In this document: positions 1 to 64,000 of the stretch, in pieces
Numbering within the stretch: the first letter of the stretch is position 1
How the letters are laid out: every line of letters begins with the position of its first letter
Assembly: GCA_001464965.1 (NCBI GenBank)
Contig: LNEJ01000031.1
Location: 44,215 to 108,214, forward strand
Source: Gammaproteobacteria bacterium Ga0074134
GTDB taxonomy: Bacteria > Pseudomonadota > Gammaproteobacteria > Ga0077554 > Ga007554
Direction of reading: 5' to 3'
Length of the DNA stretch: 64,000 bases
The notes under the pieces: model-generated
Database searches by the model: none
Told to the model about the DNA's origin: nothing
Seen by the model: the letters and a program-made list of their open reading frames with translations, nothing else
Made by a program: the position numbers and the translations under genes

Positions 1-768
1 GCCACCGCCGGCCAGTGCGAAATCGGCACCCGCTTCAGCACCCTGGTGAAAAAGGCTGATGAGGTTCAGATCCTCAAATATGTCATCCAGAACGTCGCGC
101 ATGCCTATGGCAAGACAGTCACCTTTATGCCCAAGCCCATCGTCGGCGACAACGGCAGCGGTATGCACGTGCACCAGTCACTTTCCAAGGGCGGTAATAA
201 CCTGTTCGGCGGCAATCTGTACGGTGGTCTGTCCGAACTGGCCCTTTTCTACATCGGCGGTATCTTCAAGCACGCCCGCGCGCTGAATGCGATCACCAAT
301 TCCACCACCAACAGCTACAAGCGCCTGGTGCCGGGCTTCGAGGCGCCGACCATGCTCGCCTACTCGGCGCGTAACCGCTCCGCTTCGGTGCGTATTCCGT
401 ATGTGCCCAGCCCGAAGGCGCGCCGCATCGAGCTCCGCTTCCCGGATGCCAGCAGCAATCCCTACCTGGCCTTTGCTGCAATGATGATGGCGGGTCTTGA
501 TGGCATTCAGAACAAGATCCACCCCGGCGACGCCATGGACAAGGATCTGTACGATCTGCCGGCGGAAGAGGCGAAGAAGATCCCGACCGTGTGCCATTCA
601 CTGGACATGGCGCTGGATGCGCTCGACAAAGACCGCGCGTTCCTTACCGCGGGCGGCGTGTTCTCCAATGAGATGATCGACGCTTATATCGACCTGAAGA
701 TGAAGGAGGTCACGCGCTTCCGCATGACCACCCATCCGGTTGAGTACGACATGTATTACAGCCTGTAA
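1..768 (+). CDS. glnA: glutamine synthetase type I, C-terminal part (gene enters from the left edge)
   Basis: Frame 1 is open from base 1 ([20 protein letters not shown]) into the listed ORF 46..768. GS-I catalytic-domain strings are present: [38 protein letters not shown]. ntrB-ntrC follow, as in the classical arrangement. Confidence 0.95.
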
Positions 769-795
769 TACGTTTTTTGTTTCATCTGTCTATCG

Positions 796-833
796 CCCCC
801 TGCGTGCTCCGGCATTCAGGGGGTTTCTTTTTT
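796..833 (+). terminator. rho-independent terminator after glnA
   Basis: CCCCCTG (796-802) pairs with CAGGGGG (817-823) and is followed by TTTCTTTTTT. Confidence 0.6.
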
Positions 834-1081
834 GGGCATTATCAAAATGGGCAGTCATGCCCGGTACTTGTGCGGACCGCACCATTATGGTGCGGTCGTC
901 GTGGGTATGCGTTATTATAAAGCTGTGTTGTTTTCCATTCTCTTGCGGAAGTAAAACACCGCTGCTGCACGGGGCTTCATAGTCTCGTTGTAATGTGTTG
1001 TATTTATTGTTTAATTTATTGATTTTCGATTTTTGGCGCGCGGCTGCCATGCCTTGGTTCAATTTTTGCTAAACCCTCCAT

Positions 1082-2158
1082 ATGCTGCCCGATGTTATGA
1101 CACAGGATGCAATAAGTCGACGCATCATTGATGCCCTCAATACCGCTGTATTGATGTTTGATGATGCGCTGCGCCTCATTTACATTAATCCCGCGGGTGA
1201 GATGATGTTCGCGGTGAGTGCAAGGCGGGTGCGGGGTATGCCAGTGCATGAGCTATTGCCGGGCGCCGAAGTGGTCATTGACGCCATGCGCAGGGCGCTA
1301 GAGAGCGGGTATCCATTTACTGAGCGTGAACTGCTGCTGATGCTGCCGGTGGATCGCAACATCACGGTGGATTTGACAGCGACCCCGTTGGGCGAAGTGC
1401 AGGGCAAGGAACTGGTGGTAGAAATGGTGCAGGTCGATCATCACATGCGCATTACCCGCGAGGAAAACCTGTTGGCTCAGCATAATGCGGCGCGCGCCGT
1501 GGTGCGTGGTCTGGCGCACGAGATCAAAAATCCCTTGGGTGGATTGCGCGGCGCCGCGCAGCTACTCGAGCGTGAATTGGGTGATGAGTCGCTCAAGGAA
1601 TACACCAATATCATCATCGGTGAGGCGGACAGGCTGCAGAATCTGCTGAACCGTATGCTGGGTCCTAATACCGTGCCGCATAAGCGCCTCATCAATATCC
1701 ACCAGGTGCTGGAGCGCGTGCGCGGCGTAGTGCTGGCCGAGGTGCCGGTGGGGGTAGAGGTCATCCGCGACTATGACCCCAGCATCCCGGATTTCAACGC
1801 TGATCAAGACCAGCTTATCCAGGCGCTGCTCAATATTGTGCGTAATGCGGTGCAGGCCATTGATGGGTCAGGCGAGATCATCTTGCGCACCCGGGTTCAG
1901 CGGCAGTTCACCATTGGCCCGCATCGTTACAAGCTGGCAGCAAGGGTTGATGTTATTGACAATGGGCCAGGGATTCCTGCCGACATGCTTGAAAGTATCT
2001 TTTACCCGATGGTTACCACCCGCCCGGAAGGCACAGGGCTGGGGCTGTCCATCGCCCAGTCGCTGGTACAGCAGCACGATGGCCTGATCGAATGCACGAG
2101 CCGTCCGGGGCGGACGGCGTTTGCAGTATTGCTCCCACTGGAGAAGGCCCATGAGTGA
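1082..2158 (+). CDS. ntrB: nitrogen regulation sensor histidine kinase NtrB
   Basis: N-terminal PAS-like region, H-box (RGLAHEIKNPLGG), and N and G boxes (NIVRNAVQA, DNGPGIP, GTGLGLS). Located between glnA and ntrC. Its stop overlaps the ntrC start. Confidence 0.9.
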   Translation: MLPDVMTQDAISRRIIDALNTAVLMFDDALRLIYINPAGEMMFAVSARRVRGMPVHELLPGAEVVIDAMRRALESGYPFTERELLLMLPVDRNITVDLTATPLGEVQGKELVVEMVQVDHHMRITREENLLAQHNAARAVVRGLAHEIKNPLGGLRGAAQLLERELGDESLKEYTNIIIGEADRLQNLLNRMLGPNTVPHKRLINIHQVLERVRGVVLAEVPVGVEVIRDYDPSIPDFNADQDQLIQALLNIVRNAVQAIDGSGEIILRTRVQRQFTIGPHRYKLAARVDVIDNGPGIPADMLESIFYPMVTTRPEGTGLGLSIAQSLVQQHDGLIECTSRPGRTAFAVLLPLEKAHE

Positions 2159-3560
2159 AAAGGAACATGTTTGGGTAATTGATGACGACCGGGCGATCCG
2201 CTGGGTGCTGGAACGGGCGCTCCGGCAGGCGGATATGGATGTCGCCAGTTTCGACAATGCGGCGGCGGCACTGCATGCGCTGGAGGAGGGTGCGCCGGAT
2301 GTCATCATCAGTGATATCCGCATGCCCGGCATGGATGGAATAAAGATGCTCGAACGCATCAAGACCGGGTACCCCGATCTGCCAGTGATCATCATGACCG
2401 CCCATTCCGATCTGGACAGTGCGGTGTCCGCCTATCAGGGCGGCGCCTTTGAATACATGCCCAAGCCATTTGATGTCGATGAAGCGGTGGATCTGGTGCG
2501 CCGCGCTGTCGACCAGAGCCGCCGCAACCGCACCGTACAAGTCGCGGACAAGGATCTGCCCACGCCCGAGATCATTGGCGAGGCGCCAGCCATGCAGGAG
2601 GTATTCCGTGCCATCGGCAGGCTTGCCAGGTCAAATATCACGGTATTGATCAATGGTGAATCCGGCACCGGCAAGGAGCTGGTGGCGCTCGCGTTGCACC
2701 GCCACAGCCCGCGCGCCAGCAAACCGTTTATTGCGCTTAACACGGCGGCGATCCCGCGTGACCTGCTGGAGTCCGAGTTGTTCGGCCATGAGCGCGGCGC
2801 CTTTACGGGGGCGCAGAATATGCGTCGCGGGCGTTTCGAGCAGGCCGATGGCGGCACGCTGTTTCTGGATGAGATCGGCGACATGCCGGCGGAATTGCAA
2901 ACCCGCTTTCTGCGGGTACTGGCGGACGGTGAGTTTTACCGTGTTGGCGGGCATACTCCCGTCAAAGTGGACGTGCGCATCATCGCCGCCACCCATCAGG
3001 ATCTTGAGCGGCGCGTCAAAGAGGGGCTGTTTCGCGAGGATCTGTTTCACCGCCTGAACGTGATCCGCATCCATATTCCGGCGCTGCGCGAACGGCGCAC
3101 GGATATGCCGCTGCTGCTGCGCCATTTTCTTAACAGCGCCGCGCGGGAGCTCAATGTCGAGCCCAAAACCCTGCGCCCCGACGCCGAGGCCTACCTGTGC
3201 CGGCTCGACTGGCCGGGCAATGTCCGCCAGCTTGAAAACACCTGCCGCTGGCTGACCGTAATGGCCTCGGGCCGCGAAATTCACATGGAAGACCTGCCGC
3301 CCGAACTGAAGCTTGACACCACAACTCCGTCCGTCAATGGTGATACATGGGAGGCTGCGCTCAAGACGTGGGCTGATCAGAGCCTGATGCGCGGCGAAGT
3401 GGGTGTGCTCGATCATGCCATGCCTGTTTTCGAGCGCATCATGATTGAAACCGCCCTCAAACACACTGGCGGCCGGCGCCAGGACGCCGCCCGGTTGCTG
3501 GGATGGGGCCGCAATACCTTGACACGTAAAATCAAAGACCTGGGGATGGGGGATGAGTAG
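2151..3560 (+). CDS. ntrC: sigma-54-dependent response regulator NtrC
   Basis: Receiver domain (VWVIDDD...SDIRMPGMDG), AAA+ sigma-54 activator domain (GESGTGKE, GAFTGA, ELFGHE) and a C-terminal Fis-type HTH. The start was moved to the internal ATG at 2151 (MSEKEHVW), which overlaps the ntrB stop. Confidence 0.93.
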   Translation: MSEKEHVWVIDDDRAIRWVLERALRQADMDVASFDNAAAALHALEEGAPDVIISDIRMPGMDGIKMLERIKTGYPDLPVIIMTAHSDLDSAVSAYQGGAFEYMPKPFDVDEAVDLVRRAVDQSRRNRTVQVADKDLPTPEIIGEAPAMQEVFRAIGRLARSNITVLINGESGTGKELVALALHRHSPRASKPFIALNTAAIPRDLLESELFGHERGAFTGAQNMRRGRFEQADGGTLFLDEIGDMPAELQTRFLRVLADGEFYRVGGHTPVKVDVRIIAATHQDLERRVKEGLFREDLFHRLNVIRIHIPALRERRTDMPLLLRHFLNSAARELNVEPKTLRPDAEAYLCRLDWPGNVRQLENTCRWLTVMASGREIHMEDLPPELKLDTTTPSVNGDTWEAALKTWADQSLMRGEVGVLDHAMPVFERIMIETALKHTGGRRQDAARLLGWGRNTLTRKIKDLGMGDE

Positions 3561-3603
3561 GGTTAAATCCTCGACTCTCAAAAAACCCAGTTAAAATGCC
3601 CTG

Positions 3604-4059
3604 ATGTTCCACGTTGTCCTCTATCAACCTGAAATACCGCCCAACACCGGCAATATCATCCGCCTATGCGCGAATGCCGGGGCGGGTTTGCATCTGATTC
3701 ATCCGCTGGGTTTCCGCCTGGAAGATGCCAAACTGCGGCGAGCGGGCCTTGATTACCATGAGTTCGCGCGCGTGGTGGAGCACGAAAGTTTCGATGCCTT
3801 TCTGGAAACAGTCCAGCCCGCGCGGCTGCTGGCGTGCTCCACGCGGGGCAGGCAGTGCTATGCGGATGTTGTTTTCCAGCCCGGTGACGCCCTCCTGTTC
3901 GGCCCGGAAACGCGCGGTTTGCCCGGTGAGTTGCTTGATACGCTACCGCCTGGGCAGCTATTGCGCATACCCATGCAGCCCGGCAACCGCAGCCTGAATT
4001 TATCGAACGCGGTTGCGGTTATCCTTTATGAGGCATGGCGGCAGCAGGGGTTTACCTGA
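3604..4059 (+). CDS. trmL: tRNA (cytidine/uridine-2'-O)-methyltransferase, SpoU/TrmL family
   Basis: 151 aa. The N-terminal string LYQPEIPPNTGNIIRLCANAG and the C-terminal SLNLSNAVAVILYEA are typical of TrmL. Confidence 0.85.
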   Translation: MFHVVLYQPEIPPNTGNIIRLCANAGAGLHLIHPLGFRLEDAKLRRAGLDYHEFARVVEHESFDAFLETVQPARLLACSTRGRQCYADVVFQPGDALLFGPETRGLPGELLDTLPPGQLLRIPMQPGNRSLNLSNAVAVILYEAWRQQGFT

Positions 4060-4068
4060 AGCTGGCTC

Positions 4069-4752
4069 TCAAGAATGGGCCGCGACGCGCTTCCAGCCGA
4101 GCAAGTAGGGGTCCAGCAGCCAATATTGGCCATCCTTACGCACCCATGTGATCTCCCGCGCGTAATTGGCTGGCCATGGCTTATTGAGAAAATTCTGTTC
4201 CGCCACTCGGATGATGCCCGCAGCCTCATCCACCTCCGTTATTACGGCGACATGGCCGGTGTTGAGAAATTCCTTGGCGTAGATCAATAAATCGCCCGGC
4301 TGCGGCGCGTCTGCCGAGCCATTGAGATAAGCCTGAAGCGGGATCTGAGCGCCATCCGCAACACGCGTAACGGCAGTGATCTTGCCCCAGAGGTCGGAGG
4401 CGGTATCGACATCGCCATAGACCACCCCCTTGTTGTTCAGCAGCCAGCGCCGCGCGAACTCCACACACTGCCATTTGATCCCGGTAAAAGTACCGCGCTC
4501 CTTGTTCGGGGCAAACACGAAACACTTCGCGCTGCAATTGGAATAGGCCGGCACATGATCCGGCGACGCCCCCAACAACACACCAAAAGGCGTCACGCAA
4601 TCACTCCGGCAACTCAGCGGCAGCACCGCCCCCGTTTCTACCGGCGGCACCCCGGCAACAGGCACACCCCCCGGGCTGGCGCACGCTGCGAGCAAGACCG
4701 GAAAAATAATGGCAGCAATGAAGCTCAACAGGGATCTGTGGGCTGAAGTCAT
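4069..4752 (-). CDS. CHAP-domain lipoprotein resembling the glutathionylspermidine amidase domain
   Basis: KWQCVEFARRW (catalytic Cys context) and GHVAVITEV (His) fit a CHAP/Gsp-amidase fold. The start was moved to the ATG at 4752, giving a lipobox signal peptide (LLAAC|ASP) with AAGGAG upstream. Confidence 0.7.
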   Translation of the reverse strand: MTSAHRSLLSFIAAIIFPVLLAACASPGGVPVAGVPPVETGAVLPLSCRSDCVTPFGVLLGASPDHVPAYSNCSAKCFVFAPNKERGTFTGIKWQCVEFARRWLLNNKGVVYGDVDTASDLWGKITAVTRVADGAQIPLQAYLNGSADAPQPGDLLIYAKEFLNTGHVAVITEVDEAAGIIRVAEQNFLNKPWPANYAREITWVRKDGQYWLLDPYLLGWKRVAAHS

Positions 4753-5282
4753 GTCCTGCTCCTTAGTGTTACCTAATATTTTTGGCAGTAGCGTAAGGAA
4801 GGCAGTGTAGCGCGCGCCACACACACGATCAAACTGTGGGAGTCGCTTATTACATCACACACTCCCGGCCTTGTATCGCATACGTCGCATCAGCCATGCC
4901 GCACTTGGTCAAGGTTATGCCTTGACACCGCGCCAGCGCGAGACGTAACGTGAATCCGTAGGGTCGCATTTCACTTAGGAAAAGGCTAGCAAGACAAGTG
5001 AGCGCCTCATCCTCGTCAAACTTGCGGCCACAGGAACACCATCGTGATGTTGAAACGCTCAGCAATGGCGCACGCACAATGCGGGCCAGCCCCGAAGCGA
5101 TCTTGGTATGCGGTATGGATTTCAGAGTGCTAAGTAGCCAATCAGCCTCCGCGATTCACGGGGCGGTTCATCTGCGGTTTTTAGGATCAAACGGCAGACT
5201 GGCGGTTGAAGCTGGGGTATCCGCCGTTGGCGGGGTGTCTTAAGTATGCAAAGCGCGCAAGATATCAATTTCTCCCGAGTAT

Positions 5283-5310
5283 TTGTATATTAACAAACAC
5301 TAATATACAA
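5283..5310. promoter_or_regulatory. perfect 10-bp inverted repeat, candidate operator upstream of the RND operon
   Basis: TTGTATATTA (5283-5292), 8-nt spacer, TAATATACAA (5301-5310), about 35 nt upstream of the adaptor gene start. Confidence 0.4.
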
Positions 5311-5345
5311 TAGCGCAACGCTGTACTCGGAAAGGAGAGAATGCC

Positions 5346-6407
5346 GTGCGCACATTACCTATGATCATACTGCTGGCGGGTTTGCTGGGCATATCGCAGG
5401 CGCTATCCGCTGCTGAACCCCCGCTCGCTGTGGCGCAGGCGCAATATCGTAGCGTGGCCGCGCAACAGGCGTTTGATGCGGTGGTTGAGGCAGTCAAGCA
5501 ATCCACCGTTTCGGCGCAGACGAGCGGGCGTGTTCAGGAAATTGCTGTGGATGTGGATGATCGTGTCGCCAAAGGGGCGGTGCTGGTGCGCGTGATGGAT
5601 ACCGAGCCACGCGCGCGGTTGACGCGGGAGCAGGCAGGGCTGAGCGAGGCGCAGGCCCGTTACAAGGAGGCGCAACAGGATTTTGAGCGCATCAAAGGGA
5701 TTTATGAAAAGAGATTGATTGCCAGGGTCGAGATGGATCGTGCAAGCGCCGCGCTCGATGCCGCCAAGGCGCGGCTGGAGGCCGCCCAGGCGCGTGTGAC
5801 GGAAAGCCGCCAGCAATTCGACTACGCGGTGGTGAAAGCGCCGTATAACGGCATTGTGGTCAAGCGTCATGTCGAGGTGGGCGAGACGGCTCAGGCGGGG
5901 CAGCCCTTACTGACGCTGCTTGCATTGGATCGCTTGCGTGTTTCGATTGAGGTTCCGCAAAGCTTCATCAAGACTGTGCGCGCCCAGGGTCGCGTTCATA
6001 TTTTGTTGCCCGCGCAAAATGGCGCCAGCCCGCGCACGGTTGAGGCCGCCCACCTCACGGTTTTCCCTTATGCCGATCCGGTGACGAATACGGTGAAGGT
6101 GCGTGCCGATCTCCCTGAAGGGGTGCAAGGAGTTTATCCCGGCATGTTCCTCAAGGCCTCTTTTGCCGGTGATGAGGAAAAGACCCTGCTGGTGCCGCAA
6201 GCCGCCGTGGTGCAACGCAGTGAGTTGACCGGCGTGTATGTGGTAAGTAAGGATGGCCGTGTAGCGCTGCGCCAGATTCGTGTGGGGCAGCGCTATGCCG
6301 ATGGCATGATCGAGGTACTGGCGGGGCTGGATGCGGGCGAGAATGTTGCGCTTGATCCGATACGCGCCATGGTCAATCTCAAGCAGCAGCGCGCGGCCAA
6401 ACCATGA
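5346..6407 (+). CDS. efflux RND transporter periplasmic adaptor (membrane fusion protein)
   Basis: Signal peptide, coiled-coil hairpin region (EAQARYKEAQQDFERIK...AKARLEAAQARV) and beta-barrel region. ATGA overlap with the downstream RND permease gene. Confidence 0.85.
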   Translation: MRTLPMIILLAGLLGISQALSAAEPPLAVAQAQYRSVAAQQAFDAVVEAVKQSTVSAQTSGRVQEIAVDVDDRVAKGAVLVRVMDTEPRARLTREQAGLSEAQARYKEAQQDFERIKGIYEKRLIARVEMDRASAALDAAKARLEAAQARVTESRQQFDYAVVKAPYNGIVVKRHVEVGETAQAGQPLLTLLALDRLRVSIEVPQSFIKTVRAQGRVHILLPAQNGASPRTVEAAHLTVFPYADPVTNTVKVRADLPEGVQGVYPGMFLKASFAGDEEKTLLVPQAAVVQRSELTGVYVVSKDGRVALRQIRVGQRYADGMIEVLAGLDAGENVALDPIRAMVNLKQQRAAKP

Positions 6408-9400
6408 GCGAACGCATGGGGATTTCCGGCGTCATCGCCAAGAAATTTTTGCACTCCCATATCACGCCTCTGCTGGCACTGGTCGGGCTGCTGCTCGGCC
6501 TGTTTGCGGTGCTGGTGACGCCGCGCGAGGAAGAGCCGCAGATCAAAGTTACCTTTGCCAATGTCTTTGTCGCCTTTCCCGGCGCGACGGCAAAAGAAGT
6601 CGAATCACTGATCAGCACGCCTGGCGAACAGGTGATGTCGGAGATCGAGGGCATCAAGCACATCTACTCGGTGTCGCAGCCGGGCATGGCGGTGTTTACT
6701 GTGCAATTCGATGTGGGGCAGGATCGCACGCAATCAATTGTGCGCCTGTATAACGCGATTTACTCCCACCAGGATTGGCTGCCCGCTCATCTGGGCGTGG
6801 GGCAGCCCATCGTCAAGCCTATGGGCATGGATGATGTGCCCATCGTTACGCTTACCCTGTGGACCGATGACGCGAAGCGTGGCGGCCATGATCTGCAACG
6901 GGTGGCGCATGCTATCGAGGCGGAATTGAAGCGCGTCCCCGGCACGCGTGACATTTACACCGTCGGTGGCCCTGACCGGGTGGTGCATGTGCAGCTTGAT
7001 CCCAAACGCATGGCGGCTTATGGCATTGCACTGGATGATCTGCGTGCCGCGTTGGCGGCGGGTAATGTATCGCGCGAGGCCGGTGCGCTGGTGTCCGGCA
7101 ATCGTGAGATACAGGTGCAGGCGGGCACCTTTCTGACGAACGGCGCAGAGGTCGCTGCGCTGGTGGTTGGTGTGCGCAACAATGCGCCCGTTTATCTTCG
7201 CGATGTGGCGAGCGTGACGCAAGGACCCGATCAGCCCGAACAGTATGTTTCTTTCGGTACCGGGCCTGCCGCGCAGGATAAGGGCGTCACCCTCAAAGGC
7301 GAGTTTCCCGCTGTCACCTTGGCGATTGCCAAACAGCCGGGCACCAATGCGGTCAGTATTGCCGATCAGGTGATCGAGCGCTATGAGCAGCTTGAAGGCA
7401 CTTTCGTGCCGGAGGGTGTGCATGGCACCGTGACACGCAATTATGGCGAAACCGCCAATGACAAGGCCATGAAGCTGATCGGCAAGCTGGCTTTCGCCAC
7501 AGCATTTGTAGTGCTGCTGGTCCTTTTCGCGCTGGGCTGGCGCGAGGCGCTGATCGTCGGCAGCGCCGTGGTCATTACGCTGATGATAACGCTGTTTGCC
7601 TCGTGGGCGTGGGGTTTCACGCTCAATCGTGTGTCGTTGTTCGCACTGATCTTCTCCATCGGCATTCTGGTGGATGATGCCATCGTGGTGGTGGAAAATA
7701 TCCACCGCCATAGGCAGATCGGCGACAAGCCGTTGGCCGAGGCCATTCCTCTGGCAGTGGATGAGGTCGGCAGTCCCACCATTCTCGCCACCTTCACCGT
7801 CATCGCCGCGCTGCTGCCGATGGCTTTTGTCACCGGCCTGATGGGGCCGTACATGGGGCCGATTCCGATCAACGCCAGCATGGGTATGCTGATCTCACTG
7901 GCGGTGGCCTTTGTAGTGACGCCATGGCTGACCTATAAGGTTCTGCGTAACGTCAAACACAAGAAGAGTCACGCGGCCCTTGTGGAAGGTGCCCAAGTGC
8001 ACACGGACGGCGAGGGCAGCGGACCTCTCTATGGGTTTTTCAAAAAATATGTCGGCCTATTTTTGCAAGGTGATGCGGGCAGGCTGCGGCGCTGGGCGCT
8101 GTTTGGCGCCATCATGCTGCTGATTGTGGTCTCCGTCGGCCTGGGCGTGGTAAAGCTGGTGGTACTCAAGATGCTGCCGTTCGATAACAAATCCGAGTTT
8201 CAGGTGGTGGTCGACATGCCGGAGGGCGTCACTGTGGAACAGACCGCGCGCGTGCTCAGTGAGCTGGGTGTGTATCTGGCGACCGTGCCCGAGGTAACGG
8301 ATTATCAGACCTATGCAGGCACGGCCGCGCCGATCAACTTTAACGGTCTGGTGCGCCAATATTATCTGCGCAAGGGTGCGAATGTCGGCGACATCCAGGT
8401 GAATCTGGTGGACAAGCATAAGCGCGACCGCAAGAGCCATGAGATTGCGGCTTCAGTGCGCGCCCCCTTGCAGGAAATAGGGCGCCGCCTGGGGGCCAAC
8501 GTCAAGATTGTCGAGGTGCCTCCCGGCCCGCCGGTGCAAGCGCCACTCGTCGCCGAGATCTACGGCATGGACTATGACGGCCAGATGCGTATCGCCAAAC
8601 GTGTGCGCGGAATATTTGAAAATACCCAGGATGTTGTCGATGTGGATGACAGCATCGAGGCCAACCAGAAACGCTTGATCGCGCATGTCGATCGCCAGAA
8701 AGCGGCGCAGTTGGGTGTATCGCAACAGAGCGTGGTAAGCGCGCTCAGCGCCGCGCTGGGTGGCGAGGACGCCAGTTACCTGCACGATGTCCATGCCAAG
8801 TATGCCGTGCCAATCCGCCTGGAATTGCCGGTGGCGGACAAGGCCGCTATCCAGTCGCTGTTGGACCTTAAAGTACGAAGCAATCAGGGCAAGCTCGTGC
8901 CCTTGTCCGAAATCACCACTGTGGAGCACAGCACGCGTGAACATGCCATTTATCACAAGGATTTGATGCCCGTGGTATTTGTCACCGGCGATGCGGCGGG
9001 GAAACTCGACAGCCCGCTGTATGGCATGTTCGAAATGCTCGGCAAGCTTGGCGATACGCCGATGGAGCATGGTGCGGTACTGGATCAGTCTCTGCTCAGC
9101 CAGCCGAATGATCCTTATAACTACGGATTGAAATGGGACGGTGAGTGGCAGATTACCTACGAGACCTTCCGCGACATGGGCATCGCCTACGGCGTCGGCA
9201 TGATCCTCATTTATCTGCTGGTGGTCGCGCAGTTTCGCTCTTATCTCACGCCGCTGATCATCATGGCGCCGATTCCGCTCACCATCATCGGCGTAATGCC
9301 GGGCCACGCCCTGCTCGGCGCGCAATTCACCGCCACTTCAATGATCGGCATGATCGCGCTGGCCGGTATTATCGTGCGCAACTCGATCCTGCTAGTGGAC

Positions 9401-9655
9401 TTTATCAATCAGGAAGTGAGCCGCGGCGTAGCATTCGAAGAGGCGGTAATCCGCGCCGGCAGCGTCCGCGCCAAGCCGATTGTGCTCACGGGCTTGGCGG
9501 CCATGCTCGGTGCGTTATTTATTCTGGATGACCCCATCTTCAACGGACTGGCAATCTCGCTGATCTTCGGCATCCTTGTTTCTACCCTGTTGACGCTGCT
9601 GGTGATACCGGTGATGTATTACGCGTTTATGCGCAAGCGAATTGTTTCTGGCTGA
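6404..9655 (+). CDS. RND efflux permease (AcrB/CzcA superfamily)
   Basis: 1083 aa with 12-TM/two-large-loop architecture. Contains the conserved TM4 string SIGILVDDAIVVVENI. Confidence 0.9.
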   Translation: MSERMGISGVIAKKFLHSHITPLLALVGLLLGLFAVLVTPREEEPQIKVTFANVFVAFPGATAKEVESLISTPGEQVMSEIEGIKHIYSVSQPGMAVFTVQFDVGQDRTQSIVRLYNAIYSHQDWLPAHLGVGQPIVKPMGMDDVPIVTLTLWTDDAKRGGHDLQRVAHAIEAELKRVPGTRDIYTVGGPDRVVHVQLDPKRMAAYGIALDDLRAALAAGNVSREAGALVSGNREIQVQAGTFLTNGAEVAALVVGVRNNAPVYLRDVASVTQGPDQPEQYVSFGTGPAAQDKGVTLKGEFPAVTLAIAKQPGTNAVSIADQVIERYEQLEGTFVPEGVHGTVTRNYGETANDKAMKLIGKLAFATAFVVLLVLFALGWREALIVGSAVVITLMITLFASWAWGFTLNRVSLFALIFSIGILVDDAIVVVENIHRHRQIGDKPLAEAIPLAVDEVGSPTILATFTVIAALLPMAFVTGLMGPYMGPIPINASMGMLISLAVAFVVTPWLTYKVLRNVKHKKSHAALVEGAQVHTDGEGSGPLYGFFKKYVGLFLQGDAGRLRRWALFGAIMLLIVVSVGLGVVKLVVLKMLPFDNKSEFQVVVDMPEGVTVEQTARVLSELGVYLATVPEVTDYQTYAGTAAPINFNGLVRQYYLRKGANVGDIQVNLVDKHKRDRKSHEIAASVRAPLQEIGRRLGANVKIVEVPPGPPVQAPLVAEIYGMDYDGQMRIAKRVRGIFENTQDVVDVDDSIEANQKRLIAHVDRQKAAQLGVSQQSVVSALSAALGGEDASYLHDVHAKYAVPIRLELPVADKAAIQSLLDLKVRSNQGKLVPLSEITTVEHSTREHAIYHKDLMPVVFVTGDAAGKLDSPLYGMFEMLGKLGDTPMEHGAVLDQSLLSQPNDPYNYGLKWDGEWQITYETFRDMGIAYGVGMILIYLLVVAQFRSYLTPLIIMAPIPLTIIGVMPGHALLGAQFTATSMIGMIALAGIIVRNSILLVDFINQEVSRGVAFEEAVIRAGSVRAKPIVLTGLAAMLGALFILDDPIFNGLAISLIFGILVSTLLTLLVIPVMYYAFMRKRIVSG

Positions 9656-9881
9656 CCGAAAGTTGAATCCGGATTACTCATTGGGCTGCGTGCTGATTAG
9701 GGTGGGGTGATGGGTTCAGTGTGCCAATTTTTTGTCGTGGATCGCGGCCTGACATTAATAATGCCGTATTGCAAAATCCCATAATTATTGTGATATCATC
9801 AATGCCGATGGTGAGGGGGGGACGTTTCTTGCCCAAGCCACCAGATGTCAGGCATGTCATTTATTTAGCGAGGATTGCGAT

Positions 9882-10115
9882 ATGAATAAAGCTTTAGTTG
9901 GTGCAGCAGCGATTGCCATTACCACCCTGTTCGGTTTCTCCACCGTGGCCAACGCCGATGAGAAGGCTGCCGGCGCTGCTGCCCCAGCCGCACCTGCCGC
10001 TGAGCACAAGGAAATGAAAAAGCACCACGAGATGAGCAAACACCACAAGAAAGAAAGCAAGGCTGAAGAGAAAAAGGAAGAGAAGAAAGAAGAAATGAAA
10101 GAAATGAAGAAGTAA
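9882..10115 (+). CDS. small secreted His/Lys/Glu-rich protein
   Basis: 77 aa. Signal peptide ending VANA|DEK, an Ala/Pro linker, then a charged tail EHKEMKKHHEMSKHHKKESKAEEKKEEKKEEMKEMKK. A strong terminator follows. Confidence 0.6.
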   Translation: MNKALVGAAAIAITTLFGFSTVANADEKAAGAAAPAAPAAEHKEMKKHHEMSKHHKKESKAEEKKEEKKEEMKEMKK

Positions 10116-10142
10116 TTAATACGTTTATTTCGTATTGCGCAA

Positions 10143-10172
10143 GCGCCCCGTACAGTACGGGGCGCTTTTTTT
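10143..10172 (+). terminator. rho-independent terminator
   Basis: GCGCCCCGTAC / GTACGGGGCGC stem followed by a T-run. Confidence 0.7.
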
Positions 10173-10176
10173 CGTT

Positions 10177-10929
10177 TTAACCCTGATAATCAACTGCACA
10201 CGGCCCCTTGAATTCCTCCGGCACATCCGGCGGGCATTCGCCGCACAGCATGTTGCCAGGTACGGCGAAGTCCATTTTTCTTGGGTAGGGCAGTTTCAGC
10301 GCGTTCATGATCTCTATGAATTCATCCAGGGTTTTGCCACCGCCAAGCCGGGGATTCCGTGTCTTTTCCTGGCCTATGGTGGATATTTGACGGCTGGCAT
10401 AGTCGTGTCCCGGATACACGAGAGTTTCATCGGGCAGGGTAAATAATTTTCTTTGAATTGATTCATAAAGTGTGATGGGGTTGCCACCTTGGAAATCCGT
10501 GCGCCCACAGCCATCAATCAATAAGGCATCGCCGCTGAACAGCATTTGATGTGCGCCATTGTCGAGCAGATAGGCATGGTGTGTGGCGGTATGCCCCGGA
10601 GTGAGCAGCGGGTGTATCTCAATCATGCCGACGCGGAATGTTTCGCCTTCCTGCAATCCAATGTCGCGGCAGGGAATTCCATCCATTGCGGGTCCGGCAA
10701 TTTTGCTTCCCAGCAGGTATTTCAGTTTGCGCGCGCCGGTAAGGTGGTCGGCATGGATATGTGTTTCCACGGAATAGGCCAGCTTCAACCCAAGTTCCTG
10801 CAAGACGTGCTGATCGCGCTCCACAGTTTCTAAAACCGGGTCGATAAGCACCGCCAGCCCTGAGTCACGGCAGCCCAGCAGATAGGTGTAGCTTGATGAG
10901 TTCGACTCGAAAAGTTGCTTGAGGATCAT
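10177..10929 (-). CDS. MBL-fold hydrolase, persulfide dioxygenase (ETHE1)-like
   Basis: THIHADH metal motif, TPGHT, and GDALLIDGCGRTDFQGG, which is typical of ETHE1/PDO-type enzymes. Confidence 0.8.
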   Translation of the reverse strand: MILKQLFESNSSSYTYLLGCRDSGLAVLIDPVLETVERDQHVLQELGLKLAYSVETHIHADHLTGARKLKYLLGSKIAGPAMDGIPCRDIGLQEGETFRVGMIEIHPLLTPGHTATHHAYLLDNGAHQMLFSGDALLIDGCGRTDFQGGNPITLYESIQRKLFTLPDETLVYPGHDYASRQISTIGQEKTRNPRLGGGKTLDEFIEIMNALKLPYPRKMDFAVPGNMLCGECPPDVPEEFKGPCAVDYQG

Positions 10930-10974
10930 GATGGCCCCTCACGGTTGCCGCTGCGAAAAAATCCGGCGCAGTTT

Positions 10975-12201
10975 TCATGGCGACCACTCCAGATTTAATG
11001 TGTTAGACCAAGCCCGGTTTAAATTATCCATTACCGTTTCCGGCGTAATCTCCGCCAATTCTGACAAGCGCTCTTCCATCGTCGGGTGACGTTTAAGATA
11101 AATCGCCTCGCGCGCCAGGCGTTCCATGTTCTCTTCGGGATCATCCTCCGCGATGAGCATGGAGGCGCGCAGGTGGTTACGCGAATTTTCCACTTCGTCC
11201 GCATCCGGCCCGTTGCGCATAAGCCGCAAGAGGGTGTCTTCCACGGCCTGGTGGCATTCCTGGGCGCGATCGGGTTCGCAGGCGGTCTGGATCAGCCATA
11301 GGCCACAATCGGAATAGAGTTCAAGGCGCGACTGAATAGCGTAGGCCAGGCCGCGTTGTTCACGGATCTCCTGAAAGAGCCGTGAAGACACCCCTCCGCC
11401 CAATAAATGATTGGCAAGCACCAACGCTGGGTAGCGCGCATCACTGATCGGCGGCGCCGCCATGCTCCATAATAAATGACTCTGCGTGAGGTCTTGCTGC
11501 GCACGATGGTGCCCGCCAGTGAAAACCGGCATTGGTTGCGCTGGCGGTACGCCCGGCGGCAATGCCGCGAGCGGTGTACACGCCTGCACCAGCGCCGCGT
11601 GATCCACCGCGCCTGCCGCCATGATCCATAATCGGTTACCCGTCAGCAGGCTGCGCAAATAGTCATGCATCCCTTCGGCCGTGGCGTTTTCGACAACCGC
11701 CTGGCGGCCCAGAATCGGCCAGCCGAGCGGATGGTTGGGCCATGCCAGTTCGATGGCGGACTCCTCCATGGCTTCTTCGGGCGTATCCTCGATCATCGCC
11801 ATTTCCTGTAGCACTACTTCACGCTCTATGGCCAGATCGTGCTCATTAAAGCGGGGGGCAAGCAGCATGGCGATAAACATGTTGAGCAGTTCCAGCAGAT
11901 TCTGCTCCGGCACAAGTCCGTGCAGCGCCGTCAGCTCACGCCCGGTATGCGCGTTGATCTGGCCACCCATCGCCTCGAAGCGGCGCGCCATCGTCAGCGC
12001 ATCCATTCCCTCGCAGCCTTTGAACAGCAGGTGTTCCAGCAGATGGGCGTAGCCCGCCTGTTCCATTGTCTGATGGCGTCCGCCATTGAGTATCCATGCT
12101 CCAAGCGCCGCGCTATGCGTGTTAGGCATCGCGCGGCTGACAATAGTCACGTTGTTGGCGAGATGGGTGGTTGTGATGGTGTTGCAGGTGTTGTTATGCA
12201 A
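10975..12201 (-). CDS. M16 (pitrilysin/insulinase) family zinc peptidase
   Basis: Inverted zinc motif HLLEHLLFKG (HxxEH) near the N-terminus. 408 aa. Confidence 0.85.
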   Translation of the reverse strand: MHNNTCNTITTTHLANNVTIVSRAMPNTHSAALGAWILNGGRHQTMEQAGYAHLLEHLLFKGCEGMDALTMARRFEAMGGQINAHTGRELTALHGLVPEQNLLELLNMFIAMLLAPRFNEHDLAIEREVVLQEMAMIEDTPEEAMEESAIELAWPNHPLGWPILGRQAVVENATAEGMHDYLRSLLTGNRLWIMAAGAVDHAALVQACTPLAALPPGVPPAQPMPVFTGGHHRAQQDLTQSHLLWSMAAPPISDARYPALVLANHLLGGGVSSRLFQEIREQRGLAYAIQSRLELYSDCGLWLIQTACEPDRAQECHQAVEDTLLRLMRNGPDADEVENSRNHLRASMLIAEDDPEENMERLAREAIYLKRHPTMEERLSELAEITPETVMDNLNRAWSNTLNLEWSP

Positions 12202-12373
12202 TGATGGGCATCTCGCTGGGTAATATTATGGGTACTATCATATCCGAGCAGGTGGGCACGCGCACGCAGGTATTCTTGCGCGACAATTTTTAATACACTA
12301 TCGAGTAGTGTCGGCTTTCAAAAGCGGCAAAACATACTTTTATAAAATAACGGTTTTGATAGGGCGCATCATC

Positions 12374-12865
12374 ATGAATCATTCCAGGGCATCCAAGACC
12401 ATCTTTCTGTCCAGCCTGCTTTTCTTTGTGTCGTTCATGCTGGCCGGATGCAGTGATCCGCCGCGCAGTCCCGAAATGCGCGATTTAGACAAGAAATTTT
12501 ACGAGCTCGTAAAACAGAAGGATTTCGAACAGGCGAGCGCGATGTTTGCGCCGGAGGAGTCCCCTGATGAGTGGATGGCCTATCTGAAGCACAATAATGA
12601 AGAACTGGGTGATTTGCAAAGCTATGAATTGAAAGACACTGTGGTCAACACTATTTTGACTGGCACGGTGTATATTTCCCGCTACAAAACCAAATACGCC
12701 AAAGGCGAGGCCAACGAGGTTTTGACAGTGCGGGATGACACGATGAAGGGTCTCAATATTGCCATGTACAAGATCAACCCCCGGCAGAAGAAGCCCCAGG
12801 CAAACGCCCCAGCAGCACCGGCGGCTAATCCGGCCCCAGCTCCCCAGGCCGCGCCAGCTAATTAA
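12374..12865 (+). CDS. hypothetical lipoprotein with Pro/Ala-rich tail
   Basis: The start was moved to the ATG at 12374, giving a lipobox (MLAGC|SD). The C-terminus is [21 protein letters not shown]. No family recognised. Confidence 0.6.
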
Positions 12866-14391
12866 GAGCCTGCCGCGCGGCGGTCCAGCCGCCGGTAGGA
12901 GATGGCCTCGCTCAGATGGGCAGTGTTGATCGCCTCGCTGCCCGCCAGGTCTGCGATGGTGCGCGCCACCTTCAGAATGCGGTGGTAGGCACGCGCCGAC
13001 AGCCCCAAGCGTTCGATGGCCTGTTCCAGCAATTTTGCATCACTGTCATTCAGGCGGCAGACGCGTTCGATCTGGCGGTTGCTCAGCGCGCAGTTCGGCT
13101 TATTGGTGCGCTGCATCTGGTGTGCGCGGGCGGCCGCGACGCGCGTGCGTACCTGGGTGCTGGTTTCGCCACTGTTCTCAGGTCCGGCGCGCAACAGGTC
13201 GCGCGGCAAGCGGGGCACTTCGATGTGCATGTCGATGCGGTCCAGCAGCGGGTCGGACACGCGCGCCCGGTAGCGCTGTACCTGCTCCACGGTGCAGCGG
13301 CAGCGTCCGTTGGCGTCCCCATGATACCCGCATGGGCACGGGTTCATCGCCGCGACAAACTGGAAGCGGGCCGGGAAGGTCGCCTGCCGTGCGGCGCGCG
13401 AGATCGTGATATGGCCGGATTCCAGCGGTTCGCGCAGCACCTCCAGCACTTTCCGGTCAAATTCCGGCAATTCATCCAGGAACAACACGCCGTTATGCGC
13501 CAGCGAGATCTCGCCTGGGCGAGGATGAGAGCCACCTCCCACCAGGGCCACTCCGGACGCCGTATGATGAGGGGCGCGAAACGGGCGCTTATTGAAGCGG
13601 GCTGGTGCGAAACCGGAATCGCTGATGGATGTGATAGCGGCGGTTTCCAGTGCCTCATCCTCCGTCATCAATGGCAGGATGCCTGGCAGACGGCTTGCCA
13701 GCATGGTTTTGCCGGTGCTGGGCGGGCCGATCAGCAACAGGCTGTGACCGCCCGCCGCAGCGATTTCCAGGGCGCGTTTGGCATGATGCTGGCCGCGCAC
13801 CTCGGCCAGATCGTTCGGCTCATGTTCCTCCGGCTGCGCGGCTGGGCTGCCCGGCGCCGCCGCATGGGGCGGCAACAAACGGCTCCCATGGAGGTGGGCG
13901 CATACTTCCAGCAAGTGGCGGGCGCCCAACACTGTCGCATCGCCGACCAGAGCGGCCTCGGCGGCGTTTTCCAGGGGGATTACCAAGGTATGCTGGGCAT
14001 TGCGTGCCTGGACGGCGACGGGTAGCACGCCACGTAGCGGGCGTAGCTCGCCGCTCAGCGCCAGCTCTCCGGCAAACTCGTATTCAGCCAGACCTTGGGC
14101 GGGTATTTGCCCGGACGCCGCAAGAATCCCCAAGGCGATCGGCAGGTCGAAGCGTCCACCCTCTTTGGGCAGGTCGGCGGGGGCAAGATTGACGGTAATT
14201 CTCCGCGCGGGAAAATCAAAGTTCGCGTTCAGCAAAGCCCCGCGCACACGGTCTTTACTCTCCTTGACCGCCATCTCAGGCAGCCCGACGATGGACAGGC
14301 TGGGCAGGCCATTGGAAAGATGCACCTCCACTGTTACCAGTGGGGCGTCGATGCCGGCCTGCGCCCGGCTGAAGATTACTGAGAGCGACAT
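12862..14391 (-). CDS. comM: YifB/ComM family Mg-chelatase-like AAA+ ATPase
   Basis: N-terminal Lon-protease-like domain ([12 protein letters not shown]...ESKDRV), Walker A GPPSTGKT, and LFLDELPEF. Confidence 0.9.
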
Positions 14392-14424
14392 GGTTGGTTA
14401 GGGTAAACGCGGAGCACGGTAGTA

Positions 14425-14585
14425 AGAACCTGTTCACGATCTCGCTGAAGGGCGCATTGCGGCGTTAAAATCGAACTCAAAATGCTCACATACTTCGTGT
14501 ATGCTCCGCTTTTTCGTTCGATTTTGCCTTGCACTGGGAACCCTTCGCTGCGCTCTTCCCTTGATCGAGATCGTGAACGGGTTCT
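14425..14585. repeat. nested imperfect palindrome, element B1 (core in reverse orientation relative to B3)
   Basis: Outer arms AGAACCTGTTCACGATCTCG / CGAGATCGTGAACGGGTTCT. Inner arms AAAATCGAA / TTCGATTTT. Tip hairpin CATAC-TTCGT-GTATG. The 41-nt centre (14476-14516) is the reverse complement of 46105-46145 apart from 5 positions. Confidence 0.7.
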
Positions 14586-14609
14586 AACTATAGCAGTCGT
14601 TTCCCGCAC

Positions 14610-14867
14610 TCACTCGGCCTGATTCTTGAGCAACTTTTCCATGTCGGCGACGTGCTGCTCCAGCGCGTCCAGTTTGGCGCGCGTGCGGTTAAGCACGGCT
14701 GTTTGCACATCGAACTCCTCGCGCGTCACCAGGTCCAGCTTGGAAAACGCCGCCTGGAGTACCGCGCGAAAGTTTTTTTCCAGATCACGCTGCAGGTCGC
14801 GGATACCGGAAGGGACGGCATCGGCGAGGCGTTTTGCCAGATCATCAAGAATTTTGGGGTCGACCAT
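14610..14867 (-). CDS. ubiK: UbiK/YqiC (BMFP) family accessory factor
   Basis: 85-aa coiled-coil protein (MVDPKILDDLAKRL...LVTREEFDVQ...). The start was moved to the ATG at 14867, which has GGAGG upstream. Neighbouring comM is the usual arrangement. Confidence 0.75.
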   Translation of the reverse strand: MVDPKILDDLAKRLADAVPSGIRDLQRDLEKNFRAVLQAAFSKLDLVTREEFDVQTAVLNRTRAKLDALEQHVADMEKLLKNQAE

Positions 14868-14995
14868 GTGAATACCTCCGGGTAATTGGATCATATTAGC
14901 AAAAGTCGCGCGGACTTTGCGCATGCCCATGCCTAAAAGTATAGGAAATATTTGACGGTTCCTGCCTATACCCGTAAAATTCGCCCCTCACATTG

Positions 14996-15070
14996 GGGCG
15001 ATTAGCTCAGCGGTAGAGCACTGCCTTCACACGGCAGGGGCCACTGGTTCGATCCCAGTATCGCCCACCA
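14996..15070 (+). tRNA. tRNA-Val (anticodon CAC)
   Basis: Hand-folded cloverleaf: acceptor GGGCGAT/ATCGCCC, D arm GCTC..GAGC, anticodon stem CTGCC/GGCAG with loop TTCACAC, T arm ACTGG-TTCGATC-CCAGT, encoded CCA. Confidence 0.92.
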
Positions 15071-15213
15071 ATCAAATCATTCGGCTATTTTACTCAAAAT
15101 AGCGAAACACCGTCCTCGTCGCCGTTTCCTGCCAAGGACCGGATCATTTTTGCCCCGATCAAACAAGGTTCTGTGTTGACCCGGTAACGCCGTTTCCGGC
15201 AAGACTCATTAAT

Positions 15214-15312
15214 CGCACCAAATTGATAAAAGGACAATAGTTTGCGCTCGAAATTGGTGCGCAAGCGCCATTCAAGCGCCATTCTGGAGTGAGCGCCATT
15301 TCATGGTGCGCT
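15214..15312. promoter_or_regulatory. cluster of GCACC/GGTGC half-sites, candidate NtrC enhancer
   Basis: CGCACCAAATT (15214-15224) and AAATTGGTGCG (15251-15261) form an inverted pair. Additional TGGTGCGCAAGCGCCA and GCGCCATTTCATGGTGCGC elements sit 50-150 nt upstream of the sigma-54 promoter. Confidence 0.35.
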
Positions 15313-15358
15313 TATTTTATCTTTATATATTAATGACATCAGATTGATTGCCCGAGAT

Positions 15359-15373
15359 TGGCACACGGCTTGC
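15359..15373 (+). promoter_or_regulatory. sigma-54 (-24/-12) promoter
   Basis: TGGCAC-ACGGC-TTGC matches the TGGCAC-N5-TTGC consensus exactly. It lies about 80 nt upstream of the transporter start. Confidence 0.6.
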
Positions 15374-15450
15374 CTTGCATGATTGCATGCTTGTTTGGCA
15401 TGTGATCCAGCCTGGTGCGAGCATGGCGCCAGTAATCAGGGGTGTAGAGA

Positions 15451-16731
15451 ATGAATTTTCAGGATTTCAAACAGGCAGGGCATTGGCCCACGCTGTTGGC
15501 GGCGTTTTTGTATTTTGATATCAGCTTCATGGTGTGGGTAGTGTTGGGGCCGCTTTCGCTGTATATCACTCAGGAGCTGGGCATTCCCATTGAAGAGAAA
15601 TTCACGATTGTTGCTGTGCCTATTCTGGCAGGCGCCCTCTTGCGCGTGCCGATGGGGATGCTGGCGGATCACATCGGCCCGAAACGCGCGGGGCAGTTGG
15701 GGCAGCTGATTGTCATGGTCGGGTTGACCTATGCCTGGGTAACGGGTTTGCACAGCAAGCTGGAGGTGGAGCTGTTCGGGGTGATTCTCGGGTTTGCGGG
15801 CGCGAGCTTTGCGGTGGCGCTGCCGCAGGCCAGCCGCTGGTATCCGCCAAATTACCAAGGCATCGTGCTGGGCATCACCGGGGCGGGCAATATGGGTGTG
15901 GTGCTGGACTCCATGATCGTGCCGTGGCTGGCGGAAAATTTTGGCTGGCAGTCGGTGTTCGGTTTTCTGCTGATCCCTGTCGTGGTGGTCTTCCTGCTCT
16001 ATAGCTGGATGGCCAAGGATGCGCCGCACCAACCCGCCCCGGTGACGCTGGCGAACTACGCCACAGTGCTCAAGGATGCCGATACCTGGTGGTTTATGTT
16101 CTTCTATTCGATTACCTTCGGTGGTTTCGTGGGTCTGGGTACTGCGTTGCCGCTGTACTTTACGACGTGGTATCACACCTCCGGCGTGGCGGCGGGCATG
16201 ATGGTGGCTTTGGTGGTATTCGCAGGTTCGCTATTCCGCCCGGTGGGTGGTTGGCTGGCGGACCGCATGGGTGGCATCAAGACGCTACAGGTGCTGTTTG
16301 TGGTCGTGGCGCTCTCGTATTTGAGCATCTCTTTGATGCCGGAAGGCCCCGCGCCTGCCGCAGGTGCGGTGGCGGATGCCAAGGTAAGTGGTTGGGGGCT
16401 GTTCGAGTTACCCGCTGTTGCCTGGGGCGCGGTGGTCATCTTCTTTGTCGGCGCGATGGCGCTGGGCATGGGCAATGGTTCAGTGTTTCAGCTCGTGCCG
16501 CAGCGCTTTCGCCGTGAAATGGGTGTGATGACCGGCTTGGTGGGCGCGGCGGGTGGCGTGGGCGGGTTCTTTCTCGCCAAAGCACTAGGCTGGTCCAAGG
16601 GCATGACGGGTGACTTTGCGGCCGGTTTCTGGATATTCGCCGGGCTGGCCTTGGTTGGCCTGGTTGGTCTGGTACGCGTCAAAACCCGCTGGCGCACCAC
16701 TTGGGGCGCAGTGTCGGGGGCCAGGGTCTGA
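15451..16731 (+). CDS. MFS nitrate/nitrite transporter (NarK/NasA family)
   Basis: 426 aa, 12 TM. The N-terminal string LYFDISFMVWVVLGPL and the Gly-rich TM strings are typical of the NNP family. Confidence 0.85.
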   Translation: MNFQDFKQAGHWPTLLAAFLYFDISFMVWVVLGPLSLYITQELGIPIEEKFTIVAVPILAGALLRVPMGMLADHIGPKRAGQLGQLIVMVGLTYAWVTGLHSKLEVELFGVILGFAGASFAVALPQASRWYPPNYQGIVLGITGAGNMGVVLDSMIVPWLAENFGWQSVFGFLLIPVVVVFLLYSWMAKDAPHQPAPVTLANYATVLKDADTWWFMFFYSITFGGFVGLGTALPLYFTTWYHTSGVAAGMMVALVVFAGSLFRPVGGWLADRMGGIKTLQVLFVVVALSYLSISLMPEGPAPAAGAVADAKVSGWGLFELPAVAWGAVVIFFVGAMALGMGNGSVFQLVPQRFRREMGVMTGLVGAAGGVGGFFLAKALGWSKGMTGDFAAGFWIFAGLALVGLVGLVRVKTRWRTTWGAVSGARV

Positions 16732-16774
16732 AGTGACCCTCTGGGTAATAAAAGTTGTTTTCCGCTGGACAAAA

Positions 16775-16806
16775 AAAGGGGGGCGGGTATATACCCGCCC
16801 CCCTTT
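16775..16806. terminator. bidirectional terminator between convergent genes
   Basis: Perfect palindrome AAAGGGGGGCGGGTAT/ATACCCGCCCCCCTTT, flanked by an A-run on one side and a T-run on the other. Confidence 0.75.
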
Positions 16807-16844
16807 ACCTGAAATCCTCAAGGGTTTTCAGTCACCTTCATCTA

Positions 16845-18401
16845 TCAGAAGCTGCGCGGTGCGGGCCGTTTCTGTGGGCGCGATGCAAACGAGATTTTCG
16901 GACGCTCACCCGTTGTCTTGTGACGGGGCGCTCCGTTGTCGCTTGAACGGCGAGGCGCGCCGTTGTCACTGGAACGCGTGTTTCCGTTCGCATTTCCGTT
17001 GCTGCTTCCGTATCCGTTTCCGTTGCTGTACCCCGTGCTTTTTGCCCGTTGCTGTGCATAAGGCTGGCTAAAGCCCTCGCCCTGGCTGCGGGGTTGCCCT
17101 CCTCGGGGGGCTGAGGACGGCGAACGAGGTGCTGAGGATGACGAGCGGGGACGCGCTGCGCCGGCACCGGCACCATTGCGTGCGAAACCCGGACGGCCGC
17201 CACGGGGCTTGTCGCCGCCGGCACCGCCTCTAGGCTCCGAACGGGTCGGCTCCAGGCCTGGCAGAACGCTGCGCTCCAGACGATGCCCGGTGAGCCGCTC
17301 GATTTGCGCCAGCTTGCCCCAATCCTGCGGGCCGATCAGCGAAACCGCTATACCAAAGGCGCCGGCGCGGCCGGTGCGGCCGATGCGGTGCACATAATCT
17401 TCAGCCACCATCGGCAGGTCAAAGTTGATGACGTGCGTAATGCCCGTGATGTCCAGTCCGCGTGCTGCCACATCGGTGGCGACCAGGACTTTCACATCAC
17501 CGCGGCGCATGCGCTGCACAGTGCGATTGCGGGCGCCCTGCTTCATATCGCCGTGCAATGCCGCACAGGCATGGCCCTGCTCGTTCAGCTCGCCGGCCAG
17601 TTCATCGGCGCCGCGCTTGGTCGACGTGAAGACGATGGCCTGGCTGAGATCCTGGGAGCTCAGCACATGGCTCAGCAGCTGATGTTTATGGTTATAGTCA
17701 TCCGCCTGATGAACACGTTGTTCGATCTGCGTGTGTTTTTCTTTCGATCCCGCGATTTGGATGCGGACAGGATCCTTGAGCAAAGTGCGCGCCAGTTTTT
17801 CCACATTGCCTTCGAACGTTGCGGAAAACAGCAGGATCTGGCGAGTAGCAGGCGTGGCAGCACTGATGCGTTCAACAGGCTCGATGAAGCCCATGTCCAG
17901 CATGCGGTCCGCTTCGTCCAGCACCAGCATTTCCAGGCGTGAGAAATCCACCCGTCCGCGCTCCATGTGGTCGATCAGCCGGCCTGGTGTGGCAACCAGC
18001 AGATCCAGCGGAGAGCGCAACAGACGCTCCTGGACAGGGTAGGGCGCGCCACCCACGATCGAGCCGGAGCTCAGTTTCGTGAAACGCGCATAACGCTTGA
18101 TGGACTCCTGGATCTGCGCGGCCAGCTCGCGGGTCGGGGTAAGGATCAGCACGCGCGGCCCGCGGCCTTGAACCTTGGATGGCTCCTGTAATTTTTGCAG
18201 GGCAGGCAGTACAAAGGAGGCTGTTTTGCCAGTGCCGGTCTGGGCTGAAGCCATCAGATCACGGCCTGAAATGGCGACAGGAATAGCCTGGCGCTGGATG
18301 TCGGTAGGTGTGGTGTAGCCGCTCGCCTCAATGGCGCGCAAAAGGTCGGAGCTTAAATTAAGTTCTTGGAAAGACAAAGTAATACCCTCATCCGCCGCCA
18401 C
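16845..18401 (-). CDS. rhlE: DEAD-box ATP-dependent RNA helicase (RhlE-like) with Arg/Gly/Ser-rich tail
   Basis: Q motif, AQTGTGKT, DEADRMLDMGF, SAT and HRIGRTGRAG. GTG start at 18401. Low-complexity basic C-terminus. Confidence 0.9.
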   Translation of the reverse strand: MAADEGITLSFQELNLSSDLLRAIEASGYTTPTDIQRQAIPVAISGRDLMASAQTGTGKTASFVLPALQKLQEPSKVQGRGPRVLILTPTRELAAQIQESIKRYARFTKLSSGSIVGGAPYPVQERLLRSPLDLLVATPGRLIDHMERGRVDFSRLEMLVLDEADRMLDMGFIEPVERISAATPATRQILLFSATFEGNVEKLARTLLKDPVRIQIAGSKEKHTQIEQRVHQADDYNHKHQLLSHVLSSQDLSQAIVFTSTKRGADELAGELNEQGHACAALHGDMKQGARNRTVQRMRRGDVKVLVATDVAARGLDITGITHVINFDLPMVAEDYVHRIGRTGRAGAFGIAVSLIGPQDWGKLAQIERLTGHRLERSVLPGLEPTRSEPRGGAGGDKPRGGRPGFARNGAGAGAARPRSSSSAPRSPSSAPRGGQPRSQGEGFSQPYAQQRAKSTGYSNGNGYGSSNGNANGNTRSSDNGAPRRSSDNGAPRHKTTGERPKISFASRPQKRPAPRSF

Positions 18402-18730
18402 AGAACGGAAATTAATGATGAATGAATGTGTATGGCCAGATAAAAAATATATCTAGCAGGGCGGGTACCGCTGTGGCTGGTGGCGACCGCCAGGTTGCTG
18501 AAACGTCGCCAACCAATATGATGCTGCGCTAGACAGCGGAGAGGTCAGAGACGAAGAGTGTCCGTTTGTTACGGCACGGAGCGCACTATACACAAGAACT
18601 TTAGAAAAAGCTAATGAATTTTAGTGTCTGTAGGTTATGGCTTGCTATCGCCTACTTGTTATATTGCTCCCGGAACGATGATCGCGGAGGGGCCGCTGTT
18701 TCCGTCGGGTGCGGGTGTTTTGTGACAGGG

Positions 18731-18770
18731 AAAAACCGCGGAGCGCCACAATCCAGGCGCCGCTCCGCGG
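18731..18770 (-). terminator. rho-independent terminator of the MCP-porin-PBP operon
   Basis: CCGCGGAGCG / CGCTCCGCGG stem. On the minus strand it is followed by TTTTT. Confidence 0.65.
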
Positions 18771-18779
18771 CGGAGGGGG

Positions 18780-19202
18780 TTACTTAACAACCACTTTCAC
18801 GGTGTCGTCCGCACTTGATGCGCTGATATAGCCTATGGCATTTTTGTTGGTACTGACCACCTTTTTAACCTCGGCATCCTGGTCGACGACCTTGGGCGGC
18901 AGCGCCTTGCCGGCAAAGATGTGTTGCGCCCATAGCGCCTTCATGTTGGAGACGCTTTTGCCGAGCACGTTGCTGGAAAAATCCGCGCGGACCGGATTGC
19001 TCTCTCCCTGATCGACGGAAAAAATCGGGCCGCCGTCCGGCCAGGCTTTCGCCTCGCCCGTGTAAACCTTCACGACAAATGCCTTGTCCACGGCATTGGT
19101 GTTGCCCTTGTTGACGATCACCACCACATCTCCGGCCCAGGCAGACAGGGCCATCATGGCGCCTATGCCTGCCGCTAAAATGCTACGCAAAATCACTTTC
19201 AT
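18780..19202 (-). CDS. half-size periplasmic binding protein, PstS/PBP-like-2 type
   Basis: 140 aa. Signal peptide (ALSAWA|GD), VVVIVNKGN, and KNAIGYISASS, which is typical of phosphate-type PBPs. About half the length of a full PstS. Confidence 0.6.
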   Translation of the reverse strand: MKVILRSILAAGIGAMMALSAWAGDVVVIVNKGNTNAVDKAFVVKVYTGEAKAWPDGGPIFSVDQGESNPVRADFSSNVLGKSVSNMKALWAQHIFAGKALPPKVVDQDAEVKKVVSTNKNAIGYISASSADDTVKVVVK

Positions 19203-19217
19203 CTTCTTTCTCCCGCC

Positions 19218-20273
19218 TTAAAATATGAAGTTAACGCTGGCTACCAACATATTCCAGTTGTTCTTGCCAGTTCCCGCAACTGTCTCGCCAGAAGCTGCTG
19301 GCAGGGCATAGCCACGATTGAAGTGGTCTTCCAGGCGGAAACCGACGTTGTCGCTAAACTTGTAGCCTACGCCAATGGTAGCGGTCTTTTGGTAGTAAGA
19401 AGGATCGTCGCTCTGCGTGCTGTCGGTCGTAACATAGTCGTAGCGGACGAAGGGCGTCCACTTCTCGACAAGGGTATAGCCTGCCTGCGCGTAATAGGTT
19501 TTGCTCTTGATGCCGAAAAACTTCATCGGCGCATACTCGGCCTTGAGGTCGAGATTGTTCGCCTTGTAGTCGGCCGATAATATCCACACTCTCCGGCTAC
19601 CTTCGAGACCGCCCCCCTGCTGCAGCCTGCTGTCATAAGTCGAGGCCATGAAGCGCAGCCCATCCACAGGAGTATTGTAAGTAACGCGCCCGCCAACCAT
19701 GCGCCGCATTTTTTCCTTGGCGGTTCCTGCAAGAACCTCAAGATCAACCACCTGGCCCGTATAACCATCCCAGGAGAAGCTACCCGCTCCGACAGCGTGA
19801 TTATAAGTCAAGCCGAGGCCTCGATAGCCCTCATCGGTCATTCTTGATGCTTCCTGATAGAGGGCCGGAGCCAACGTGGCAAGCTGCAGAAACTTGATGT
19901 CACGAATTTCGTTATACAACCCCACCGGCATCTTTATCTGGCCAGCACGTAGCGCAAGACTGGCGCTCACCTGGCGGTCGATGTAGGCCCAGTCCATGCG
20001 CGTCGTTTCTGCCGTATTGTGCAGGTGCATCCAGACCTTGGTCTTGTCATCAAGCGTTGCGGCAATCACCAGTGCAAGAGCACCGTAACTCCAATCACCC
20101 TTCTTGTCCGCATCGAGATAGGCATTCGCGTTGGTGCGCATATAGGCTTGATGACCATATCCGTAAATCGAAAGCTTGTCGTTTATCTCCACGGCCAGCG
20201 CTGATTGAGCTCCAACAGCCAAGCCAATGCCGCTAATGGCCACAGCTATATACCTTTTGCAAATAGACTGCAT
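19218..20273 (-). CDS. outer-membrane porin (beta-barrel)
   Basis: Signal peptide (QSALA|VE), alternating amphipathic strands rich in Tyr/Gly, and a terminal aromatic signature ...VNFIF. Confidence 0.65.
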   Translation of the reverse strand: MQSICKRYIAVAISGIGLAVGAQSALAVEINDKLSIYGYGHQAYMRTNANAYLDADKKGDWSYGALALVIAATLDDKTKVWMHLHNTAETTRMDWAYIDRQVSASLALRAGQIKMPVGLYNEIRDIKFLQLATLAPALYQEASRMTDEGYRGLGLTYNHAVGAGSFSWDGYTGQVVDLEVLAGTAKEKMRRMVGGRVTYNTPVDGLRFMASTYDSRLQQGGGLEGSRRVWILSADYKANNLDLKAEYAPMKFFGIKSKTYYAQAGYTLVEKWTPFVRYDYVTTDSTQSDDPSYYQKTATIGVGYKFSDNVGFRLEDHFNRGYALPAASGETVAGTGKNNWNMLVASVNFIF

Positions 20274-20289
20274 TTCCTTCTCCTTTCAG

Positions 20290-21882
20290 TTAAAGTTTGA
20301 AACTGCCTACCATTTTGTCCAACTGCTCTGTAGCGCCATCCAGCTTGTCACTTTGCTGCATGGCATGCCGGGTCTGCGCCAAACTGTTTTGTGCGACACT
20401 GGCAAATTGATCGGTTTCGCTGGTGATCTCCTGCACGCCATGCGCGACGTTTTGCGTCGCCATGGCAATTTCACGGATCAATCCACCGACACCATTAATG
20501 CTGCCCAAAATGTTTTCCAGCGCCGACTGGGCACTGGCTGCCCTTTCCTTGCCAATCGACGCCGCCTCTCGCCCGGACGAAATGCAGTTGACCGTGACGC
20601 CGACCTCGCCCTGAATCTTCTCAATCATCTGGTTAATCTCCAGGGTCGCCTTCGAAGTGCGGCCCGCCAGATTGCGCACCTCATCGGCCACCACCGCAAA
20701 GCCACGCCCCTGCTCGCCGGCACGCGCCGCCTCAATGGCGGCGTTCAGCGCCAGCAAATTTGTCTGATCCGCGATATCACGAATAACGCGGATCACCTCA
20801 CCGATATGGGCGGAACTCTCGCCCAGCGCTTTCACCATGTTGGCGGCCTCGTTTACGGAGTCCGACACCTTGTGCATACTGTCGATGGTGCCCTGAATGA
20901 CCAGCCCACCCTCTTTTGCGGCCTGATATGTTGCCGTGGCGGAATCCGCCGCGTTGGCGCTGCTTCTATCCATCTCAGTAACTGTCGCGGATACTTCCTC
21001 CATGGCGCGGGCGATACGCGTCACCTGATCGGCCTGCATCTGCCCTCCCTGAGACAAGCCGGAGGTCACTGACGCAAGCTCTGCCGAGGAATGCCGCACA
21101 TCTTTCGAGATCGTTGCCACGCGCGACATCACGCCATGCAGATTGCCGATGAACTTGTTGATTAAGCTTGCAAGCTGACCTAACTCATCGGTGCTCGCTA
21201 TGTTCACCTTTTTGGTGAGGTCGGCGTCACTACTGGCGATATCCTCGACGCGGCTTAGAATTTCTTTCAGGCTGGTAGTGATGGAAACGATGACAAAAAA
21301 GGAGATCACCCCCAAGCCAAGGATGATCACCACCGCGACAGCGATACTGGCCATTAACCCACGCATCACATTGCTTTCTATTCCGGCCAATCCCGCTTCA
21401 AACTCCTTGGTTGCACGTTCCTTGGATGAGTTGAGCGTGGTGTTCAAGATCTCCAGAGCCGGCTGCATCCTGCCTGCGGATGCGCCAATATCGCCGCTTT
21501 TCACGCCCAGCATGATGGAGGCGGCGTCACTGGCAGCTTGGTAATATTCGTCAAATTCCTTGCCGATTTTCCCCGCGCCTTCCTTTCTGCCAGGAATCTT
21601 GGCCAGTTCTTCAAGGCTCTTCCTGAAATTGGCCGCCTTCTCCGCTGCCAGTTCCAGGCCTTTCTTGTCATTGGCCGTCACAGCGTTTTTCAGGTTTTCC
21701 TGGATACCCTTGAAATCGGCCATGAGCTGCTGCGTATTCTCCAGTAACGGATAATCGACATTGCGGACTCTATCCAGCAACGTAGAAGTCGACGAAGAAA
21801 ACGCGTAATTGACCGCAATGCCAACCACAAAGATCAGCACGGCGACAACTGGCAACGACCATATCTTTTGTTTGATGTTCAT
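20290..21882 (-). CDS. methyl-accepting chemotaxis protein
   Basis: TM, periplasmic helical domain, TM, HAMP, then the highly conserved signalling hairpin ([37 protein letters not shown]). The start was moved to the ATG at 21882 (MNIKQKIW). Confidence 0.9.
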
Positions 21883-22168
21883 TTCGCACCCGTCCTTATC
21901 CACTATGTGCTGGCCATTAGTTGCTATTCTCTGGGCCTTACGTTGCCTATAGCGATCGGCTTCCAAAAAACATTAGCGCTTTATCAAAAAACGCTCGGGA
22001 AACCGGCAAAGATAAGGTTTAAGGAAGGTAAACAGAAGGACGGAAGGGTGGTAAAAATGAAGAAGCCGCCATCGTTGACAGACAGCTCTGTTGGGGGTTG
22101 GCTATGAGGTGGTGTGGGGGGGTAGGGTGATGTGCCTTACTTGTGTCTGTATGGACAAATCAGGCCAT

Positions 22169-22468
22169 CTAAAAATCATCCTCGATCATCGCCTTGAGTG
22201 CTGCAAGCCGGTTGCGTTCCTGTGGTGTCAGGTATTTCATCTGATAGAGTTCGACCGCGCCTGGCGTGGCGAGGATTTTGCCGAATTGTTGTATCCAGGC
22301 ATCCAGTTGTTCATCCCGGTAATGGTAGTCCCCAAAGGGGAAGGGCGCCCAACCCTCGCCATCGCGCCCGGCAAACTCTTCGGGAGTCATCTCGATAGGG
22401 AAGATTTCCCTGGCGCGCTCTTCCAGTTCAAGCGGGGCCAGGGGGCGCTGCATCTTGTTTTCGGGCAT
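22169..22468 (-). CDS. hypothetical protein
   Basis: 99-aa ORF from the ATG at 22468 (MPENKMQRPL...). No family recognised. Coding call rests on ORF length and codon usage only. Confidence 0.45.
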   Translation of the reverse strand: MPENKMQRPLAPLELEERAREIFPIEMTPEEFAGRDGEGWAPFPFGDYHYRDEQLDAWIQQFGKILATPGAVELYQMKYLTPQERNRLAALKAMIEDDF

Positions 22469-22635
22469 GGTGCTGGTCTTTGGTGTGTTGGTTGATATAG
22501 ACAAGTAAAGCGTAACATAACCCAGGCGATGAAATTGCCGCTTCCCTTTTTTTGTGATTCGCGTAAAATACCCGGTTTTATTCCGCCTGCACATTGCGCG
22601 GGTTCTTCAGGTTTGATTCAAAGGAAGCAGACACA

Positions 22636-22878
22636 ATGGTAACCATTCGTTTGGCACGCGGCGGCGCGAAAAAACGCCCTTTTTACCACATCGTCGTGAC
22701 CGATTCGCGCAACCCGCGTGATGGCCGCTATATCGAGCGCGTTGGGTTTTTCAACCCCGTTGCGACCGGCGGCGAAGTGCGGTTGAACGTGGATAATGAG
22801 CGGTTGAATTACTGGGTATCTAAGGGCGCTCAGCCCTCCGAGCGCGTTGCTTCGCTGGTCAAGCAGCAGGCCGCCTGA
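22636..22878 (+). CDS. rpsP: 30S ribosomal protein S16
   Basis: [21 protein letters not shown]... is the canonical S16 N-terminus. First gene of rpsP-rimM-trmD-rplS. Confidence 0.95.
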
Positions 22879-22936
22879 TAAGGCCGGGTCAGCGGGAGGT
22901 GTGTGCGCTCGTTCACCGCCATCGGCGCATTCATAG

Positions 22937-23464
22937 ATGAGTACCCTGAAGGGCGTAAGCGACAATCCCTCTGATTTGGTTGTGGTTGGGCGGATTTCCG
23001 GGGTTTTCGGGGTGCGCGGTTGGGTCAAGGTGTATTCCTACACTCATCCGCTGGAAAATATTTTGGCCTACAACCCCTGGCAGGTAAGCCTGGGGGAAGA
23101 ATGGAAAACCACGTTCTTGCTGGGCGGGCGCCCTCATGGCAAGGGTATCGTCGCGCAGCTTGAGGGTTTCAGCAATCCCGAATCCGCCAGAGTTCTGCTG
23201 GGTGCGGATATCGCGGTGCATCGGGATCAGCTGCCGTCGCCGCGCTCCGGGCAGTATTACTGGAGGGATTTGGTGGGCCTGGCTGTCGAGACGCTCGACG
23301 GTGCCGCGCTGGGTACGGTGGATCATCTGCTGGAAACCGGCGCGAATGACGTGCTGGTGGTCATGGGTGAGCGGGAACGTTTGATCCCCTATATCGACCA
23401 GGTGGTGGTTGACGTCGATTTGCATGAGAAGCGCATGCGTGTCGATTGGGATCCTGAGTTTTAG
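22937..23464 (+). CDS. rimM: ribosome maturation factor RimM
   Basis: GRISGVFGVRGWVKV and a PRC-barrel C-terminus. Conserved operon position. Confidence 0.9.
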   Translation: MSTLKGVSDNPSDLVVVGRISGVFGVRGWVKVYSYTHPLENILAYNPWQVSLGEEWKTTFLLGGRPHGKGIVAQLEGFSNPESARVLLGADIAVHRDQLPSPRSGQYYWRDLVGLAVETLDGAALGTVDHLLETGANDVLVVMGERERLIPYIDQVVVDVDLHEKRMRVDWDPEF

Positions 23465-23467
23465 CGG

Positions 23468-24211
23468 ATGCGAGTCGATGTTGTCACCTTGTTTCCGCCC
23501 ATGTTCGAGGGTTTCACACAGCAGGGTGTGACGGGCAGGGCAGTGCAGCGGGGCTTGTTGCGGCTAGGATTGTGGAATCCGCGCGATTACACGCATGACC
23601 GCCACCGGACAGTCGATGCCCGCTCTTATGGCGGCGGTCCCGGCATGGTGATGATGGTGCAGCCATTGCGTGATGCAATCCGCGCGGCGCGCGCTGCCGA
23701 GGCGGAGCCGGTGCGGGTGATTTACCTCTCGCCGCAGGGGCGGCGCCTGGACCAGGCCGGTGTGCATGAGCTGGCCGCGCGATCCCGGCTGGTGCTGGTG
23801 GCGGGCCGCTACGAAGGGATAGACGAGCGGGTGCTGCAAACCGAGATCGACGAGGAATGGTCGATTGGCGACTACGTGCTCAGCGGCGGCGAATTGGCGT
23901 CGATGGTGATTATCGATGCCGTGACGCGGTTGCTGCCTGGCGTGTTAGGGCATGAAGATTCCGCGCAGCAGGATTCGTTTGCCGAAGGACTGCTGGATTA
24001 TCCGCACTATACCCGGCCTGAAGAGGTTGACGGGATGCGGGTACCCGAGGTGCTGATAAGCGGTGATCATAAGGCGATCCACCGCTGGCGGTGCAAGCAG
24101 GCGCTGGGGCGGACATGGCTAAGGCGGCCGGACATGCTGGAGGTTTTGGCGCTGGATGCAGAGCAGCGTGAATTGCTGGGTGAATTCCAGAGAGAATACA
24201 AGAAGTTGTAG
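23468..24211 (+). CDS. trmD: tRNA (guanine37-N1)-methyltransferase
   Basis: [17 protein letters not shown] and [11 protein letters not shown] motifs. Confidence 0.95.
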
Positions 24212-24273
24212 GCCAGGCGCGTAACCGGCTTGATTCAATGATGCTAAGATTTAACTGATTGGAGCGACAAACT

Positions 24274-24615
24274 ATGAACATTATTCAACAAATCGAAGCC
24301 GAACAGATGACCCGTGAGTTGCCTGCTTTTGGCCCAGGCGATACGGTGACGGTGCAGGTGAAGGTTAAGGAAGGTAATCGTGAGCGTTTGCAGGCCTTTG
24401 AGGGCGTGGTTATCGCCAAGAGCAGCCGCGGCTTGAATTCGTCCTTTACCGTGCGCAAGGTTTCCCATGGTGAAGGCGTGGAACGTGTTTTTCAGACGCA
24501 CAGCCCAGGCATCGAGTCTGTTTCGGTGAAGCGCCGTGGCGACGTGCGCCGCGCCAAGCTTTACTACCTGCGTGATCTGAAAGGCAAGGCCGCGCGCATC
24601 AAGGAAAAGCTGTAA
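24274..24615 (+). CDS. rplS: 50S ribosomal protein L19
   Basis: [12 protein letters not shown]...[30 protein letters not shown]. The start was moved to the ATG at 24274. Confidence 0.95.
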
Positions 24616-24625
24616 TATTGAATTT

Positions 24626-24656
24626 CTTCATCCCTCTTTGATGAAGAGGGATGAAG
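24626..24656 (+). terminator. hairpin after rplS (no T-run)
   Basis: CTTCATCCCTCTT (24626-24638) pairs with AAGAGGGATGAAG (24644-24656). Confidence 0.35.
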
Positions 24657-24862
24657 CAAATGCCGGTGGGGAGGAGGGTAGCCCCCTTATCCTGTCGACA
24701 GATGCCTTTCCAGTAATCAATTCCAAGCGGGGGTGGGCGCGCGTGATGAGGGACGGACGTTGCAACAAGCATCGCCGGTTTTTCTTCACGCGTGCCATCT
24801 TCCGCTTTGTTTTTTCATTCTCCTGCTTTTCCTCCCCCATCTTTCAGATAAATAAATCCCGC

Positions 24863-25978
24863 GTGGCTTCTGTTCTGGCCCTTTGGCTGATGCTGTTTGC
24901 CGTACCCGTGGCGCATGCCGGTCAATTTGAAGAATTAACCGCATTGGCTGGGCAAGGTGCTGCTGGTCTTGCGCTACGTCTGATAGATGCGCATCAGCCT
25001 GCGGTCTCACAAAGCCCCGCTGATTGGGCGCAATGGGAGCGGGCACGGCTAGCCATCTATCAGCAGCAGGGGGATTGGGCGGCGCTAGCACAACGGGTGA
25101 GTGCCTTGCCGCAAGATATGCCGCAAGAGTTTGCCCGGTGGGCGCTTATACAAGGCGCAGCGGCGCATCTTGAGCTGGGACAGGGCGCGTCGGCGCGCGA
25201 GTTGCTGCTGCGCTTGCTGTGGATGCCCGGTGCAGGCGTGGAAAGCCAACTGTTCGCACAATGGCGCGTGATGGTGATTCGCAGCTATATCATGGAGGGT
25301 CTGAAGGAGGATGCGTATGCCGCGATGCTGCGCTATCAGCAGGATTATGGCGATGCGGATGTGCCAACTCAGTTGCTGCACGCACAGGTGATGCTGATCT
25401 CGGGGCGTGTCGCCGAGGCCATTCAATCGTTGTCGGCTGCGACAGGGCCGGAGGCTTCCACGCTGCGCCTGCTGGCGCGTTTGCGCAATGGCGATAACCC
25501 GGAAGGCATCGTGCGCGAGACGGCGGCTGCGCTGGCTGATGACAGGCTGGCCGTGCCCATCAAGGCCAGGCTATGGGCCACACAGGCCGAGGCGGCGGGG
25601 CGCAGCGGTGATTGTGCCCGCCAGATGCGCGCGATGGAGCAGGTGGTGCTTTTGGATCAAGGCGCGCTGGCGAGAGATGGCCTGTTCACCATCACCGTTG
25701 ATACGCTATGGGATGGCTATCGGAGTTGTGCGCGCGCGGTGGGTAATCGCGAGCAATTGTTGATAGGTGATTTTGAGCCGTGGTATGCGGCGGCGCTGTA
25801 TCTGATGGCTACGCAGCCAGCCGAGGCGCGCGTGGTTTTTGCGATGCTGGCGCAGGAGGGCGATACGCTGGAGATGCGCCTGCGGGCGCATCAGCAATTT
25901 ATCAAGCTGCTGACCAAAGACAAGCAGGGCGAGGAGCTGGTGCGCCGGTTATACCGTGATCCGGGGCGTTTTTCCTAG
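24863..25978 (+). CDS. hypothetical secreted helical-repeat protein (start uncertain)
   Basis: The long ORF 24638..25978 has an implausible N-terminus. A GTG at 24863 gives a clean signal peptide (MASVLALWLMLFAVPVAHA|GQ). The rest is Ala/Leu-rich and helical. An alternative start is the ATG at 24746. Confidence 0.5.
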   Translation: MASVLALWLMLFAVPVAHAGQFEELTALAGQGAAGLALRLIDAHQPAVSQSPADWAQWERARLAIYQQQGDWAALAQRVSALPQDMPQEFARWALIQGAAAHLELGQGASARELLLRLLWMPGAGVESQLFAQWRVMVIRSYIMEGLKEDAYAAMLRYQQDYGDADVPTQLLHAQVMLISGRVAEAIQSLSAATGPEASTLRLLARLRNGDNPEGIVRETAAALADDRLAVPIKARLWATQAEAAGRSGDCARQMRAMEQVVLLDQGALARDGLFTITVDTLWDGYRSCARAVGNREQLLIGDFEPWYAAALYLMATQPAEARVVFAMLAQEGDTLEMRLRAHQQFIKLLTKDKQGEELVRRLYRDPGRFS

Positions 25979-25980
25979 TA

Positions 25981-26466
25981 GTGCTTGATATGGAATCGCT
26001 CTATGACGCCATTCTGACCGCGCCTTTCCCTCAGGCAAAACTTGGTATTCGCATTAATCATGACGCGCTTTGCGCCATTGATTTCCTTGATCCCAATAGA
26101 GATGACCTGCTGCCAACCAACCTCGTTGCCAGGGAAGTCGCGCGGCAGTTGATGGCGTATTTCGCCAATCCTGCCCATGTTTTTTCGTTGCCGCAGGCCA
26201 CGCTCGGGACGCCATTTCAACGCCGCGTATGGCAGGCGTTGTGCGAGGTGCCATCCGGCGCGCCGTGCCGCTATGGTGATTTGGCGCGGCGGCTTGGCAG
26301 TGGCCCGCGCGCGGTGGGCGGGGCGTGCCGGGTCAACCCGATCCCTATTGTGGTGCCGTGTCATCGTGTCGTCAGTGCAAGCGGGTTGGGAGGGTACTCC
26401 GGCGCGGTTTCAGGTGAGGAGCTGGATATCAAGCGCTGGCTGTTGGATCATGAAAGCCGATTGTGA
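25981..26466 (+). CDS. ogt: methylated-DNA-protein-cysteine methyltransferase
   Basis: Active-site string IPIVVPCHRVV and upstream helix-turn-wing residues. The start could instead be the ATG at 25990. Confidence 0.85.
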   Translation: MLDMESLYDAILTAPFPQAKLGIRINHDALCAIDFLDPNRDDLLPTNLVAREVARQLMAYFANPAHVFSLPQATLGTPFQRRVWQALCEVPSGAPCRYGDLARRLGSGPRAVGGACRVNPIPIVVPCHRVVSASGLGGYSGAVSGEELDIKRWLLDHESRL

Positions 26467-27346
26467 TACGGACCTTGCCGCCATCGAGGCGTTTCTCGAT
26501 GCGATCTGGATGGAGCGCGGTTTAAGCGCCAATACCTTGGCGGCTTATCGCGCTGATCTTTCCGGTTTTGCGGCATGGCTGGCGGCACAGGGCAAGACGC
26601 TCATTTGCGCGGGGCCGGAGGATTTATCCGCTTATATGGCGACGCGCAAACATGTCCGTTCCATGGCGCGCTTGTTGTCCTGCCTGCGGCGATTTTATCA
26701 GCATCTGGTGCGGGAGGGGCGTTTGGATGCCGATCCCAGCGCGCGTATCGATGCGCCCAAGCTGGGGCGCCCCTTGCCCAAGTCGTTGACCGAGACAGAG
26801 GTGGAGGCATTGCTCGATGCGCCTGCGGTGGAGGATGTGCTGGGCTTGCGCGACCGCGCCATGCTGGAGTTGCTCTATGCCAGCGGCCTGCGTGTTTCAG
26901 AGCTGGTAAGTGCGGGTGTTGCGCAGGTGAATCTAAATCAGGGCGTGGTGCGTATCACAGGCAAGGGTGGAAAGGAGCGTCTTGTTCCTATCGGTGAGGA
27001 ATCGTTGTCATGGCTGGAGCGTTATCTGCGCGAGGGGCGGCCTGAGCTGCTGAAAGGGAAGCTCTGCGCCGCTTTGTTTGTAACGCAGCGCGGCGCGGCG
27101 ATGACGCGTCAGGCGTTCTGGTATCTGGTCAAGCGCTACGCGCAACAGGCTGGCATCGCTGCCGCCAGGATTTCCCCGCATACGCTGCGTCATTCCTTCG
27201 CCACCCATCTGCTGAATCATGGCGCCGATTTGCGCGTTTTGCAGATGCTGCTCGGGCACAGTGACTTATCCACCACGCAAATTTATACTCATGTCGCAAA
27301 AGAGCGGTTGAAAAGCCTGCATGCCAGGCATCATCCGCGTGGTTGA
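26450..27346 (+). CDS. xerD: site-specific tyrosine recombinase XerD
   Basis: IEAFLDAIWMERGLSANTLAAYRADL, HTLRHSFATHLL and LLGHSDLSTTQIYTHV. The start was moved to the ATG at 26450. The upstream extension to 26177 overlaps ogt and is rejected. Confidence 0.92.
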   Translation: MKADCDTDLAAIEAFLDAIWMERGLSANTLAAYRADLSGFAAWLAAQGKTLICAGPEDLSAYMATRKHVRSMARLLSCLRRFYQHLVREGRLDADPSARIDAPKLGRPLPKSLTETEVEALLDAPAVEDVLGLRDRAMLELLYASGLRVSELVSAGVAQVNLNQGVVRITGKGGKERLVPIGEESLSWLERYLREGRPELLKGKLCAALFVTQRGAAMTRQAFWYLVKRYAQQAGIAAARISPHTLRHSFATHLLNHGADLRVLQMLLGHSDLSTTQIYTHVAKERLKSLHARHHPRG

Positions 27347-27387
27347 ACCTAAAAACCTCAGTAGACTTCAACTGAGGTTTTTAGGTT
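27346..27387. terminator. 17-bp perfect hairpin after xerD, built from an inverted pair of the recurring GAGGTTTTTAGGT motif
   Basis: AACCTAAAAACCTCAGT (27346-27362) pairs with ACTGAGGTTTTTAGGTT (27371-27387). Confidence 0.55.
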
Positions 27388-27424
27388 GCATGGAACTGTT
27401 ATTCGTTGGAGGTTTCAAAGATAT

Positions 27425-27907
27425 ATGCCGTCCTTTGATGTGGTGTCAGAAGTGAACATGCCGGAAGTGCGCAACGCGGTGGATCAGGCCAACCGTGAGA
27501 TTTCCACGCGTTTTGATTTCAAGGGGTCGGGTGCGCACGTTGAGCAGGCCGAGGCGGTGGTCACCCTCCATGCCAGCAGCGAATTCCAGATTGATCAGAT
27601 GCTGGATATCCTGTTAGGTAAGTTTGCAAAGCGTGGCGTGGATATTGCCTGTCTGGATATGGGTAAAGTGGAGGCTGCCGGCAATAAGGCGCGTCAACAG
27701 CTCACTGTGCGTCAGGGGATCGATGCCGAACAGGCTAGGAAGATTGTGAAGCTCATCAAGGACAGCAAGGCCAAGGTGCAGGCGGCCATCCAGGGCGAAC
27801 AGGTACGCGTCACCGGCAAGAAGCGCGATGATCTGCAAGAGGTTATTGCGCTGTTGCGCCAGTCCAAACTTGATCTGCCCGTGCAGTTCACCAATTTCCG
27901 TGATTAA
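27425..27907 (+). CDS. yajQ: YajQ family nucleotide (c-di-GMP)-binding protein
   Basis: [34 protein letters not shown] is the canonical YajQ N-terminus. Confidence 0.9.
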
Positions 27908-28172
27908 GAGCCTATCCATGAATAAATCATCCCTGCGACGGAGGCCGGTTTTGCGCAGGGCAAGGAAGGCTGGGTGTAGTGTGCTTGTTGCACATGAGCG
28001 AAGCGTGACGCCGCACTGCGCAAAACCGGCCCCGTCCCTCCGGGTTGCGCCCCAAAACACGCCATGCGGCGTTGCTCGCCGCTCATTTGGAACAACCAAA
28101 CATCGCGTCTCGCGTCTTGCCTGGCGTGTTTTGGGGCAGCAACGCAGGGATGATTTATTCACGGATAGGCTC
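27908..28172. repeat. composite nested palindrome, element B2 (two core units in opposite orientation inside a 30-bp outer stem)
   Basis: Outer arms GAGCCTATCCATGAATAAATCATCCCTGCG (27908-27937) / CGCAGGGATGATTTATTCACGGATAGGCTC (28143-28172), one mismatch. Inner hairpins at 27943-28031 and 28044-28142. Confidence 0.75.
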
Positions 28173-28184
28173 TAAGGCGACAAG

Positions 28185-28919
28185 ATGATTAGACAAGTGT
28201 TTTTGATGATGCTGCTTGCAGTATCCGGCGCCCAGATGGCGATGGCGGATGATGCCGAGGTGGCTGAAATCAACAAGGCATTGCAGGTGTTGGCGCCGGG
28301 CGTCAAGCCAGACAGCATCACGCCTTCGTCGATGCCAGGGATCTACGAGGTGACGCTTGGCGCGGAGGTGGTGTACATATCGAAAAATGGGCGCTACATG
28401 CTGCAAGGCGATATGGTGGATCTGCAGACCAAGAAAAATCTGACGGAAGGAAAACGTGCCGCAGGGCGCCTCAAGCTGGTTAACTCCATGCGCGAAGACA
28501 GGATGATTGTGTTCGCGCCGACAAAGGTGAAACACACGATTACGGTTTTCACGGATGTCGACTGCGCCTACTGCCGGAAAATGCACGCGGAGATATCCGA
28601 GCTGAATCAGCTTGGCATCAAGGTGCGCTACATGCTGTATCCGCGAGCCGGGGTAAACTCTGAATCTTATGAGAAGGCGGTATCCGTATGGTGCGCGAAG
28701 GATCGCAAGACAGCACTGACTACAGCAAAGGCGACCGGCACGATTGCGAAGAAGACCTGTGAAAATCCGGTACGGGAGCATATGGCCCTGGCCGACAGTG
28801 CGGGGGTGAGTGGCACGCCTACGCTGGTGCTGGAAGACGGCAGGACGTTGCCGGGCTATGTTCCGGCGCAGCGTTTGGCCAGATTGCTGGATGCTGCTGG
28901 TGCGAATAAAGCGAATTAA
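28185..28919 (+). CDS. dsbC: thiol:disulfide interchange protein DsbC
   Basis: Signal peptide, N-terminal dimerisation domain, thioredoxin fold with FTDVDCAYCRKMH (CxxC) and GVSGTPTLV. Confidence 0.88.
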   Translation: MIRQVFLMMLLAVSGAQMAMADDAEVAEINKALQVLAPGVKPDSITPSSMPGIYEVTLGAEVVYISKNGRYMLQGDMVDLQTKKNLTEGKRAAGRLKLVNSMREDRMIVFAPTKVKHTITVFTDVDCAYCRKMHAEISELNQLGIKVRYMLYPRAGVNSESYEKAVSVWCAKDRKTALTTAKATGTIAKKTCENPVREHMALADSAGVSGTPTLVLEDGRTLPGYVPAQRLARLLDAAGANKAN

Positions 28920-28936
28920 ATCTGGGCGAGGTGGAA

Positions 28937-28954
28937 GATGCTTTACAAAGCATC
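28937..28954. promoter_or_regulatory. 18-bp palindrome just upstream of the candidate sRNA
   Basis: GATGCTTT-AC-AAAGCATC with perfect 8-bp arms. A TATACA -10-like hexamer lies at 28969-28974. Confidence 0.35.
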
Positions 28955-28969
28955 AAGGCGTGGAGCACT

Positions 28970-29141
28970 ATACAGGGGATTTGTTAATGGTTCGTGAGCC
29001 GGGTAAGATTCGCAACGATTATTATCCATGGGACGGGGTGCAAGGACGGGGCATGGAGACGCGATCGCCATGGAGTGACGCGGGGTAAGGATGCCCGACT
29101 GGAGTAGTGGAAAGGCGGCCTTCGGGCCGCCTTTCTTTTTT
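28970..29141 (+). ncRNA. candidate Rsm/Csr-family (RsmY/RsmZ/CsrB-like) sRNA
   Basis: About 170 nt with no credible ORF. Eight GGA motifs, mostly in CAnGGA/AAGGA context: 28977, 29031, 29044, 29055, 29072, 29089, 29101, 29109. Ends in a strong terminator GAAAGGCGGCC-TTCG-GGCCGCCTTTC plus TTTTTT (29110-29141). 5' end not determined. Confidence 0.5.
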
Positions 29142-29145
29142 GAGC

Positions 29146-30435
29146 CTAACGCACTGGCAGAATCGCGTTCTCGATTCGCTTTGCGCTCTTGATTGCGCCG
29201 GATGGATAGACGGGTAACGGCGGTATGGCGATGGTTTTACCCTGAAGGGTGTAAGTATCGGTGGTCAGCGCCAGGCCTTTGCGGTAACAATCAAGGGCAT
29301 TTTCCTGTTCTCCCAGCCGCTCCAGTAGCTGCCCCAGCATCTGATAGGTTTCAGGTTTGGCGTCCGCGCCAATGCTGCTCTCAAGGTAACGGCGCGCCTT
29401 GCCCCACAGGCGGTTGTGCAGGCTCAGGCGGCCCAGCGCCAGCAGCAGCGTGGCATTGTTCTCCCGGTCTTTGAGCCACGCTTCGGCGCGGGCAAGCTGC
29501 TTTGCCGGATCAGCCCCGGCAGCCAGTCCATAGAGATAGACCAGGGTGTCGCCCCAGTTTTTTTGAATCGCCTCCTGCAGCATCGTTTCTGCCTGTTCGC
29601 CCGCGCCTTGGGCGATGAGGGCGCGGGCGTATTCGGACAAGATGCTTTCGTGCTGACGCAGTTTCTGCGGCACCTGTTGCCAGGCTTTTACCAGTGCCAG
29701 TGAATCGGGGCCTTGCGCGGCGCGGGCCAGCAGTTGCGCATGAGCCACGCATTCCAGATCATCAGCGCGCTGGTTATCTATGGCGCCAGACCGGCGCAGA
29801 TCGGGCAGTAATTCAAGCAGGTGTGCCCATTCCTGTGATTCGATATATAAAGTCATGAGCAGTTTTAGCACGGCGGTGTTTTTGTGCGTTGTGCCGCGTA
29901 GCTTCTGCAGCGTGGCGATAGCTTGGCCAGCCTGTCGATGGGCGATTTGCAGGGTGGCTTGAGTTAAGCCGGTTGCGACATCATGGGCGGGTTTGCACTG
30001 CTGTGCCAGTTGCAGATAATTGTCGCGCCGGTCATCCGCGCCTTGTTCCTGCGCCGCACGCGCGGCGGCGAGATAGTTAAGGAGCAGGGCCTCGCTATGT
30101 TCGGTGTGTTTGGTGAGTTCTTTCTCTGCCGCCGCCCAATCACCCTCAGCCAGTTTAACTAATCCATGCACTAGCGCGGTACGCGCCCTGTTCAGCCGCT
30201 TCTGTTTCTGCAATTGCTCCAGACGTTTTGGGAAGCGCCGCATCGCTGTCCAAAGGCGCAGCACGGAGTGAAAGGCGAAAAAGGCTAGCAGCAGCACAAT
30301 CACAAGCAGCACGAGGCTGGTTTCCAGTGTCCACTCGCGATAAACGATCTGGACATAGCCCGGATCGCCCGATACAGCCAGGCCGATGCCGGCGGCGGCA
30401 ATCAGGGCCAGCAGCACATAGGCCAATAGCTTCAT
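29146..30435 (-). CDS. hemY: heme biosynthesis-associated HemY family TPR membrane protein
   Basis: Two N-terminal TM segments of the HemY_N type, TPR-like C-terminus, last gene of hemCDXY. Confidence 0.85.
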   Translation of the reverse strand: MKLLAYVLLALIAAAGIGLAVSGDPGYVQIVYREWTLETSLVLLVIVLLLAFFAFHSVLRLWTAMRRFPKRLEQLQKQKRLNRARTALVHGLVKLAEGDWAAAEKELTKHTEHSEALLLNYLAAARAAQEQGADDRRDNYLQLAQQCKPAHDVATGLTQATLQIAHRQAGQAIATLQKLRGTTHKNTAVLKLLMTLYIESQEWAHLLELLPDLRRSGAIDNQRADDLECVAHAQLLARAAQGPDSLALVKAWQQVPQKLRQHESILSEYARALIAQGAGEQAETMLQEAIQKNWGDTLVYLYGLAAGADPAKQLARAEAWLKDRENNATLLLALGRLSLHNRLWGKARRYLESSIGADAKPETYQMLGQLLERLGEQENALDCYRKGLALTTDTYTLQGKTIAIPPLPVYPSGAIKSAKRIENAILPVR

Positions 30436-31547
30436 GGCGGTGACTTACCTTGTGCCTCGCCCTGGACGGCAGGTGCCGCAGGGTGGGCGATGGCACCGCC
30501 ATTGCGCGCGAGCCAGGCGTGCAGAGTTTTCAGTGATGGCGAAATATCCGGCAGTGGCGGAGCAAGATCCATCTTTTCAAGCCGGGCTATGGTGTCTTGC
30601 GCGGCTTTGGCGGCGGCATCCTGTTCAAAATAACGGGCCAGCCAGTCACGTGCTGTCGACAGGTTCATATGCAAGGTCTTTGTGTCACGCCGCAGCAGGG
30701 CAAGGCGCGCTGTTTCCAATGCCAGGCGCAGATTGTGGCGCAGGAAAAAACGCTGATCGGGGCTGGCCAGCGGCAGGACGGCTTGACCGGTGCGTCTGAT
30801 GACCACCAGGCTTTTGAGTTCTGCCCATGCGCCGCTCCAGAAATTTTGTGTCTCACGAGGTAGCGATGCGGTTGGCGCTTTGGTTTGCGAGCCCAGCGGC
30901 GTCCATCGTTCCACCTGATTTTGCAGGCTGTTGAGTGTCAAGGAGGCGCCAGCGATATCCGGTTGCGGTATGGCCTTTAATTGGGTGATTTCATCGATTA
31001 ACTGCTGGCGCGCCTCAAGCAGGGCGGGGTCGGCCGTTTCCCCCAGGCGCTGATTGGCCTCTTCCAGGACGGTGATGGCGGTGGATACATCCTGCTCCAG
31101 CAGCAGGCGGTGGCTGGCGATGCGCATCAGGTATTCGGCATCGGATGCTGTCGAAAAGTCATGGCTTTTTTCCATGCTGGTGCGCATTTCCTGCGTGGCG
31201 GCGCGCAATGCCTGCTGCTCGGCCCGCAGTTCCTCCAGGCCTTTGAGTTCGCTTTTGATCGTGCTGTCCAGTATGCGCAGTGCGGTGCTGGTTTGGGCTA
31301 TATCATTATTGAGCGTCTGCTGGCCGGTCCAGAGGAAATAACCCGCCGCACCCAGGCCGAGCGTGAGCAGCAGCGCAAGCAACGCCAGAAATAGTGCTGG
31401 GCCGTTCTTGTGCATCGATGCGCCCTCGGCATTTGTCCCTCCTCTCGCATCACGCGGGGTGGCGGGTGCGCCTGGTTTTTTGGGAGGTTCCATCGGGTGC
31501 GTGTGGTCTGGGCTGGAATGCCCTGATGTTTGGTTACTGTCGTTCAT
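30432..31547 (-). CDS. hemX: HemX family membrane protein
   Basis: Single TM followed by a long coiled-coil periplasmic region. ATGA overlaps with hemD (31544-31547) and hemY (30432-30435). The start was moved to the ATG at 31547. Confidence 0.8.
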   Translation of the reverse strand: MNDSNQTSGHSSPDHTHPMEPPKKPGAPATPRDARGGTNAEGASMHKNGPALFLALLALLLTLGLGAAGYFLWTGQQTLNNDIAQTSTALRILDSTIKSELKGLEELRAEQQALRAATQEMRTSMEKSHDFSTASDAEYLMRIASHRLLLEQDVSTAITVLEEANQRLGETADPALLEARQQLIDEITQLKAIPQPDIAGASLTLNSLQNQVERWTPLGSQTKAPTASLPRETQNFWSGAWAELKSLVVIRRTGQAVLPLASPDQRFFLRHNLRLALETARLALLRRDTKTLHMNLSTARDWLARYFEQDAAAKAAQDTIARLEKMDLAPPLPDISPSLKTLHAWLARNGGAIAHPAAPAVQGEAQGKSPP

Positions 31548-32338
31548 GTCACGTTTACAGGTGACGCGCGCTCGGTAGCACACCAGCCCTTGATCGCCGC
31601 CACCAGTCCCGCATCGCTGGCCTCACTTGCTGTCAGTGGTGGGCAGACAAAGCCAAGTTCGTTTGCCAGGTCCGCCGTGCGCTGGCTGATGACCACCAGG
31701 GGAATATACAGCAGCCATTCCCTGCCTGTTTCCCCCGCCATTTCCCACAGGTTGCGCAGGCTCTCGTTGCTGGTTACGATGATGGCGTCAATTCCAGCAT
31801 CCATCACGCTGTTGAAGTCCGCTGCGGGTTTGCCGCGCCGGTAGACTTCCGCGTATTCCACGTGCGCGCCGCGCTCCCTAAGTGTGTCGCCCAGCAGTTC
31901 GCGGCCACCCTCGCCACGGAAGATGACTATCTTTTTGGAGGCGACATCACCCATCATGTCTAGGGCGAGCAAGGCCTCGCTATTGAATTGCTGGTGGGGT
32001 CGGATATCGACTGGCCTGCCGCGACGCTCCAGCTCCTCGGCGGTGCGCGCCCCCACTGCGGCCACCTTCAGGTTTGGCGGCCAGTCGTGGCATGGCGACA
32101 ACAACTCCATCGTCTTGCTCACGGCATTGGCGCTGATGAAAATGGCGATGTCGAATTCATCGAGGCGGCCGAGGAGTTTCCGCGCCGCGTTAATGTCCTG
32201 CGGGTCGAGGATTTCAATCGCGGGAAGCAGTACCGCTCGCCCGCCCTCGGCCTCGATCAGTTCGCACAAGTGCTGTGACTGATGGGCCGGGCGTGTAACT
32301 AATACGGTTATGCCTTCCATTGCGGGTTTCCGGGTCAT
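31544..32338 (-). CDS. hemD: uroporphyrinogen-III synthase
   Basis: 264 aa. VLVTRPAHQ and the HemD two-lobe pattern. Conserved position after hemC with an ATGA overlap. Confidence 0.85.
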
Positions 32339-33282
32339 GGTGGAGTGGGGAGGGCGTCCTGATAGACATCTTTCAGGATTGCGGCGGCGCCACGCCTCAG
32401 TAAATCATCAGCAAGAGCTGTGCCAAGCTGCTCCGCCTCCTGCTGTGGCCCGCTAACTTCACCGCGCACCACCTCGCTGCCATCGGGGCGGCCTACCAGG
32501 CCGCGCAGGGTGAGATTGCCGCCGTCGAGCACGGCGTATCCCGCGATGGGCACTTGACACCCCCCCTCCAGGCGCCTGTTCATGGCACGCTCCGCCGTGA
32601 CGCGGATATGGGTGGGCGCGTCATTTAGCGGTGCGAGCAGGGCGTGGATGCGTGCGTCATCCTCGCGGCATTCGATGCCCACCGCCCCTTGTCCCACAGC
32701 GGGCAGGGAAATGCGAGTGTCCAGGTATTCCGTGATGCGATCCGCCATACCCAGGCGCAACAGCCCGGCGCTGGCGAGGATGATGGCGTCGTACTCGCCA
32801 GCGTCAAGTTTCGCAAGACGCGTGTTGACATTGCCGCGCAGCGTGAGGATATTTAGGTCGGGTCGCTTCTCATTCAGTTGGCACTGGCGGCGCAGGCTGG
32901 ATGTGCCCACCCGTGCGCCTTGTGGCAGGGCGTCCAGGCTAGCGTATGTGTTCGAGACAAAGGCATCGCGCGCGTCTTCACGTTCACATACCACCGCCAG
33001 GTGCAGGCCAGCTGGGAATTCCGCAGGCACGTCTTTCATGGAATGCACCGCGATATCGGCGCGCCCCTCCAGCATGCCCTGCTCCAGCTCTTTGACGAAC
33101 AGCCCTTTGCCGCCGATCTTGGCCAGCGGACTGTCGAGGATTTTGTCGCCCTGGGTGGTCATCTTTAACAACTCCACCTCAAGCCCGGGATGGGCCTCCA
33201 GCAGTCTGTCGCGGACATATTCGGCCTGCCACAGGGCTAATGGGCTTTTGCGGGTGGCGATACGGACTCTATTTGTGGACAT
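32335..33282 (-). CDS. hemC: hydroxymethylbilane synthase (porphobilinogen deaminase)
   Basis: [35 protein letters not shown] and the cofactor Cys context GGCQVPI. Confidence 0.95.
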
Positions 33283-33348
33283 GTGCGAACCAGGTTTTGA
33301 TGTTTTGGATTGGCTAATGATACCGTCTGTAACGGCAAATTCACAGGT

Positions 33349-34083
33349 TCACACTTTCAGCTTCTTTTTGACCGCCGGCAGATGGCTGCGGCTGACCTCC
33401 AGCCGGTCGTTGCTGTCGCGCAGCGTAACTTCATAATGCCCTTCCTTATTTTTTGCCATGCCGATGAGGTGCGCATTCGCCACCAGGGCATTGCGATGGA
33501 TGCGGGTGAAGTGCCCGGCGAACTCTTCTTCCAGGGATTTGAGCGATGCCTCGATCAGCACTTCGCCGCCAGTATGGCGCACCGTGACATATTTATTATC
33601 GGCCTGGAAGTAGAGGATATCTGCCACCGCCACCAGTTGAATCCTGCCCGCCGAATGGGAGCTGATGTGGGTGCGGGCGTGTGTGCCGGCGCTTTCATTG
33701 CGGGTTACGGCATGGATCTGGGCGCGGTTGAGCTTGCCCGCCTTGTCCAGGGCCTGGCGCAAGCGCTCCTTGCGGATGGGTTTGAGCAGATAGTCCACGG
33801 CGTGCGCCTCAAAGGCAGCGAGGGCGTGATCGCCATAGGCGGTGGTGAAGATCACGGCGGGCGGGTTTTCCAGAGTGGCAAGGTGCTGGGCGGCTTCTAG
33901 ACCGTCCATGACAGGCATGCGGATGTCGAGCAGAATGATGTCCGGCACCAGTTCACTGGCCGCAAACAGCGCTTGTTTGCCATTTGCTGCCTCGCCGGCC
34001 ACATCAATACCAGCGATTTCCTCTGCCAGGGAACGCAGACGCGCGCGCGCCAGTGCCTCGTCGTCCACAATCAGTATTCTCAT
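33349..34083 (-). CDS. algR: LytR/AlgR family response regulator
   Basis: Receiver domain (ILIVDDE...LLDIRMPVMDG) plus a C-terminal LytTR DNA-binding domain. Overlaps the upstream kinase gene. Confidence 0.88.
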   Translation of the reverse strand: MRILIVDDEALARARLRSLAEEIAGIDVAGEAANGKQALFAASELVPDIILLDIRMPVMDGLEAAQHLATLENPPAVIFTTAYGDHALAAFEAHAVDYLLKPIRKERLRQALDKAGKLNRAQIHAVTRNESAGTHARTHISSHSAGRIQLVAVADILYFQADNKYVTVRHTGGEVLIEASLKSLEEEFAGHFTRIHRNALVANAHLIGMAKNKEGHYEVTLRDSNDRLEVSRSHLPAVKKKLKV

Positions 34084-35144
34084 GGGGAGCGCTCCACCGG
34101 AAAAGTGATCCGGACATGGTAATGGTCCTCGGTGCGTTCCGTGGCGAGCGTGCCCTGCGTCCCATAATGGGCTGCCAGCCGCTGGCGGATGTTATCCAGC
34201 GCCATATGGTGGCCGCCGCGCCGCGCGCTGATGTTCTGCGTTGACACGGGATTACTGATGGTGATGTGAATTAGTCCCAGTTTTTGCTGCCCGTTGATGT
34301 TGATTACTCCCCCTTCCGGTAGCGGTTCTATGCCATGGTATATCGCGTTCTCCAGCAATGGCTGCAGGGTGAGCGCCGGGATCAGCGCACTGTCAGAGAT
34401 GCCGTGTAAATCCCATTCAACGATCAATCGCTCCCCCAAGCGCAGCTTTTCGATGTGCAGATAGCGCTGCGACAGCTCCAGTTCCGCCTGGAACGTAATG
34501 AGCTCCTGGGCATCGGACAGGCTGACGCGGAACAGATCGGCCAGATCCATTACAGCTTCCTCTGCCAGCGCCGGCTGGCTGCGCGTCAGGCTGGCAATGG
34601 TGTTCATGCTATTGAACAGAAAATGTGGACGGATGCGCGCCTGGAGTGCCTGGATGCGCGCCCTCGATTCGGCCTGAATGTTTTGTTTCAGTTGATGCTG
34701 CACATAGAAATAGCGCATCACCACGGCGCTGACAATGGCGCTGATGGTAATGTTGCGGATGGCAAAGTCCGCATGTTGCCCGGCGCCTGCATCCATTTGA
34801 GTATAGGCTATCCAATCAGAGGTGCCACTGAGCAGTGCGGTAACAATGACCGGTAACAGATAACTGAAAAGCGCGGCGACCCGGTTGTCCAATGTGGCCA
34901 GCCAGGGACGGCTCAGGCACAGCACCGCGGTGCTGGCCAGCGCTACCCACTGGATAAACAGCGAGGTCAGGCTCAGATTGTCCCATACCTGATGAGTGGA
35001 TGAACTCGCCAGCACAATCAGAAAAGCCAGCAGCTCCGCGATAATTACAATGGCAAACACCATGCGGATATTGCAAAAATCCGGCAGAAACAGCGTGCCG
35101 CTGGCGTTGGTGTCATTAACGATGGGTACGGGAGATTTTGCCAT
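34080..35144 (-). CDS. fimS: LytS/FimS (AlgZ)-type sensor histidine kinase
   Basis: Multi-TM N-terminus, His_kinase (LytS-type) region RIRPHFLFNSMNTI, ATPase N-box LLENAIYHG. Confidence 0.8.
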   Translation of the reverse strand: MAKSPVPIVNDTNASGTLFLPDFCNIRMVFAIVIIAELLAFLIVLASSSTHQVWDNLSLTSLFIQWVALASTAVLCLSRPWLATLDNRVAALFSYLLPVIVTALLSGTSDWIAYTQMDAGAGQHADFAIRNITISAIVSAVVMRYFYVQHQLKQNIQAESRARIQALQARIRPHFLFNSMNTIASLTRSQPALAEEAVMDLADLFRVSLSDAQELITFQAELELSQRYLHIEKLRLGERLIVEWDLHGISDSALIPALTLQPLLENAIYHGIEPLPEGGVININGQQKLGLIHITISNPVSTQNISARRGGHHMALDNIRQRLAAHYGTQGTLATERTEDHYHVRITFPVERSP

Positions 35145-35236
35145 GGTGTCAGTACATCTGAAAACTTCGGTTGGAATCTACGGCGAGTGCCTAATGCATC
35201 GAACCTCAGTCATTCTCGCTACGACTCCAATGGAGG

Positions 35237-35330
35237 TTTTTAGGTTAAATGGATGATGTCCTGTCTATATCGGCTATTTCTGGCGGATTCCTGACCCGTA
35301 AAATTGCCGCGCCCTTCATTACATTATTTT
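35237..35330 (+). repeat. direct repeat copy 1 (fimS-proximal side of the inserted gene)
   Basis: Collinear with 37257-37350 at a constant offset of 2020 nt. By hand count, 64 of 94 positions match with no indels. Identical blocks are TTTTTAGGTTAAAT and ACATTATTTT. GGCGGATTCCTGACCCGTAAAATTG (35282-35306) matches the equivalent block of copy 2 at 22 of 25 positions. Confidence 0.55.
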
Positions 35331-35462
35331 TTTAAGGTGTAACAGCATTGTGATAGACAATCGCGATTTTGCCGCGATACAGTAGGGTACAGGCCCGTGC
35401 GGTCGTTTTAGGTTTAAGCAGAGCCGGGGTAAACAAAAACTACAAATGTCTGGAGGATAAGA

Positions 35463-37178
35463 ATGTCACGCGCATTGTTGGGGGGAGTGTTGTTCGCCGT
35501 GGTCTCAAACGTCTTTGCTGCACCGCCGATCTCTTTCGATACTGGTTGGAGATGTCCCGTAAGCCCTGTGACGGCCTGCCCAGCAGGATACACCTGTGGG
35601 ACTACAGTTACAGGTGACGGATTCATTCAGCGGCTTGGCTCCGCTGACGGCAAGCCCTTTATCGAAACTATTGTGGCCAATGATGATTCAGGTGGCGCGA
35701 TTCGTATGGCCACATCCGTTGCCTCGGCTGCGGCCACGCACGGGCCTTATGCCTACTTCGTCAACCGTGATAACAACGATGTCCCGGTGGTGGATTATTC
35801 TGTTTCGGGAACGGCCAAGGCCGAACCCCTTGTGCTTGACGCTGGCCTGATTCCTCAAGGCATAGCCATCAGCCCGAGCGGCGGCTACATCTATATCGGC
35901 ACGGGCGACGGAAAGATCTTGGTCATCCGTGCGCATGATCGCCAGAGGATGGGCGAGATCTCTCTCGGCTCGAAGCCCGCCCGTTTGCTCATGAGCCACG
36001 ATGGAACCCGCCTCTACGCAGTGGTCGAAGGTGGCAAGTCCATCATCGTGATAGATACCGCAGCGCGCAGCGTAGTCAAGATGATCGTCCTCACCGATGT
36101 TTCCGACCGCCTCGCTATCCACCCGGATGGCACGCGGCTGTATAGCCTGAGTCATGCAAATGGCAACGTGTATGTCATTGACGCCGCCTCGGGCGAGGTC
36201 GTGAAGAGTCACGCATTGAGCGGTCAAGGCGCGCCTGAAGATATCGCGCTGGATGCCTCCGGCGGGCGGCTGTACATTACCCTCGGCCATCTCGCCACGG
36301 CATCGACATCACTGGCGGTGCTGAACACCGCAACAAATGACATTTCATTTCCTGATATCAGTTTCGCGGGCCTGCCCCAGGCGCTGGCCTTGAACCCTGT
36401 GGCAGCGCAATTGTTCGTCGCTATCGAGCTGCCGCCAGCACCGGGTTGCGCGGAAGTATTTGGCAGTGTTTATGTCGTCGATACCAATGACATGAAGCTG
36501 GCAAGCATCCTTACCATCAAAGGCGTTTTAACGGATGTCATTGTGAGTAAATCAGGCTGGCTGCTCGGTATGAACAAGGGTACCGGCCATCTCGAATTGC
36601 TGGATAAATACGGTCAATCCCTGCGCCGGTTCCCGGTGGCCGGGCTTGATTCTCTGCTCCTTGGCCCTGAGCTGGTAGCGGTAATCACGCCCGGCACAAA
36701 GCAACTGGATTTTGGCGAGGTTTCCAGCGGCCGGCCAGCTACACGCATCCTCACCATCACCAATACGGGAGGTTTGCCGCTCACAGTGCGCGGCGTGCGG
36801 ATAGAGGCTTCTAATGCGCCAGCGAATATCCCTGCGGCCGCCGTCGCCAGCCCCTCCGGCTTTGCTGTCGCCGGGGACTCCTGCACGAACAAGACACTGC
36901 AACCGGGTGATCAATGCGCGATCACCTTGAGTTATGCCCCAGCCAGCCCAGGCCAGTCCAGCGCCTTGGTGCATATCGACAGCGATGCCACCCTGCCCGA
37001 TGCGCCGGTTGCCGTGACAGCGCGGGCTGTATCGGGAGCGGCGGAGGCTCTGCCATCAAGTGCCGGTGACAACGGTGCCGGTGGTAATAGTGGCGGAGGC
37101 GGGGGAAGCTGGGGACCAGCCAGCCTGATGTTTGCGGCTTTATGGGCGTTGGTGCGCAGGGGGCGGCAGAGGCTATAG
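35463..37178 (+). CDS. secreted YVTN-type beta-propeller protein with Ig-like domain and GlyGly-CTERM-like sorting tail
   Basis: Signal peptide (NVFA|AP). Repeated units (GIAISPSGGYIYI, LLMSHDGTRLYAV, LAIHPDGTRLYSL, IALDASGGRLYIT). C-terminal domain with QLDFGEV...LTITNTGGLPLTV...CTNKTLQPGDQCAITLSY. Tail GGGGGSWGPASLMFAALWALVRRGRQRL. GGAGG RBS. Confidence 0.75.
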   Translation: MSRALLGGVLFAVVSNVFAAPPISFDTGWRCPVSPVTACPAGYTCGTTVTGDGFIQRLGSADGKPFIETIVANDDSGGAIRMATSVASAAATHGPYAYFVNRDNNDVPVVDYSVSGTAKAEPLVLDAGLIPQGIAISPSGGYIYIGTGDGKILVIRAHDRQRMGEISLGSKPARLLMSHDGTRLYAVVEGGKSIIVIDTAARSVVKMIVLTDVSDRLAIHPDGTRLYSLSHANGNVYVIDAASGEVVKSHALSGQGAPEDIALDASGGRLYITLGHLATASTSLAVLNTATNDISFPDISFAGLPQALALNPVAAQLFVAIELPPAPGCAEVFGSVYVVDTNDMKLASILTIKGVLTDVIVSKSGWLLGMNKGTGHLELLDKYGQSLRRFPVAGLDSLLLGPELVAVITPGTKQLDFGEVSSGRPATRILTITNTGGLPLTVRGVRIEASNAPANIPAAAVASPSGFAVAGDSCTNKTLQPGDQCAITLSYAPASPGQSSALVHIDSDATLPDAPVAVTARAVSGAAEALPSSAGDNGAGGNSGGGGGSWGPASLMFAALWALVRRGRQRL

Positions 37179-37256
37179 ACAAAAACGAGGCACGCCACTG
37201 CGGTGGCGTGCCTCGCGCGCATTAATTTCCCGTCGCTGCTACGGTTCAAACCACTA

Positions 37257-37350
37257 TTTTTAGGTTAAATACACGCCATCCTTCCTGTGCCATATATTTG
37301 CGGCGGATTTCTGACTCGGAAAATTGTTATACTTTCCGCCACATTATTTT
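37257..37350 (+). repeat. direct repeat copy 2 (immediately upstream of argH)
   Basis: See copy 1. This copy ends 17 nt before the argH GTG start. Confidence 0.55.
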
Positions 37351-37367
37351 CGTAACAGGATAAAAGC

Positions 37368-38759
37368 GTGGCCAGCGACAAAAGCATCGACAAACCCTGG
37401 GCGGGGCGTTTTACCGAGGCGACGGATGCCTTCGTCGAGGCGTTCACCGCCTCCGTGTTATTCGACAAACGGCTCTATAGGCACGACATCGCAGGCTCCA
37501 TCGCCCATGCGCGCATGCTGGCCCGTGTGGGGGTGTTGAGCGCGGCGGAGTGCGAGGCCATCACCGATGGCTTGCAAGACATCTTGCGCGACATCGAGCG
37601 CGGCGAGTTCACATGGTCGGTGGCGCTGGAAGACGTGCACATGAACATCGAGGCGCGCCTCACCGAGCGCATCGGCATCGCTGGCAAGAAATTGCATACC
37701 GGCCGCTCGCGCAATGATCAGGTTGCCACCGGCATCCGCCTTTATCTGCGTGACGAGATCGACGCCATTCTGGCCGAGCTGACGCGCCTGCAAGCCGCGC
37801 TGCTCGATGTGGCCGAGCGCGAGGCCGGCACCATCATGCCCGGGTTTACCCATCTGCAAGTGGCCCAGCCCGTCACCTTCGGGCACCACATGATGGCGTG
37901 GTTCGAGATGTTCAACCGCGACCGGGCGCGCATGCAGGATTGCCGCAAGCGCGTCAACATCATGCCCTTGGGGGCGGCGGCGCTGGCGGGCACCAGCTAT
38001 CCCATCGACCGTGCCTATACCGCCCAGTTGCTGGGCTTCGACGCACCGGCGGAAAACTCCCTCGACGCTGTCAGCGACCGCGACTTCGCCATCGAATTCA
38101 CCGCCGCCGCCGCGCTGATCATGACCCATTTATCGCGTTGCTCCGAGGAGCTGATACTCTGGTCATCCACGCAGTTTGATTTCGTTGATCTTCCTGATCG
38201 TTTCTGCACAGGCTCATCCATCATGCCGCAGAAGAAAAATCCCGACGTGCCGGAACTGGTGCGCGGCAAGACCGGGCGCGTCAACGGCAACCTGATTGCC
38301 CTGCTCACTCTCATGAAGAGCCAGCCGCTGGCCTACAACAAGGACAATCAGGAAGACAAGGAGCCGCTGTTCGACACCATCGACACCGTGCGCGGCTCGC
38401 TCAAGGTCTATGCAGACATGATGCCCGCTGTGCAGATCAAGCGCGACAACATGGCTCATGCCGCGCGGAGCGGTTTTTCCACCGCAACCGATCTGGCGGA
38501 TTATCTGGTGCGGCGTGGCGTGGCGTTCCGCGATGCCCACGAGATTGTCGGCAAGGCGGTGCGTCGCGGCATCGAGACCGGCAAGGATCTCGCGCAAATG
38601 ACGCTCGACGAGTTGCGCCAGTTTTCCACGGTCATCGAGCAGGATGTGTTTGATGTGCTGACGCTGGAAGGTTCGGTTGCATCACGCAACCATCTGGGCG
38701 GCACCGCGCCGGATCAGGTGCGGGCGGCGGTAAAGCGGGGGAGGGAGCGCTTGCGGTAG
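37368..38759 (+). CDS. argH: argininosuccinate lyase
   Basis: [19 protein letters not shown]-like string ([12 protein letters not shown]), signature [15 protein letters not shown] start. Confidence 0.95.
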
Positions 38760-38874
38760 ACTCCAGCTGAGGTTTTTAGGTGCAAGGTTTGGCTGGATTG
38801 TCGCAGGGTAAAAATGATTGGCGTGGCCTCCGGGGAGCCCGGAAGTCACGCCAGATAGGCTAAAAGTGCCAGGA

Positions 38875-39030
38875 TTACTTGATCTTGGCTTCTTTGTAGG
38901 CAACGTGCTTGCGCACCACGGGATCAAACTTCTTCATTTCAAGTTTGTCGGGGGTGTTGCGCTTGTTCTTCATGGTGGTGTAGAAGTGGCCGGTGCCGGC
39001 GCTAGATACAAGTTTGATTTTTTCACGCAT
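38875..39030 (-). CDS. rpmG: 50S ribosomal protein L33
   Basis: Not in the ORF track (51 aa). My translation is [51 protein letters not shown]. Confidence 0.93.
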
Positions 39031-39043
39031 GGTTCAGTTCCCC

Positions 39044-39280
39044 TTATGCCTTTTCGCCGCGGCTGCGCATTTCGGCCAGCACGGCGTCGATGCCAACCTT
39101 ATCAATCATGCGCATGCCCTGTGTGGAAAGGCGCAGACGTACCCATCGCTTCTGGCTCTCCACCCAGAAACGATGGACGTGCAGATTAGGCAGAAAACGG
39201 CGCCGTGTTCTGTTGTTGGCATGGGAAACATTGTTTCCGGTTATCGGGCGCTTACCCGTGACTTGACATACTCTGGACAT
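39044..39280 (-). CDS. rpmB: 50S ribosomal protein L28
   Basis: [33 protein letters not shown]. The start was moved to the ATG at 39280. Confidence 0.93.
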
Positions 39281-39393
39281 GCTAAATCTCCAAACGACGA
39301 ATTCGGTGCTGTCGGCCATTAGGCCGGGCGAAACCATAATTTATAACAAATTCCGGCGCGATGCGCAAGAAAAAACCGATCCCACTTGAGGTT

Positions 39394-40071
39394 CTAAAGC
39401 AACCCACGTTCCGCCAATGATACCACATCTTCGCCATCGCCGATAATCAGATGATCGAGAACGCGGATATCGACCAGCGCCAGGGCGTCTTTCAGGCGCC
39501 GGGTCAGCGTTTCGTCGGCGCGGCTGGGTTCGGCGACGCCGGAGGGGTGGTTGTGGGCGAAGATCACCGCCGCCGCGTTGTGCGCCAGCGCGCGTTTCAC
39601 TACTTCGCGCGGGTGGACGCTGGCTCCATCGATGGTGCCGGTGAACATCTCGTCGAAGCGGATCACCCGGTGGCGGTTGTCGAGAAACAGGCAGGCGAAC
39701 ACCTCGTGCGGGTAGTCACGCAGGCGCGCCGTGAGGAAGCGGCGGGTGTCGCTGGGATTGCTCAGTGCGTCGCCGCGCTCCAGTGTCTCGCGCAGGTGGC
39801 GGCGGCTCATTTCCAGCACCGCCTGAAGCTGGACGTATTTGGCCAGCCCCAGCCCGTGGCCGCGGCAAAACTGTTTTTGACTGGCCTCCAGCAGGGCGCG
39901 CAGCCCGCCGTATTCATTCAGCAGGTCGCGCGCCAGATCAACGGCGCTTTTGCCGGGTACGCCGGTGCGCAAAAAAATTGCCAGTAATTCGGCGTCAGAT
40001 AGCGCGCCGGGGCCGCGCAACAGCAGCTTTTCGCGGGGACGCTCGTGTTCAGGCCAGTCGGTGATGGGCAT
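39394..40071 (-). CDS. radC: RadC family (JAB/MPN domain) protein
   Basis: N-terminal HhH region (RPREKLL..G...LSDAELLAI) and JAMM motif HNHPSG. Confidence 0.9.
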
Positions 40072-40180
40072 GGCGTACTCTTGTTAAATGGGAATGCGCC
40101 CGTAACGGGCACAATGTCACAAACAGTATCGGAATTTAGGTTAAAATCTGAATCATGTTCTACCTATTCGACTCTCCGGC

Positions 40181-41428
40181 ATGAAACAACTGGAAAATAA
40201 ACGCATCCTGCTTGGTGTTACGGGCGGTATCGCGGCCTACAAGAGTGCCGATCTGACGCGCCGCCTGCGTGACGCCGGGGCTGAGGTGCGGGTGGTGATG
40301 ACACGCGCTGCGACGGAGTTCATCACACCACTCACTATGCAGGCGCTGTCCGGCAATCCCGTTCATCTGCATCTGCTTGATCCGCAGGCCGAGGCGGCCA
40401 TGGGGCACATTGAGCTGGCGCGCTGGGCGGATGGGGTGCTGGTGGCTCCGGCGAGCGCAAATTTCATGGCAAAGCTGGCGCATGGACTGGCCGGCGACCT
40501 GCTCAGTACGCTGTGCCTGGCCTGTGATGCGCCGCTCGCGCTAGCGCCCGCGATGAACCGGCTGATGTGGGCGAATCCGGCGACGCAGCACAACCGCCAG
40601 CTTCTTGAACAACGAGGCGTGCAGTTATTCGGCCCCGCCGTGGGCGAGCAGGCGTGCGGCGAGGTGGGCGAGGGGCGGATGGTGGAGCCGCAGCAGTTGG
40701 TGGAGATGACGGCAGGGTTGTTCGCCACAGGAAGTTTGAGCGGCCTCAAGGTGGTTGTGAACGCCGGGCCGACGCGTGAGGCGATTGATCCGGTGCGTTT
40801 CATCAGTAATCGCAGCTCGGGAAAGATGGGTTACGCCATCGCCGCCGCCGCCGCAGAGGCGGGTGCCACCGTCACCTTGGTCAGCGGACCGGTGGCGCTG
40901 CCTGCGCCGCCGCGTGTAGCGCGTATTGACGTGGAAAGCGCTGCGCAGATGTATGAAGCGGTGCTGGCGAATATGCCGGGTTGTGATATTTTTATCGGCG
41001 CGGCGGCGGTGGCCGATTACCGCCCGCAGCAGCCAGCCCAGCACAAGATTAAAAAGACGCAGGCAGAGCTGAGTTTGGCGCTGGAGCGTACTCCTGACAT
41101 TCTCGCCAGCGTCGCAGCATTGCCCAATGCGCCGTTTACGGTGGGTTTCGCTGCCGAGACCGAGGATCTGGAGTCGCATGCCCGGGCCAAGCTCGTTGCC
41201 AAGGCGCTGGATATGGTTGCGGCCAACCAGGTAGGGCAGGGCATGGGTTTTGATAGCGATGAGAATGCGTTGACGCTGTTTTGGCCGCTCCCGGCATCCC
41301 AGCGTTCGAACATCTCTGTCCATCAGCAGGGCGGCAGCATGGAGTTGCCGCACGCCGCCAAGGACAAACTGGCGCGCGATCTGATTTCTGTAATCTCTGA
41401 GAGATATCATGCACAAGATAAAGCTTAA
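40181..41428 (+). CDS. coaBC: bifunctional phosphopantothenoylcysteine decarboxylase/synthetase
   Basis: Flavoprotein N-domain ([13 protein letters not shown]) and the CoaB domain string [12 protein letters not shown]. Confidence 0.93.
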
Positions 41429-41864
41429 AATCTTCGATCCGCGCATCGGCAATGAATTTCCTTTGCCGCATTACGCCACGCATGGCGCAGCGGGCATGGA
41501 TCTTCGCGCCTGTCTGGATAGTGTGCTGGAGATACATCCCGGCGAGACCCATTTGATCCCAGCCGGGCTGGCGATCCATATTGATGATCCATCATTGGCC
41601 GCCGTGCTGTTGCCACGCTCCGGTCTGGGGCATAAGCACGGCATTGTGCTGGGCAACCTGGTGGGGCTGGTTGACTCGGACTACCAGGGGCAGGTGTTTG
41701 TCTCGTGCTGGAACCGCGGCAGCCAGCCCTTCCGCATCGAGCCGGGGGAGCGCATCGCGCAAATGGTGTTCGTGCCTGTAGTACAGGCTGCTTTCGAGAT
41801 CGTCGATGATTTTGCGGAGAGTGCGCGTGGTGAAGGCGGATTTGGCCACTCGGGGCGTCATTAG
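41409..41864 (+). CDS. dut: dUTP diphosphatase
   Basis: [29 protein letters not shown] and the C-terminal [10 protein letters not shown]. Confidence 0.95.
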
Positions 41865-41916
41865 CCATTACCTTGAAATAGTGAAGTATGAAAACTCTCA
41901 ACGTTAATCATCCCTG

Positions 41917-45343
<3,427 letters not shown>

Positions 45344-45376
45344 GGGTGTGGCAAATACGGCCACACGGCCGGCTTG

Positions 45377-46030
45377 CTACTCGCGGGTGTTTACCCCATA
45401 GCGCGCCCGATAGGCGCGGATGTTCTCCAGCGCGTCTGTCATCGCCGGTTGTGCGGACAGGTATTCAATCAAATTGCCCAGATTGACAATGCTTGCCACC
45501 TTGATCCCATGCGCCTCTTCAACTTCCTGGATCGCGGATAACGCGCCCGCGCCGCGCTCTTGTCTGTCCAGCGCAATAACAACACCCGCCGGAATTGCCC
45601 GTGCCGCCTTAATGATTACAATTGATTCGCGCACCGACGTACCCGCCGAAATCACGTCATCGATAATCATAACCTGCCCCGTCAGTTTCGCCCCCACCGT
45701 TGTGCCGCCCTCTCCATGGTCCTTGGCCTCCTTGCGGTTGAAGGCATAAGGAATATCGCGCTGATGATGATCGGCGAGCGCAATCGACGTGGCCACCGCC
45801 AGCGGTATGCCCTTATAGGCCGGGCCGAACAGCATGTCATAGTTTACGCCTGAGTTTTCCAGTGCAGCAGCATAATAGCGCCCCAATCGCGCAATGCTGC
45901 CGCCGGTATTGAACAGGCCGCTGTTAAAAAAATAGGGGCTGACACGCCCGGATTTCAGGGTGAATTCCCCAAAACGCAGCACACCTGTAGCAATCACAAA
46001 ATCAAGGAATTCGCGCTGATAATTTTGCAT
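45377..46030 (-). CDS. pyrE: orotate phosphoribosyltransferase
   Basis: [17 protein letters not shown] and the PRPP loop [13 protein letters not shown]. Confidence 0.95.
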
Positions 46031-46054
46031 GGAGGTTTGCCCGTGATTAAATTT

Positions 46055-46196
46055 AGGGTGCCTCTATAAATTCGATCAAGGCGCGATGGCAAGGCGGAAA
46101 TGCGCGAAAAAGCGGAGTGTACACGTAGTACATGAGCATTTTGAGCGCATTTCCAACGCCGCCATCGCGGCTTCAGCAAATTTATAGAGGCGCCCT
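46055..46196. repeat. nested imperfect palindrome, element B3
   Basis: Outer arms AGGGTGCCTCTATAAATT / AATTTATAGAGGCGCCCT. Middle arms CGCGATG / CATCGCG. Inner arms GGAAATGCG / CGCATTTCC. Tip hairpin TGTAC-ACGTA-GTACA. Core at 46105-46145. Confidence 0.7.
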
Positions 46197-46236
46197 TTAG
46201 GCTATTATACCGGCCTCGCCGTACAATGGAAAACAC

Positions 46237-47004
46237 ATGAAAATAATCGCACTTAATGCCAACGGCATCCGCTCTGCTGCCAGTAAGGGATTCTTTGAGT
46301 GGATGTTAAAGCAGGACGCCGACGTCGTGTGCCTGCAGGAAACCAAGGCGCAGGAACATCAACTTCCCCCTGAGATCTATCACCCGTCAGGCTACCACGC
46401 CTATTTTCATTCTGCCGAAAAGAAAGGTTATAGCGGCGTGGCGCTGTATTGTAAAAAGAAGCCGGATCGTGTGGTGATGGGCCTGGGCTGGCAGGATATT
46501 GATGCGGAGGGGCGCTTTATTCAGGCCGATTTCGGCAGTCTTAGCGTTATCTCCTTGTATATGCCCTCAGGCAGCAGTGGCGAGCAGCGCCAAGCGGTAA
46601 AGTTCGACCTAATGGAGCGCATCAAGCCCGTTCTCAGGCAGTTCCAGGAAGATCAGCGCGAATACATCATCTGTGGCGACTGGAACATTGCCCATAAACA
46701 GATTGACCTCAAAAACTGGCGCGGCAACCAGAAAAATTCCGGATTTCTGCCAGAAGAGCGCGCCTGGATGGACGAGCTATTCGGCCCGCTGGGATTTGTG
46801 GACGCCTATCGCGTCGTCAACCAGGAGGCGGATCAATATACCTGGTGGTCGAACCGCGGTCAGGCATGGGCCAAAAACGTGGGATGGCGCATCGACTATC
46901 AAGTGACTACGCGGGGCCTGAAAGATAAAATCAAAGAAGCATCAATTTACAAAGAGCAACGCTTCTCCGACCATGCCCCGTTAATCATCAAATACGATTT
47001 CTAA
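46237..47004 (+). CDS. xthA: exodeoxyribonuclease III
   Basis: NANGIRSA, VCLQETK, YTWWSNRG, and the terminal SDHAP of the EEP nuclease family. Confidence 0.93.
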   Translation: MKIIALNANGIRSAASKGFFEWMLKQDADVVCLQETKAQEHQLPPEIYHPSGYHAYFHSAEKKGYSGVALYCKKKPDRVVMGLGWQDIDAEGRFIQADFGSLSVISLYMPSGSSGEQRQAVKFDLMERIKPVLRQFQEDQREYIICGDWNIAHKQIDLKNWRGNQKNSGFLPEERAWMDELFGPLGFVDAYRVVNQEADQYTWWSNRGQAWAKNVGWRIDYQVTTRGLKDKIKEASIYKEQRFSDHAPLIIKYDF

Positions 47005-47390
47005 TCAGGGTGTTCGATGAATTCGCGGGTTGGCAAGTGCCCGCTGAATCCGTCAAGGCGCATATGTGGGAATACAAAGCAGTTGCGCGCCTACAAGCAA
47101 CGCGTGCGGGTGACGCAGAATGCTTGGCTCCCGATTGTTCGCGATGGCCGTCTAAAGGCATCCTGGATGACATGCAAACATAAATGCAAAACACGTCTTG
47201 ACGCCGGATACGGGCATGTGGCACGATCAGATATGGGATGCAGTTTATAAGGGATTAGCTTGACGGTCACCTTGCAATTTTTTTGTATTGGTGGTAATAG
47301 ATAGCAAATGGCATTCACCATGTGTCATTCCGGGTTTGCACGGGCAACCAGTACGTGCACAAGCAGCAGCAACCATAATGGGAGGGATAG

Positions 47391-47696
47391 ATGAATAATA
47401 AGCTGACTCTGGGGAAAATATTTTTTCCCGCTTTTATCGGTGGGGTGACCACCGGCATGGGTAATGGAAGTGTGTTCGGCGCCGCAGTAATGTGCGCCGT
47501 AGGGCGTGGCCCCTACGAAAGCTGGGGCGGCTGGGGTATGGATGCTTATAATCCAGCGACGTTCTCTGGGTTCGTGGATTGGATGATGTTCGTCTTCGGG
47601 GCAGCATTCTTCATTATCATGGTAATGGCGATGGTCAGACACGGCGCTCTTGAAGCTGCGGCGATTGCCAAAGGTGAAAAGCCAGCCTATTTCTAA
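47391..47696 (+). CDS. small two-TM membrane protein, first gene of the oxidase block
   Basis: 101 aa. GGGAGGG RBS, two hydrophobic segments, ends in four consecutive in-frame stops. No family recognised. Confidence 0.55.
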   Translation: MNNKLTLGKIFFPAFIGGVTTGMGNGSVFGAAVMCAVGRGPYESWGGWGMDAYNPATFSGFVDWMMFVFGAAFFIIMVMAMVRHGALEAAAIAKGEKPAYF

Positions 47697-47943
47697 TAGT
47701 AATAGCCTGGACGGGGAATCATAGGTTTTTTTGCTGGTATTTTCTTGTCGGCAATTAGCCTCTTCAATTTTTCGAGTTCTTAAAGGGGGTTCACTATGTT
47801 GGCGACTTTCGCTGGTGGTTGCGGTATTTTGCTCGCGTTCTCGAGTATGTGGATGTCTTGGTATCTTCTGAATATGATGAAAGAGTAGTTTTTTTGTTTG
47901 GGCAGAATAAAGGTTAGTGTTACTACCTGGGAGGTGAGGGGTT

Positions 47944-49353
47944 ATGTTATTAAAATATTTGTCCGCAAAGAATGAGGATATCCCGCCAGGATCAGCGGCG
48001 ATATTTTTTGGGTTTTCCGCAATTTTCTGGTTTGTAGTAGGTACAGGGTTGGGTTCGTTCAATGCCGCGAAGCTTGCCTTCCCGGATTTTGTGACCGGCA
48101 CCGAACTATTCGCCTTTGGTCACATGAGGCAGGTACACGTTCTCGCAGTGATCGTCGGCTGGATTTCCATGGCGTTCGCCATGACCATGATGTACATGAC
48201 GCCTGCCCTGGGTAATACCCGGATGTGGTCGGAGAAGTTGGGTCTGTGGACGGCGCTCTTATGGAACGTTGGCCTTTCCTCTGCACTGATAAGCCTCTGG
48301 ATCGGCATTACCTCGGGTCGTGAGTATTCTGATTTTGCATGGCCGTTTGACCTGGTGATTCTGTTTGGTGTTATTACGCCGCTGTGCGTCAACGTCATCA
48401 TGACGATTGCTCACCGCCGCACGCAAGGTATCTATATCACCAACTGGTTTTTCGGTGCCTGTACCTTCATGGTCGGTATTGTATTGCTGGTAGGTAACTC
48501 CCCTGAGTATTTCCATCTCACCGGTTTGTCCGAGGCCTACCTGACATGGTGGAATGCCCATAATCTCCTGGGCCTCTGGATCACTCCCGTAGCAGCCGCG
48601 ATCGCGTACTATACGATCCCCAAACTGACGGGTAACCCGCTCTACTCGCATCGTATCGGCCATATGCATTTTTGGTCGATTGTTGTGTTTTATTCCACGC
48701 CGGCTTCGCACCACTTGATGTCCTCACCGTTGCCTGAGTGGCTGAAGTCCTTCGCTTCCGTGGAAGGCGTGTTGATTCTGATCCCCGCTGTTGCCTTTGT
48801 TGCCAATATCCTGTTGACCATGAAGGGCAAGTGGAGCATGTTCGTGGAGAACATCGAGATCAAGTTCTCCGTCACGGGTGTGTTTCTGGCGATTCCCCTG
48901 AACATGCAGGGCGGATTCCAGCAGACGCGTTCCATCAACTGGTTTATCCATGGTACGGGCTGGATCGTGGCGCATGCCCATTTGGCCTTGTTGGGAATGT
49001 CCACCTTCCTGGAGATCGCAGCGGTCTATTTTGGCCTGCAGCAGATGCTGAAGAGAAAGCTCTACTCCTTGGCACTGGCCAACTTCCACTACTGGTTCGT
49101 GCTGATCGGCTTCTGTACCTACTGGATATCCATGACCATTGCAGGCCTGATCCAGGGTGCCGGCAAGATCTATGAGGTGCCTTATATCGACGTCGTGATT
49201 GCAGAGCATCCTTACATGATCGCACGCTGGATTGGGGGCACCATGGTATTTACCGGTAATTTGGTCTGGCTATACAACATGTGGATGACCGCCCGTGTGG
49301 GTACGTTGGTTCCAGATGGCCGTTATGCTCATGAGCTGGCATACGAGCGTTAA
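47944..49353 (+). CDS. heme-copper oxidase subunit I, C-family (CcoN-like), divergent
   Basis: Low-spin heme His context GHMRQVHVLAV. CuB His in WWNAHNLLGLW (CcoN: WWYGHNAVGF). Tyr-X5-HH in FYSTPASHH (CcoN: YIWAGPHH). HxH in VAHAHLALLG. About 12 TM. GGAGGTGAGG RBS. Confidence 0.85.
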   Translation: MLLKYLSAKNEDIPPGSAAIFFGFSAIFWFVVGTGLGSFNAAKLAFPDFVTGTELFAFGHMRQVHVLAVIVGWISMAFAMTMMYMTPALGNTRMWSEKLGLWTALLWNVGLSSALISLWIGITSGREYSDFAWPFDLVILFGVITPLCVNVIMTIAHRRTQGIYITNWFFGACTFMVGIVLLVGNSPEYFHLTGLSEAYLTWWNAHNLLGLWITPVAAAIAYYTIPKLTGNPLYSHRIGHMHFWSIVVFYSTPASHHLMSSPLPEWLKSFASVEGVLILIPAVAFVANILLTMKGKWSMFVENIEIKFSVTGVFLAIPLNMQGGFQQTRSINWFIHGTGWIVAHAHLALLGMSTFLEIAAVYFGLQQMLKRKLYSLALANFHYWFVLIGFCTYWISMTIAGLIQGAGKIYEVPYIDVVIAEHPYMIARWIGGTMVFTGNLVWLYNMWMTARVGTLVPDGRYAHELAYER

Positions 49354-49446
49354 AAGAGACATCTGATATCGTGACATCCTAAAAACCCCCGGACACATCT
49401 GGTTGCCGGGGGATATAATGTGAACCAATAGTTGGGAGGGATAAAA

Positions 49447-50421
49447 ATGGCTTTTAAAGAGTATAGATTAGGTGCCGCAATGGTCGGGGGCGCGTTGGGG
49501 CTCTCGATGTGCATTACGATACTCATGCCTAGTTTTGATTTGAGATCTGCGGTGTCGACAAAAATGGCGCTGGAAAAGCAGTTGTCCGCGGGGTTTGATA
49601 TAGGTTTTGGCTATGCTGACCCACTTCTCCTGGGCATCAACCGACCTATTACAGTGGACTTGGAAACAGACCCTAAAACTGGCGCAAAACTTGACCCGCC
49701 TATCAGGGCGTATGTATACAAGCCAGGTGTTCCGATGCCGCCGAATATCCGGCACCCCCATGACTTGGGTAAGGGCGTTCAAGACCTGAGCGAAAGTCAG
49801 GGTCAGATTGGCGCTGTCAGCGGCTCGAACCATAGCAAAGGGAGCCAGGAAGGTGTGGTTTTCACGCTGGCGCTCGGAGAGTTCAATGGTGAAGAGCTGA
49901 CCTACATCGAGAACGCCTCGGTAACCAAGGGTTGGACGCCTGATGCTACGCTTGCTGCCGCCGGCGATAAGAACACTCATCACATTTCCAAAGGCAAGAC
50001 GGAGTTTGTGGTGCAGGGTTGCTGGTGGTGTCATACGCTCTTGCCTGAGCAGACCCAGGATTGGCAGGCTTTTGGCGCCCCTCCCTATCTGGGTGACTTC
50101 AATGGCGAAAACCCGACCGCATTCGGTTCTGACCGCAAAGCGCCGGATATTCTCCATGTCGCTTCCAGAAACTCGTCTCGTGAGTGGATGATGATGCACT
50201 TCTTTAATCCCAGATTGGTCCAGGTCAACTCCATCATGCCGCGTTTTGACTATCTGTGGGGTGATAAAGATGCGCAGGGTAACACCATTGACTACGATAA
50301 GTGGCGTGCCGAATATAAGGAGTACTCCGAAGGCAAGAGAACTTATCCGCCAGAGGTGCCCGATTACGCGCCCGATAGCGAAATTCGCGCTTTGATTGAC
50401 TGGGTTCTGAGTCTGAAGTAA
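49447..50421 (+). CDS. CcoO-like monoheme cytochrome c subunit with a large N-terminal insertion
   Basis: TM anchor, then heme site QGCWWCH at residues 192-196. Downstream strings parallel CcoO (GSDRKAPDILHV, REWMMMHFFNPRLVQVNSIMPRFDYLW). The start was moved to the ATG at 49447, which has GGGAGGG upstream. Confidence 0.8.
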   Translation: MAFKEYRLGAAMVGGALGLSMCITILMPSFDLRSAVSTKMALEKQLSAGFDIGFGYADPLLLGINRPITVDLETDPKTGAKLDPPIRAYVYKPGVPMPPNIRHPHDLGKGVQDLSESQGQIGAVSGSNHSKGSQEGVVFTLALGEFNGEELTYIENASVTKGWTPDATLAAAGDKNTHHISKGKTEFVVQGCWWCHTLLPEQTQDWQAFGAPPYLGDFNGENPTAFGSDRKAPDILHVASRNSSREWMMMHFFNPRLVQVNSIMPRFDYLWGDKDAQGNTIDYDKWRAEYKEYSEGKRTYPPEVPDYAPDSEIRALIDWVLSLK

Positions 50422-50447
50422 TCAATCATATATAAGAGGGGTATATT

Positions 50448-51077
50448 ATGGCCTGGAAAATGGATAACCCGCTGTACTCGCTTTCCGATGAGCAAGAACA
50501 GCAGCAAATATTAAAAATGTGGGGCGAGGAAAGGATGGGTGGATTGATACATCCGGCGAATAACCGCCTGCCCTTTCCGCTGACGTTCCTGATCGCGCTA
50601 ATCATTCTCACGGCATTCATGCTTACCATGCCGATATGGGGGCAAAGGCCGACGGCTGCGATTTATCAAACCCATGTGGAGTTGATGAATTCTCCTGAGG
50701 TGCAGAAATTGGCTACGCCCGAGGAGAAGATGAAGTTCATCAACAATGAAGCGTACAGCAAGGCTGACAATGCATTGAAAGGTCAGCTTGAGCGTCATCC
50801 CATCGACTGGTATGACTTGCAGAACTTGGCCCCGCACATCATTGAGCTACAGAAGCAAACCAAATACCCACTTGATAACTTCACAGTGTTAGGTGACAAG
50901 GTTGTTTTGGCGAACTTTGAGGGTAATTTCCGTGCGGATGGCGTTAGGGAGCGTAAGCAGCCGTGGTGGGACAAGGGGTATACCATTGACGTGTTCTACG
51001 TGGCCTACTACTGCTTGTGGATGTTCATCATGATCAAGCGCTTACCGCACTTCACCAAGAAGCCCGTTACCACTTGA
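50448..51077 (+). CDS. membrane protein of unknown function, in the position normally held by ccoQ/ccoP
   Basis: 209 aa with two TM segments (LTFLIALIILTAFMLTM; VFYVAYYCLWMFIMI). No CxxCH. No family recognised. Confidence 0.6.
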   Translation: MAWKMDNPLYSLSDEQEQQQILKMWGEERMGGLIHPANNRLPFPLTFLIALIILTAFMLTMPIWGQRPTAAIYQTHVELMNSPEVQKLATPEEKMKFINNEAYSKADNALKGQLERHPIDWYDLQNLAPHIIELQKQTKYPLDNFTVLGDKVVLANFEGNFRADGVRERKQPWWDKGYTIDVFYVAYYCLWMFIMIKRLPHFTKKPVTT

Positions 51078-51105
51078 TTTAATTAGCTTGAGGAGGACTT
51101 AAAAC

Positions 51106-51258
51106 ATGATCGATATCGACAATCTTTCTATTGTGGCGGCGGGGATAATTGCCTTTGTGTTTACGGCGCCGTATTTGTACAGCACGATCGTGGACAAATA
51201 CTGGCGGGAGCACAAGGAAGACAAGCAAATGGCAAAGGATGCCGAGGCATTCAAGTAA
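51106..51258 (+). CDS. 50-aa single-TM protein (not in ORF track)
   Basis: My translation is MIDIDNLSIVAAGIIAFVFTAPYLYSTIVDKYWREHKEDKQMAKDAEAFK. GAGGAGGA RBS 8 nt upstream. A terminator follows. Confidence 0.5.
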   Translation: MIDIDNLSIVAAGIIAFVFTAPYLYSTIVDKYWREHKEDKQMAKDAEAFK

Positions 51259-51302
51259 GCTTGATGCTTGTCTAGCCGGGTTAGTAAGGTAGTATTATCG
51301 TT

Positions 51303-51337
51303 AAGATGCCGCTCTGGTGAAGGGCGGCATCTTTTTT
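51303..51337 (+). terminator. rho-independent terminator closing the oxidase structural operon
   Basis: AAGATGCCGC / GCGGCATCTT stem followed by TTTTT. Confidence 0.7.
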
Positions 51338-51661
51338 ATTGGAGTTTTGTTTAAAGTGGCTGCGCGGGGTGGGGTGTTCGAGACTTAGTCAAGCCTAGAC
51401 TTTCCTTTGGGGTGTCTGAAATTGTTTGTTTTCAATGAGCTATTCTAGTGAAGGCTGCTAGGGCAATATACTGATATTTTGGGTAAGGCGGGTTCTGTTG
51501 AAAAGCCCTGAATAAGCGAACATTCATGTAAAACGCCTGTCCAACTTAGCGCGGGGATGCCGTGTATCAGGACATGGCCAGTCGGCGACTCCAATGACGG
51601 GCAAGCATATTGAACTGCTCATTCATTTTGCGGCGGCACGGTGTGTTAGGTAATCATCAAT

Positions 51662-52003
51662 ATGAGGAATGAGTCTCTGTCTCTCTTGTCAACTCTTCTT
51701 GCAAATACCCGGCTCGGGGAATATTCTGGAGCGATGCTCTTAAAGGTGCAAGAAAACACCAGTACCCTTTTTGGTCTTGATATGACTATTGAGGGATTAA
51801 ATAGCCATCGGTACAGCGTCGCCATTTTTGTTTTTTTGATCATGCAGGTTATATTGTTCGCCTTCATGATTTATATTTACATGAGGAAAAGCAGGCGCGC
51901 ATTAAAAACCGGTGAAAAGGTGATGTTCGGTGCTCTGATTATGGGCATTTTTATTGGGGTGGCTTTCGGCTGGACACAAATGATCGAGGGCTATCTCTTT
52001 TAG
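51662..52003 (+). CDS. hypothetical membrane protein (start uncertain)
   Basis: Two TM segments in the C-terminal two-thirds (VAIFVFLIMQVILFAFMIYIY; FGALIMGIFIGVAFGW). No obvious RBS at 51662. An internal ATG at 51782 is possible. Confidence 0.4.
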   Translation: MRNESLSLLSTLLANTRLGEYSGAMLLKVQENTSTLFGLDMTIEGLNSHRYSVAIFVFLIMQVILFAFMIYIYMRKSRRALKTGEKVMFGALIMGIFIGVAFGWTQMIEGYLF

Positions 52004-52012
52004 GAGTAAGAC

Positions 52013-52273
52013 ATGACTGAATATCTGCAATCTTTGCCCGATGGTTGGACTATATATGTTTGGCTGGTCGCTGCTGCGATGATCTTGATCGTGGCGGGCT
52101 ATTTTATGTGGTGGGCGGCCAAAAATGAGCAGTTTGATGAAGACATCAAATACGTTATCTTTGATGAGAAGGATAAACAGAAGATGTCACCCGAGGAGTT
52201 TGCTAAAAGCCAAGAGGTGATGAAGCACCAAATGCAGCGTCGGGAAGAAAACCTGGCCAAGAAAGATAAATAG
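52013..52273 (+). CDS. CcoS/FixS-like cbb3 oxidase maturation protein
   Basis: Single TM followed by FMWWAAKNEQFDEDIKYVIFDEKD, which parallels the CcoS pattern F-W-a-x-k-s-G-Q-f-d-D...iL-dD. AGGAG RBS. Confidence 0.6.
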   Translation: MTEYLQSLPDGWTIYVWLVAAAMILIVAGYFMWWAAKNEQFDEDIKYVIFDEKDKQKMSPEEFAKSQEVMKHQMQRREENLAKKDK

Positions 52274-52281
52274 GAATTTAA

Positions 52282-52791
52282 ATGCGTAAAGGCGAGAAAG
52301 GTATTCTTGCCCTGATTGGCATCTTGTCTGTGGCTCTGGTGGGCCACAAAATATGGCAGCTGAGCACTGAAAAAAAAGAGGTGGATCGTGGAATCCCCTT
52401 TTATTCAACGGCGTCCCCCCAGTTGGGGACCGCAGGCTCCGATCTTTATCGCCGCCTTGAGTGTAAAAACTGCCACTCGTTGTGGAGTGTGCGTGATATG
52501 AGTGCTAATGTGCCGGCCCCGGCATTGGATGGTATTGGCTCGTTGCGCGACGAACAGTGGTTCTATACGTATTTCTCTGCCGGGAACCCCCAGTCGATCC
52601 TTCCTTCGCGCTTGAAAAAGATGTATCAAATGCCATCGTATGCGCATCTTTCCGAGGAAGAACGTAAAGTCCTCGCTTCTTATATGGCTAGTCTGAAGGT
52701 GCAGGACTGGTACTTGGAAGAGACTAAGAAGGCTGAGTTTGAAAAGCTGACAGGCAAGCCTTATGTTGCCGCAGGCAAGGTGATTCAATGA
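52282..52791 (+). CDS. membrane-anchored monoheme c-type cytochrome
   Basis: N-terminal TM, heme site CKNCH, candidate Met ligand in YQMPSY, LDGIGS and LASYMASL strings as in CcoP/CcoO-type class I domains. Confidence 0.7.
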   Translation: MRKGEKGILALIGILSVALVGHKIWQLSTEKKEVDRGIPFYSTASPQLGTAGSDLYRRLECKNCHSLWSVRDMSANVPAPALDGIGSLRDEQWFYTYFSAGNPQSILPSRLKKMYQMPSYAHLSEEERKVLASYMASLKVQDWYLEETKKAEFEKLTGKPYVAAGKVIQ

Positions 52792-53318
52792 ACGGCAAAA
52801 TTAAAAGCATACTCCTTGATGTTCTTGTCGCGGCCGTTGCCATAACGGTGGGTGTTGTCATCAATGTTCTTGGTGACCGATGGACAGGGGTTAAGTTGCA
52901 TTTATTTTCCGGGATTAATTATTTCACTTATGATTGGGCCGTGACGCTCTTTTTTGTGCCGTTTGTTGCTGGCCTCTTTGCGGCCTTGATTTATGGGTTT
53001 GGGGGTAAGTTGTTGGCGTTTTTTGTACCTTTTATTGTGCAGGGATATGCATATCTGGATGCATTTTATGGTGGCGTCGTGATACCAGAGGGTGTAAGGT
53101 TGCTTCCCCTTGTATACTGGCTTCTGGTTGTTTTGATTGCCATGGAGTTAGCAGGGGCGGGCGGCTTGGTGGGTGAGATAGTTGTGAAAAGGACCTACGG
53201 GCGCACCCCCAAGCATTTGCGGCATAGGCTTTATAAAGAAGCAGGCAGCGAGTTGGTTGCCGAGAACGCGCCGGTTGCCGGCAGTGCATCGTCTGGGGTG
53301 GAAAATGAAGTCCGGTGA
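52788..53318 (+). CDS. four-TM membrane protein of unknown function
   Basis: ATGA overlap with the cytochrome c gene. Four hydrophobic segments. No family recognised. Confidence 0.55.
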   Translation: MNGKIKSILLDVLVAAVAITVGVVINVLGDRWTGVKLHLFSGINYFTYDWAVTLFFVPFVAGLFAALIYGFGGKLLAFFVPFIVQGYAYLDAFYGGVVIPEGVRLLPLVYWLLVVLIAMELAGAGGLVGEIVVKRTYGRTPKHLRHRLYKEAGSELVAENAPVAGSASSGVENEVR

Positions 53319-54372
53319 ACTTCCACTCGCCCGAGGGATGACACCGGGGCAGATTGCCACACGCAAACGGTATATTGCGGCGACAGTGGTTTCATGTATT
53401 GCCTTGACCATGATCTTTGCAACCTTACATGTGGTGCAACTTGGCTCGAATCGTATGGCGGATATGCGCAGCAAGGCCTCATATGATCTCAAAGAGATGC
53501 ATAGCAAGATCCGGGCGGCGGGTGAGGATGTAACTCTTAACGCGCGTAGGGCGAAAGCCGGGCCTGTGGCGGCGGTTTCTTATACGCCTGCTGAAGTGGA
53601 GGCACTGCTGACGCCTGAGCAATGGCGTGAAGTGGATTCAACGCTATTGATCCCCGCCGGTGAGTTTTTGATGGGTACGGACCGGGAGCGTGATGATATG
53701 CAAAACCGTCCACAACATCGTGTCACACTAAAAGCCTATTTGATTGATAAATACCCGGTTACCAATGCCCAGTATGCGCGTTTTGTAGCGGCTGGCCATC
53801 GGCCGCCCCTGAATTGGCGTAAGGGTAGAATTCCCGAGGGCACAGAGTTGCATCCCGTGACGATGGTCTCGTGGTTTGATGCGGTGAGTTACGCGAAATG
53901 GGCAGGAAAACGCTTGCCTACCGAAGCGGAGTGGGAGAAGGCGGCGCGGGGTGTGGATGGACGTCGTTGGCCGTGGGGGGATAAAATGGATCCAACGCGA
54001 TTGAATACTTACTATTCTGTAGGTTCAACCACGCCCGTAACAGCTTATCCTTCAGGCGCAAGTCCCTATGGGGTGCTTGGCATGGCGGGCAATGTCAGCC
54101 AGTGGGTTGAGAATGATTTGCTGCCGTACGCGGGCAGCGCTGCGCCTGAGGATGTTTTTAAGGCAAAGATTGCTCAAATAAATTCAGCGGCAGATAGATC
54201 GCTCAAAGTTGTCGATTTGGTGTCTACAGAGAAACGCTACAAGGTTTTGCGCGGTGGCTCTTGGAAGAGTGATCCATTTTCCACCTCAACATATCACCGG
54301 AATTTTTCTTGGCCCTATGCGGCGTCTGATTTTTTTGGATTTCGTTGCGCCAAAGATGCTGACCCATCCTGA
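53305..54372 (+). CDS. SUMF1/FGE-sulfatase-domain protein (NirV/EgtB/PvdO superfamily), membrane anchored
   Basis: N-terminal TM. PQHRVTLKAYLIDKYPVTNAQYARF, HPVTMVSWFDAVSYAKWAGKRLPTEAEWEKAARG, GNVSQWV, RGGSW, FGFRCAKD. The FGE catalytic Cys pair is not evident. The start was moved to the ATG at 53305. Confidence 0.85.
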   Translation: MKSGELPLARGMTPGQIATRKRYIAATVVSCIALTMIFATLHVVQLGSNRMADMRSKASYDLKEMHSKIRAAGEDVTLNARRAKAGPVAAVSYTPAEVEALLTPEQWREVDSTLLIPAGEFLMGTDRERDDMQNRPQHRVTLKAYLIDKYPVTNAQYARFVAAGHRPPLNWRKGRIPEGTELHPVTMVSWFDAVSYAKWAGKRLPTEAEWEKAARGVDGRRWPWGDKMDPTRLNTYYSVGSTTPVTAYPSGASPYGVLGMAGNVSQWVENDLLPYAGSAAPEDVFKAKIAQINSAADRSLKVVDLVSTEKRYKVLRGGSWKSDPFSTSTYHRNFSWPYAASDFFGFRCAKDADPS

Positions 54373-54387
54373 TTCGAGGCGGTATTT

Positions 54388-54627
54388 ATGAAAAAATATA
54401 TTGGTATATGGGGCGCTTTTTTGCTGCTGGTGCAATCGGATTATGCCCTGGCGCTGGATAGCTACCGTTATTTGCATGTTACGATTGATACACCTTGGCT
54501 CATTTTTTTGTTTCTACTGCCCATGGTGTTGGGTCCCATTATTATTATTGCGATACTTTATTGGTATTTTGCCGCGCGCAAGCGCGCGGAGCAGGCTGAG
54601 GTTGCCAAGGAGCCAGAAGAGGCGTAA
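54388..54627 (+). CDS. small membrane protein
   Basis: 79 aa. Signal-like N-terminus, one TM (LIFLFLLPMVLGPIIIIAILYWYF), charged tail. A terminator follows. Confidence 0.5.
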   Translation: MKKYIGIWGAFLLLVQSDYALALDSYRYLHVTIDTPWLIFLFLLPMVLGPIIIIAILYWYFAARKRAEQAEVAKEPEEA

Positions 54628-54668
54628 CAGGATATCGCGGTTTTTTAAGACGAAAGTCATCGATGATC

Positions 54669-54690
54669 AAAGCCCCGTATGGGGCTTTTT
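54669..54690 (+). terminator. rho-independent terminator
   Basis: AAAGCCCC-GTAT-GGGGCTTT followed by TT. Confidence 0.6.
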
Positions 54691-54712
54691 AATATGTGTC
54701 GGAGTTTGAAGC

Positions 54713-55087
54713 ATGACAGCAGCAAGTTGCCGCATGATGAGCGCTAGAAAAAGCTGGTTAATTTTATTCCTCGTGGCGATTTTTATGGGGGCAATGGCGT
54801 CACCGCCGGTCAGGGCAAATGAGAGCCAGGAGGTGATGCAGTCCTTTGTCAACAAGGAGCAGACTGTCGGCAAGGATGTTTTGATTGCCGACAAAAAGAA
54901 GCACCAGATTTTGTTTATTATGGGTATCCTGCTGCTGATTGGCATTATCGGTGCCGCCGCGCTTGGTATTGCGATGGCAGTGTATGGCAAACAGGTTTTT
55001 GTTGCGCATATGGTATTTGCGGGGTTCAGCGTCTTTTTGGCGATCGCTCATGCGGTTACTGCCATTGTCTGGTTCTTTCCTTTCTGA
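54713..55087 (+). CDS. membrane protein of unknown function
   Basis: Signal peptide (probably from the internal MMSARKSW...PPVRA|NE) and two TM segments. Ends 19 nt upstream of the next gene. Confidence 0.5.
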   Translation: MTAASCRMMSARKSWLILFLVAIFMGAMASPPVRANESQEVMQSFVNKEQTVGKDVLIADKKKHQILFIMGILLLIGIIGAAALGIAMAVYGKQVFVAHMVFAGFSVFLAIAHAVTAIVWFFPF

Positions 55088-55105
55088 AAACTTTAAACGA
55101 TCCTC

Positions 55106-57838
55106 ATGCACGTTGATCAGCCGCTCAATCCCAGTTTGAGCGATTCCTCTCCACAAGACGGTGTACCCCGCCGTTGGGTCTGGGCGCTGATCCTGCTCTA
55201 TTTTGTCTCCGGTCTAACCAGTCTCGCCTATGAAGTGTTGTGGGCTCGCATGCTGGGTTTGCAATTCGGGGTCAGCATTTTCGGTGTAGTGGTGACGGTT
55301 GCCACTTTCATGTCGGGTCTTGGTCTGGGCAGCTTGCTGGGAGTGAGGCTTGCGCGCAACTCGCGGGCACCGCTGGTGGCTTTTGCCGCGCTGGAGGTTG
55401 GGGTCGCTCTTTATGCCCTGTGTATGCCATGGATGCAGCAGATGCTCGATGGCTGGCTGGGCGCGTATGCTGCGCAGGCAGGCCTCACGGCATGGTATAC
55501 GTTGCAATCTCTGGCTGCGTTGGTATTGCTGTTTGTCCCTGCACTGGCGATGGGGGCGGGATTCCCTTTGGTGCTCAGGGCGCTTGCAGGCGGTGCCGCA
55601 TCACCAAGCGTCTCACTAGGCAAAATCTATGGTTTTAATGCGGTAGGTGGTGCGGTGGGGGCGTTATTGCCCTTGCTATTGTTGCCATGGCTGGGATGGT
55701 CGAGCGCTGTGCATGTGGTTGCTGGCATTGGATTGTGCGTAGGCCTGGCGGCATTTTCGTTATCCTTTTCGCCACTTGCGAATACCGTGGCCGCGAAGAA
55801 AGATCCAGAGGGGGGCGTTGCGCGGTTATCTTTCGTTTCACTTGCTGCTTATGCTGGCGTGGGCGCGGCGGCATTGATGCTGCAGGTGGGTTGGACGCGC
55901 TTGTTCGGCATGATTCTGCTGCGTACTGAATATGTGCTGGCAGTTCTGCTGGCAGTGTTTCTGGTGGGGATTGGCCTGGGCAGTCTAGCTGCGCGGCACA
56001 TGCGCGGCGTGCGCTGGTTTGCTGTGCTGCCGTTGCTGGCGGGCAGTTTTAGCCTGCTGGGTATGTGGCTGGTGCCGAAGTTGGCGGGGTGGGTCGAGCA
56101 GGCGCATTTTTCATCCCTTGCGGACGCATTGTGGTGGCAGGGGCTGGCTGTTGCCGCGCTGACCTTGCCGGTAACGTTTGTGCTTGGCGCGTGGCTGCCA
56201 TTGCTCAATAAACGTTTGGGGGATCAGCACAGCACGGGGTCGTGGCTGTATGGTGTCAATTCTCTGGGCGCAGCGCTGGGTGCGGTGCTGGCGGGATTCG
56301 TGCTCATACCCTGGTTGGGAACCATGCCCACCTTGTGCGTGGCGGCAGTTGTGTTGTTCGCGTGCGGCATGGTGTGGGCTGATGGGCGCTGGCCCTGGCT
56401 GGCTATGCTCGGAGTAGTGGTACTGGCGGGGGTGGGCAGGGTGTATGAACTGCCCGCGGTGAGTGCGCTGCTGCCTGTGGCGCAGGCGGGCAGCCAGGAT
56501 ATTTATGTGCATGAAGACGCTCTATCCATTACCCATGTTGTGGAGCGGATCGATGGTCAGCGTTTGTTGCTGGCTGATTTGCAGCGCATGGATGCATCTT
56601 CCGATCCCTCTGCTGTCGAGGCGCAGCAAAATCAGGCCCGTCTGCCATTGATGCTGCATCCGGCGCCGCGCTCGGTGCTATTCCTTGGTTTGGGTACGGG
56701 GATATCCGCGGCAGGATCGCTGCCATACCCGCAATTGTCGCGCAAGGCGGTTGAGCTTTCGCAGGGGGCTATTACAGCGGCGGCGCAGTGGTTTGCGCCA
56801 GTGAATCACAATGTGATGGGCAAGTTGGCCGTGACGCGCGATGACGCGCGACGCTTTTTGCGCCGCGACACAGGGCATTACGATGTCATTATTGGCGATT
56901 TGTTTCATCCCGATCTGGTTGGGCATAGCGCCTTGTTGTCCGTGCAGCAGTTTCAGCGCGCCCGTGACAGGTTGACGGAGCATGGACTGTTCGTGCAGTG
57001 GCTGGCCCTGAATCAGTTTGATGCCGGGTCACTGGATATAATTTTCCGCAGCTTCCGGCGGGTCTTCCCCGACGCGGTCATTTTTATGGATGGTTTCCGT
57101 GTCGCGCTGGTAGGTCCGCAGGATGTTGTGCAGGGCGCGCCCGCATTGCTAGCAAATTTGGGCCGTCTGGCGCAAGCCGGACAATCCGCCGCAACGGGCG
57201 GGGAGGGCGCATGGACATGGCTGGGTCGTTACTGGGGGCCGATTGCGCCGAGTGCGGGTCCGGTGCAGGACGAATGGGCGCCTCAGATTGAGTACCGCTT
57301 ACCACGCGCGCGTTACCGTGATGCCTTTAATCTTGATGTATTATTGTCCAAGCTTCTGGAGCAGCGGCCAAATATGCCGCAGGCGGCGCTTGCCTTGAAT
57401 GTGCCGGTTGATGCCATGCAGGAGTTCGAGCGTAGCTATGTGGCTTCTTTCTTGGCGGTGAGAAGCTGGGTAGCCTTGCTGCGCGGTGATAATACGGGCG
57501 AGGCGCAACGTCTGATGCGCCTCGCCTTTGAGGCCAATCCGCGTGATCGCTGGATCGGTTTTGATCTGGCCGACAAGATGCTGGCGACATTGCCGCAGGC
57601 GCTGGATCGCGGCATGAATAAACGGCAGGCATTGCAGGCTATTTTGCAGGTGCGTCCAGACCATGCCGATGCCTTGCGGGCATTATGGCGCGTGGAGAAG
57701 GATGCCGGTGATGGTAAAATGGCGTCATTTTATCGTGCCCGTCTCAAGGCGGTCAGTCCTCTGGATCGTGACATTTATGACCTTGGAATGGGACAGGCGC
57801 AGAAAAAGCCCGAATCTTTGCTGTCACCCTCGCATTAG
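55106..57838 (+). CDS. fused multi-TM (MFS-like) / spermidine-synthase-like methyltransferase-fold / TPR protein
   Basis: 910 aa. N-terminal half polytopic (SGLTSLAYEVLWARMLGLQFG...). Central SAM/polyamine-fold strings (VLFLGLGTGISA; VIIGDLFHPD). C-terminal TPR-like helices. Confidence 0.8.
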   Translation: MHVDQPLNPSLSDSSPQDGVPRRWVWALILLYFVSGLTSLAYEVLWARMLGLQFGVSIFGVVVTVATFMSGLGLGSLLGVRLARNSRAPLVAFAALEVGVALYALCMPWMQQMLDGWLGAYAAQAGLTAWYTLQSLAALVLLFVPALAMGAGFPLVLRALAGGAASPSVSLGKIYGFNAVGGAVGALLPLLLLPWLGWSSAVHVVAGIGLCVGLAAFSLSFSPLANTVAAKKDPEGGVARLSFVSLAAYAGVGAAALMLQVGWTRLFGMILLRTEYVLAVLLAVFLVGIGLGSLAARHMRGVRWFAVLPLLAGSFSLLGMWLVPKLAGWVEQAHFSSLADALWWQGLAVAALTLPVTFVLGAWLPLLNKRLGDQHSTGSWLYGVNSLGAALGAVLAGFVLIPWLGTMPTLCVAAVVLFACGMVWADGRWPWLAMLGVVVLAGVGRVYELPAVSALLPVAQAGSQDIYVHEDALSITHVVERIDGQRLLLADLQRMDASSDPSAVEAQQNQARLPLMLHPAPRSVLFLGLGTGISAAGSLPYPQLSRKAVELSQGAITAAAQWFAPVNHNVMGKLAVTRDDARRFLRRDTGHYDVIIGDLFHPDLVGHSALLSVQQFQRARDRLTEHGLFVQWLALNQFDAGSLDIIFRSFRRVFPDAVIFMDGFRVALVGPQDVVQGAPALLANLGRLAQAGQSAATGGEGAWTWLGRYWGPIAPSAGPVQDEWAPQIEYRLPRARYRDAFNLDVLLSKLLEQRPNMPQAALALNVPVDAMQEFERSYVASFLAVRSWVALLRGDNTGEAQRLMRLAFEANPRDRWIGFDLADKMLATLPQALDRGMNKRQALQAILQVRPDHADALRALWRVEKDAGDGKMASFYRARLKAVSPLDRDIYDLGMGQAQKKPESLLSPSH

Positions 57839-57862
57839 CAATGCTTTGGTAATTGCTGAAAT

Positions 57863-57891
57863 AAAAAAGCCCGGCATTGCCGGGCTTTTTT
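57863..57891. terminator. bidirectional terminator
   Basis: AAAAAA-GCCCGGC-ATT-GCCGGGC-TTTTTT between convergent genes. Confidence 0.7.
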
Positions 57892-57911
57892 GATTGGAGG
57901 CGTAGCGAGCG

Positions 57912-58040
57912 TTAGCTCTTTTTGCCCTTTCTTGCGGCTATGTCCTTGAAAGCGGCGCTTGCAATCAAGCCCGAACCAAAGATCAGGAAGCCAAATACTG
58001 CCAAAGGAATCAGAATGTTGATGCCAATATTTTGAACCAT
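57912..58040 (-). CDS. possible 42-aa membrane peptide (not in ORF track)
   Basis: My translation is MVQNIGINILIPLAVFGFLIFGSGLIASAAFKDIAARKGKKS. GGGGAGGG sits 8-9 nt upstream. The terminator at 57863-57891 lies downstream. Confidence 0.4.
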   Translation of the reverse strand: MVQNIGINILIPLAVFGFLIFGSGLIASAAFKDIAARKGKKS

Positions 58041-58182
58041 TATTTACACCCTCCCCATCAATGTGTGTTAGGCGGTTTGCCAGATCGAACCAACCTCGGA
58101 TATATATATAGCATTGGAATGGGAAACGCAATGCTTTTTTACCATTATTTTGGTCTTCTTTGATTCGTGCTGGAAAACTGAA

Positions 58183-58212
58183 TTGCATGGTTTGCAAAGA
58201 GTAATGTAGAAT
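58183..58212 (+). promoter_or_regulatory. candidate sigma-70 promoter of the rpsF operon
   Basis: TTGCAT (58183-58188), 18-nt spacer, TAGAAT (58207-58212). Confidence 0.35.
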
Positions 58213-58323
58213 ACCCGGCTTGGCCAGTCGTGGCTGTTTGTGTGTGTAAATTTTCACTCCTTGCCTTCCCGCGTCATTTCAATATAAAGGCGGAAGGCTG
58301 CTATAAACCGTAAGGAGCATCTT

Positions 58324-58734
58324 ATGAAGCATTATGAAGTGGTATTTCTGGTGCATCCAGACCAGAGTGAACAAGTTCCCGCCATGATCGAGCGTTACCG
58401 TTCGACAATCGAATCCAAGGGCGGAAAGATCCATCGCCTTGAGGACTGGGGCCGCCGTCAGCTGGCTTACCCGATCAGCAAGGTCCACAAGGCGCATTAT
58501 GTGCTGATGAATATCGAATGTGGCGCCGAGACTATCAGCGAGCTCACCAGCGCCTTCCGTTTTAACGACGCCGTGTTGCGCAATCTGGTTGTCTCGTGCA
58601 GCGAGGCGATCACAACGCCATCGCTTTTGGCCAGGTCATCGGAAGAGCGTGAGGATCGTGAAGTCAAGTTCCGGCCGGATGTTGAAGAGGCCGCCGATGA
58701 AGTTGAAGGTGATCTGGCAGTGGCGGCGGAATAA
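58324..58734 (+). CDS. rpsF: 30S ribosomal protein S6
   Basis: [25 protein letters not shown]... with an acidic C-terminal tail. Confidence 0.95.
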
Positions 58735-58786
58735 GCTGCGACTCTTGCATCACAATTGATTCGATAGATAGCTCTGGAGATTATTT

Positions 58787-59011
58787 ATGTCACGTTTTTT
58801 CCGCCGCAGAAAGTTTTGCCGTTTTACCGCTGAAAAAGTCAAAGAAATTGATTACAAAGATATCGCTGTACTGAAGAACTACATCACGGAGACCGGCAAG
58901 ATTGTGCCGAGCCGTATTACCGGAACCCGTGCCAGATATCAGCGGCAGTTGACCACCGCCATCAAGCGCGCACGTTACCTGGCATTGCTGCCCTATTGCG
59001 ACGCCCATTGA
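58787..59011 (+). CDS. rpsR: 30S ribosomal protein S18
   Basis: [21 protein letters not shown]...[12 protein letters not shown]. Confidence 0.95.
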
Positions 59012-59124
59012 TTGCGAAAGGCGCGGGGGGTTGCCATTAAACTCCGCGCCTTAGTTTCTTGGGTCTGTGCTGGTAGAGATGGGTTCGTGGCGCCGGTGTG
59101 GTTTGACGTAAGCGCGGGCGTGGT

Positions 59125-60066
59125 TTGATGCAAAAATTTGCCGCATACATTATGCGCGGCCGTATCCAGGCGATACTGGTGGCGGCGTTGTTTGGTATCC
59201 TCTCCCTGTTGCTGCCAATGGCGCAGCCCTTGATGACTGTTGTGAGCGGGGCTGTGGTTGCCTTGGTGGCGCTGCGTCTTGGTGCGCGGGAAGGCATCTT
59301 TGTCGTTGTCGGGGCAGCGCTAGGGGTGTCGGCGCTTGCCCTTGTGACTCTGGGAAACCCGGCCCCGGGTTTGGTATTTGCGGCCGTGATTTGGCTGCCT
59401 GCGTGGCTGTTGGCGCTGCTATTGCGGGCCACCATTTCCTTGGTGATGGCTTTTCAGGTGGCAGCGCTGCTGGGGGGGTTGATCGTTGTCGCGGTTTACG
59501 CCGTGCTGCCTGATCCGGCGGCATGGTGGGTCAAGATGTTTGAGACCGTGATGCTTCCTGCGATGCAGCAGGCAGGGATGGGCGGTGCTGACCAGGTGCG
59601 GCAGGTATTGGGTGCCGTGTTGTCGCGTATGACCGGCATATTGGCTGGGGCGCAGGTGTTGACCCTGTTATTCAGCCTGTTAATCGCGCGCTGGTGGCAG
59701 GCATTGCTTTATAATCCGGGTGGTTTCGGGAGCGAGTTTTGCGCCCTGCGCCTGGGGGATCGCCTGGCCTATCCGGCCTTAATTGTGCTTGGTGCGGGTC
59801 TGTTTGTTTCGGGCAGTATTGGTGATGCCGCGAAAGACCTGCTGGTGGTGCTGACCGGGGTGTATATGTTGCAAGGGCTGGCGGTGGCGCATGGCGTGGC
59901 TGCGGCTGCCAAGGCAAACCCAGTGTGGTTGATGGCCCTTTATACCTTGATGGCGATTCTGCTGCCTTTTGTCGTGGTGGCATTGGCTGGGGTGGGGATT
60001 GCGGACAATTGGTTGAATATCCGATCTTATTTTGGCGTTAACCGGAAGCCGCCCGCTGAAGGTTGA
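59125..60066 (+). CDS. polytopic membrane protein (DUF2232-like) between rpsR and rplI
   Basis: 313 aa, about 8 hydrophobic segments. Its position between rpsR and rplI is seen in several gammaproteobacterial lineages. Confidence 0.65.
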   Translation: MMQKFAAYIMRGRIQAILVAALFGILSLLLPMAQPLMTVVSGAVVALVALRLGAREGIFVVVGAALGVSALALVTLGNPAPGLVFAAVIWLPAWLLALLLRATISLVMAFQVAALLGGLIVVAVYAVLPDPAAWWVKMFETVMLPAMQQAGMGGADQVRQVLGAVLSRMTGILAGAQVLTLLFSLLIARWWQALLYNPGGFGSEFCALRLGDRLAYPALIVLGAGLFVSGSIGDAAKDLLVVLTGVYMLQGLAVAHGVAAAAKANPVWLMALYTLMAILLPFVVVALAGVGIADNWLNIRSYFGVNRKPPAEG

Positions 60067-60105
60067 ACAGTTTTTATTATCACTGCATGAGTGAGGTATT
60101 GTGAG

Positions 60106-60555
60106 ATGGATTTGATTCTTCTTGAGAAAGTTCAGAATTTGGGTGTTTTGGGCGAAGTAGTGTCGGTCAAGCCTGGCTATGGCCGGAATTACCTGATCCC
60201 GCGTGGCAAGGCAGCGGTTGCTACCCCTGAGAATCGTGCCAAATATGAAGCACGCCGTGCCGAGCTGGAAAAGGCCGCAGCCGAGCTGCTGGCATCCGCT
60301 CAGGCGCGTGCCGCAGCGCTGGTTGACAAGGTTGTGACAGTTCGCAGCCAGGCGGGTGAGGGAGGCCGGTTGTTTGGCTCCGTGGGTACGCGCGATATCG
60401 CCGAGGCGGTGACTGCCGCCGGTGTTGCCGTTGAGAAGCATGAAGTGCGTCTCCCCGCCGGAGTGCTGCGCCAAGTGGGTGAATATAATGTCGAGATTCA
60501 CCTGCACCCGGATGTTAATGCCCAGGTGAAGATTGTCGTAGCGCCTGAGGCGTAA
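60106..60555 (+). CDS. rplI: 50S ribosomal protein L9
   Basis: [36 protein letters not shown]. The start was moved to the ATG at 60106. Confidence 0.93.
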
Positions 60556-60636
60556 TTAGAGGCAAGGGATCAGAGGGAGGGGATCAGTAAAGCGATTTCG
60601 AGCTGATATTGATCCCCGGTATCTGCTCCCTAAAAT

Positions 60637-62028
60637 ATGCACGACTTAGCCTTCGCAGCAAGATCTCCCGATGTGGCGACCGAGGCGCTGAAGGTCCCGC
60701 CGCATTCGATCGAGGCTGAACAGGCCGTCATCGGTGGCCTGATGCTGGAGAACAGCGCCTGGGACCAGGTGGCTGATCTGGTGGTCGAAGAAGATTTTTA
60801 TCGCCGCGATCATCGCCTGATTTTTCGCGCTATCGTCGATCTCTCCAGCCGCAACACCCCTTTCGACGTAATCACCCTCTCTGAACGGCTCGAAGCCATC
60901 AACGAGCTGGAGAATGCCGGCGGTTTGGCCTATCTTGGCATGCTCGCCAAGAACACCCCCACCGCCGCCAATATCAAAGCCTACGCCGCCATCGTGCGCG
61001 AGCGTTCGGTATTTCGCCAGTTAATCCACGTTGGCACGGAGATCGCCAACAGTGCGTATGCGGCAGAGGGGCGTGACAGCCCCGAATTGCTGGATAACGC
61101 GGAAAAACTGGTGTTTGAGATTGCCGAGCGGGGCGCGCGCGGCAAGCGCGGCTTTACCTCGATTAAGGATTTGCTGGTCAAGGCGGTGGATCGCATCGAC
61201 ACCCTGTTCCAGCAGGACAATCCTATCACCGGTGTGCCCACCGGATTTAGCGATTTTGATGAGATGACATCCGGTCTCCAGCGATCGGATCTTGTGATCG
61301 TCGCTGGCCGCCCGTCGATGGGCAAAACCACGTTTGCGATGAATCTGGCGGAGCATGCCGCGATCAAGACCGGGCTGCCAGTGGCGGTGTTCAGCATGGA
61401 AATGCCCGGCGAGCAACTGGCGATGCGTATGATGTCGTCACTGGGGCGTATCGATCAGCACAAGCTGCGCACCGGTAAACTTGATGACGACGATTGGCCG
61501 CGTGTTACCTCGGCGGTAGGGATACTGGCCGAAGCGCCACTGTTTATCGACGATACGCCGGCGCTGACACCCACCGACCTGCGCGCCCGCGCCCGTCGCC
61601 TGGCGCGTGAGCACGGCCTGGGCATGATCGTTATCGACTATCTGCAGTTGATGCAAGTGCTTGGCAATAAGGAAAACCGCGCCACCGAGATTTCGGAAAT
61701 CTCGCGCTCCCTCAAGTCGCTGGCTAAGGAGTTGAGTGTCCCGGTAGTCGCGCTGTCACAGCTCAACCGCAGTCTGGAGCAGCGGCCCAACAAGCGTCCG
61801 GTGATGTCCGATCTGCGCGAATCCGGCGCTATCGAGCAGGATGCGGACTTGATCGTGTTTATTTATCGTGACGAGGTTTATCACGAAGACAGCCAGGACA
61901 AGGGCACGGCGGAGATCATCATCGCCAAGCAGCGTAACGGCCCTATCGGCACCACGCGGTTGACCTTTCTCGGTCAATACACGCGATTTGAAAATTTCAT
62001 ATCCAACCGTTACAACGATGGCGAGTAA
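60637..62028 (+). CDS. dnaB: replicative DNA helicase
   Basis: PPHSIEAEQAVIGGLM, Walker A GRPSMGKT, IVIDYLQLM, and SQLNRSLEQRPNKRPVMSDLRESGAIEQDAD. Confidence 0.95.
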   Translation: MHDLAFAARSPDVATEALKVPPHSIEAEQAVIGGLMLENSAWDQVADLVVEEDFYRRDHRLIFRAIVDLSSRNTPFDVITLSERLEAINELENAGGLAYLGMLAKNTPTAANIKAYAAIVRERSVFRQLIHVGTEIANSAYAAEGRDSPELLDNAEKLVFEIAERGARGKRGFTSIKDLLVKAVDRIDTLFQQDNPITGVPTGFSDFDEMTSGLQRSDLVIVAGRPSMGKTTFAMNLAEHAAIKTGLPVAVFSMEMPGEQLAMRMMSSLGRIDQHKLRTGKLDDDDWPRVTSAVGILAEAPLFIDDTPALTPTDLRARARRLAREHGLGMIVIDYLQLMQVLGNKENRATEISEISRSLKSLAKELSVPVVALSQLNRSLEQRPNKRPVMSDLRESGAIEQDADLIVFIYRDEVYHEDSQDKGTAEIIIAKQRNGPIGTTRLTFLGQYTRFENFISNRYNDGE

Positions 62029-63183
62029 ATGGCGCGTGCAGCCGCAGCGCTGATCGACCTAGACGCGTTGCGGCACAATCTGCGGCGCGTGCGCGAGGCG
62101 GCGCCGGGACGCCATGTGATGGCCATCATCAAGGCCAACGGCTACGGACATGGCATGGTGCGTGTGGCGCGCGCGCTGGCCAGCGCTGATGCCAGTGCCG
62201 ATGCTTTTGGCGTGGCAAGCATCGACGAAGCCATCGTACTGCGCGAAGCGGGCATCGAGACCCCGATCACTTTGCTGGAAGGTTTTTTTGAGGCGCAGGA
62301 GTTGGCGCTGATCCAGCGTTATCGGCTTGGCGTGGTGATACACCATGCCGCGCAACTCGATATTCTCGAAGCGCATCCCTTATCGACACCCATCCCCACT
62401 TGGCTCAAGATCGACTCAGGCATGCACCGGCTGGGCTTCGCCCCGGCAAAGGCGCAGGATGCCTGGCGGCGTCTCAAGGCATGCCGCTGGGTGGCTAATC
62501 CGATCCGCCTCATGACCCATCTCGCCAGTGCCGATGATCGCCATAGTTCGCAGACGCTACGTCAGTTGGAATGCTTTAGCGCCGCAATCGCCGGCATCGA
62601 AGGCGAGCGCGGTATCGCCAATTCGGCGGGGATACTCGGCTGGCCGCAGACCCATGCCGATTGGGTGCGTCCCGGCATCATGCTGTATGGTGTGTCACCT
62701 TTCATTGATGGCGTGGCGATGGATGATGTGCAGGGATGCACGAATGCCGCGGGCGCAGGATGCGCAGGAGCGGCAGACGATCTCAAGCCGGTGATGACGC
62801 TCACATCCAAACTTATCTCCGTCAATCACTTCAAAAAGGGTGATGCGATTGGTTATGCGGCATCCTGGGTGTGCCCGCAGGACATACCGGTAGGGGTCGT
62901 TGCGATTGGTTACGGCGACGGCTATCCGCGCCACGCCGCGCCGGGTACGCCGGTGCTGGTCAATGGTAAACGGGTGCCGCTGATCGGGCGCGTGTCTATG
63001 GATATGGTCACCGTCGACTTGAGCAGTCAACCCAGCGCGCAGATTGGTGATCCGGTGACGTTGTGGGGGCAAGGCTTGCCGGTGGAAGAAGTGGCGCGTT
63101 GTGCCTCGACCATCCCTTATCAATTGTTGTGCGGGGTGACGCAGCGGGTGAGGATAATCGAGAGCGGAGAAAGGTATGATTAA
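62029..63183 (+). CDS. alr: alanine racemase
   Basis: PLP-lysine context AIIKANGYGHG, and C-terminal YGDGYPR and GRVSMDM. Immediately follows dnaB. Confidence 0.9.
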   Translation: MARAAAALIDLDALRHNLRRVREAAPGRHVMAIIKANGYGHGMVRVARALASADASADAFGVASIDEAIVLREAGIETPITLLEGFFEAQELALIQRYRLGVVIHHAAQLDILEAHPLSTPIPTWLKIDSGMHRLGFAPAKAQDAWRRLKACRWVANPIRLMTHLASADDRHSSQTLRQLECFSAAIAGIEGERGIANSAGILGWPQTHADWVRPGIMLYGVSPFIDGVAMDDVQGCTNAAGAGCAGAADDLKPVMTLTSKLISVNHFKKGDAIGYAASWVCPQDIPVGVVAIGYGDGYPRHAAPGTPVLVNGKRVPLIGRVSMDMVTVDLSSQPSAQIGDPVTLWGQGLPVEEVARCASTIPYQLLCGVTQRVRIIESGERYD

Positions 63184-63478
63184 ACACATTGTGTTGTGGA
63201 AACTGAAAGAAACCGCCGCAGGCCACAGCGCGGCGGAGAATGCCCGGGAAATAAAGCGGCGTTTGGAGGCACTTAACGGCCGGATTCCCGGTATGTTGCG
63301 CCTTGAGGTTGGAATAGATTTCAGCAAGGAAGATGCGTCATCCGATGTCGCGCTCTATTCCGAGTTCGAGAGCAGAGCGGCGCTGGAGGGTTATCAAAGC
63401 CATCCGCTGCACGAAGAGGTCAAGGAATTTGTGATGGCAGTGCGCTCGGAGCGGCGTCTGGTTGATTATGAGGTTTGA
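63176..63478 (+). CDS. Dabb (stress-responsive alpha/beta barrel) family protein
   Basis: MIKHIVLWKLKE... and HPLHEEVKEF are typical of the Dabb domain. 100 aa. Confidence 0.8.
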   Translation: MIKHIVLWKLKETAAGHSAAENAREIKRRLEALNGRIPGMLRLEVGIDFSKEDASSDVALYSEFESRAALEGYQSHPLHEEVKEFVMAVRSERRLVDYEV

Positions 63479-63502
63479 TGGCGGGTTTTTTTATAGCAGA
63501 TT

Positions 63503-64000
63503 TCAGCTCACAGCACTCCGCGCCACGCCATCCAGCAACTTGATGAAATTCCGCTTCGGTTTAAACTGCACACGCAGCTCCGCCAGGTAGTCGCTAAATT
63601 GCCGTGACTGGCTCTGCGTCTTCATCAACCCACCTACCTTGCGAATAAGTTTAGCCGCCTCCTCATAGGCAGTATTGTTGGTCTGTTCGACGATAGGCGG
63701 CACCACGCGGCGGTAGAGGCTGATGGCATCATCGGGGCGCGAAGGTTCGAATTTCCCGGCCAGCGTGATCAGCAGATTCCGATCACAGATGCCTTCGTGC
63801 GCGGCCGACCAGGCTGCATCCAAATCCTGCTCCCACAGGGCTATTTCCACACGCAGCGAGTAGTTGGGTATCGACGGCTTCGGTTTCCAGTGGCTCGTCG
63901 CGTTCGCCTCGCGTGCGATGATCTCGGCGACCCTCGCTAACGCCCGGTCGCGCTGCTGCGGCCAGAGGCCGAGTTTGCCGGCGATACCGTGGAGTTTTTT
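63503..64000 (-). CDS. hypothetical protein, C-terminal part (gene continues past the right edge)
   Basis: The frame of ORF 63503..63850 stays open upstream to base 64000 (checked by hand, no in-frame stop). The listed M is a GTG inside a longer ORF. No family recognised with confidence. Confidence 0.55.
   Translation of the reverse strand, partial: KKLHGIAGKLGLWPQQRDRALARVAEIIAREANATSHWKPKPSIPNYSLRVEIALWEQDLDAAWSAAHEGICDRNLLITLAGKFEPSRPDDAISLYRRVVPPIVEQTNNTAYEEAAKLIRKVGGLMKTQSQSRQFSDYLAELRVQFKPKRNFIKLLDGVARSAVS

Follow-up and report, generated by a model that had tools for sequence, protein, structure and literature searches.

A 265-bp element between yajQ and dsbC is very probably a noncoding MITE inserted on the yajQ stop codon

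What is the 265-bp folded structure that fills the gap between yajQ and dsbC almost to the base? The earlier note on this DNA had read the element, here called B2, either as an RNA stability or processing module or as a mobile hairpin element that inserts head-to-head. We studied B2 in the window (the whole stretch of 64,000 nt that was analyzed), at the corresponding sites of relatives, across dispersed copies, and against known bacterial repeats. Taken as a whole, the evidence is best explained if B2 is a 265-bp noncoding MITE that inserted on the TAA stop codon of yajQ, a reading that we hold with high confidence.

Structure of B2

B2 is a nested palindrome whose parts have the following positions in the window.

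27425-27907: yajQ-like ORF (Pfam DUF520/YajQ), ending with TAA at 27905-27907
27905-27907, plus strand: the yajQ TAA stop, left copy of a 3-bp target-site duplication (the empty site of relatives has a single TAA)
27908-28172: B2, 265 bp, between yajQ and dsbC
27908-27937: left terminal inverted repeat (TIR), GAGCCTATCCATGAATAAATCATCCCTGCG
27943-28031, plus strand: hairpin 1, with a long stem (27943-27961/28013-28031) around the plus-strand core at 27960-28014
27960-28014: parts of the hairpin-1 core, namely GCAAGG (27960-27965), tip TGTGC/TTGTT/GCACA (27980-27994), TGAGC (27995-27999), and ACGCCGC (28008-28014)
28032-28048: spacer between the hairpins, CCGTCCCTCCGGGTTGC
28044-28142, minus strand: hairpin 2, with a long stem (28049-28067/28119-28137) around the minus-strand core at 28066-28120
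28143-28172: right TIR, complementary to the left TIR at 29/30 positions
28173-28175, plus strand: right TAA copy of the target-site duplication, followed by GGCGACAAG and then the dsbC ATG
28185: ATG of the dsbC-like ORF (DsbC_N and thioredoxin domains)

The sequence agrees with the earlier note on the extent of B2, its gap-filling position, its 30-bp outer stem with one mismatch, and its two inner hairpins, as it does on the tip stems TGTGC/GCACA and, on the other strand, TTTGG/CCAAA, each with the loop TTGTT. The outer stem pairs 27908-27937 with 28143-28172 (30 nt, 1 mismatch), and its sequence has no second occurrence elsewhere in the 64-kb window. Both inner hairpins have 19-nt arms with 95% complementarity. 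The two 55-nt cores lie one on each strand and read GCAAGG-14 nt-TGTGC TTGTT GCACA-TGAGC-8 nt-ACGCCGC (plus strand, 27960-28014) and GCAAGA-14 nt-TTTGG TTGTT CCAAA-TGAGC-8 nt-ACGCCGC (minus strand, 28066-28120), the hairpin-2 tip appearing on the plus strand as TTTGG AACAA CCAAA at 28086-28100. The string CCCCGTCCCTnCGGGTTGCGC, which spans the end of hairpin 1 to the start of hairpin 2, is also present in Azotobacter copies (below). Predicted fold energies are −169.5 kcal/mol for the plus strand and −166.6 kcal/mol for the minus strand, with a z-score of −13.9 on both (0/200 shuffles as stable). B2 codes for no protein, and the ORFs that cross it on either strand are read-through artefacts only.

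Empty sites and the insertion event

Comparison of yajQ-dsbC gaps for presence or absence of the element, as the earlier note had proposed, revealed close relatives that lack B2 and carry a single stop triplet at the site. Their unoccupied site reads …GATTAAGGCG…, and on a 472-nt contig of a relative whose genes are ~88% identical, position 27904 is joined to 28173, skipping 268 nt and leaving …GTGATTAAGGCG…. Empty-site joints in three runs are 27904 to 28173 and 27903 to 28172, each of which skips 268 nt (265 + 3), and the stop at the empty site is a single TAA, or TGA in one run. This single TAA therefore indicates that B2 inserted on the yajQ TAA and duplicated it. Because the triplet was duplicated, B2 starts right after the stop and retains the original spacer to dsbC, which is 12 nt as read from the empty site.

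Other family members also have empty counterparts. The occupied site L002 differs from the empty site L025 (catcTTAAttg) by +267 nt, with a TA duplication inside TTAA, and the window itself carries an empty allele of another site:

60625-60640, minus strand: empty allele, cccTAAAatATG, of a site (L008) that holds a B2-family copy in MAG JACPOZ01

For the copy flanked by TGA/TCA (L012), no empty site was found in four runs.

B2 belongs to a dispersed family of MITEs

We counted 18 near-full copies, 79–97% identical to B2 and spread over 17 loci; besides the window, their sources are two gammaproteobacterial MAGs and one metagenome. An 18-mer from the outer repeat recovered eight full-length copies and two solo-end remnants in the two MAGs, both named "Gammaproteobacteria bacterium", and an 18-mer from the outermost end added nine copies, along with five fragments at contig ends, from metagenome contigs. 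Some copies are internal-deletion derivatives of 139–254 bp that have lost a core, a tip, or a whole hairpin. B2 is present in tens of copies per genome equivalent in the host lineage, and metagenome word depth inside 27910-28188 is 10–100x the yajQ/dsbC depth (8 public runs). Loose contig ends at 27903-27907 and 28173-28177 lead into unrelated DNA, and assemblies with the exact YajQ protein often break within or just after B2; assemblies of this lineage break here because B2 is a mobile repeat.

B2 has TIRs and a duplicated target, it is scattered in many copies, and relatives carry empty alleles; these observations bear out the "mobile hairpin element" of the earlier note. The same note had set against its own reading the case of a sequence unique to this locus or of stems that change without compensation, and neither was found: B2 has a family, and stem changes within it are compensated for the most part (below). 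B2 is short and has no transposase gene, carries TIRs, shows a target-site duplication against the empty site, and occurs in dispersed copies with unrelated flanks, the features by which a MITE is recognized. It is an ordinary kind of bacterial repeat, with a folded interior that is unusually well conserved.

Other classes of mobile palindrome fit these features less well. REPINs reportedly maintain their hairpins by compensatory change, as the B2 family does, and B2 resembles REP/BIME or REPIN-type elements, which are spread by RAYT (TnpA-REP) acting on single-stranded hairpins, in being a composite of opposite palindromic units in intergenic DNA. However, such elements are short palindromes with neither TIR nor target-site duplication, whereas B2 is 265 bp long and has 30-bp TIRs with IS5-like ends and a target duplication seen from the empty site; no GTAG-type conserved tetranucleotide was seen beside the palindromes on reading the sequence. 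We therefore regard a REP-like origin as highly improbable.

Two opposite cores, each in its own long hairpin, together with single-core elements elsewhere in the window (below), could also suggest that B2 was built locally by two independent head-to-head insertions of core hairpins into a preexisting yajQ-dsbC palindrome. Against this, the entire 265-bp unit is repeated at 17 loci with its outer stem, the unoccupied site lacks everything, outer stem included, and the inner hairpins have no flanking duplications of their own. The empty-site contigs and the conserved full-length copies refute a composite origin, to which we give almost no credence, and with it the head-to-head insertion of the earlier note.

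The same layout is kept well outside the host lineage. Positions 28–238 of B2 align with an Azotobacter chroococcum plasmid at 71% identity over 211 nt (E = 3e-18), within an element of 265 bp; Halomonas sp. PA16-9 has one of 263 bp, and both are unannotated and have related ends, GGGYCTGTTGACG. They resemble B2 in length, in two mirror-oriented core hairpins, and in the central spacer, and differ from it in their ends (GGGYCTGTTGACGTTT, not GAGCCTGTCTGTGAATAAATC) and in TA flanks within CTAG or TTAG (CTA/TAG, TTA/TAG). A double-hairpin unit of equal length in Azotobacter and Halomonas further argues against local assembly; the two-hairpin interior of B2 is one old unit that moves as a whole, not the product of two head-to-head insertions. 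That a double-hairpin cargo should be common to several bacterial orders and end types seems mildly unusual.

Ends, target, and transposase type

The commonest B2 end is GAGCCTGTCTGTGAATA, and ends start GAGCCTGTCTGTG…. The first 10 nt of the commoner TIR variant, GAGCCTGTCT, match the IR of ISLrh at 9/10 positions; GAGCCTGTCT and GAACCTGTTC were matched to the ISLrh IR, GAACCTGTCT, in a single post-hoc comparison. ISLrh, of the IS1031 group (IS5 family), has the IR GAACCTGTCTAGTATCT and targets TNA, where it leaves a direct repeat of 3 bp; a preference for 5′-TNA-3′ and a 3-bp direct repeat are also described for the IS1031 group as such (PMC12016507). In 18/18 B2 copies the left flank reads T-N-A (T at −3, A at −1) and the right flank begins with T (+1); the right-hand A (+3) is present in 16/18. 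The same T-N-A flanks surround the single-core sister elements of the window (TAA/TAA for the A-type and TTA/TTA for the C-type, see below). Because the ends match, T-N-A flanks recur, and the window copy duplicated 3 bp, we provisionally assign the B2 ends, on sequence resemblance, to the IS5-family IS1031-group type.

Under this assignment, a DDE transposase of the IS5 family, of the IS1031-group type, would act in trans on B2 ends. The group's ends, GA(G/A)CCTGT…, and its T-N-A target with a 3-bp duplication would suit B2, TAA and TGA stops being T-N-A sites. Ends and interior travel together, the interior being a conserved cargo that comprises both core hairpins, in mirror orientation, and a short spacer. 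Neither the 434 kb examined nor the matches of two collection scans contained an autonomous IS with such ends. A metagenome scan with the outer TIR for a parent IS returned 11 extra loci, all chance matches without a partner end, and GRRYCTGT end pairs 90–1800 bp apart in all DNA examined delimited MITE-sized elements only.

B2 is like IS1031-group MITEs in its GA(G/A)CCTGT ends, its T-N-A flanks, and the 3 bp duplicated by the window copy, as well as in being small, noncoding, multicopy, and presence-polymorphic. It differs from them in that half of its copies have complementary triplets, one empty site implies a 2-bp duplication, and the interior is a conserved double-hairpin cargo that is not obviously made of IS left and right ends. 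Among the 18 copies, flanking triplets are identical in 7, complementary rather than identical in 9 (TTA/TAA, TAA/TTA, TGA/TCA), and neither in 2; the identical ones include TGA/TGA (L033), and a C-type relative has TCA/TCA (L027). Empty sites give a duplication of +3 for the window copy and +2 for L002. A strict 3-bp TNA duplication for all copies, a strict TA duplication for all copies, and a 267-bp element without duplication each fail on at least one copy or empty site.

Because not every copy shows a direct repeat of 3 bp, mobilization by a TA-duplicating transposase of the IS630/Tc1-mariner type, which is the usual proposal for ERIC and Correia elements, retains some probability. The insertion at L002, with 267 nt added and TA duplicated inside TTAA, would fit such an enzyme, as would the TA at both ends of the Azotobacter and Halomonas relatives (within CTAG and TTAG) and an IS630-family transposase gene that adjoins one Azotobacter copy. 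However, the window copy added 268 nt, which is a TAA duplication, and the TGA/TGA and TGA/TCA copies and the C-type TCA/TCA copy have no TA beside the element. T at −3 and A at −1 never vary, and most copies have A, and no TA dinucleotide, immediately outside the left end. The ends, moreover, resemble the IR of an IS1031-group IS, and those of an IS630-family element among the loci examined (L055) are unrelated. We consider IS630-type mobilization of B2 unlikely and retain the IS5/IS1031 assignment in what follows.

Insertion at stop codons within operons

Many sites of the B2 family lie at gene junctions. A long ORF stops on the flanking triplet or ≤5 nt from it at 8/17 loci and, at 3/17, reaches 14 nt into the TIR, to its TGA; at 8/17 a downstream start codon lies 3–12 nt past the other end. 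The left TIR of B2 carries TGA at element positions 12–14 and TAA at 16–18, and because each end carries these two stops, frames entering from either side terminate quickly. TAA and TGA are T-N-A triplets, and in tightly packed operons few other targets of this kind can take an insertion without loss of a gene; B2 can therefore fill tightly packed operon gaps. The family provides a clean natural example of a stop-codon-targeting element sitting at stop/start junctions inside operons, a habit that we regard as mildly unusual.

Single-core sister elements and core subtypes

Two further elements in the window carry a single core each.

14426-14584, minus strand: A-type single-core element, with TIR GAACCYGTTCACGATC, TAA/TAA flanks, and a long-type core at 14459-14532
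46056-46196, plus strand: C-type single-core element, with TIR GGGTGCCTCTATAAATTCG, TTA at 46053-46055 and 46197-46199, and a long-type core at 46089-46162

Each has a second copy elsewhere, the A-type at another locus in MAG JAKFXX01 (L013, 558-698) and the C-type at L027, where the flanks are TCA/TCA and the tip stem, TTTAC/GTAAA, is compensated. The four tip stems of the window (TGTGC, TTTGG, TGTAC, CATAC) are different and all perfectly paired, as the earlier note had claimed. Its tip pattern common to B2 and the cores at 14.4 and 46.1 kb holds for motifs and stems but not for the 8-nt spacing between TGAGC and ACGCCGC; the long-type cores have 18 nt there, which adds an extra 10-bp helix, and 23 nt, not 14, before the tip. 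No other part of the note's structural description proved wrong.

A covariance-model search, also suggested in the earlier note, connects the two subtypes. The model was built from long-type cores only, with B2 cores kept out of the training set, and it matches the hairpin-1 core of B2 in the window (21.6 bits, E = 5e-4) and four other B2 copies at the same core (E = 5e-7 to 8e-5, best 30.6 bits); the hairpin-2 core of B2 gave no match. Since the long-type model finds the hairpin-1 core, the relationship between long-type and B2 core subtypes is real. We suggest that B2 and the A- and C-type elements be annotated as mobile repeats and not as candidate riboswitches or sRNAs.

What keeps the stems paired

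Stems of the B2 family remain paired as they diverge. Pairing is kept in 97.9% of stem cells, and nine stem pairs (14 cells) have changed on both sides, compared with 3.0 ± 1.2 in shuffles (0/500) and ≤1 in slid controls; several of these two-sided changes are private to single copies. TIR pairs are 30/30 complementary in most copies despite four end variants (ATCCAT, ATCCGT, GTCTGT, GCCTGT). Twelve long-type cores show double changes at 15/26 pairs, with a covariation score of 0.399 (0.134 when shuffled, 0/500; ≤0.13 in slid controls), and in a six-sequence alignment of B2 with the Azotobacter and Halomonas taxa, 19/75 predicted pairs are kept by two-sided changes.

Perfect pairing could be maintained by RNA function or at the level of DNA. 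Where inverted repeats are imperfect, template switching at quasipalindromes makes them perfect, as is amply documented for E. coli (PMC7202029). If it acts here, complementary triplets, in-place inversion, and both orientations are all expected, and each is observed. The complementary triplets beside half of the copies have been noted above; a target duplication begins as two identical triplets. L001 and L043 represent one locus, with flanks identical at 58/60 and 56/60 positions, yet their elements match (192/205) only as reverse complements. Relative to flanking genes, 5 copies are forward and 9 reverse. These three observations favor maintenance at the DNA level, and we infer that perfect pairing is due mainly to arm-to-arm correction of DNA and to selection on the element, not to RNA function. 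Pairing would be kept by arm-to-arm template switching or recombination in the quasipalindrome, together with selection to fold or to pair the ends for transposition. Correction may even reach into the target duplication and make its middle base complementary, and the evidence for this is mildly unusual.

Variation is unevenly distributed along the element. Mean pairwise difference among B2 copies is 0.081 overall but 0.034 in the spacer, the least variable part, and 0.051 in the junction motifs, 2.5–4 times less than in the tips and the rest of the cores (0.125–0.131). Because junctions and spacer vary less, and stems covary between bacterial orders as well, some sequence-specific constraint probably acts on the interior beyond simple palindrome correction. 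The B2 family gives an unusually clear picture of how a palindromic element holds its arms complementary, through compensated stems, triplets, and inversion, and it cautions that perfectly covarying stems in repeated DNA are not proof of RNA function.

B2 on a probable yajQ-dsbC transcript

B2 also plausibly lies on an mRNA. With an ancestral spacer of 12 nt, yajQ and dsbC were almost certainly one transcript before the insertion, and B2 is then likely to be transcribed along with them; B2 has no motif resembling a promoter or a terminator, and the sequence after it lacks a T-run. The fold of about −170 kcal/mol would bring the stop codon and the ribosome-binding region of dsbC together at the base of the stem, and with the yajQ stop beside the native TAAGG ribosome-binding sequence of dsbC, translation of dsbC would tend to be preserved. 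By analogy with Correia elements, the 30-bp helix would be a likely RNase III substrate. Known effects of Correia and ERIC likewise suggest that one half of the mRNA might gain or lose stability relative to the other.

This setting invites the stronger proposal that B2 is primarily a functional RNA kept by the host, as a stability, processing, or translational-coupling module with stems under selection for RNA pairing. Extreme predicted stability, significant compensatory change within the family and across taxa, conserved unpaired junction motifs, likely cotranscription (given the 12-nt original spacer and the lack of promoter or terminator motifs), and the position of most copies exactly in the gap from one stop codon to the start codon that follows are what such a module would show. 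However, close relatives lack B2 at yajQ-dsbC, and B2 is a dispersed repeat with TIRs and target duplications. The family occurs in both orientations, flipped at one locus, and the predicted fold is as good on one strand as on the other. Family members without a core or with a disrupted tip also survive. Stem mismatches, which are few, show no clear strand-tied excess of G·U over A·C. Rfam families offer no match either: at the gathering score, Rfam 15 matched only a tRNA in the window, a permissive search of B2 returned nothing better than E = 3, and the A and C elements had only spurious miRNA-hairpin matches and sX9 at 18 bits. We judge a primary RNA role to be quite improbable; a palindromic mobile DNA accounts at least as well for stems that differ in sequence yet pair perfectly.

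Comparison with known intergenic repeats

B2 has counterparts among described repeats of similar habit. The Correia (NEMIS) elements of Neisseria are, like B2, intergenic MITEs (of the 100–160-bp class) with long TIRs. TGAGC…GGCGAGGCAACGCCG-like strings similar to the B2 core are presumably present in their interior, but Correia elements duplicate TA and their TIRs are unlike those of B2. ERIC (IRU, 127 bp) is likewise an imperfect palindromic, MITE-like intergenic repeat, and its central tip, GGAG-[5-bp stem, 4-nt loop]-TGA, is like that of the long-type core. Both can affect the transcripts that carry them: Correia elements are cotranscribed with neighboring genes and their hairpins are cut by RNase III at paired TIRs, and ERIC, which contains an RNase E site, alters mRNA decay depending on orientation (PMC10969869).

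Similarity of B2 to ERIC is not significant beyond the tip, and we reject B2 as an ERIC or IRU element. In Smith-Waterman alignments to ERIC, the C-type element, hairpin 1, and whole B2 gave z = 1.3–1.8, with 38–59 of 500 shuffles as good; the A-type gave z = 3.7, but with a different, unrelated region aligned. The long-type covariance model scored 13.1 bits on ERIC (E = 0.28), at the tip only. RU-2/YPAL of Yersinia was also set aside, its published sequence being unlike the B2 cores on reading (PMC2759123), and a literature search by sequence strings and repeat names gave no useful match.

The core hairpin across bacteria

Single-core relatives of the long type occur in Halomonas, Pseudomonas veronii, Klebsiella aerogenes (in the dnaN-recF gap), and four IMG/VR contigs, as well as in 5426/5426 E. 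coli genomes searched (median 5 copies), where the K-12 copy lies between ucpA and cysP. The ~150-bp E. coli/Klebsiella repeat has in common with the A- and C-type elements the long-type core GAAA(A/C)(C/G)CGGAG-[CGTAC…GTACG]-TGAG(C/G)ATTT(C/T)GAG, and BLAST of the long-type core of the window elements against it gave 92% over 37 nt (E = 7e-5). Its ends begin GAAC. It differs in a single core, in outer stems unlike those of B2, and in being present at ~5 copies per genome, and it is related to B2 via the core only (long-type model against hairpin 1, E = 5e-4).

The core hairpin appears, singly or as a mirror pair, to have been retained by MITEs whose ends differ; they are those of E. coli, Klebsiella, Pseudomonas, Halomonas, Azotobacter, and the host lineage. 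Its fixed nucleotides are GCAAGG…ACGCCGC at the base and (G)GAG-[5-bp tip]-TGAGC at the top. One possibility, which we raise tentatively and consider rather doubtful, is that the core hairpin and not the ends is the conserved functional unit, with a specific partner, and that MITEs exchange it as a cassette. Covarying stems with fixed junctions would fit a specific partner, which might be a protein or nuclease of the host that acts on the RNA or, at the level of folded DNA, a transposase or host factor. If the core does have such a partner, it would link E. coli, pseudomonad, and environmental repeats that are now unrelated in the literature. The ~150-bp E. coli/Klebsiella repeat, possibly identical with "RSA" of the K-12 genome paper, also gave a sub-threshold match to Rfam sX9 (29 bits) in its E. 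coli form.

Occupied, Empty, and Inverted Sites

Presence/absence and orientation differences at individual sites accompany the B2 family, that is, relatives of B2, the 265-bp MITE with two mirror-oriented core hairpins in the yajQ-dsbC gap (window 27908-28172). One site in the window is empty:

Window 60625-60640: unoccupied allele cccTAAAatATG, at a stop/start junction, genes on the minus strand

The equivalent site in the MAG JACPOZ01 holds a B2-family copy (L008 6101-6365). A MAG locus (L001 1576-1840) and a metagenome contig (L043 1971-2235) represent one chromosomal site, at which the 265-bp element is reversed in L043 relative to L001 while the TAA…TTA flanks are identical at both. Distinct insertion sites can also share flanking sequence: within one MAG, the 13 nt adjoining the element, AGGAGTGGGCTAA, are common to the right flank of L013 and the left flank of L001, which could reflect a preferred target, gene ends that are paralogous, or flanking sequence carried over.

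Other copies have lost part of the element. On a contig of the public metagenome run X10, window positions 27945 and 28048 are joined, giving a B2 copy entirely without hairpin 1 (27943-28031), and comparable deletion derivatives are found at L036, L038, L039, and L042.

Relatives of the Core outside the Lineage

The long-type core, the longer subtype found in the single-core A-type and C-type elements of the window, also occurs in a repeat of E. coli:

L054 5611-5823 (E. coli K-12 NC_000913.3, about 2543610-2543822): ~150-bp repeat with long-type core, in the ucpA-cysP gap

This repeat is present at about 5 copies per genome in all E. coli genomes searched, and against Rfam it gives a sub-threshold match to the Xanthomonas sRNA sX9 (29 bits; gathering score 44). 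Four IMG/VR contigs classed as viral (L049-L052) also match the long-type core pattern exactly, and each has outer stems of its own. In Azotobacter, a double-hairpin element copy without its left end (L055 583-740) is directly adjoined by an annotated IS630-family transposase gene; the ends of this IS630-family element look unrelated.

Other Features of the Window

A tRNA gene (68.9 bits) lies at window 14996-15067, about 400 nt away from the A-type element (14426-14584, minus strand). A further hairpin adjoins an xerD-like gene:

Window 27346-27387: 20-bp perfect hairpin AACCTAAAAACCTCAGTAGA / TCAACTGAGGTTTTTAGGTT, immediately 3′ of the xerD-like stop

Its 3′ half reads GACTYCA..GAGGTTTTTAGGT, with two further occurrences in the window (35223-35253 and 38759-38789). 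The hairpin and its recurrences seem to form another family of small repeats, perhaps with a terminator-like character.

Follow-up and report, generated by a model that had tools for sequence, protein, structure and literature searches.

A probable distal-branch cbb3 oxygen reductase with candidate small subunits in a gammaproteobacterial genome

The locus most likely encodes a C-family (cbb3-type) haem-copper O2 reductase of the 'distal' branch, working by the mechanism proposed below. We put this at roughly three chances in four. The distal branch is the version of the enzyme found in neutrophilic iron oxidisers, in sulfur and electrode lithoautotrophs and in many uncultured Gammaproteobacteria. 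This enzyme type already has a name in the literature, and genome studies of iron oxidisers and electrode-feeding bacteria report it as highly expressed, so the novelty is lower than a sequence-only reading of this DNA had implied. The uncharacterised part of this little-studied branch is the set of extra subunits and an eight-gene helper module.

Gene content and synteny

The window is the whole stretch of DNA that was analysed, 64,000 nucleotides. The sequence-only reading proposed an operon at 47391-51258 in the order 101-aa membrane protein, divergent CcoN, CcoO-like monohaem subunit, 209-aa protein and 50-aa protein. An ORF check of the window finds all five genes on the + strand exactly where they had been placed. 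Their order and strand are kept across the species-level genomes examined, so they are not chance ORFs. However, the operon makes up only the front half of a cluster of 13 genes whose synteny is nearly invariant in 80 species-level genomes. Eight further conserved genes follow it, up to 57838. The exoIII gene flanking the cluster is not conserved in these genomes. Synteny counts below refer to the same 80, and the count for W910 is limited by contig ends. The features are as follows.

47391..47696, +: A101, a conserved 101-aa two-TM membrane protein, candidate small subunit (ORF, synteny)
47944..49353, +: CcoN-like catalytic subunit I, 469 aa, of the distal/iron-oxidiser-type cbb3 clade (COX1, ligands, tree)
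49447..50421, +: CcoO-like monohaem c subunit II, 324 aa (FixO, CWWCH; ~125-aa insert)
50448..51077, +: X209, a 209-aa protein, probable haem-less CcoP remnant and structural subunit (hhalign, conservation)
51106..51258, +: Y50, a 50-aa single-TM protein, candidate small subunit (conserved ORF family)
51303..51333, +: intrinsic terminator/attenuator, 13-bp stem with 7 G-C pairs and a T-run (hairpin)
51662..52003, +: Z113, a conserved two-TM protein, first gene of the downstream module (synteny in 68/80 loci)
52013..52273, +: S86, a CcoS/FixS-like single-TM cbb3 maturation protein (Pfam FixS; 70/80 loci)
52282..52791, +: C169, a membrane-anchored monohaem class-I cytochrome c with CKNCH and YQMPSY (Pfam Cytochrom_C; 71/80 loci)
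52788..53318, +: T176, a conserved four-TM membrane protein (synteny in 61/80 loci)
53305..54372, +: F355, an N-terminally anchored FGE-sulfatase-fold protein (Pfam FGE-sulfatase; 67/80 loci)
54388..54627, +: U79, a small protein with one predicted TM segment (synteny in 65/80 loci)
54713..55087, +: V124, with an N-terminal hydrophobic segment and two further TM segments (synteny in 62/80 loci)
55106..57838, +: W910, a large polytopic membrane protein with a spermidine-synthase-like domain, last gene of the cluster (57/80 loci)

The CcoO ORF is 49432-50421 (329 aa) if read from TTG; homologues and the NCBI gene call favour the ATG at 49447, which gives 324 aa. F355 is also readable from a TTG at 53257, and its 355-aa gene call is taken from a relative. 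A strong terminator at 51303-51333 separates the structural operon from the downstream module. By loose criteria, a hairpin and then a T-run occur in 68 of the 69 readable X209-Z113 intervals of related loci, mostly just 3' of the small ORF. A search for an FNR/Anr box 5' of the operon found none.

Subunit I

Subunit I matches Pfam COX1 with 249 bits. It had been called cbb3-like yet far from canonical CcoN, and this holds. On the ccoN equivalog TIGR00780 it reaches 226 bits where the cut-off is 583, and it is ~31% identical to P. stutzeri CcoN. The six ligand histidines claimed in C-family contexts are there too. RQVH, WWNAHN, FYSTPASHH and AHAH are all found in the 469-aa translation. Their counterparts in P. 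stutzeri CcoN are H60, H207, Y251/H257/H258 and H345/H347. The Tyr noted six residues before the HH pair is Y251, the C-family cross-link Tyr. Thus all seven active-site residues are retained. In the same alignment the Glu of the Ca site (E122) is kept. Of six channel residues checked, four are kept (T215, Y223, H243, N289) and two polar ones are replaced (S240G, Y317A). The Glu that hydrogen-bonds the haem b3 histidine is now Gln (E323Q). One should not take for granted that the enzyme has the O2 affinity and proton pumping of canonical cbb3.

A PDB sequence search with subunit I matches cbb3 CcoN only, with E of 8e-62 to 3e-43; NorB of cNOR has E = 0.07. Since the ligands and the cross-link Tyr are kept and only cbb3 CcoN matches, we read the enzyme as an O2 reductase and not as an NO reductase. 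The sequence-only reading held that this choice could not be made from sequence by eye. We argue that it largely can.

One could instead propose a C-family-derived enzyme that primarily reduces or detoxifies nitric oxide, with the small subunits replacing NorC-type functions. The nearest relatives of the C-family are cNOR and qNOR, and canonical cbb3 oxidases show some NO-reductase activity. NORs have no cytoplasmic proton channel, and E323Q, S240G and Y317A alter the proton path, which would fit this proposal. However, Q323 is common to most ligand-complete non-proximal CcoN in the tree. The cNOR enzyme (NorCB) is of the same superfamily, as the sister group of the C-family, and it also has a monohaem c partner. 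But the similarity to NorB is negligible next to the 1e-62 for CcoN, the cross-link Tyr and the three CuB histidines have the C-family, oxidase-type arrangement, and the next gene is a FixO-type CcoO, not NorC. Presumed clade members also have the highest expression of any oxidase in lithoautotrophs that live aerobically or microaerobically on O2. A primary role with nitric oxide is very improbable.

The distal clade

The tree agrees that subunit I does not fall inside ordinary CcoN. It belongs to a separate clade (50/50 bootstrap) distant from the P. stutzeri group. This clade is tight (74-100% identity, relatives in 345 species genomes) and isolated, with next relatives at most 41% identical. 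Its members are Sideroxydans, Gallionella, Nitrotoga, Zetaproteobacteria, Ca. Tenderia and many gammaproteobacterial MAGs. Subunit I is 79-81% identical to loci of Sideroxydans, Gallionella, Nitrotoga and Tenderia MAGs. In the match list it is 74-86% identical to proteins of MAGs labelled Zetaproteobacteria/Mariprofundales.

We identify this clade with the "distal cbb3" or "Complex IV (2)" of the literature. Distal cbb3 is reported for the organisms that carry clade members (PMC8788666, PMC7029218, PMC10734462). The label traces back to a subtree of Ducluzeau et al. 2008 and is applied to S. lithotrophicus ES-1, Gallionellaceae and Zetaproteobacteria. Complex IV (2) is the name used in Ca. Tenderia electrophaga (Tel_00440-00450). 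In both, gene order and gene sizes match the window, and nothing essential differs. The Zetaproteobacteria form has extra genes that the window lacks, upstream (a mini COX1-like protein, a cytochrome c, a thioredoxin-like protein) and downstream (a CcoG-like polyferredoxin, a dihaem cytochrome). The papers we found on the clade are genomic and transcriptomic, with no biochemical work on any member. Those on distal cbb3 cover ccoN, ccoO and one hypothetical Tenderia gene; none of them takes up the small subunits, the insert in CcoO or the module downstream.

Outside the clade, the CcoN with the highest identity (38-41%) is that of the outgroup P0242/L083, of the CcoO-cytochrome c fusion type (NCBIfam PRK14486-like). 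It shares Q323, but unlike the window it keeps S240 and Y317. In the outgroup, CcoO and a second haem c domain are joined in one subunit II protein. There is no A101 homologue 5' of the outgroup ccoN, and the contig ends before any X209 or Y50 position.

Subunit II

The next gene had been called a CcoO-like monohaem subunit, and it is one. It matches Pfam FixO with 47.8 bits (cut-off 29.6) at residues 187-279 and has a single CWWCH, though it is far under the ccoO equivalog cut-off. It aligns to residues 55-148 of CcoO in solved cbb3 structures and matches only cbb3 CcoO among solved structures. The CWWCH and the methionine of SIMPRF are invariant in its homologues, which are present in 79 of the 80 genomes.

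Its TM anchor and haem domain are separated by an inserted periplasmic domain of ~125 aa (~residues 60-180). AF2 models it with pLDDT 81-96 in most 10-residue blocks and 67-78 in two, and a fold search of the PDB with it gave no match. The insert is clade-specific and absent in the nearest outgroup. It may occupy the periplasmic surface that CcoP haem domains otherwise cover, and it may be a docking site for the physiological donor.

The small membrane proteins

The three membrane proteins of 101, 209 and 50 aa are real, conserved and unannotated. None has a CxxCH or a family match in Pfam or NCBIfam; the lack of a haem motif had been noted for the 209-aa protein. They also travel with this CcoN clade. 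An A101 homologue lies 420-630 bp 5' of ccoN in 78 of the 80 genomes, with the invariant motif TTGMGNGSVFGAA..MCA.GRG and a WGGWG. X209 is found in 74 of the 80. A Y50-family ORF (M-I/L-D-x-D...P...YS..VD) is present in all 69 readable X209-Z113 intervals. No recognisable CcoQ is encoded, in line with the sequence-only reading, and hhalign of Y50 against CcoQ gave nothing. Y50 is a candidate small subunit and a positional analogue of CcoQ.

X209 has a cytoplasmic N-terminus, a TM segment, a helical periplasmic domain and a second TM segment. Its 1673 homologue clusters are all hypothetical or unnamed and have no Pfam domain; the family has 38 invariant columns. The AF2 model has pLDDT 72, and neither a fold search nor an HMM search of the PDB found anything. 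However, hhalign places X209 31-125 on CcoP 45-166 with a score of 40.9 (prob 72%, P 3.4e-5). Controls score lower: 19-22 for reversed CcoP, 10-21 for nine other TM families and 9-25 for thirty shuffles. On the CcoP side the aligned stretch takes in the N-terminal membrane domain and the beginning of the first haem domain. FixP_N is matched weakly by three of 38 X209 members. The window's X209 has His, not Glu, at the position equivalent to CcoP E49. This one profile-profile comparison of modest probability points to X209 as a probable haem-less CcoP relic. The description of the operon as lacking CcoP is thus probably only half right. No dihaem CcoP is encoded, but a remnant of one probably is.

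In canonical enzymes the N-terminal segment of CcoP sits where the single proton channel opens to the cytoplasm. X209 would be a descendant of CcoP that lost both haem domains and kept the N-terminal 'G-I/L-x-E-x-N-N-x-L-P + TM' segment, so it would serve both in the structure of the complex and in proton entry. With no dihaem CcoP present, periplasmic c-type cytochromes would hand their electrons straight to the CcoO haem. From there the electrons would move to haem b and then to the b3-CuB site, where O2 would be reduced to water. A101 and Y50 would be further small subunits.

Canonical CcoNOQP (P. stutzeri PDB 3mk7/5djq, Rhodobacter) shares with the window the fold and length of subunit I, the haem and CuB ligands, the helix-VII cross-link Tyr, the Ca-site Glu and four of six channel residues. 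In both, a monohaem CcoO with a TM anchor follows subunit I and a CcoS-type maturation factor is associated. The window differs in having the haem-less, possibly CcoP-derived two-TM protein and the 50-aa and 101-aa proteins in place of dihaem CcoP and CcoQ, in the ~125-aa CcoO insert, and in S240G, Y317A and E323Q. Its adjacent assembly genes are other than ccoGHI.

Expression of relatives

In S. lithotrophicus ES-1 the expression of the distal ccoN and ccoO ranks at the ~99th percentile. On a length-normalised log2 column Tenderia Tel_00435 to Tel_00450 have values of 12.4-13.3, and Tel_00455 to Tel_00490 have 8.2-10.7. Genes before the terminator position are ~4- to 30-fold above those after it. 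The A101 homologue Tel_00435 is near the CcoN level after length normalisation, and the X209 homologue Tel_00450 is co-expressed with CcoN and CcoO. We take these ES-1 and Ca. Tenderia genes to be relatives of the window clade. Far from being silent or decayed, the presumed relatives rank with the genes of highest expression.

We infer from synteny and co-expression that A101, X209 and Y50 are oxidase subunits. The enzyme could also consist of CcoN and CcoO only, the three proteins being CcoH-like assembly chaperones or unrelated co-travelling membrane proteins. CcoH-type assembly factors are likewise small membrane proteins that bind cbb3, and none of the three has a cofactor motif. But all three lie inside the structural transcription unit, 5' of the conserved terminator. 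In Tenderia they are at CcoN/CcoO-like levels, well over the downstream assembly-like module, and X209 resembles CcoP, a bona fide subunit. Small hydrophobic proteins are also easily overlooked by shotgun proteomes. We think a two-subunit enzyme is unlikely.

The downstream module

Besides a CcoS-like protein, an anchored cytochrome c and an FGE-fold protein, the module holds four small membrane proteins and a spermidine-synthase-like fusion. Except for the CcoS-like gene it is a guess that the module might, at lower stoichiometry, serve to insert cofactors and assemble the enzyme and possibly also to deliver electrons. S86 matches Pfam FixS with 23.5 bits (cut-off 23.1) at residues 14-43 but falls under the NCBIfam ccoS cut-off with 16.2 bits. 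Its segment W.AKNEQFDEDIKYV is largely conserved, and the EQFDEDIKY core is in at least 90% of sequences.

C169 matches Pfam Cytochrom_C with 31.5 bits and weakly FixO and Cytochrome_CBB3. It might be the true third redox subunit and a functional replacement for CcoP, with X209 unrelated to CcoP. It has a TM anchor and a class-I haem domain like the second haem domain of CcoP (hhalign prob 68%), and it is kept in 71 of the 80 loci. For Ferrovum JA12 a co-localised cytochrome c was proposed to stand in for subunit III (PMC4725956). However, the gene is 3' of the terminator, the Tenderia homologue is ~5-fold below CcoO and ~7-fold below CcoN on the length-normalised log2 column, and the likeness to CcoP is of a generic cytochrome c kind. 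We doubt that C169 is the third subunit. It could be a donor anchored in the membrane, as cytochrome cy is, and this is compatible with X209 as a CcoP relic.

Z113 has no Pfam or NCBIfam match. F355 matches Pfam FGE-sulfatase with 191 bits and is under the cut-offs of all NCBIfam equivalogs (EgtB, SenA, GldK, PvdO). U79 has the conserved motif DSYR.LHVTIDTPW, and V124 has the conserved His-containing motifs KH.ILF.MG and AHAV.AIVWFFPF. W910 matches Pfam Spermine_synth with 26.2 bits and weakly MFS_1; its Tenderia homologue Tel_00490 is annotated 'Spermidine Synthase'.

An intact operon for a divergent cbb3 oxidase

The locus is an intact and ordinary member of an oxidase clade that is already recognised and is biochemically unexplored. 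The sequence-only reading placed the genes at 47391-51258, and the five ORFs are where it put them, on the + strand. Its observation is confirmed and its interpretation is supported in part. The start of the CcoO-like gene is set by homologues and by the gene call on a near-identical contig. The structural genes and the feature that follows them are, in order:

+ strand: A101, 101-aa protein
47944-49353, + strand: CcoN-like subunit I, 469 aa
from ATG at 49447, + strand: CcoO-like subunit, 324 aa
+ strand: X209, 209-aa protein
+ strand: Y50, 50-aa protein
51303-51333: terminator with a 13-bp stem and a T-run, 45 nt 3' of the Y50 gene

Since the terminator lies just after the Y50 gene, the five-gene interval is a plausible transcription unit.

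Subunit I and its active site

Subunit I scores 249 bits against Pfam COX1. A search of PDB sequences matches cbb3 CcoN chains only (E 8e-62 to 3e-43), and the best NOR match among all PDB sequences is NorB 4xyd_A at E = 0.071 (15 bits). The claim that it is far from canonical CcoN is borne out, as it scores 226.5 bits against the TIGR00780 ccoN equivalog, which has a cut-off of 583.15. The other equivalog, TIGR00781 ccoO, gives 44.8 against 200.65. PDB matches limited to cbb3 CcoN, together with a ccoN score below the cut-off, mean that subunit I is a true but divergent member of the C-family. Alignment to P. stutzeri CcoN shows that all six histidine ligands of haem b, haem b3 and CuB are retained, and the strings quoted by the sequence-only reading map to H60, H207, H257, H258, H345 and H347, with the tyrosine before the HH pair at Y251. 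In the window's CcoN and in every member of the clade, by which we mean its close relatives, helix VII carries the Y251 equivalent (FYSTPASHH), with the HH pair six residues further on. This is the C-family cross-link position, the covalent His-Tyr link itself being a prediction. The glutamate of the Ca site, E122, is also retained in the alignment.

A library of 1.84 billion representatives, from clustering at 50% identity, was searched for relatives. In it a single full-length representative (81% identity) stands for the whole clade. Those that follow are at 56%, with a C-terminal third that is apparently out of frame, and at 41%, and the rest are at 37% or less. A neighbour-joining tree of 31 ligand-complete C-family representatives has the clade at a bootstrap of 50/50, among sequences with Gln at 323 and far from P. 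stutzeri and P0307 (another CcoN-like representative). A separation from P. stutzeri-type CcoN is thus what the phylogeny gives.

Whether the enzyme reduces O2 or NO had been called impossible to decide by eye. We argue that it can largely be decided from sequence. The ligands, the cross-link tyrosine, the PDB ranking and the position in the tree favour an O2 reductase rather than an NO reductase. An NO reductase would have to be reconciled with these active-site residues and that PDB ranking, with the physiology of the carriers, and with a partner subunit that is FixO-type and not NorC, so we consider it very improbable. Membership of cNOR or qNOR is rejected on the NorB E-value of 0.071, the cross-link tyrosine and the FixO-type partner. 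High-affinity O2 reduction with proton pumping is the function that goes with its class, and S240G, Y317A and E323Q, substitutions described below, may alter the pumping or the affinity.

In the channel, subunit I differs in part from P. stutzeri CcoN. T215, Y223, S240, H243, N289 and Y317 are the conserved polar residues that we take to line the single K-channel analogue, presumably as listed in Hemp 2007 and Buschmann 2010. The residue table uses P. stutzeri numbering, which was verified against the printed sequence. T215, Y223, H243 and N289 are retained and two positions are changed. S240 is Gly in the clade and in P0241, a frameshifted relative, and elsewhere only in the representative P0269. 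Y317 is Ala, a change that no ligand-complete sequence in the comparison shares apart from the clade and P0241. These two substitutions hint at a remodelled proton path. E323 is Gln in the clade, as it is in most ligand-complete CcoN that are not of the Pseudomonas type.

P0241 is the representative at 56% identity, the second closest. It runs into low-complexity text rich in Arg, Gly and Ala after about residue 335, and may be a copy with a frameshift, a pseudogene or a product of faulty assembly. It must also be noted that P0246, P0256, P0283, P0293, P0319 and others are full-length CcoN-like proteins, at 22-33% identity, with some or all of the haem and CuB ligands missing. Such ligand-poor, "degenerate" homologues of C-family subunit I are numerous.

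The CcoO-like partner and its insert

The gene after subunit I was said to encode a CcoO-like monohaem subunit, and it does. The protein scores 47.8 bits against FixO (cut-off 29.6), has an N-terminal TM anchor and a single CxxCH (CWWCH), and the Met of its SIMPRF motif is invariant. It aligns to the CcoO of five solved cbb3 enzymes from residue 182 only. Residues ~60-180 are modelled as a mixed alpha/beta domain, in which most blocks of ten residues have pLDDT of 81-96 and two have 67-78. A fold search of the PDB with this model returned no match below E 0.7.

The nearest CcoN outside the clade, P0242, polarizes the insert. The next gene at its locus encodes a CcoO that has no insert and is joined to another haem domain. 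Since the partner of the outgroup is insert-free, the insert is new to the clade. The P0242 locus has no A101 homologue upstream, and its contig ends before the position of X209 and Y50. The small subunits are probably also new to the clade.

X209 as a probable haem-less relative of CcoP

The sequence-only reading described the operon as lacking CcoP. This holds in that there is no dihaem ORF, with two CxxCH, in the cluster or in the window. It does not hold if X209 itself descends from CcoP, as a profile comparison makes probable. X209 has 1673 homologue clusters, all hypothetical or unnamed, and 38 invariant columns. It has no CxxCH, and both haem domains are missing. Since they are absent X209 is not a CcoP by definition, and can at most be a haem-less derivative. 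The AlphaFold2 model (pLDDT 72) predicts that the cytoplasmic N-terminus contains a helix and that TM helices lie at 43-59 and, C-terminally, at 178-197. The periplasmic domain between them is mostly helical in the model (pLDDT 74-91 in 10-residue blocks). Neither a PDB fold search with the model (no match below E 0.7) nor a search of PDB sequences with the family HMM found a relative. Pfam FixP_N is touched by 3 of 38 members of the family, at E ~0.2 only.

CcoP, CcoO and CcoQ sequences were drawn from 68 canonical ccoNOQP loci for profile-profile comparison with hhalign. A shallow alignment of 38 X209 sequences gave a probability of 0.3% against CcoP, which is not significant. The alignment of 74 sequences gave 72%, with P 3.4e-5 and a score of 40.9. 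X209 residues 31-125 pair with CcoP 45-166, such that "GG-l-x-E-x-NNRLP + TM + P-x-W-G-Q" is aligned to "DGIEEYDNPLP + TM + YPGLGN" of CcoP, and "PEVQ.LA..EEKM" to the start of its first haem domain. Reversed CcoP scores 19-22, nine other membrane-protein families 10-21 and thirty column shuffles 9-25. By comparison, C169, a cytochrome c encoded downstream, scores 38.9 against CcoP with its genuine cytochrome domain. Since the X209 score is above all controls, we read X209 as probably a haem-less CcoP derivative. The aligned motif includes Glu49 of canonical CcoP, which reportedly lies at the entrance of the proton channel (Buschmann 2010). The residue aligned to it is Glu in most members of the X209 family and His in the window's X209.

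A conserved unit of thirteen genes

Synteny was examined by tblastn of every window ORF against 80 loci. The order is A101-CcoN-CcoO-X209-Y50-Z113-S86-C169-T176-FGE-fold-U79-V124-W910, on the same strand almost wherever the contig extends. The conserved unit is 13 genes rather than five. The three small proteins do travel with this CcoN clade, their synteny being nearly constant across the 80 loci. An exonuclease III gene upstream is syntenic in the closest relatives only. Y50 was overlooked by tblastn in many loci, and a direct ORF scan found a family member (M-I/L-D-x-D...P...YS..VD) in 69 of 69 readable intervals. By loose criteria a hairpin with a T-run occurs in 68 of the same 69, mostly just 3' of the small ORF. 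The eight genes after it lie close together, either overlapping or separated by 8-85 nt.

Expression in Tenderia follows this division. As length-normalised log2 values, the first unit is at 12.4 (A101 homologue), 13.3 (N), 12.9 (O) and 12.6 (X209 homologue), and the eight downstream genes are at 8.2-10.7. The step between the units fits an attenuating terminator. This bears on two alternatives. The enzyme could be CcoNO only, with the small proteins as chaperones, and the PV-1 proteome reportedly showed just CcoNO. However, the genes of the small proteins sit in the operon and are co-expressed, so this seems unlikely. The other alternative is that C169 is a real third redox subunit. It is a TM-anchored monohaem class-I cytochrome and could be a tethered donor. 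However, it is encoded 3' of the terminator and its expression is ~5- to 7-fold lower, which makes a role as a subunit doubtful. A co-localised cytochrome c has been proposed as the replacement for subunit III in Ferrovum JA12, which has ccoNO alone (PMC4725956).

The claim that the 101-, 209- and 50-aa proteins belong to no described family stands. Searches of Pfam and NCBIfam gave sub-threshold noise only for A101, X209 and Y50, and likewise for Z113, T176, U79 and V124. A101 has an invariant motif, TTGMGNGSVFGAA..MCA.GRG. Y50 gave no signal against CcoQ in hhalign and is rejected as a CcoQ homologue. S86 (52013-52273, + strand) passes Pfam FixS marginally (23.5 bits vs 23.1) and is below the cut-off of the NCBIfam ccoS equivalog (16.2 vs 28.35). 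The signature of CcoS is one TM helix and then an acidic W-x-x-K-x-x-Q-F/Y-D-D/E segment, and a CcoS-like acidic segment is largely kept in 70 homologues of S86. In hhalign the S86 family aligns to CcoQ as well (probability 57%, P 1e-4, residues 25-57 vs 22-53), and the small-protein families of CcoS and CcoQ may be hard to separate at such distance. F355 has an FGE fold (Pfam, 191 bits) and passes no functional equivalog. A true formylglycine-generating enzyme or EgtB is rejected, since it is under every equivalog cut-off. W910 is a polytopic membrane protein with a fused spermidine-synthase-like domain.

Two Zetaproteobacteria loci, L084 and L085, have all 13 genes and extra ones (at 7046-9952 and 19420-21407). 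The extras upstream encode a cytochrome c of 206 aa, a mini COX1-like protein of 172 aa, which matches CcoN ~207-450, and a protein that is thioredoxin-like. On the downstream side there are genes for a CcoG-like polyferredoxin, for a protein of 143 aa with a weak likeness to the N-terminus of X209, and for a dihaem cytochrome of the DHC type. In the Tenderia table, genes of like size and annotation stand at the same flanking positions (Tel_00410-00420, Tel_00495). The window has none of these extra genes.

The clade and the "distal cbb3"

Among the matches listed, the closest homologues (74-86% identity) are from MAGs of Gammaproteobacteria, Betaproteobacteria and Zetaproteobacteria/Mariprofundales. 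CcoN is 79-81% identical to loci in Sideroxydans, Gallionella, Nitrotoga and Tenderia MAGs. Across contigs, counting one genome per species, a relative is encoded in 345 genomes, including Sideroxydans, Ca. Gallionella acididurans, Ca. Nitrotoga, Ca. Tenderia and many MAGs labelled Chromatiales or Ectothiorhodospiraceae. Proximal and/or distal forms of cbb3 occur in Zetaproteobacteria and Gallionellaceae (PMC7029218, PMC10734462). The label "distal" is taken here from papers that apply the terms of Ducluzeau 2008. The Tenderia supplementary table lists Complex IV (2) as Tel_00440 (1407 bp), Tel_00445 and Tel_00450 (624 bp, annotated as hypothetical), and Tel_00435 to Tel_00490 match the window in gene size and order. 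The Zetaproteobacteria locus L084 shows the same arrangement, ccoNO without ccoQP and then the same hypothetical genes. We therefore identify the window's enzyme with the "distal cbb3" or Complex IV (2), an assignment drawn from taxon overlap, gene sizes and synteny rather than from direct protein comparison with ES-1 or Tenderia. This enzyme type is already known from genomes and transcriptomes. We found no biochemical or structural study of the clade in the literature.

Distal ccoN and ccoO are at about the 99th percentile of expression in S. lithotrophicus ES-1. Canonical ccoNOQP is usually under oxygen-regulated promoters. No FNR/Anr box (TTGAT-N4-ATCAA, up to 2 mismatches) is present in 47000-47950, upstream of A101 or ccoN, in agreement with reports that distal cbb3 is expressed strongly and almost constitutively. 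By tblastn and a CxxCH scan there is no second or canonical ccoNOQP in the window, and the window has no cyc2 or cyc1.

The G+C content of the cluster is low, 48-52% at 46000-56000 against 55-62% over most of the window. Part of this dip may come from the amino-acid composition that membrane proteins have. Low G+C, together with CcoN identities of 74-86% between Gamma-, Beta- and Zetaproteobacteria, suggests that the cassette may have spread horizontally. The locus L003 (JAKFXX010000008.1; GCA_021731145.1) is a different contig from that of the window. It has a CcoN protein 100% identical to the window's, and neighbouring cluster proteins that are only 75-97% identical (T176 75%, Z113 and C169 85%). 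Constraint is very uneven within the cluster.

A proposed five-subunit enzyme with direct electron entry

We start from the C-family active site, the CcoO partner, the five-gene operon, the conserved terminator and the eight-gene module with its CcoS-like factor, and add the high expression in what we take to be members of the clade. Periplasmic cytochromes would donate straight to the haem of CcoO. The insert of CcoO and X209's periplasmic domain would cover the surface left by the absent CcoP haem domains, and could be the docking site of the donor. The N-terminal segment of X209 would preserve the proton-entry role of CcoP, and Y50 and A101 would be small structural subunits. The downstream module would insert cofactors and assist assembly, and its C169 may also deliver electrons as a tethered donor.

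Taken together, the clade may be a structurally distinct sub-family of the C-family with a five-subunit enzyme: CcoN, a CcoO that bears the insert, a haem-less CcoP relic, and the 50-aa and 101-aa subunits. It would have discarded the electron entry of CcoP and kept the role in the membrane and in proton entry, with a channel remodelled by S240G and Y317A. An eight-gene biogenesis and donor module (the CcoS-like protein, the FGE-fold protein, the tethered cytochrome c and others) would stand in place of ccoGHIS. Its occurrence in Gamma-, Beta- and Zetaproteobacteria would then reflect, perhaps, the horizontal spread of an oxidase suited to lithotrophy by extracellular electron uptake. We give this joint reading a probability of roughly 0.45.

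The presumed members of the clade are the dominant terminal oxidase, expressed at very high levels, in neutrophilic iron oxidisers and in one cathode-oxidising electroautotroph. The literature models them as ordinary cbb3. If subunits, channel and docking surface truly differ, the H+/e- ratio, the O2 affinity and the periplasmic donor cannot be borrowed from the Pseudomonas and Rhodobacter enzymes, and what is at stake is the energetics of the low-yield metabolisms of the carriers. The 13-gene cluster is a sharper genomic marker than ccoN alone, and unannotated proteins such as X209 can get a working annotation. Four results are the leads for further work: the architecture of 13 genes, the likely relic of CcoP without haem, the insert in CcoO and the channel substitutions.

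Other features of the window

A tRNA gene at 14996-15067 is the sole Rfam match in the window at the gathering threshold. At 41917-44436 there is a phosphomannomutase/phosphoglucomutase of 839 aa, which has a ~380-aa N-terminal extension with hydrophobic segments before its four PGM_PMM domains. A related contig has this enzyme called at the same length.
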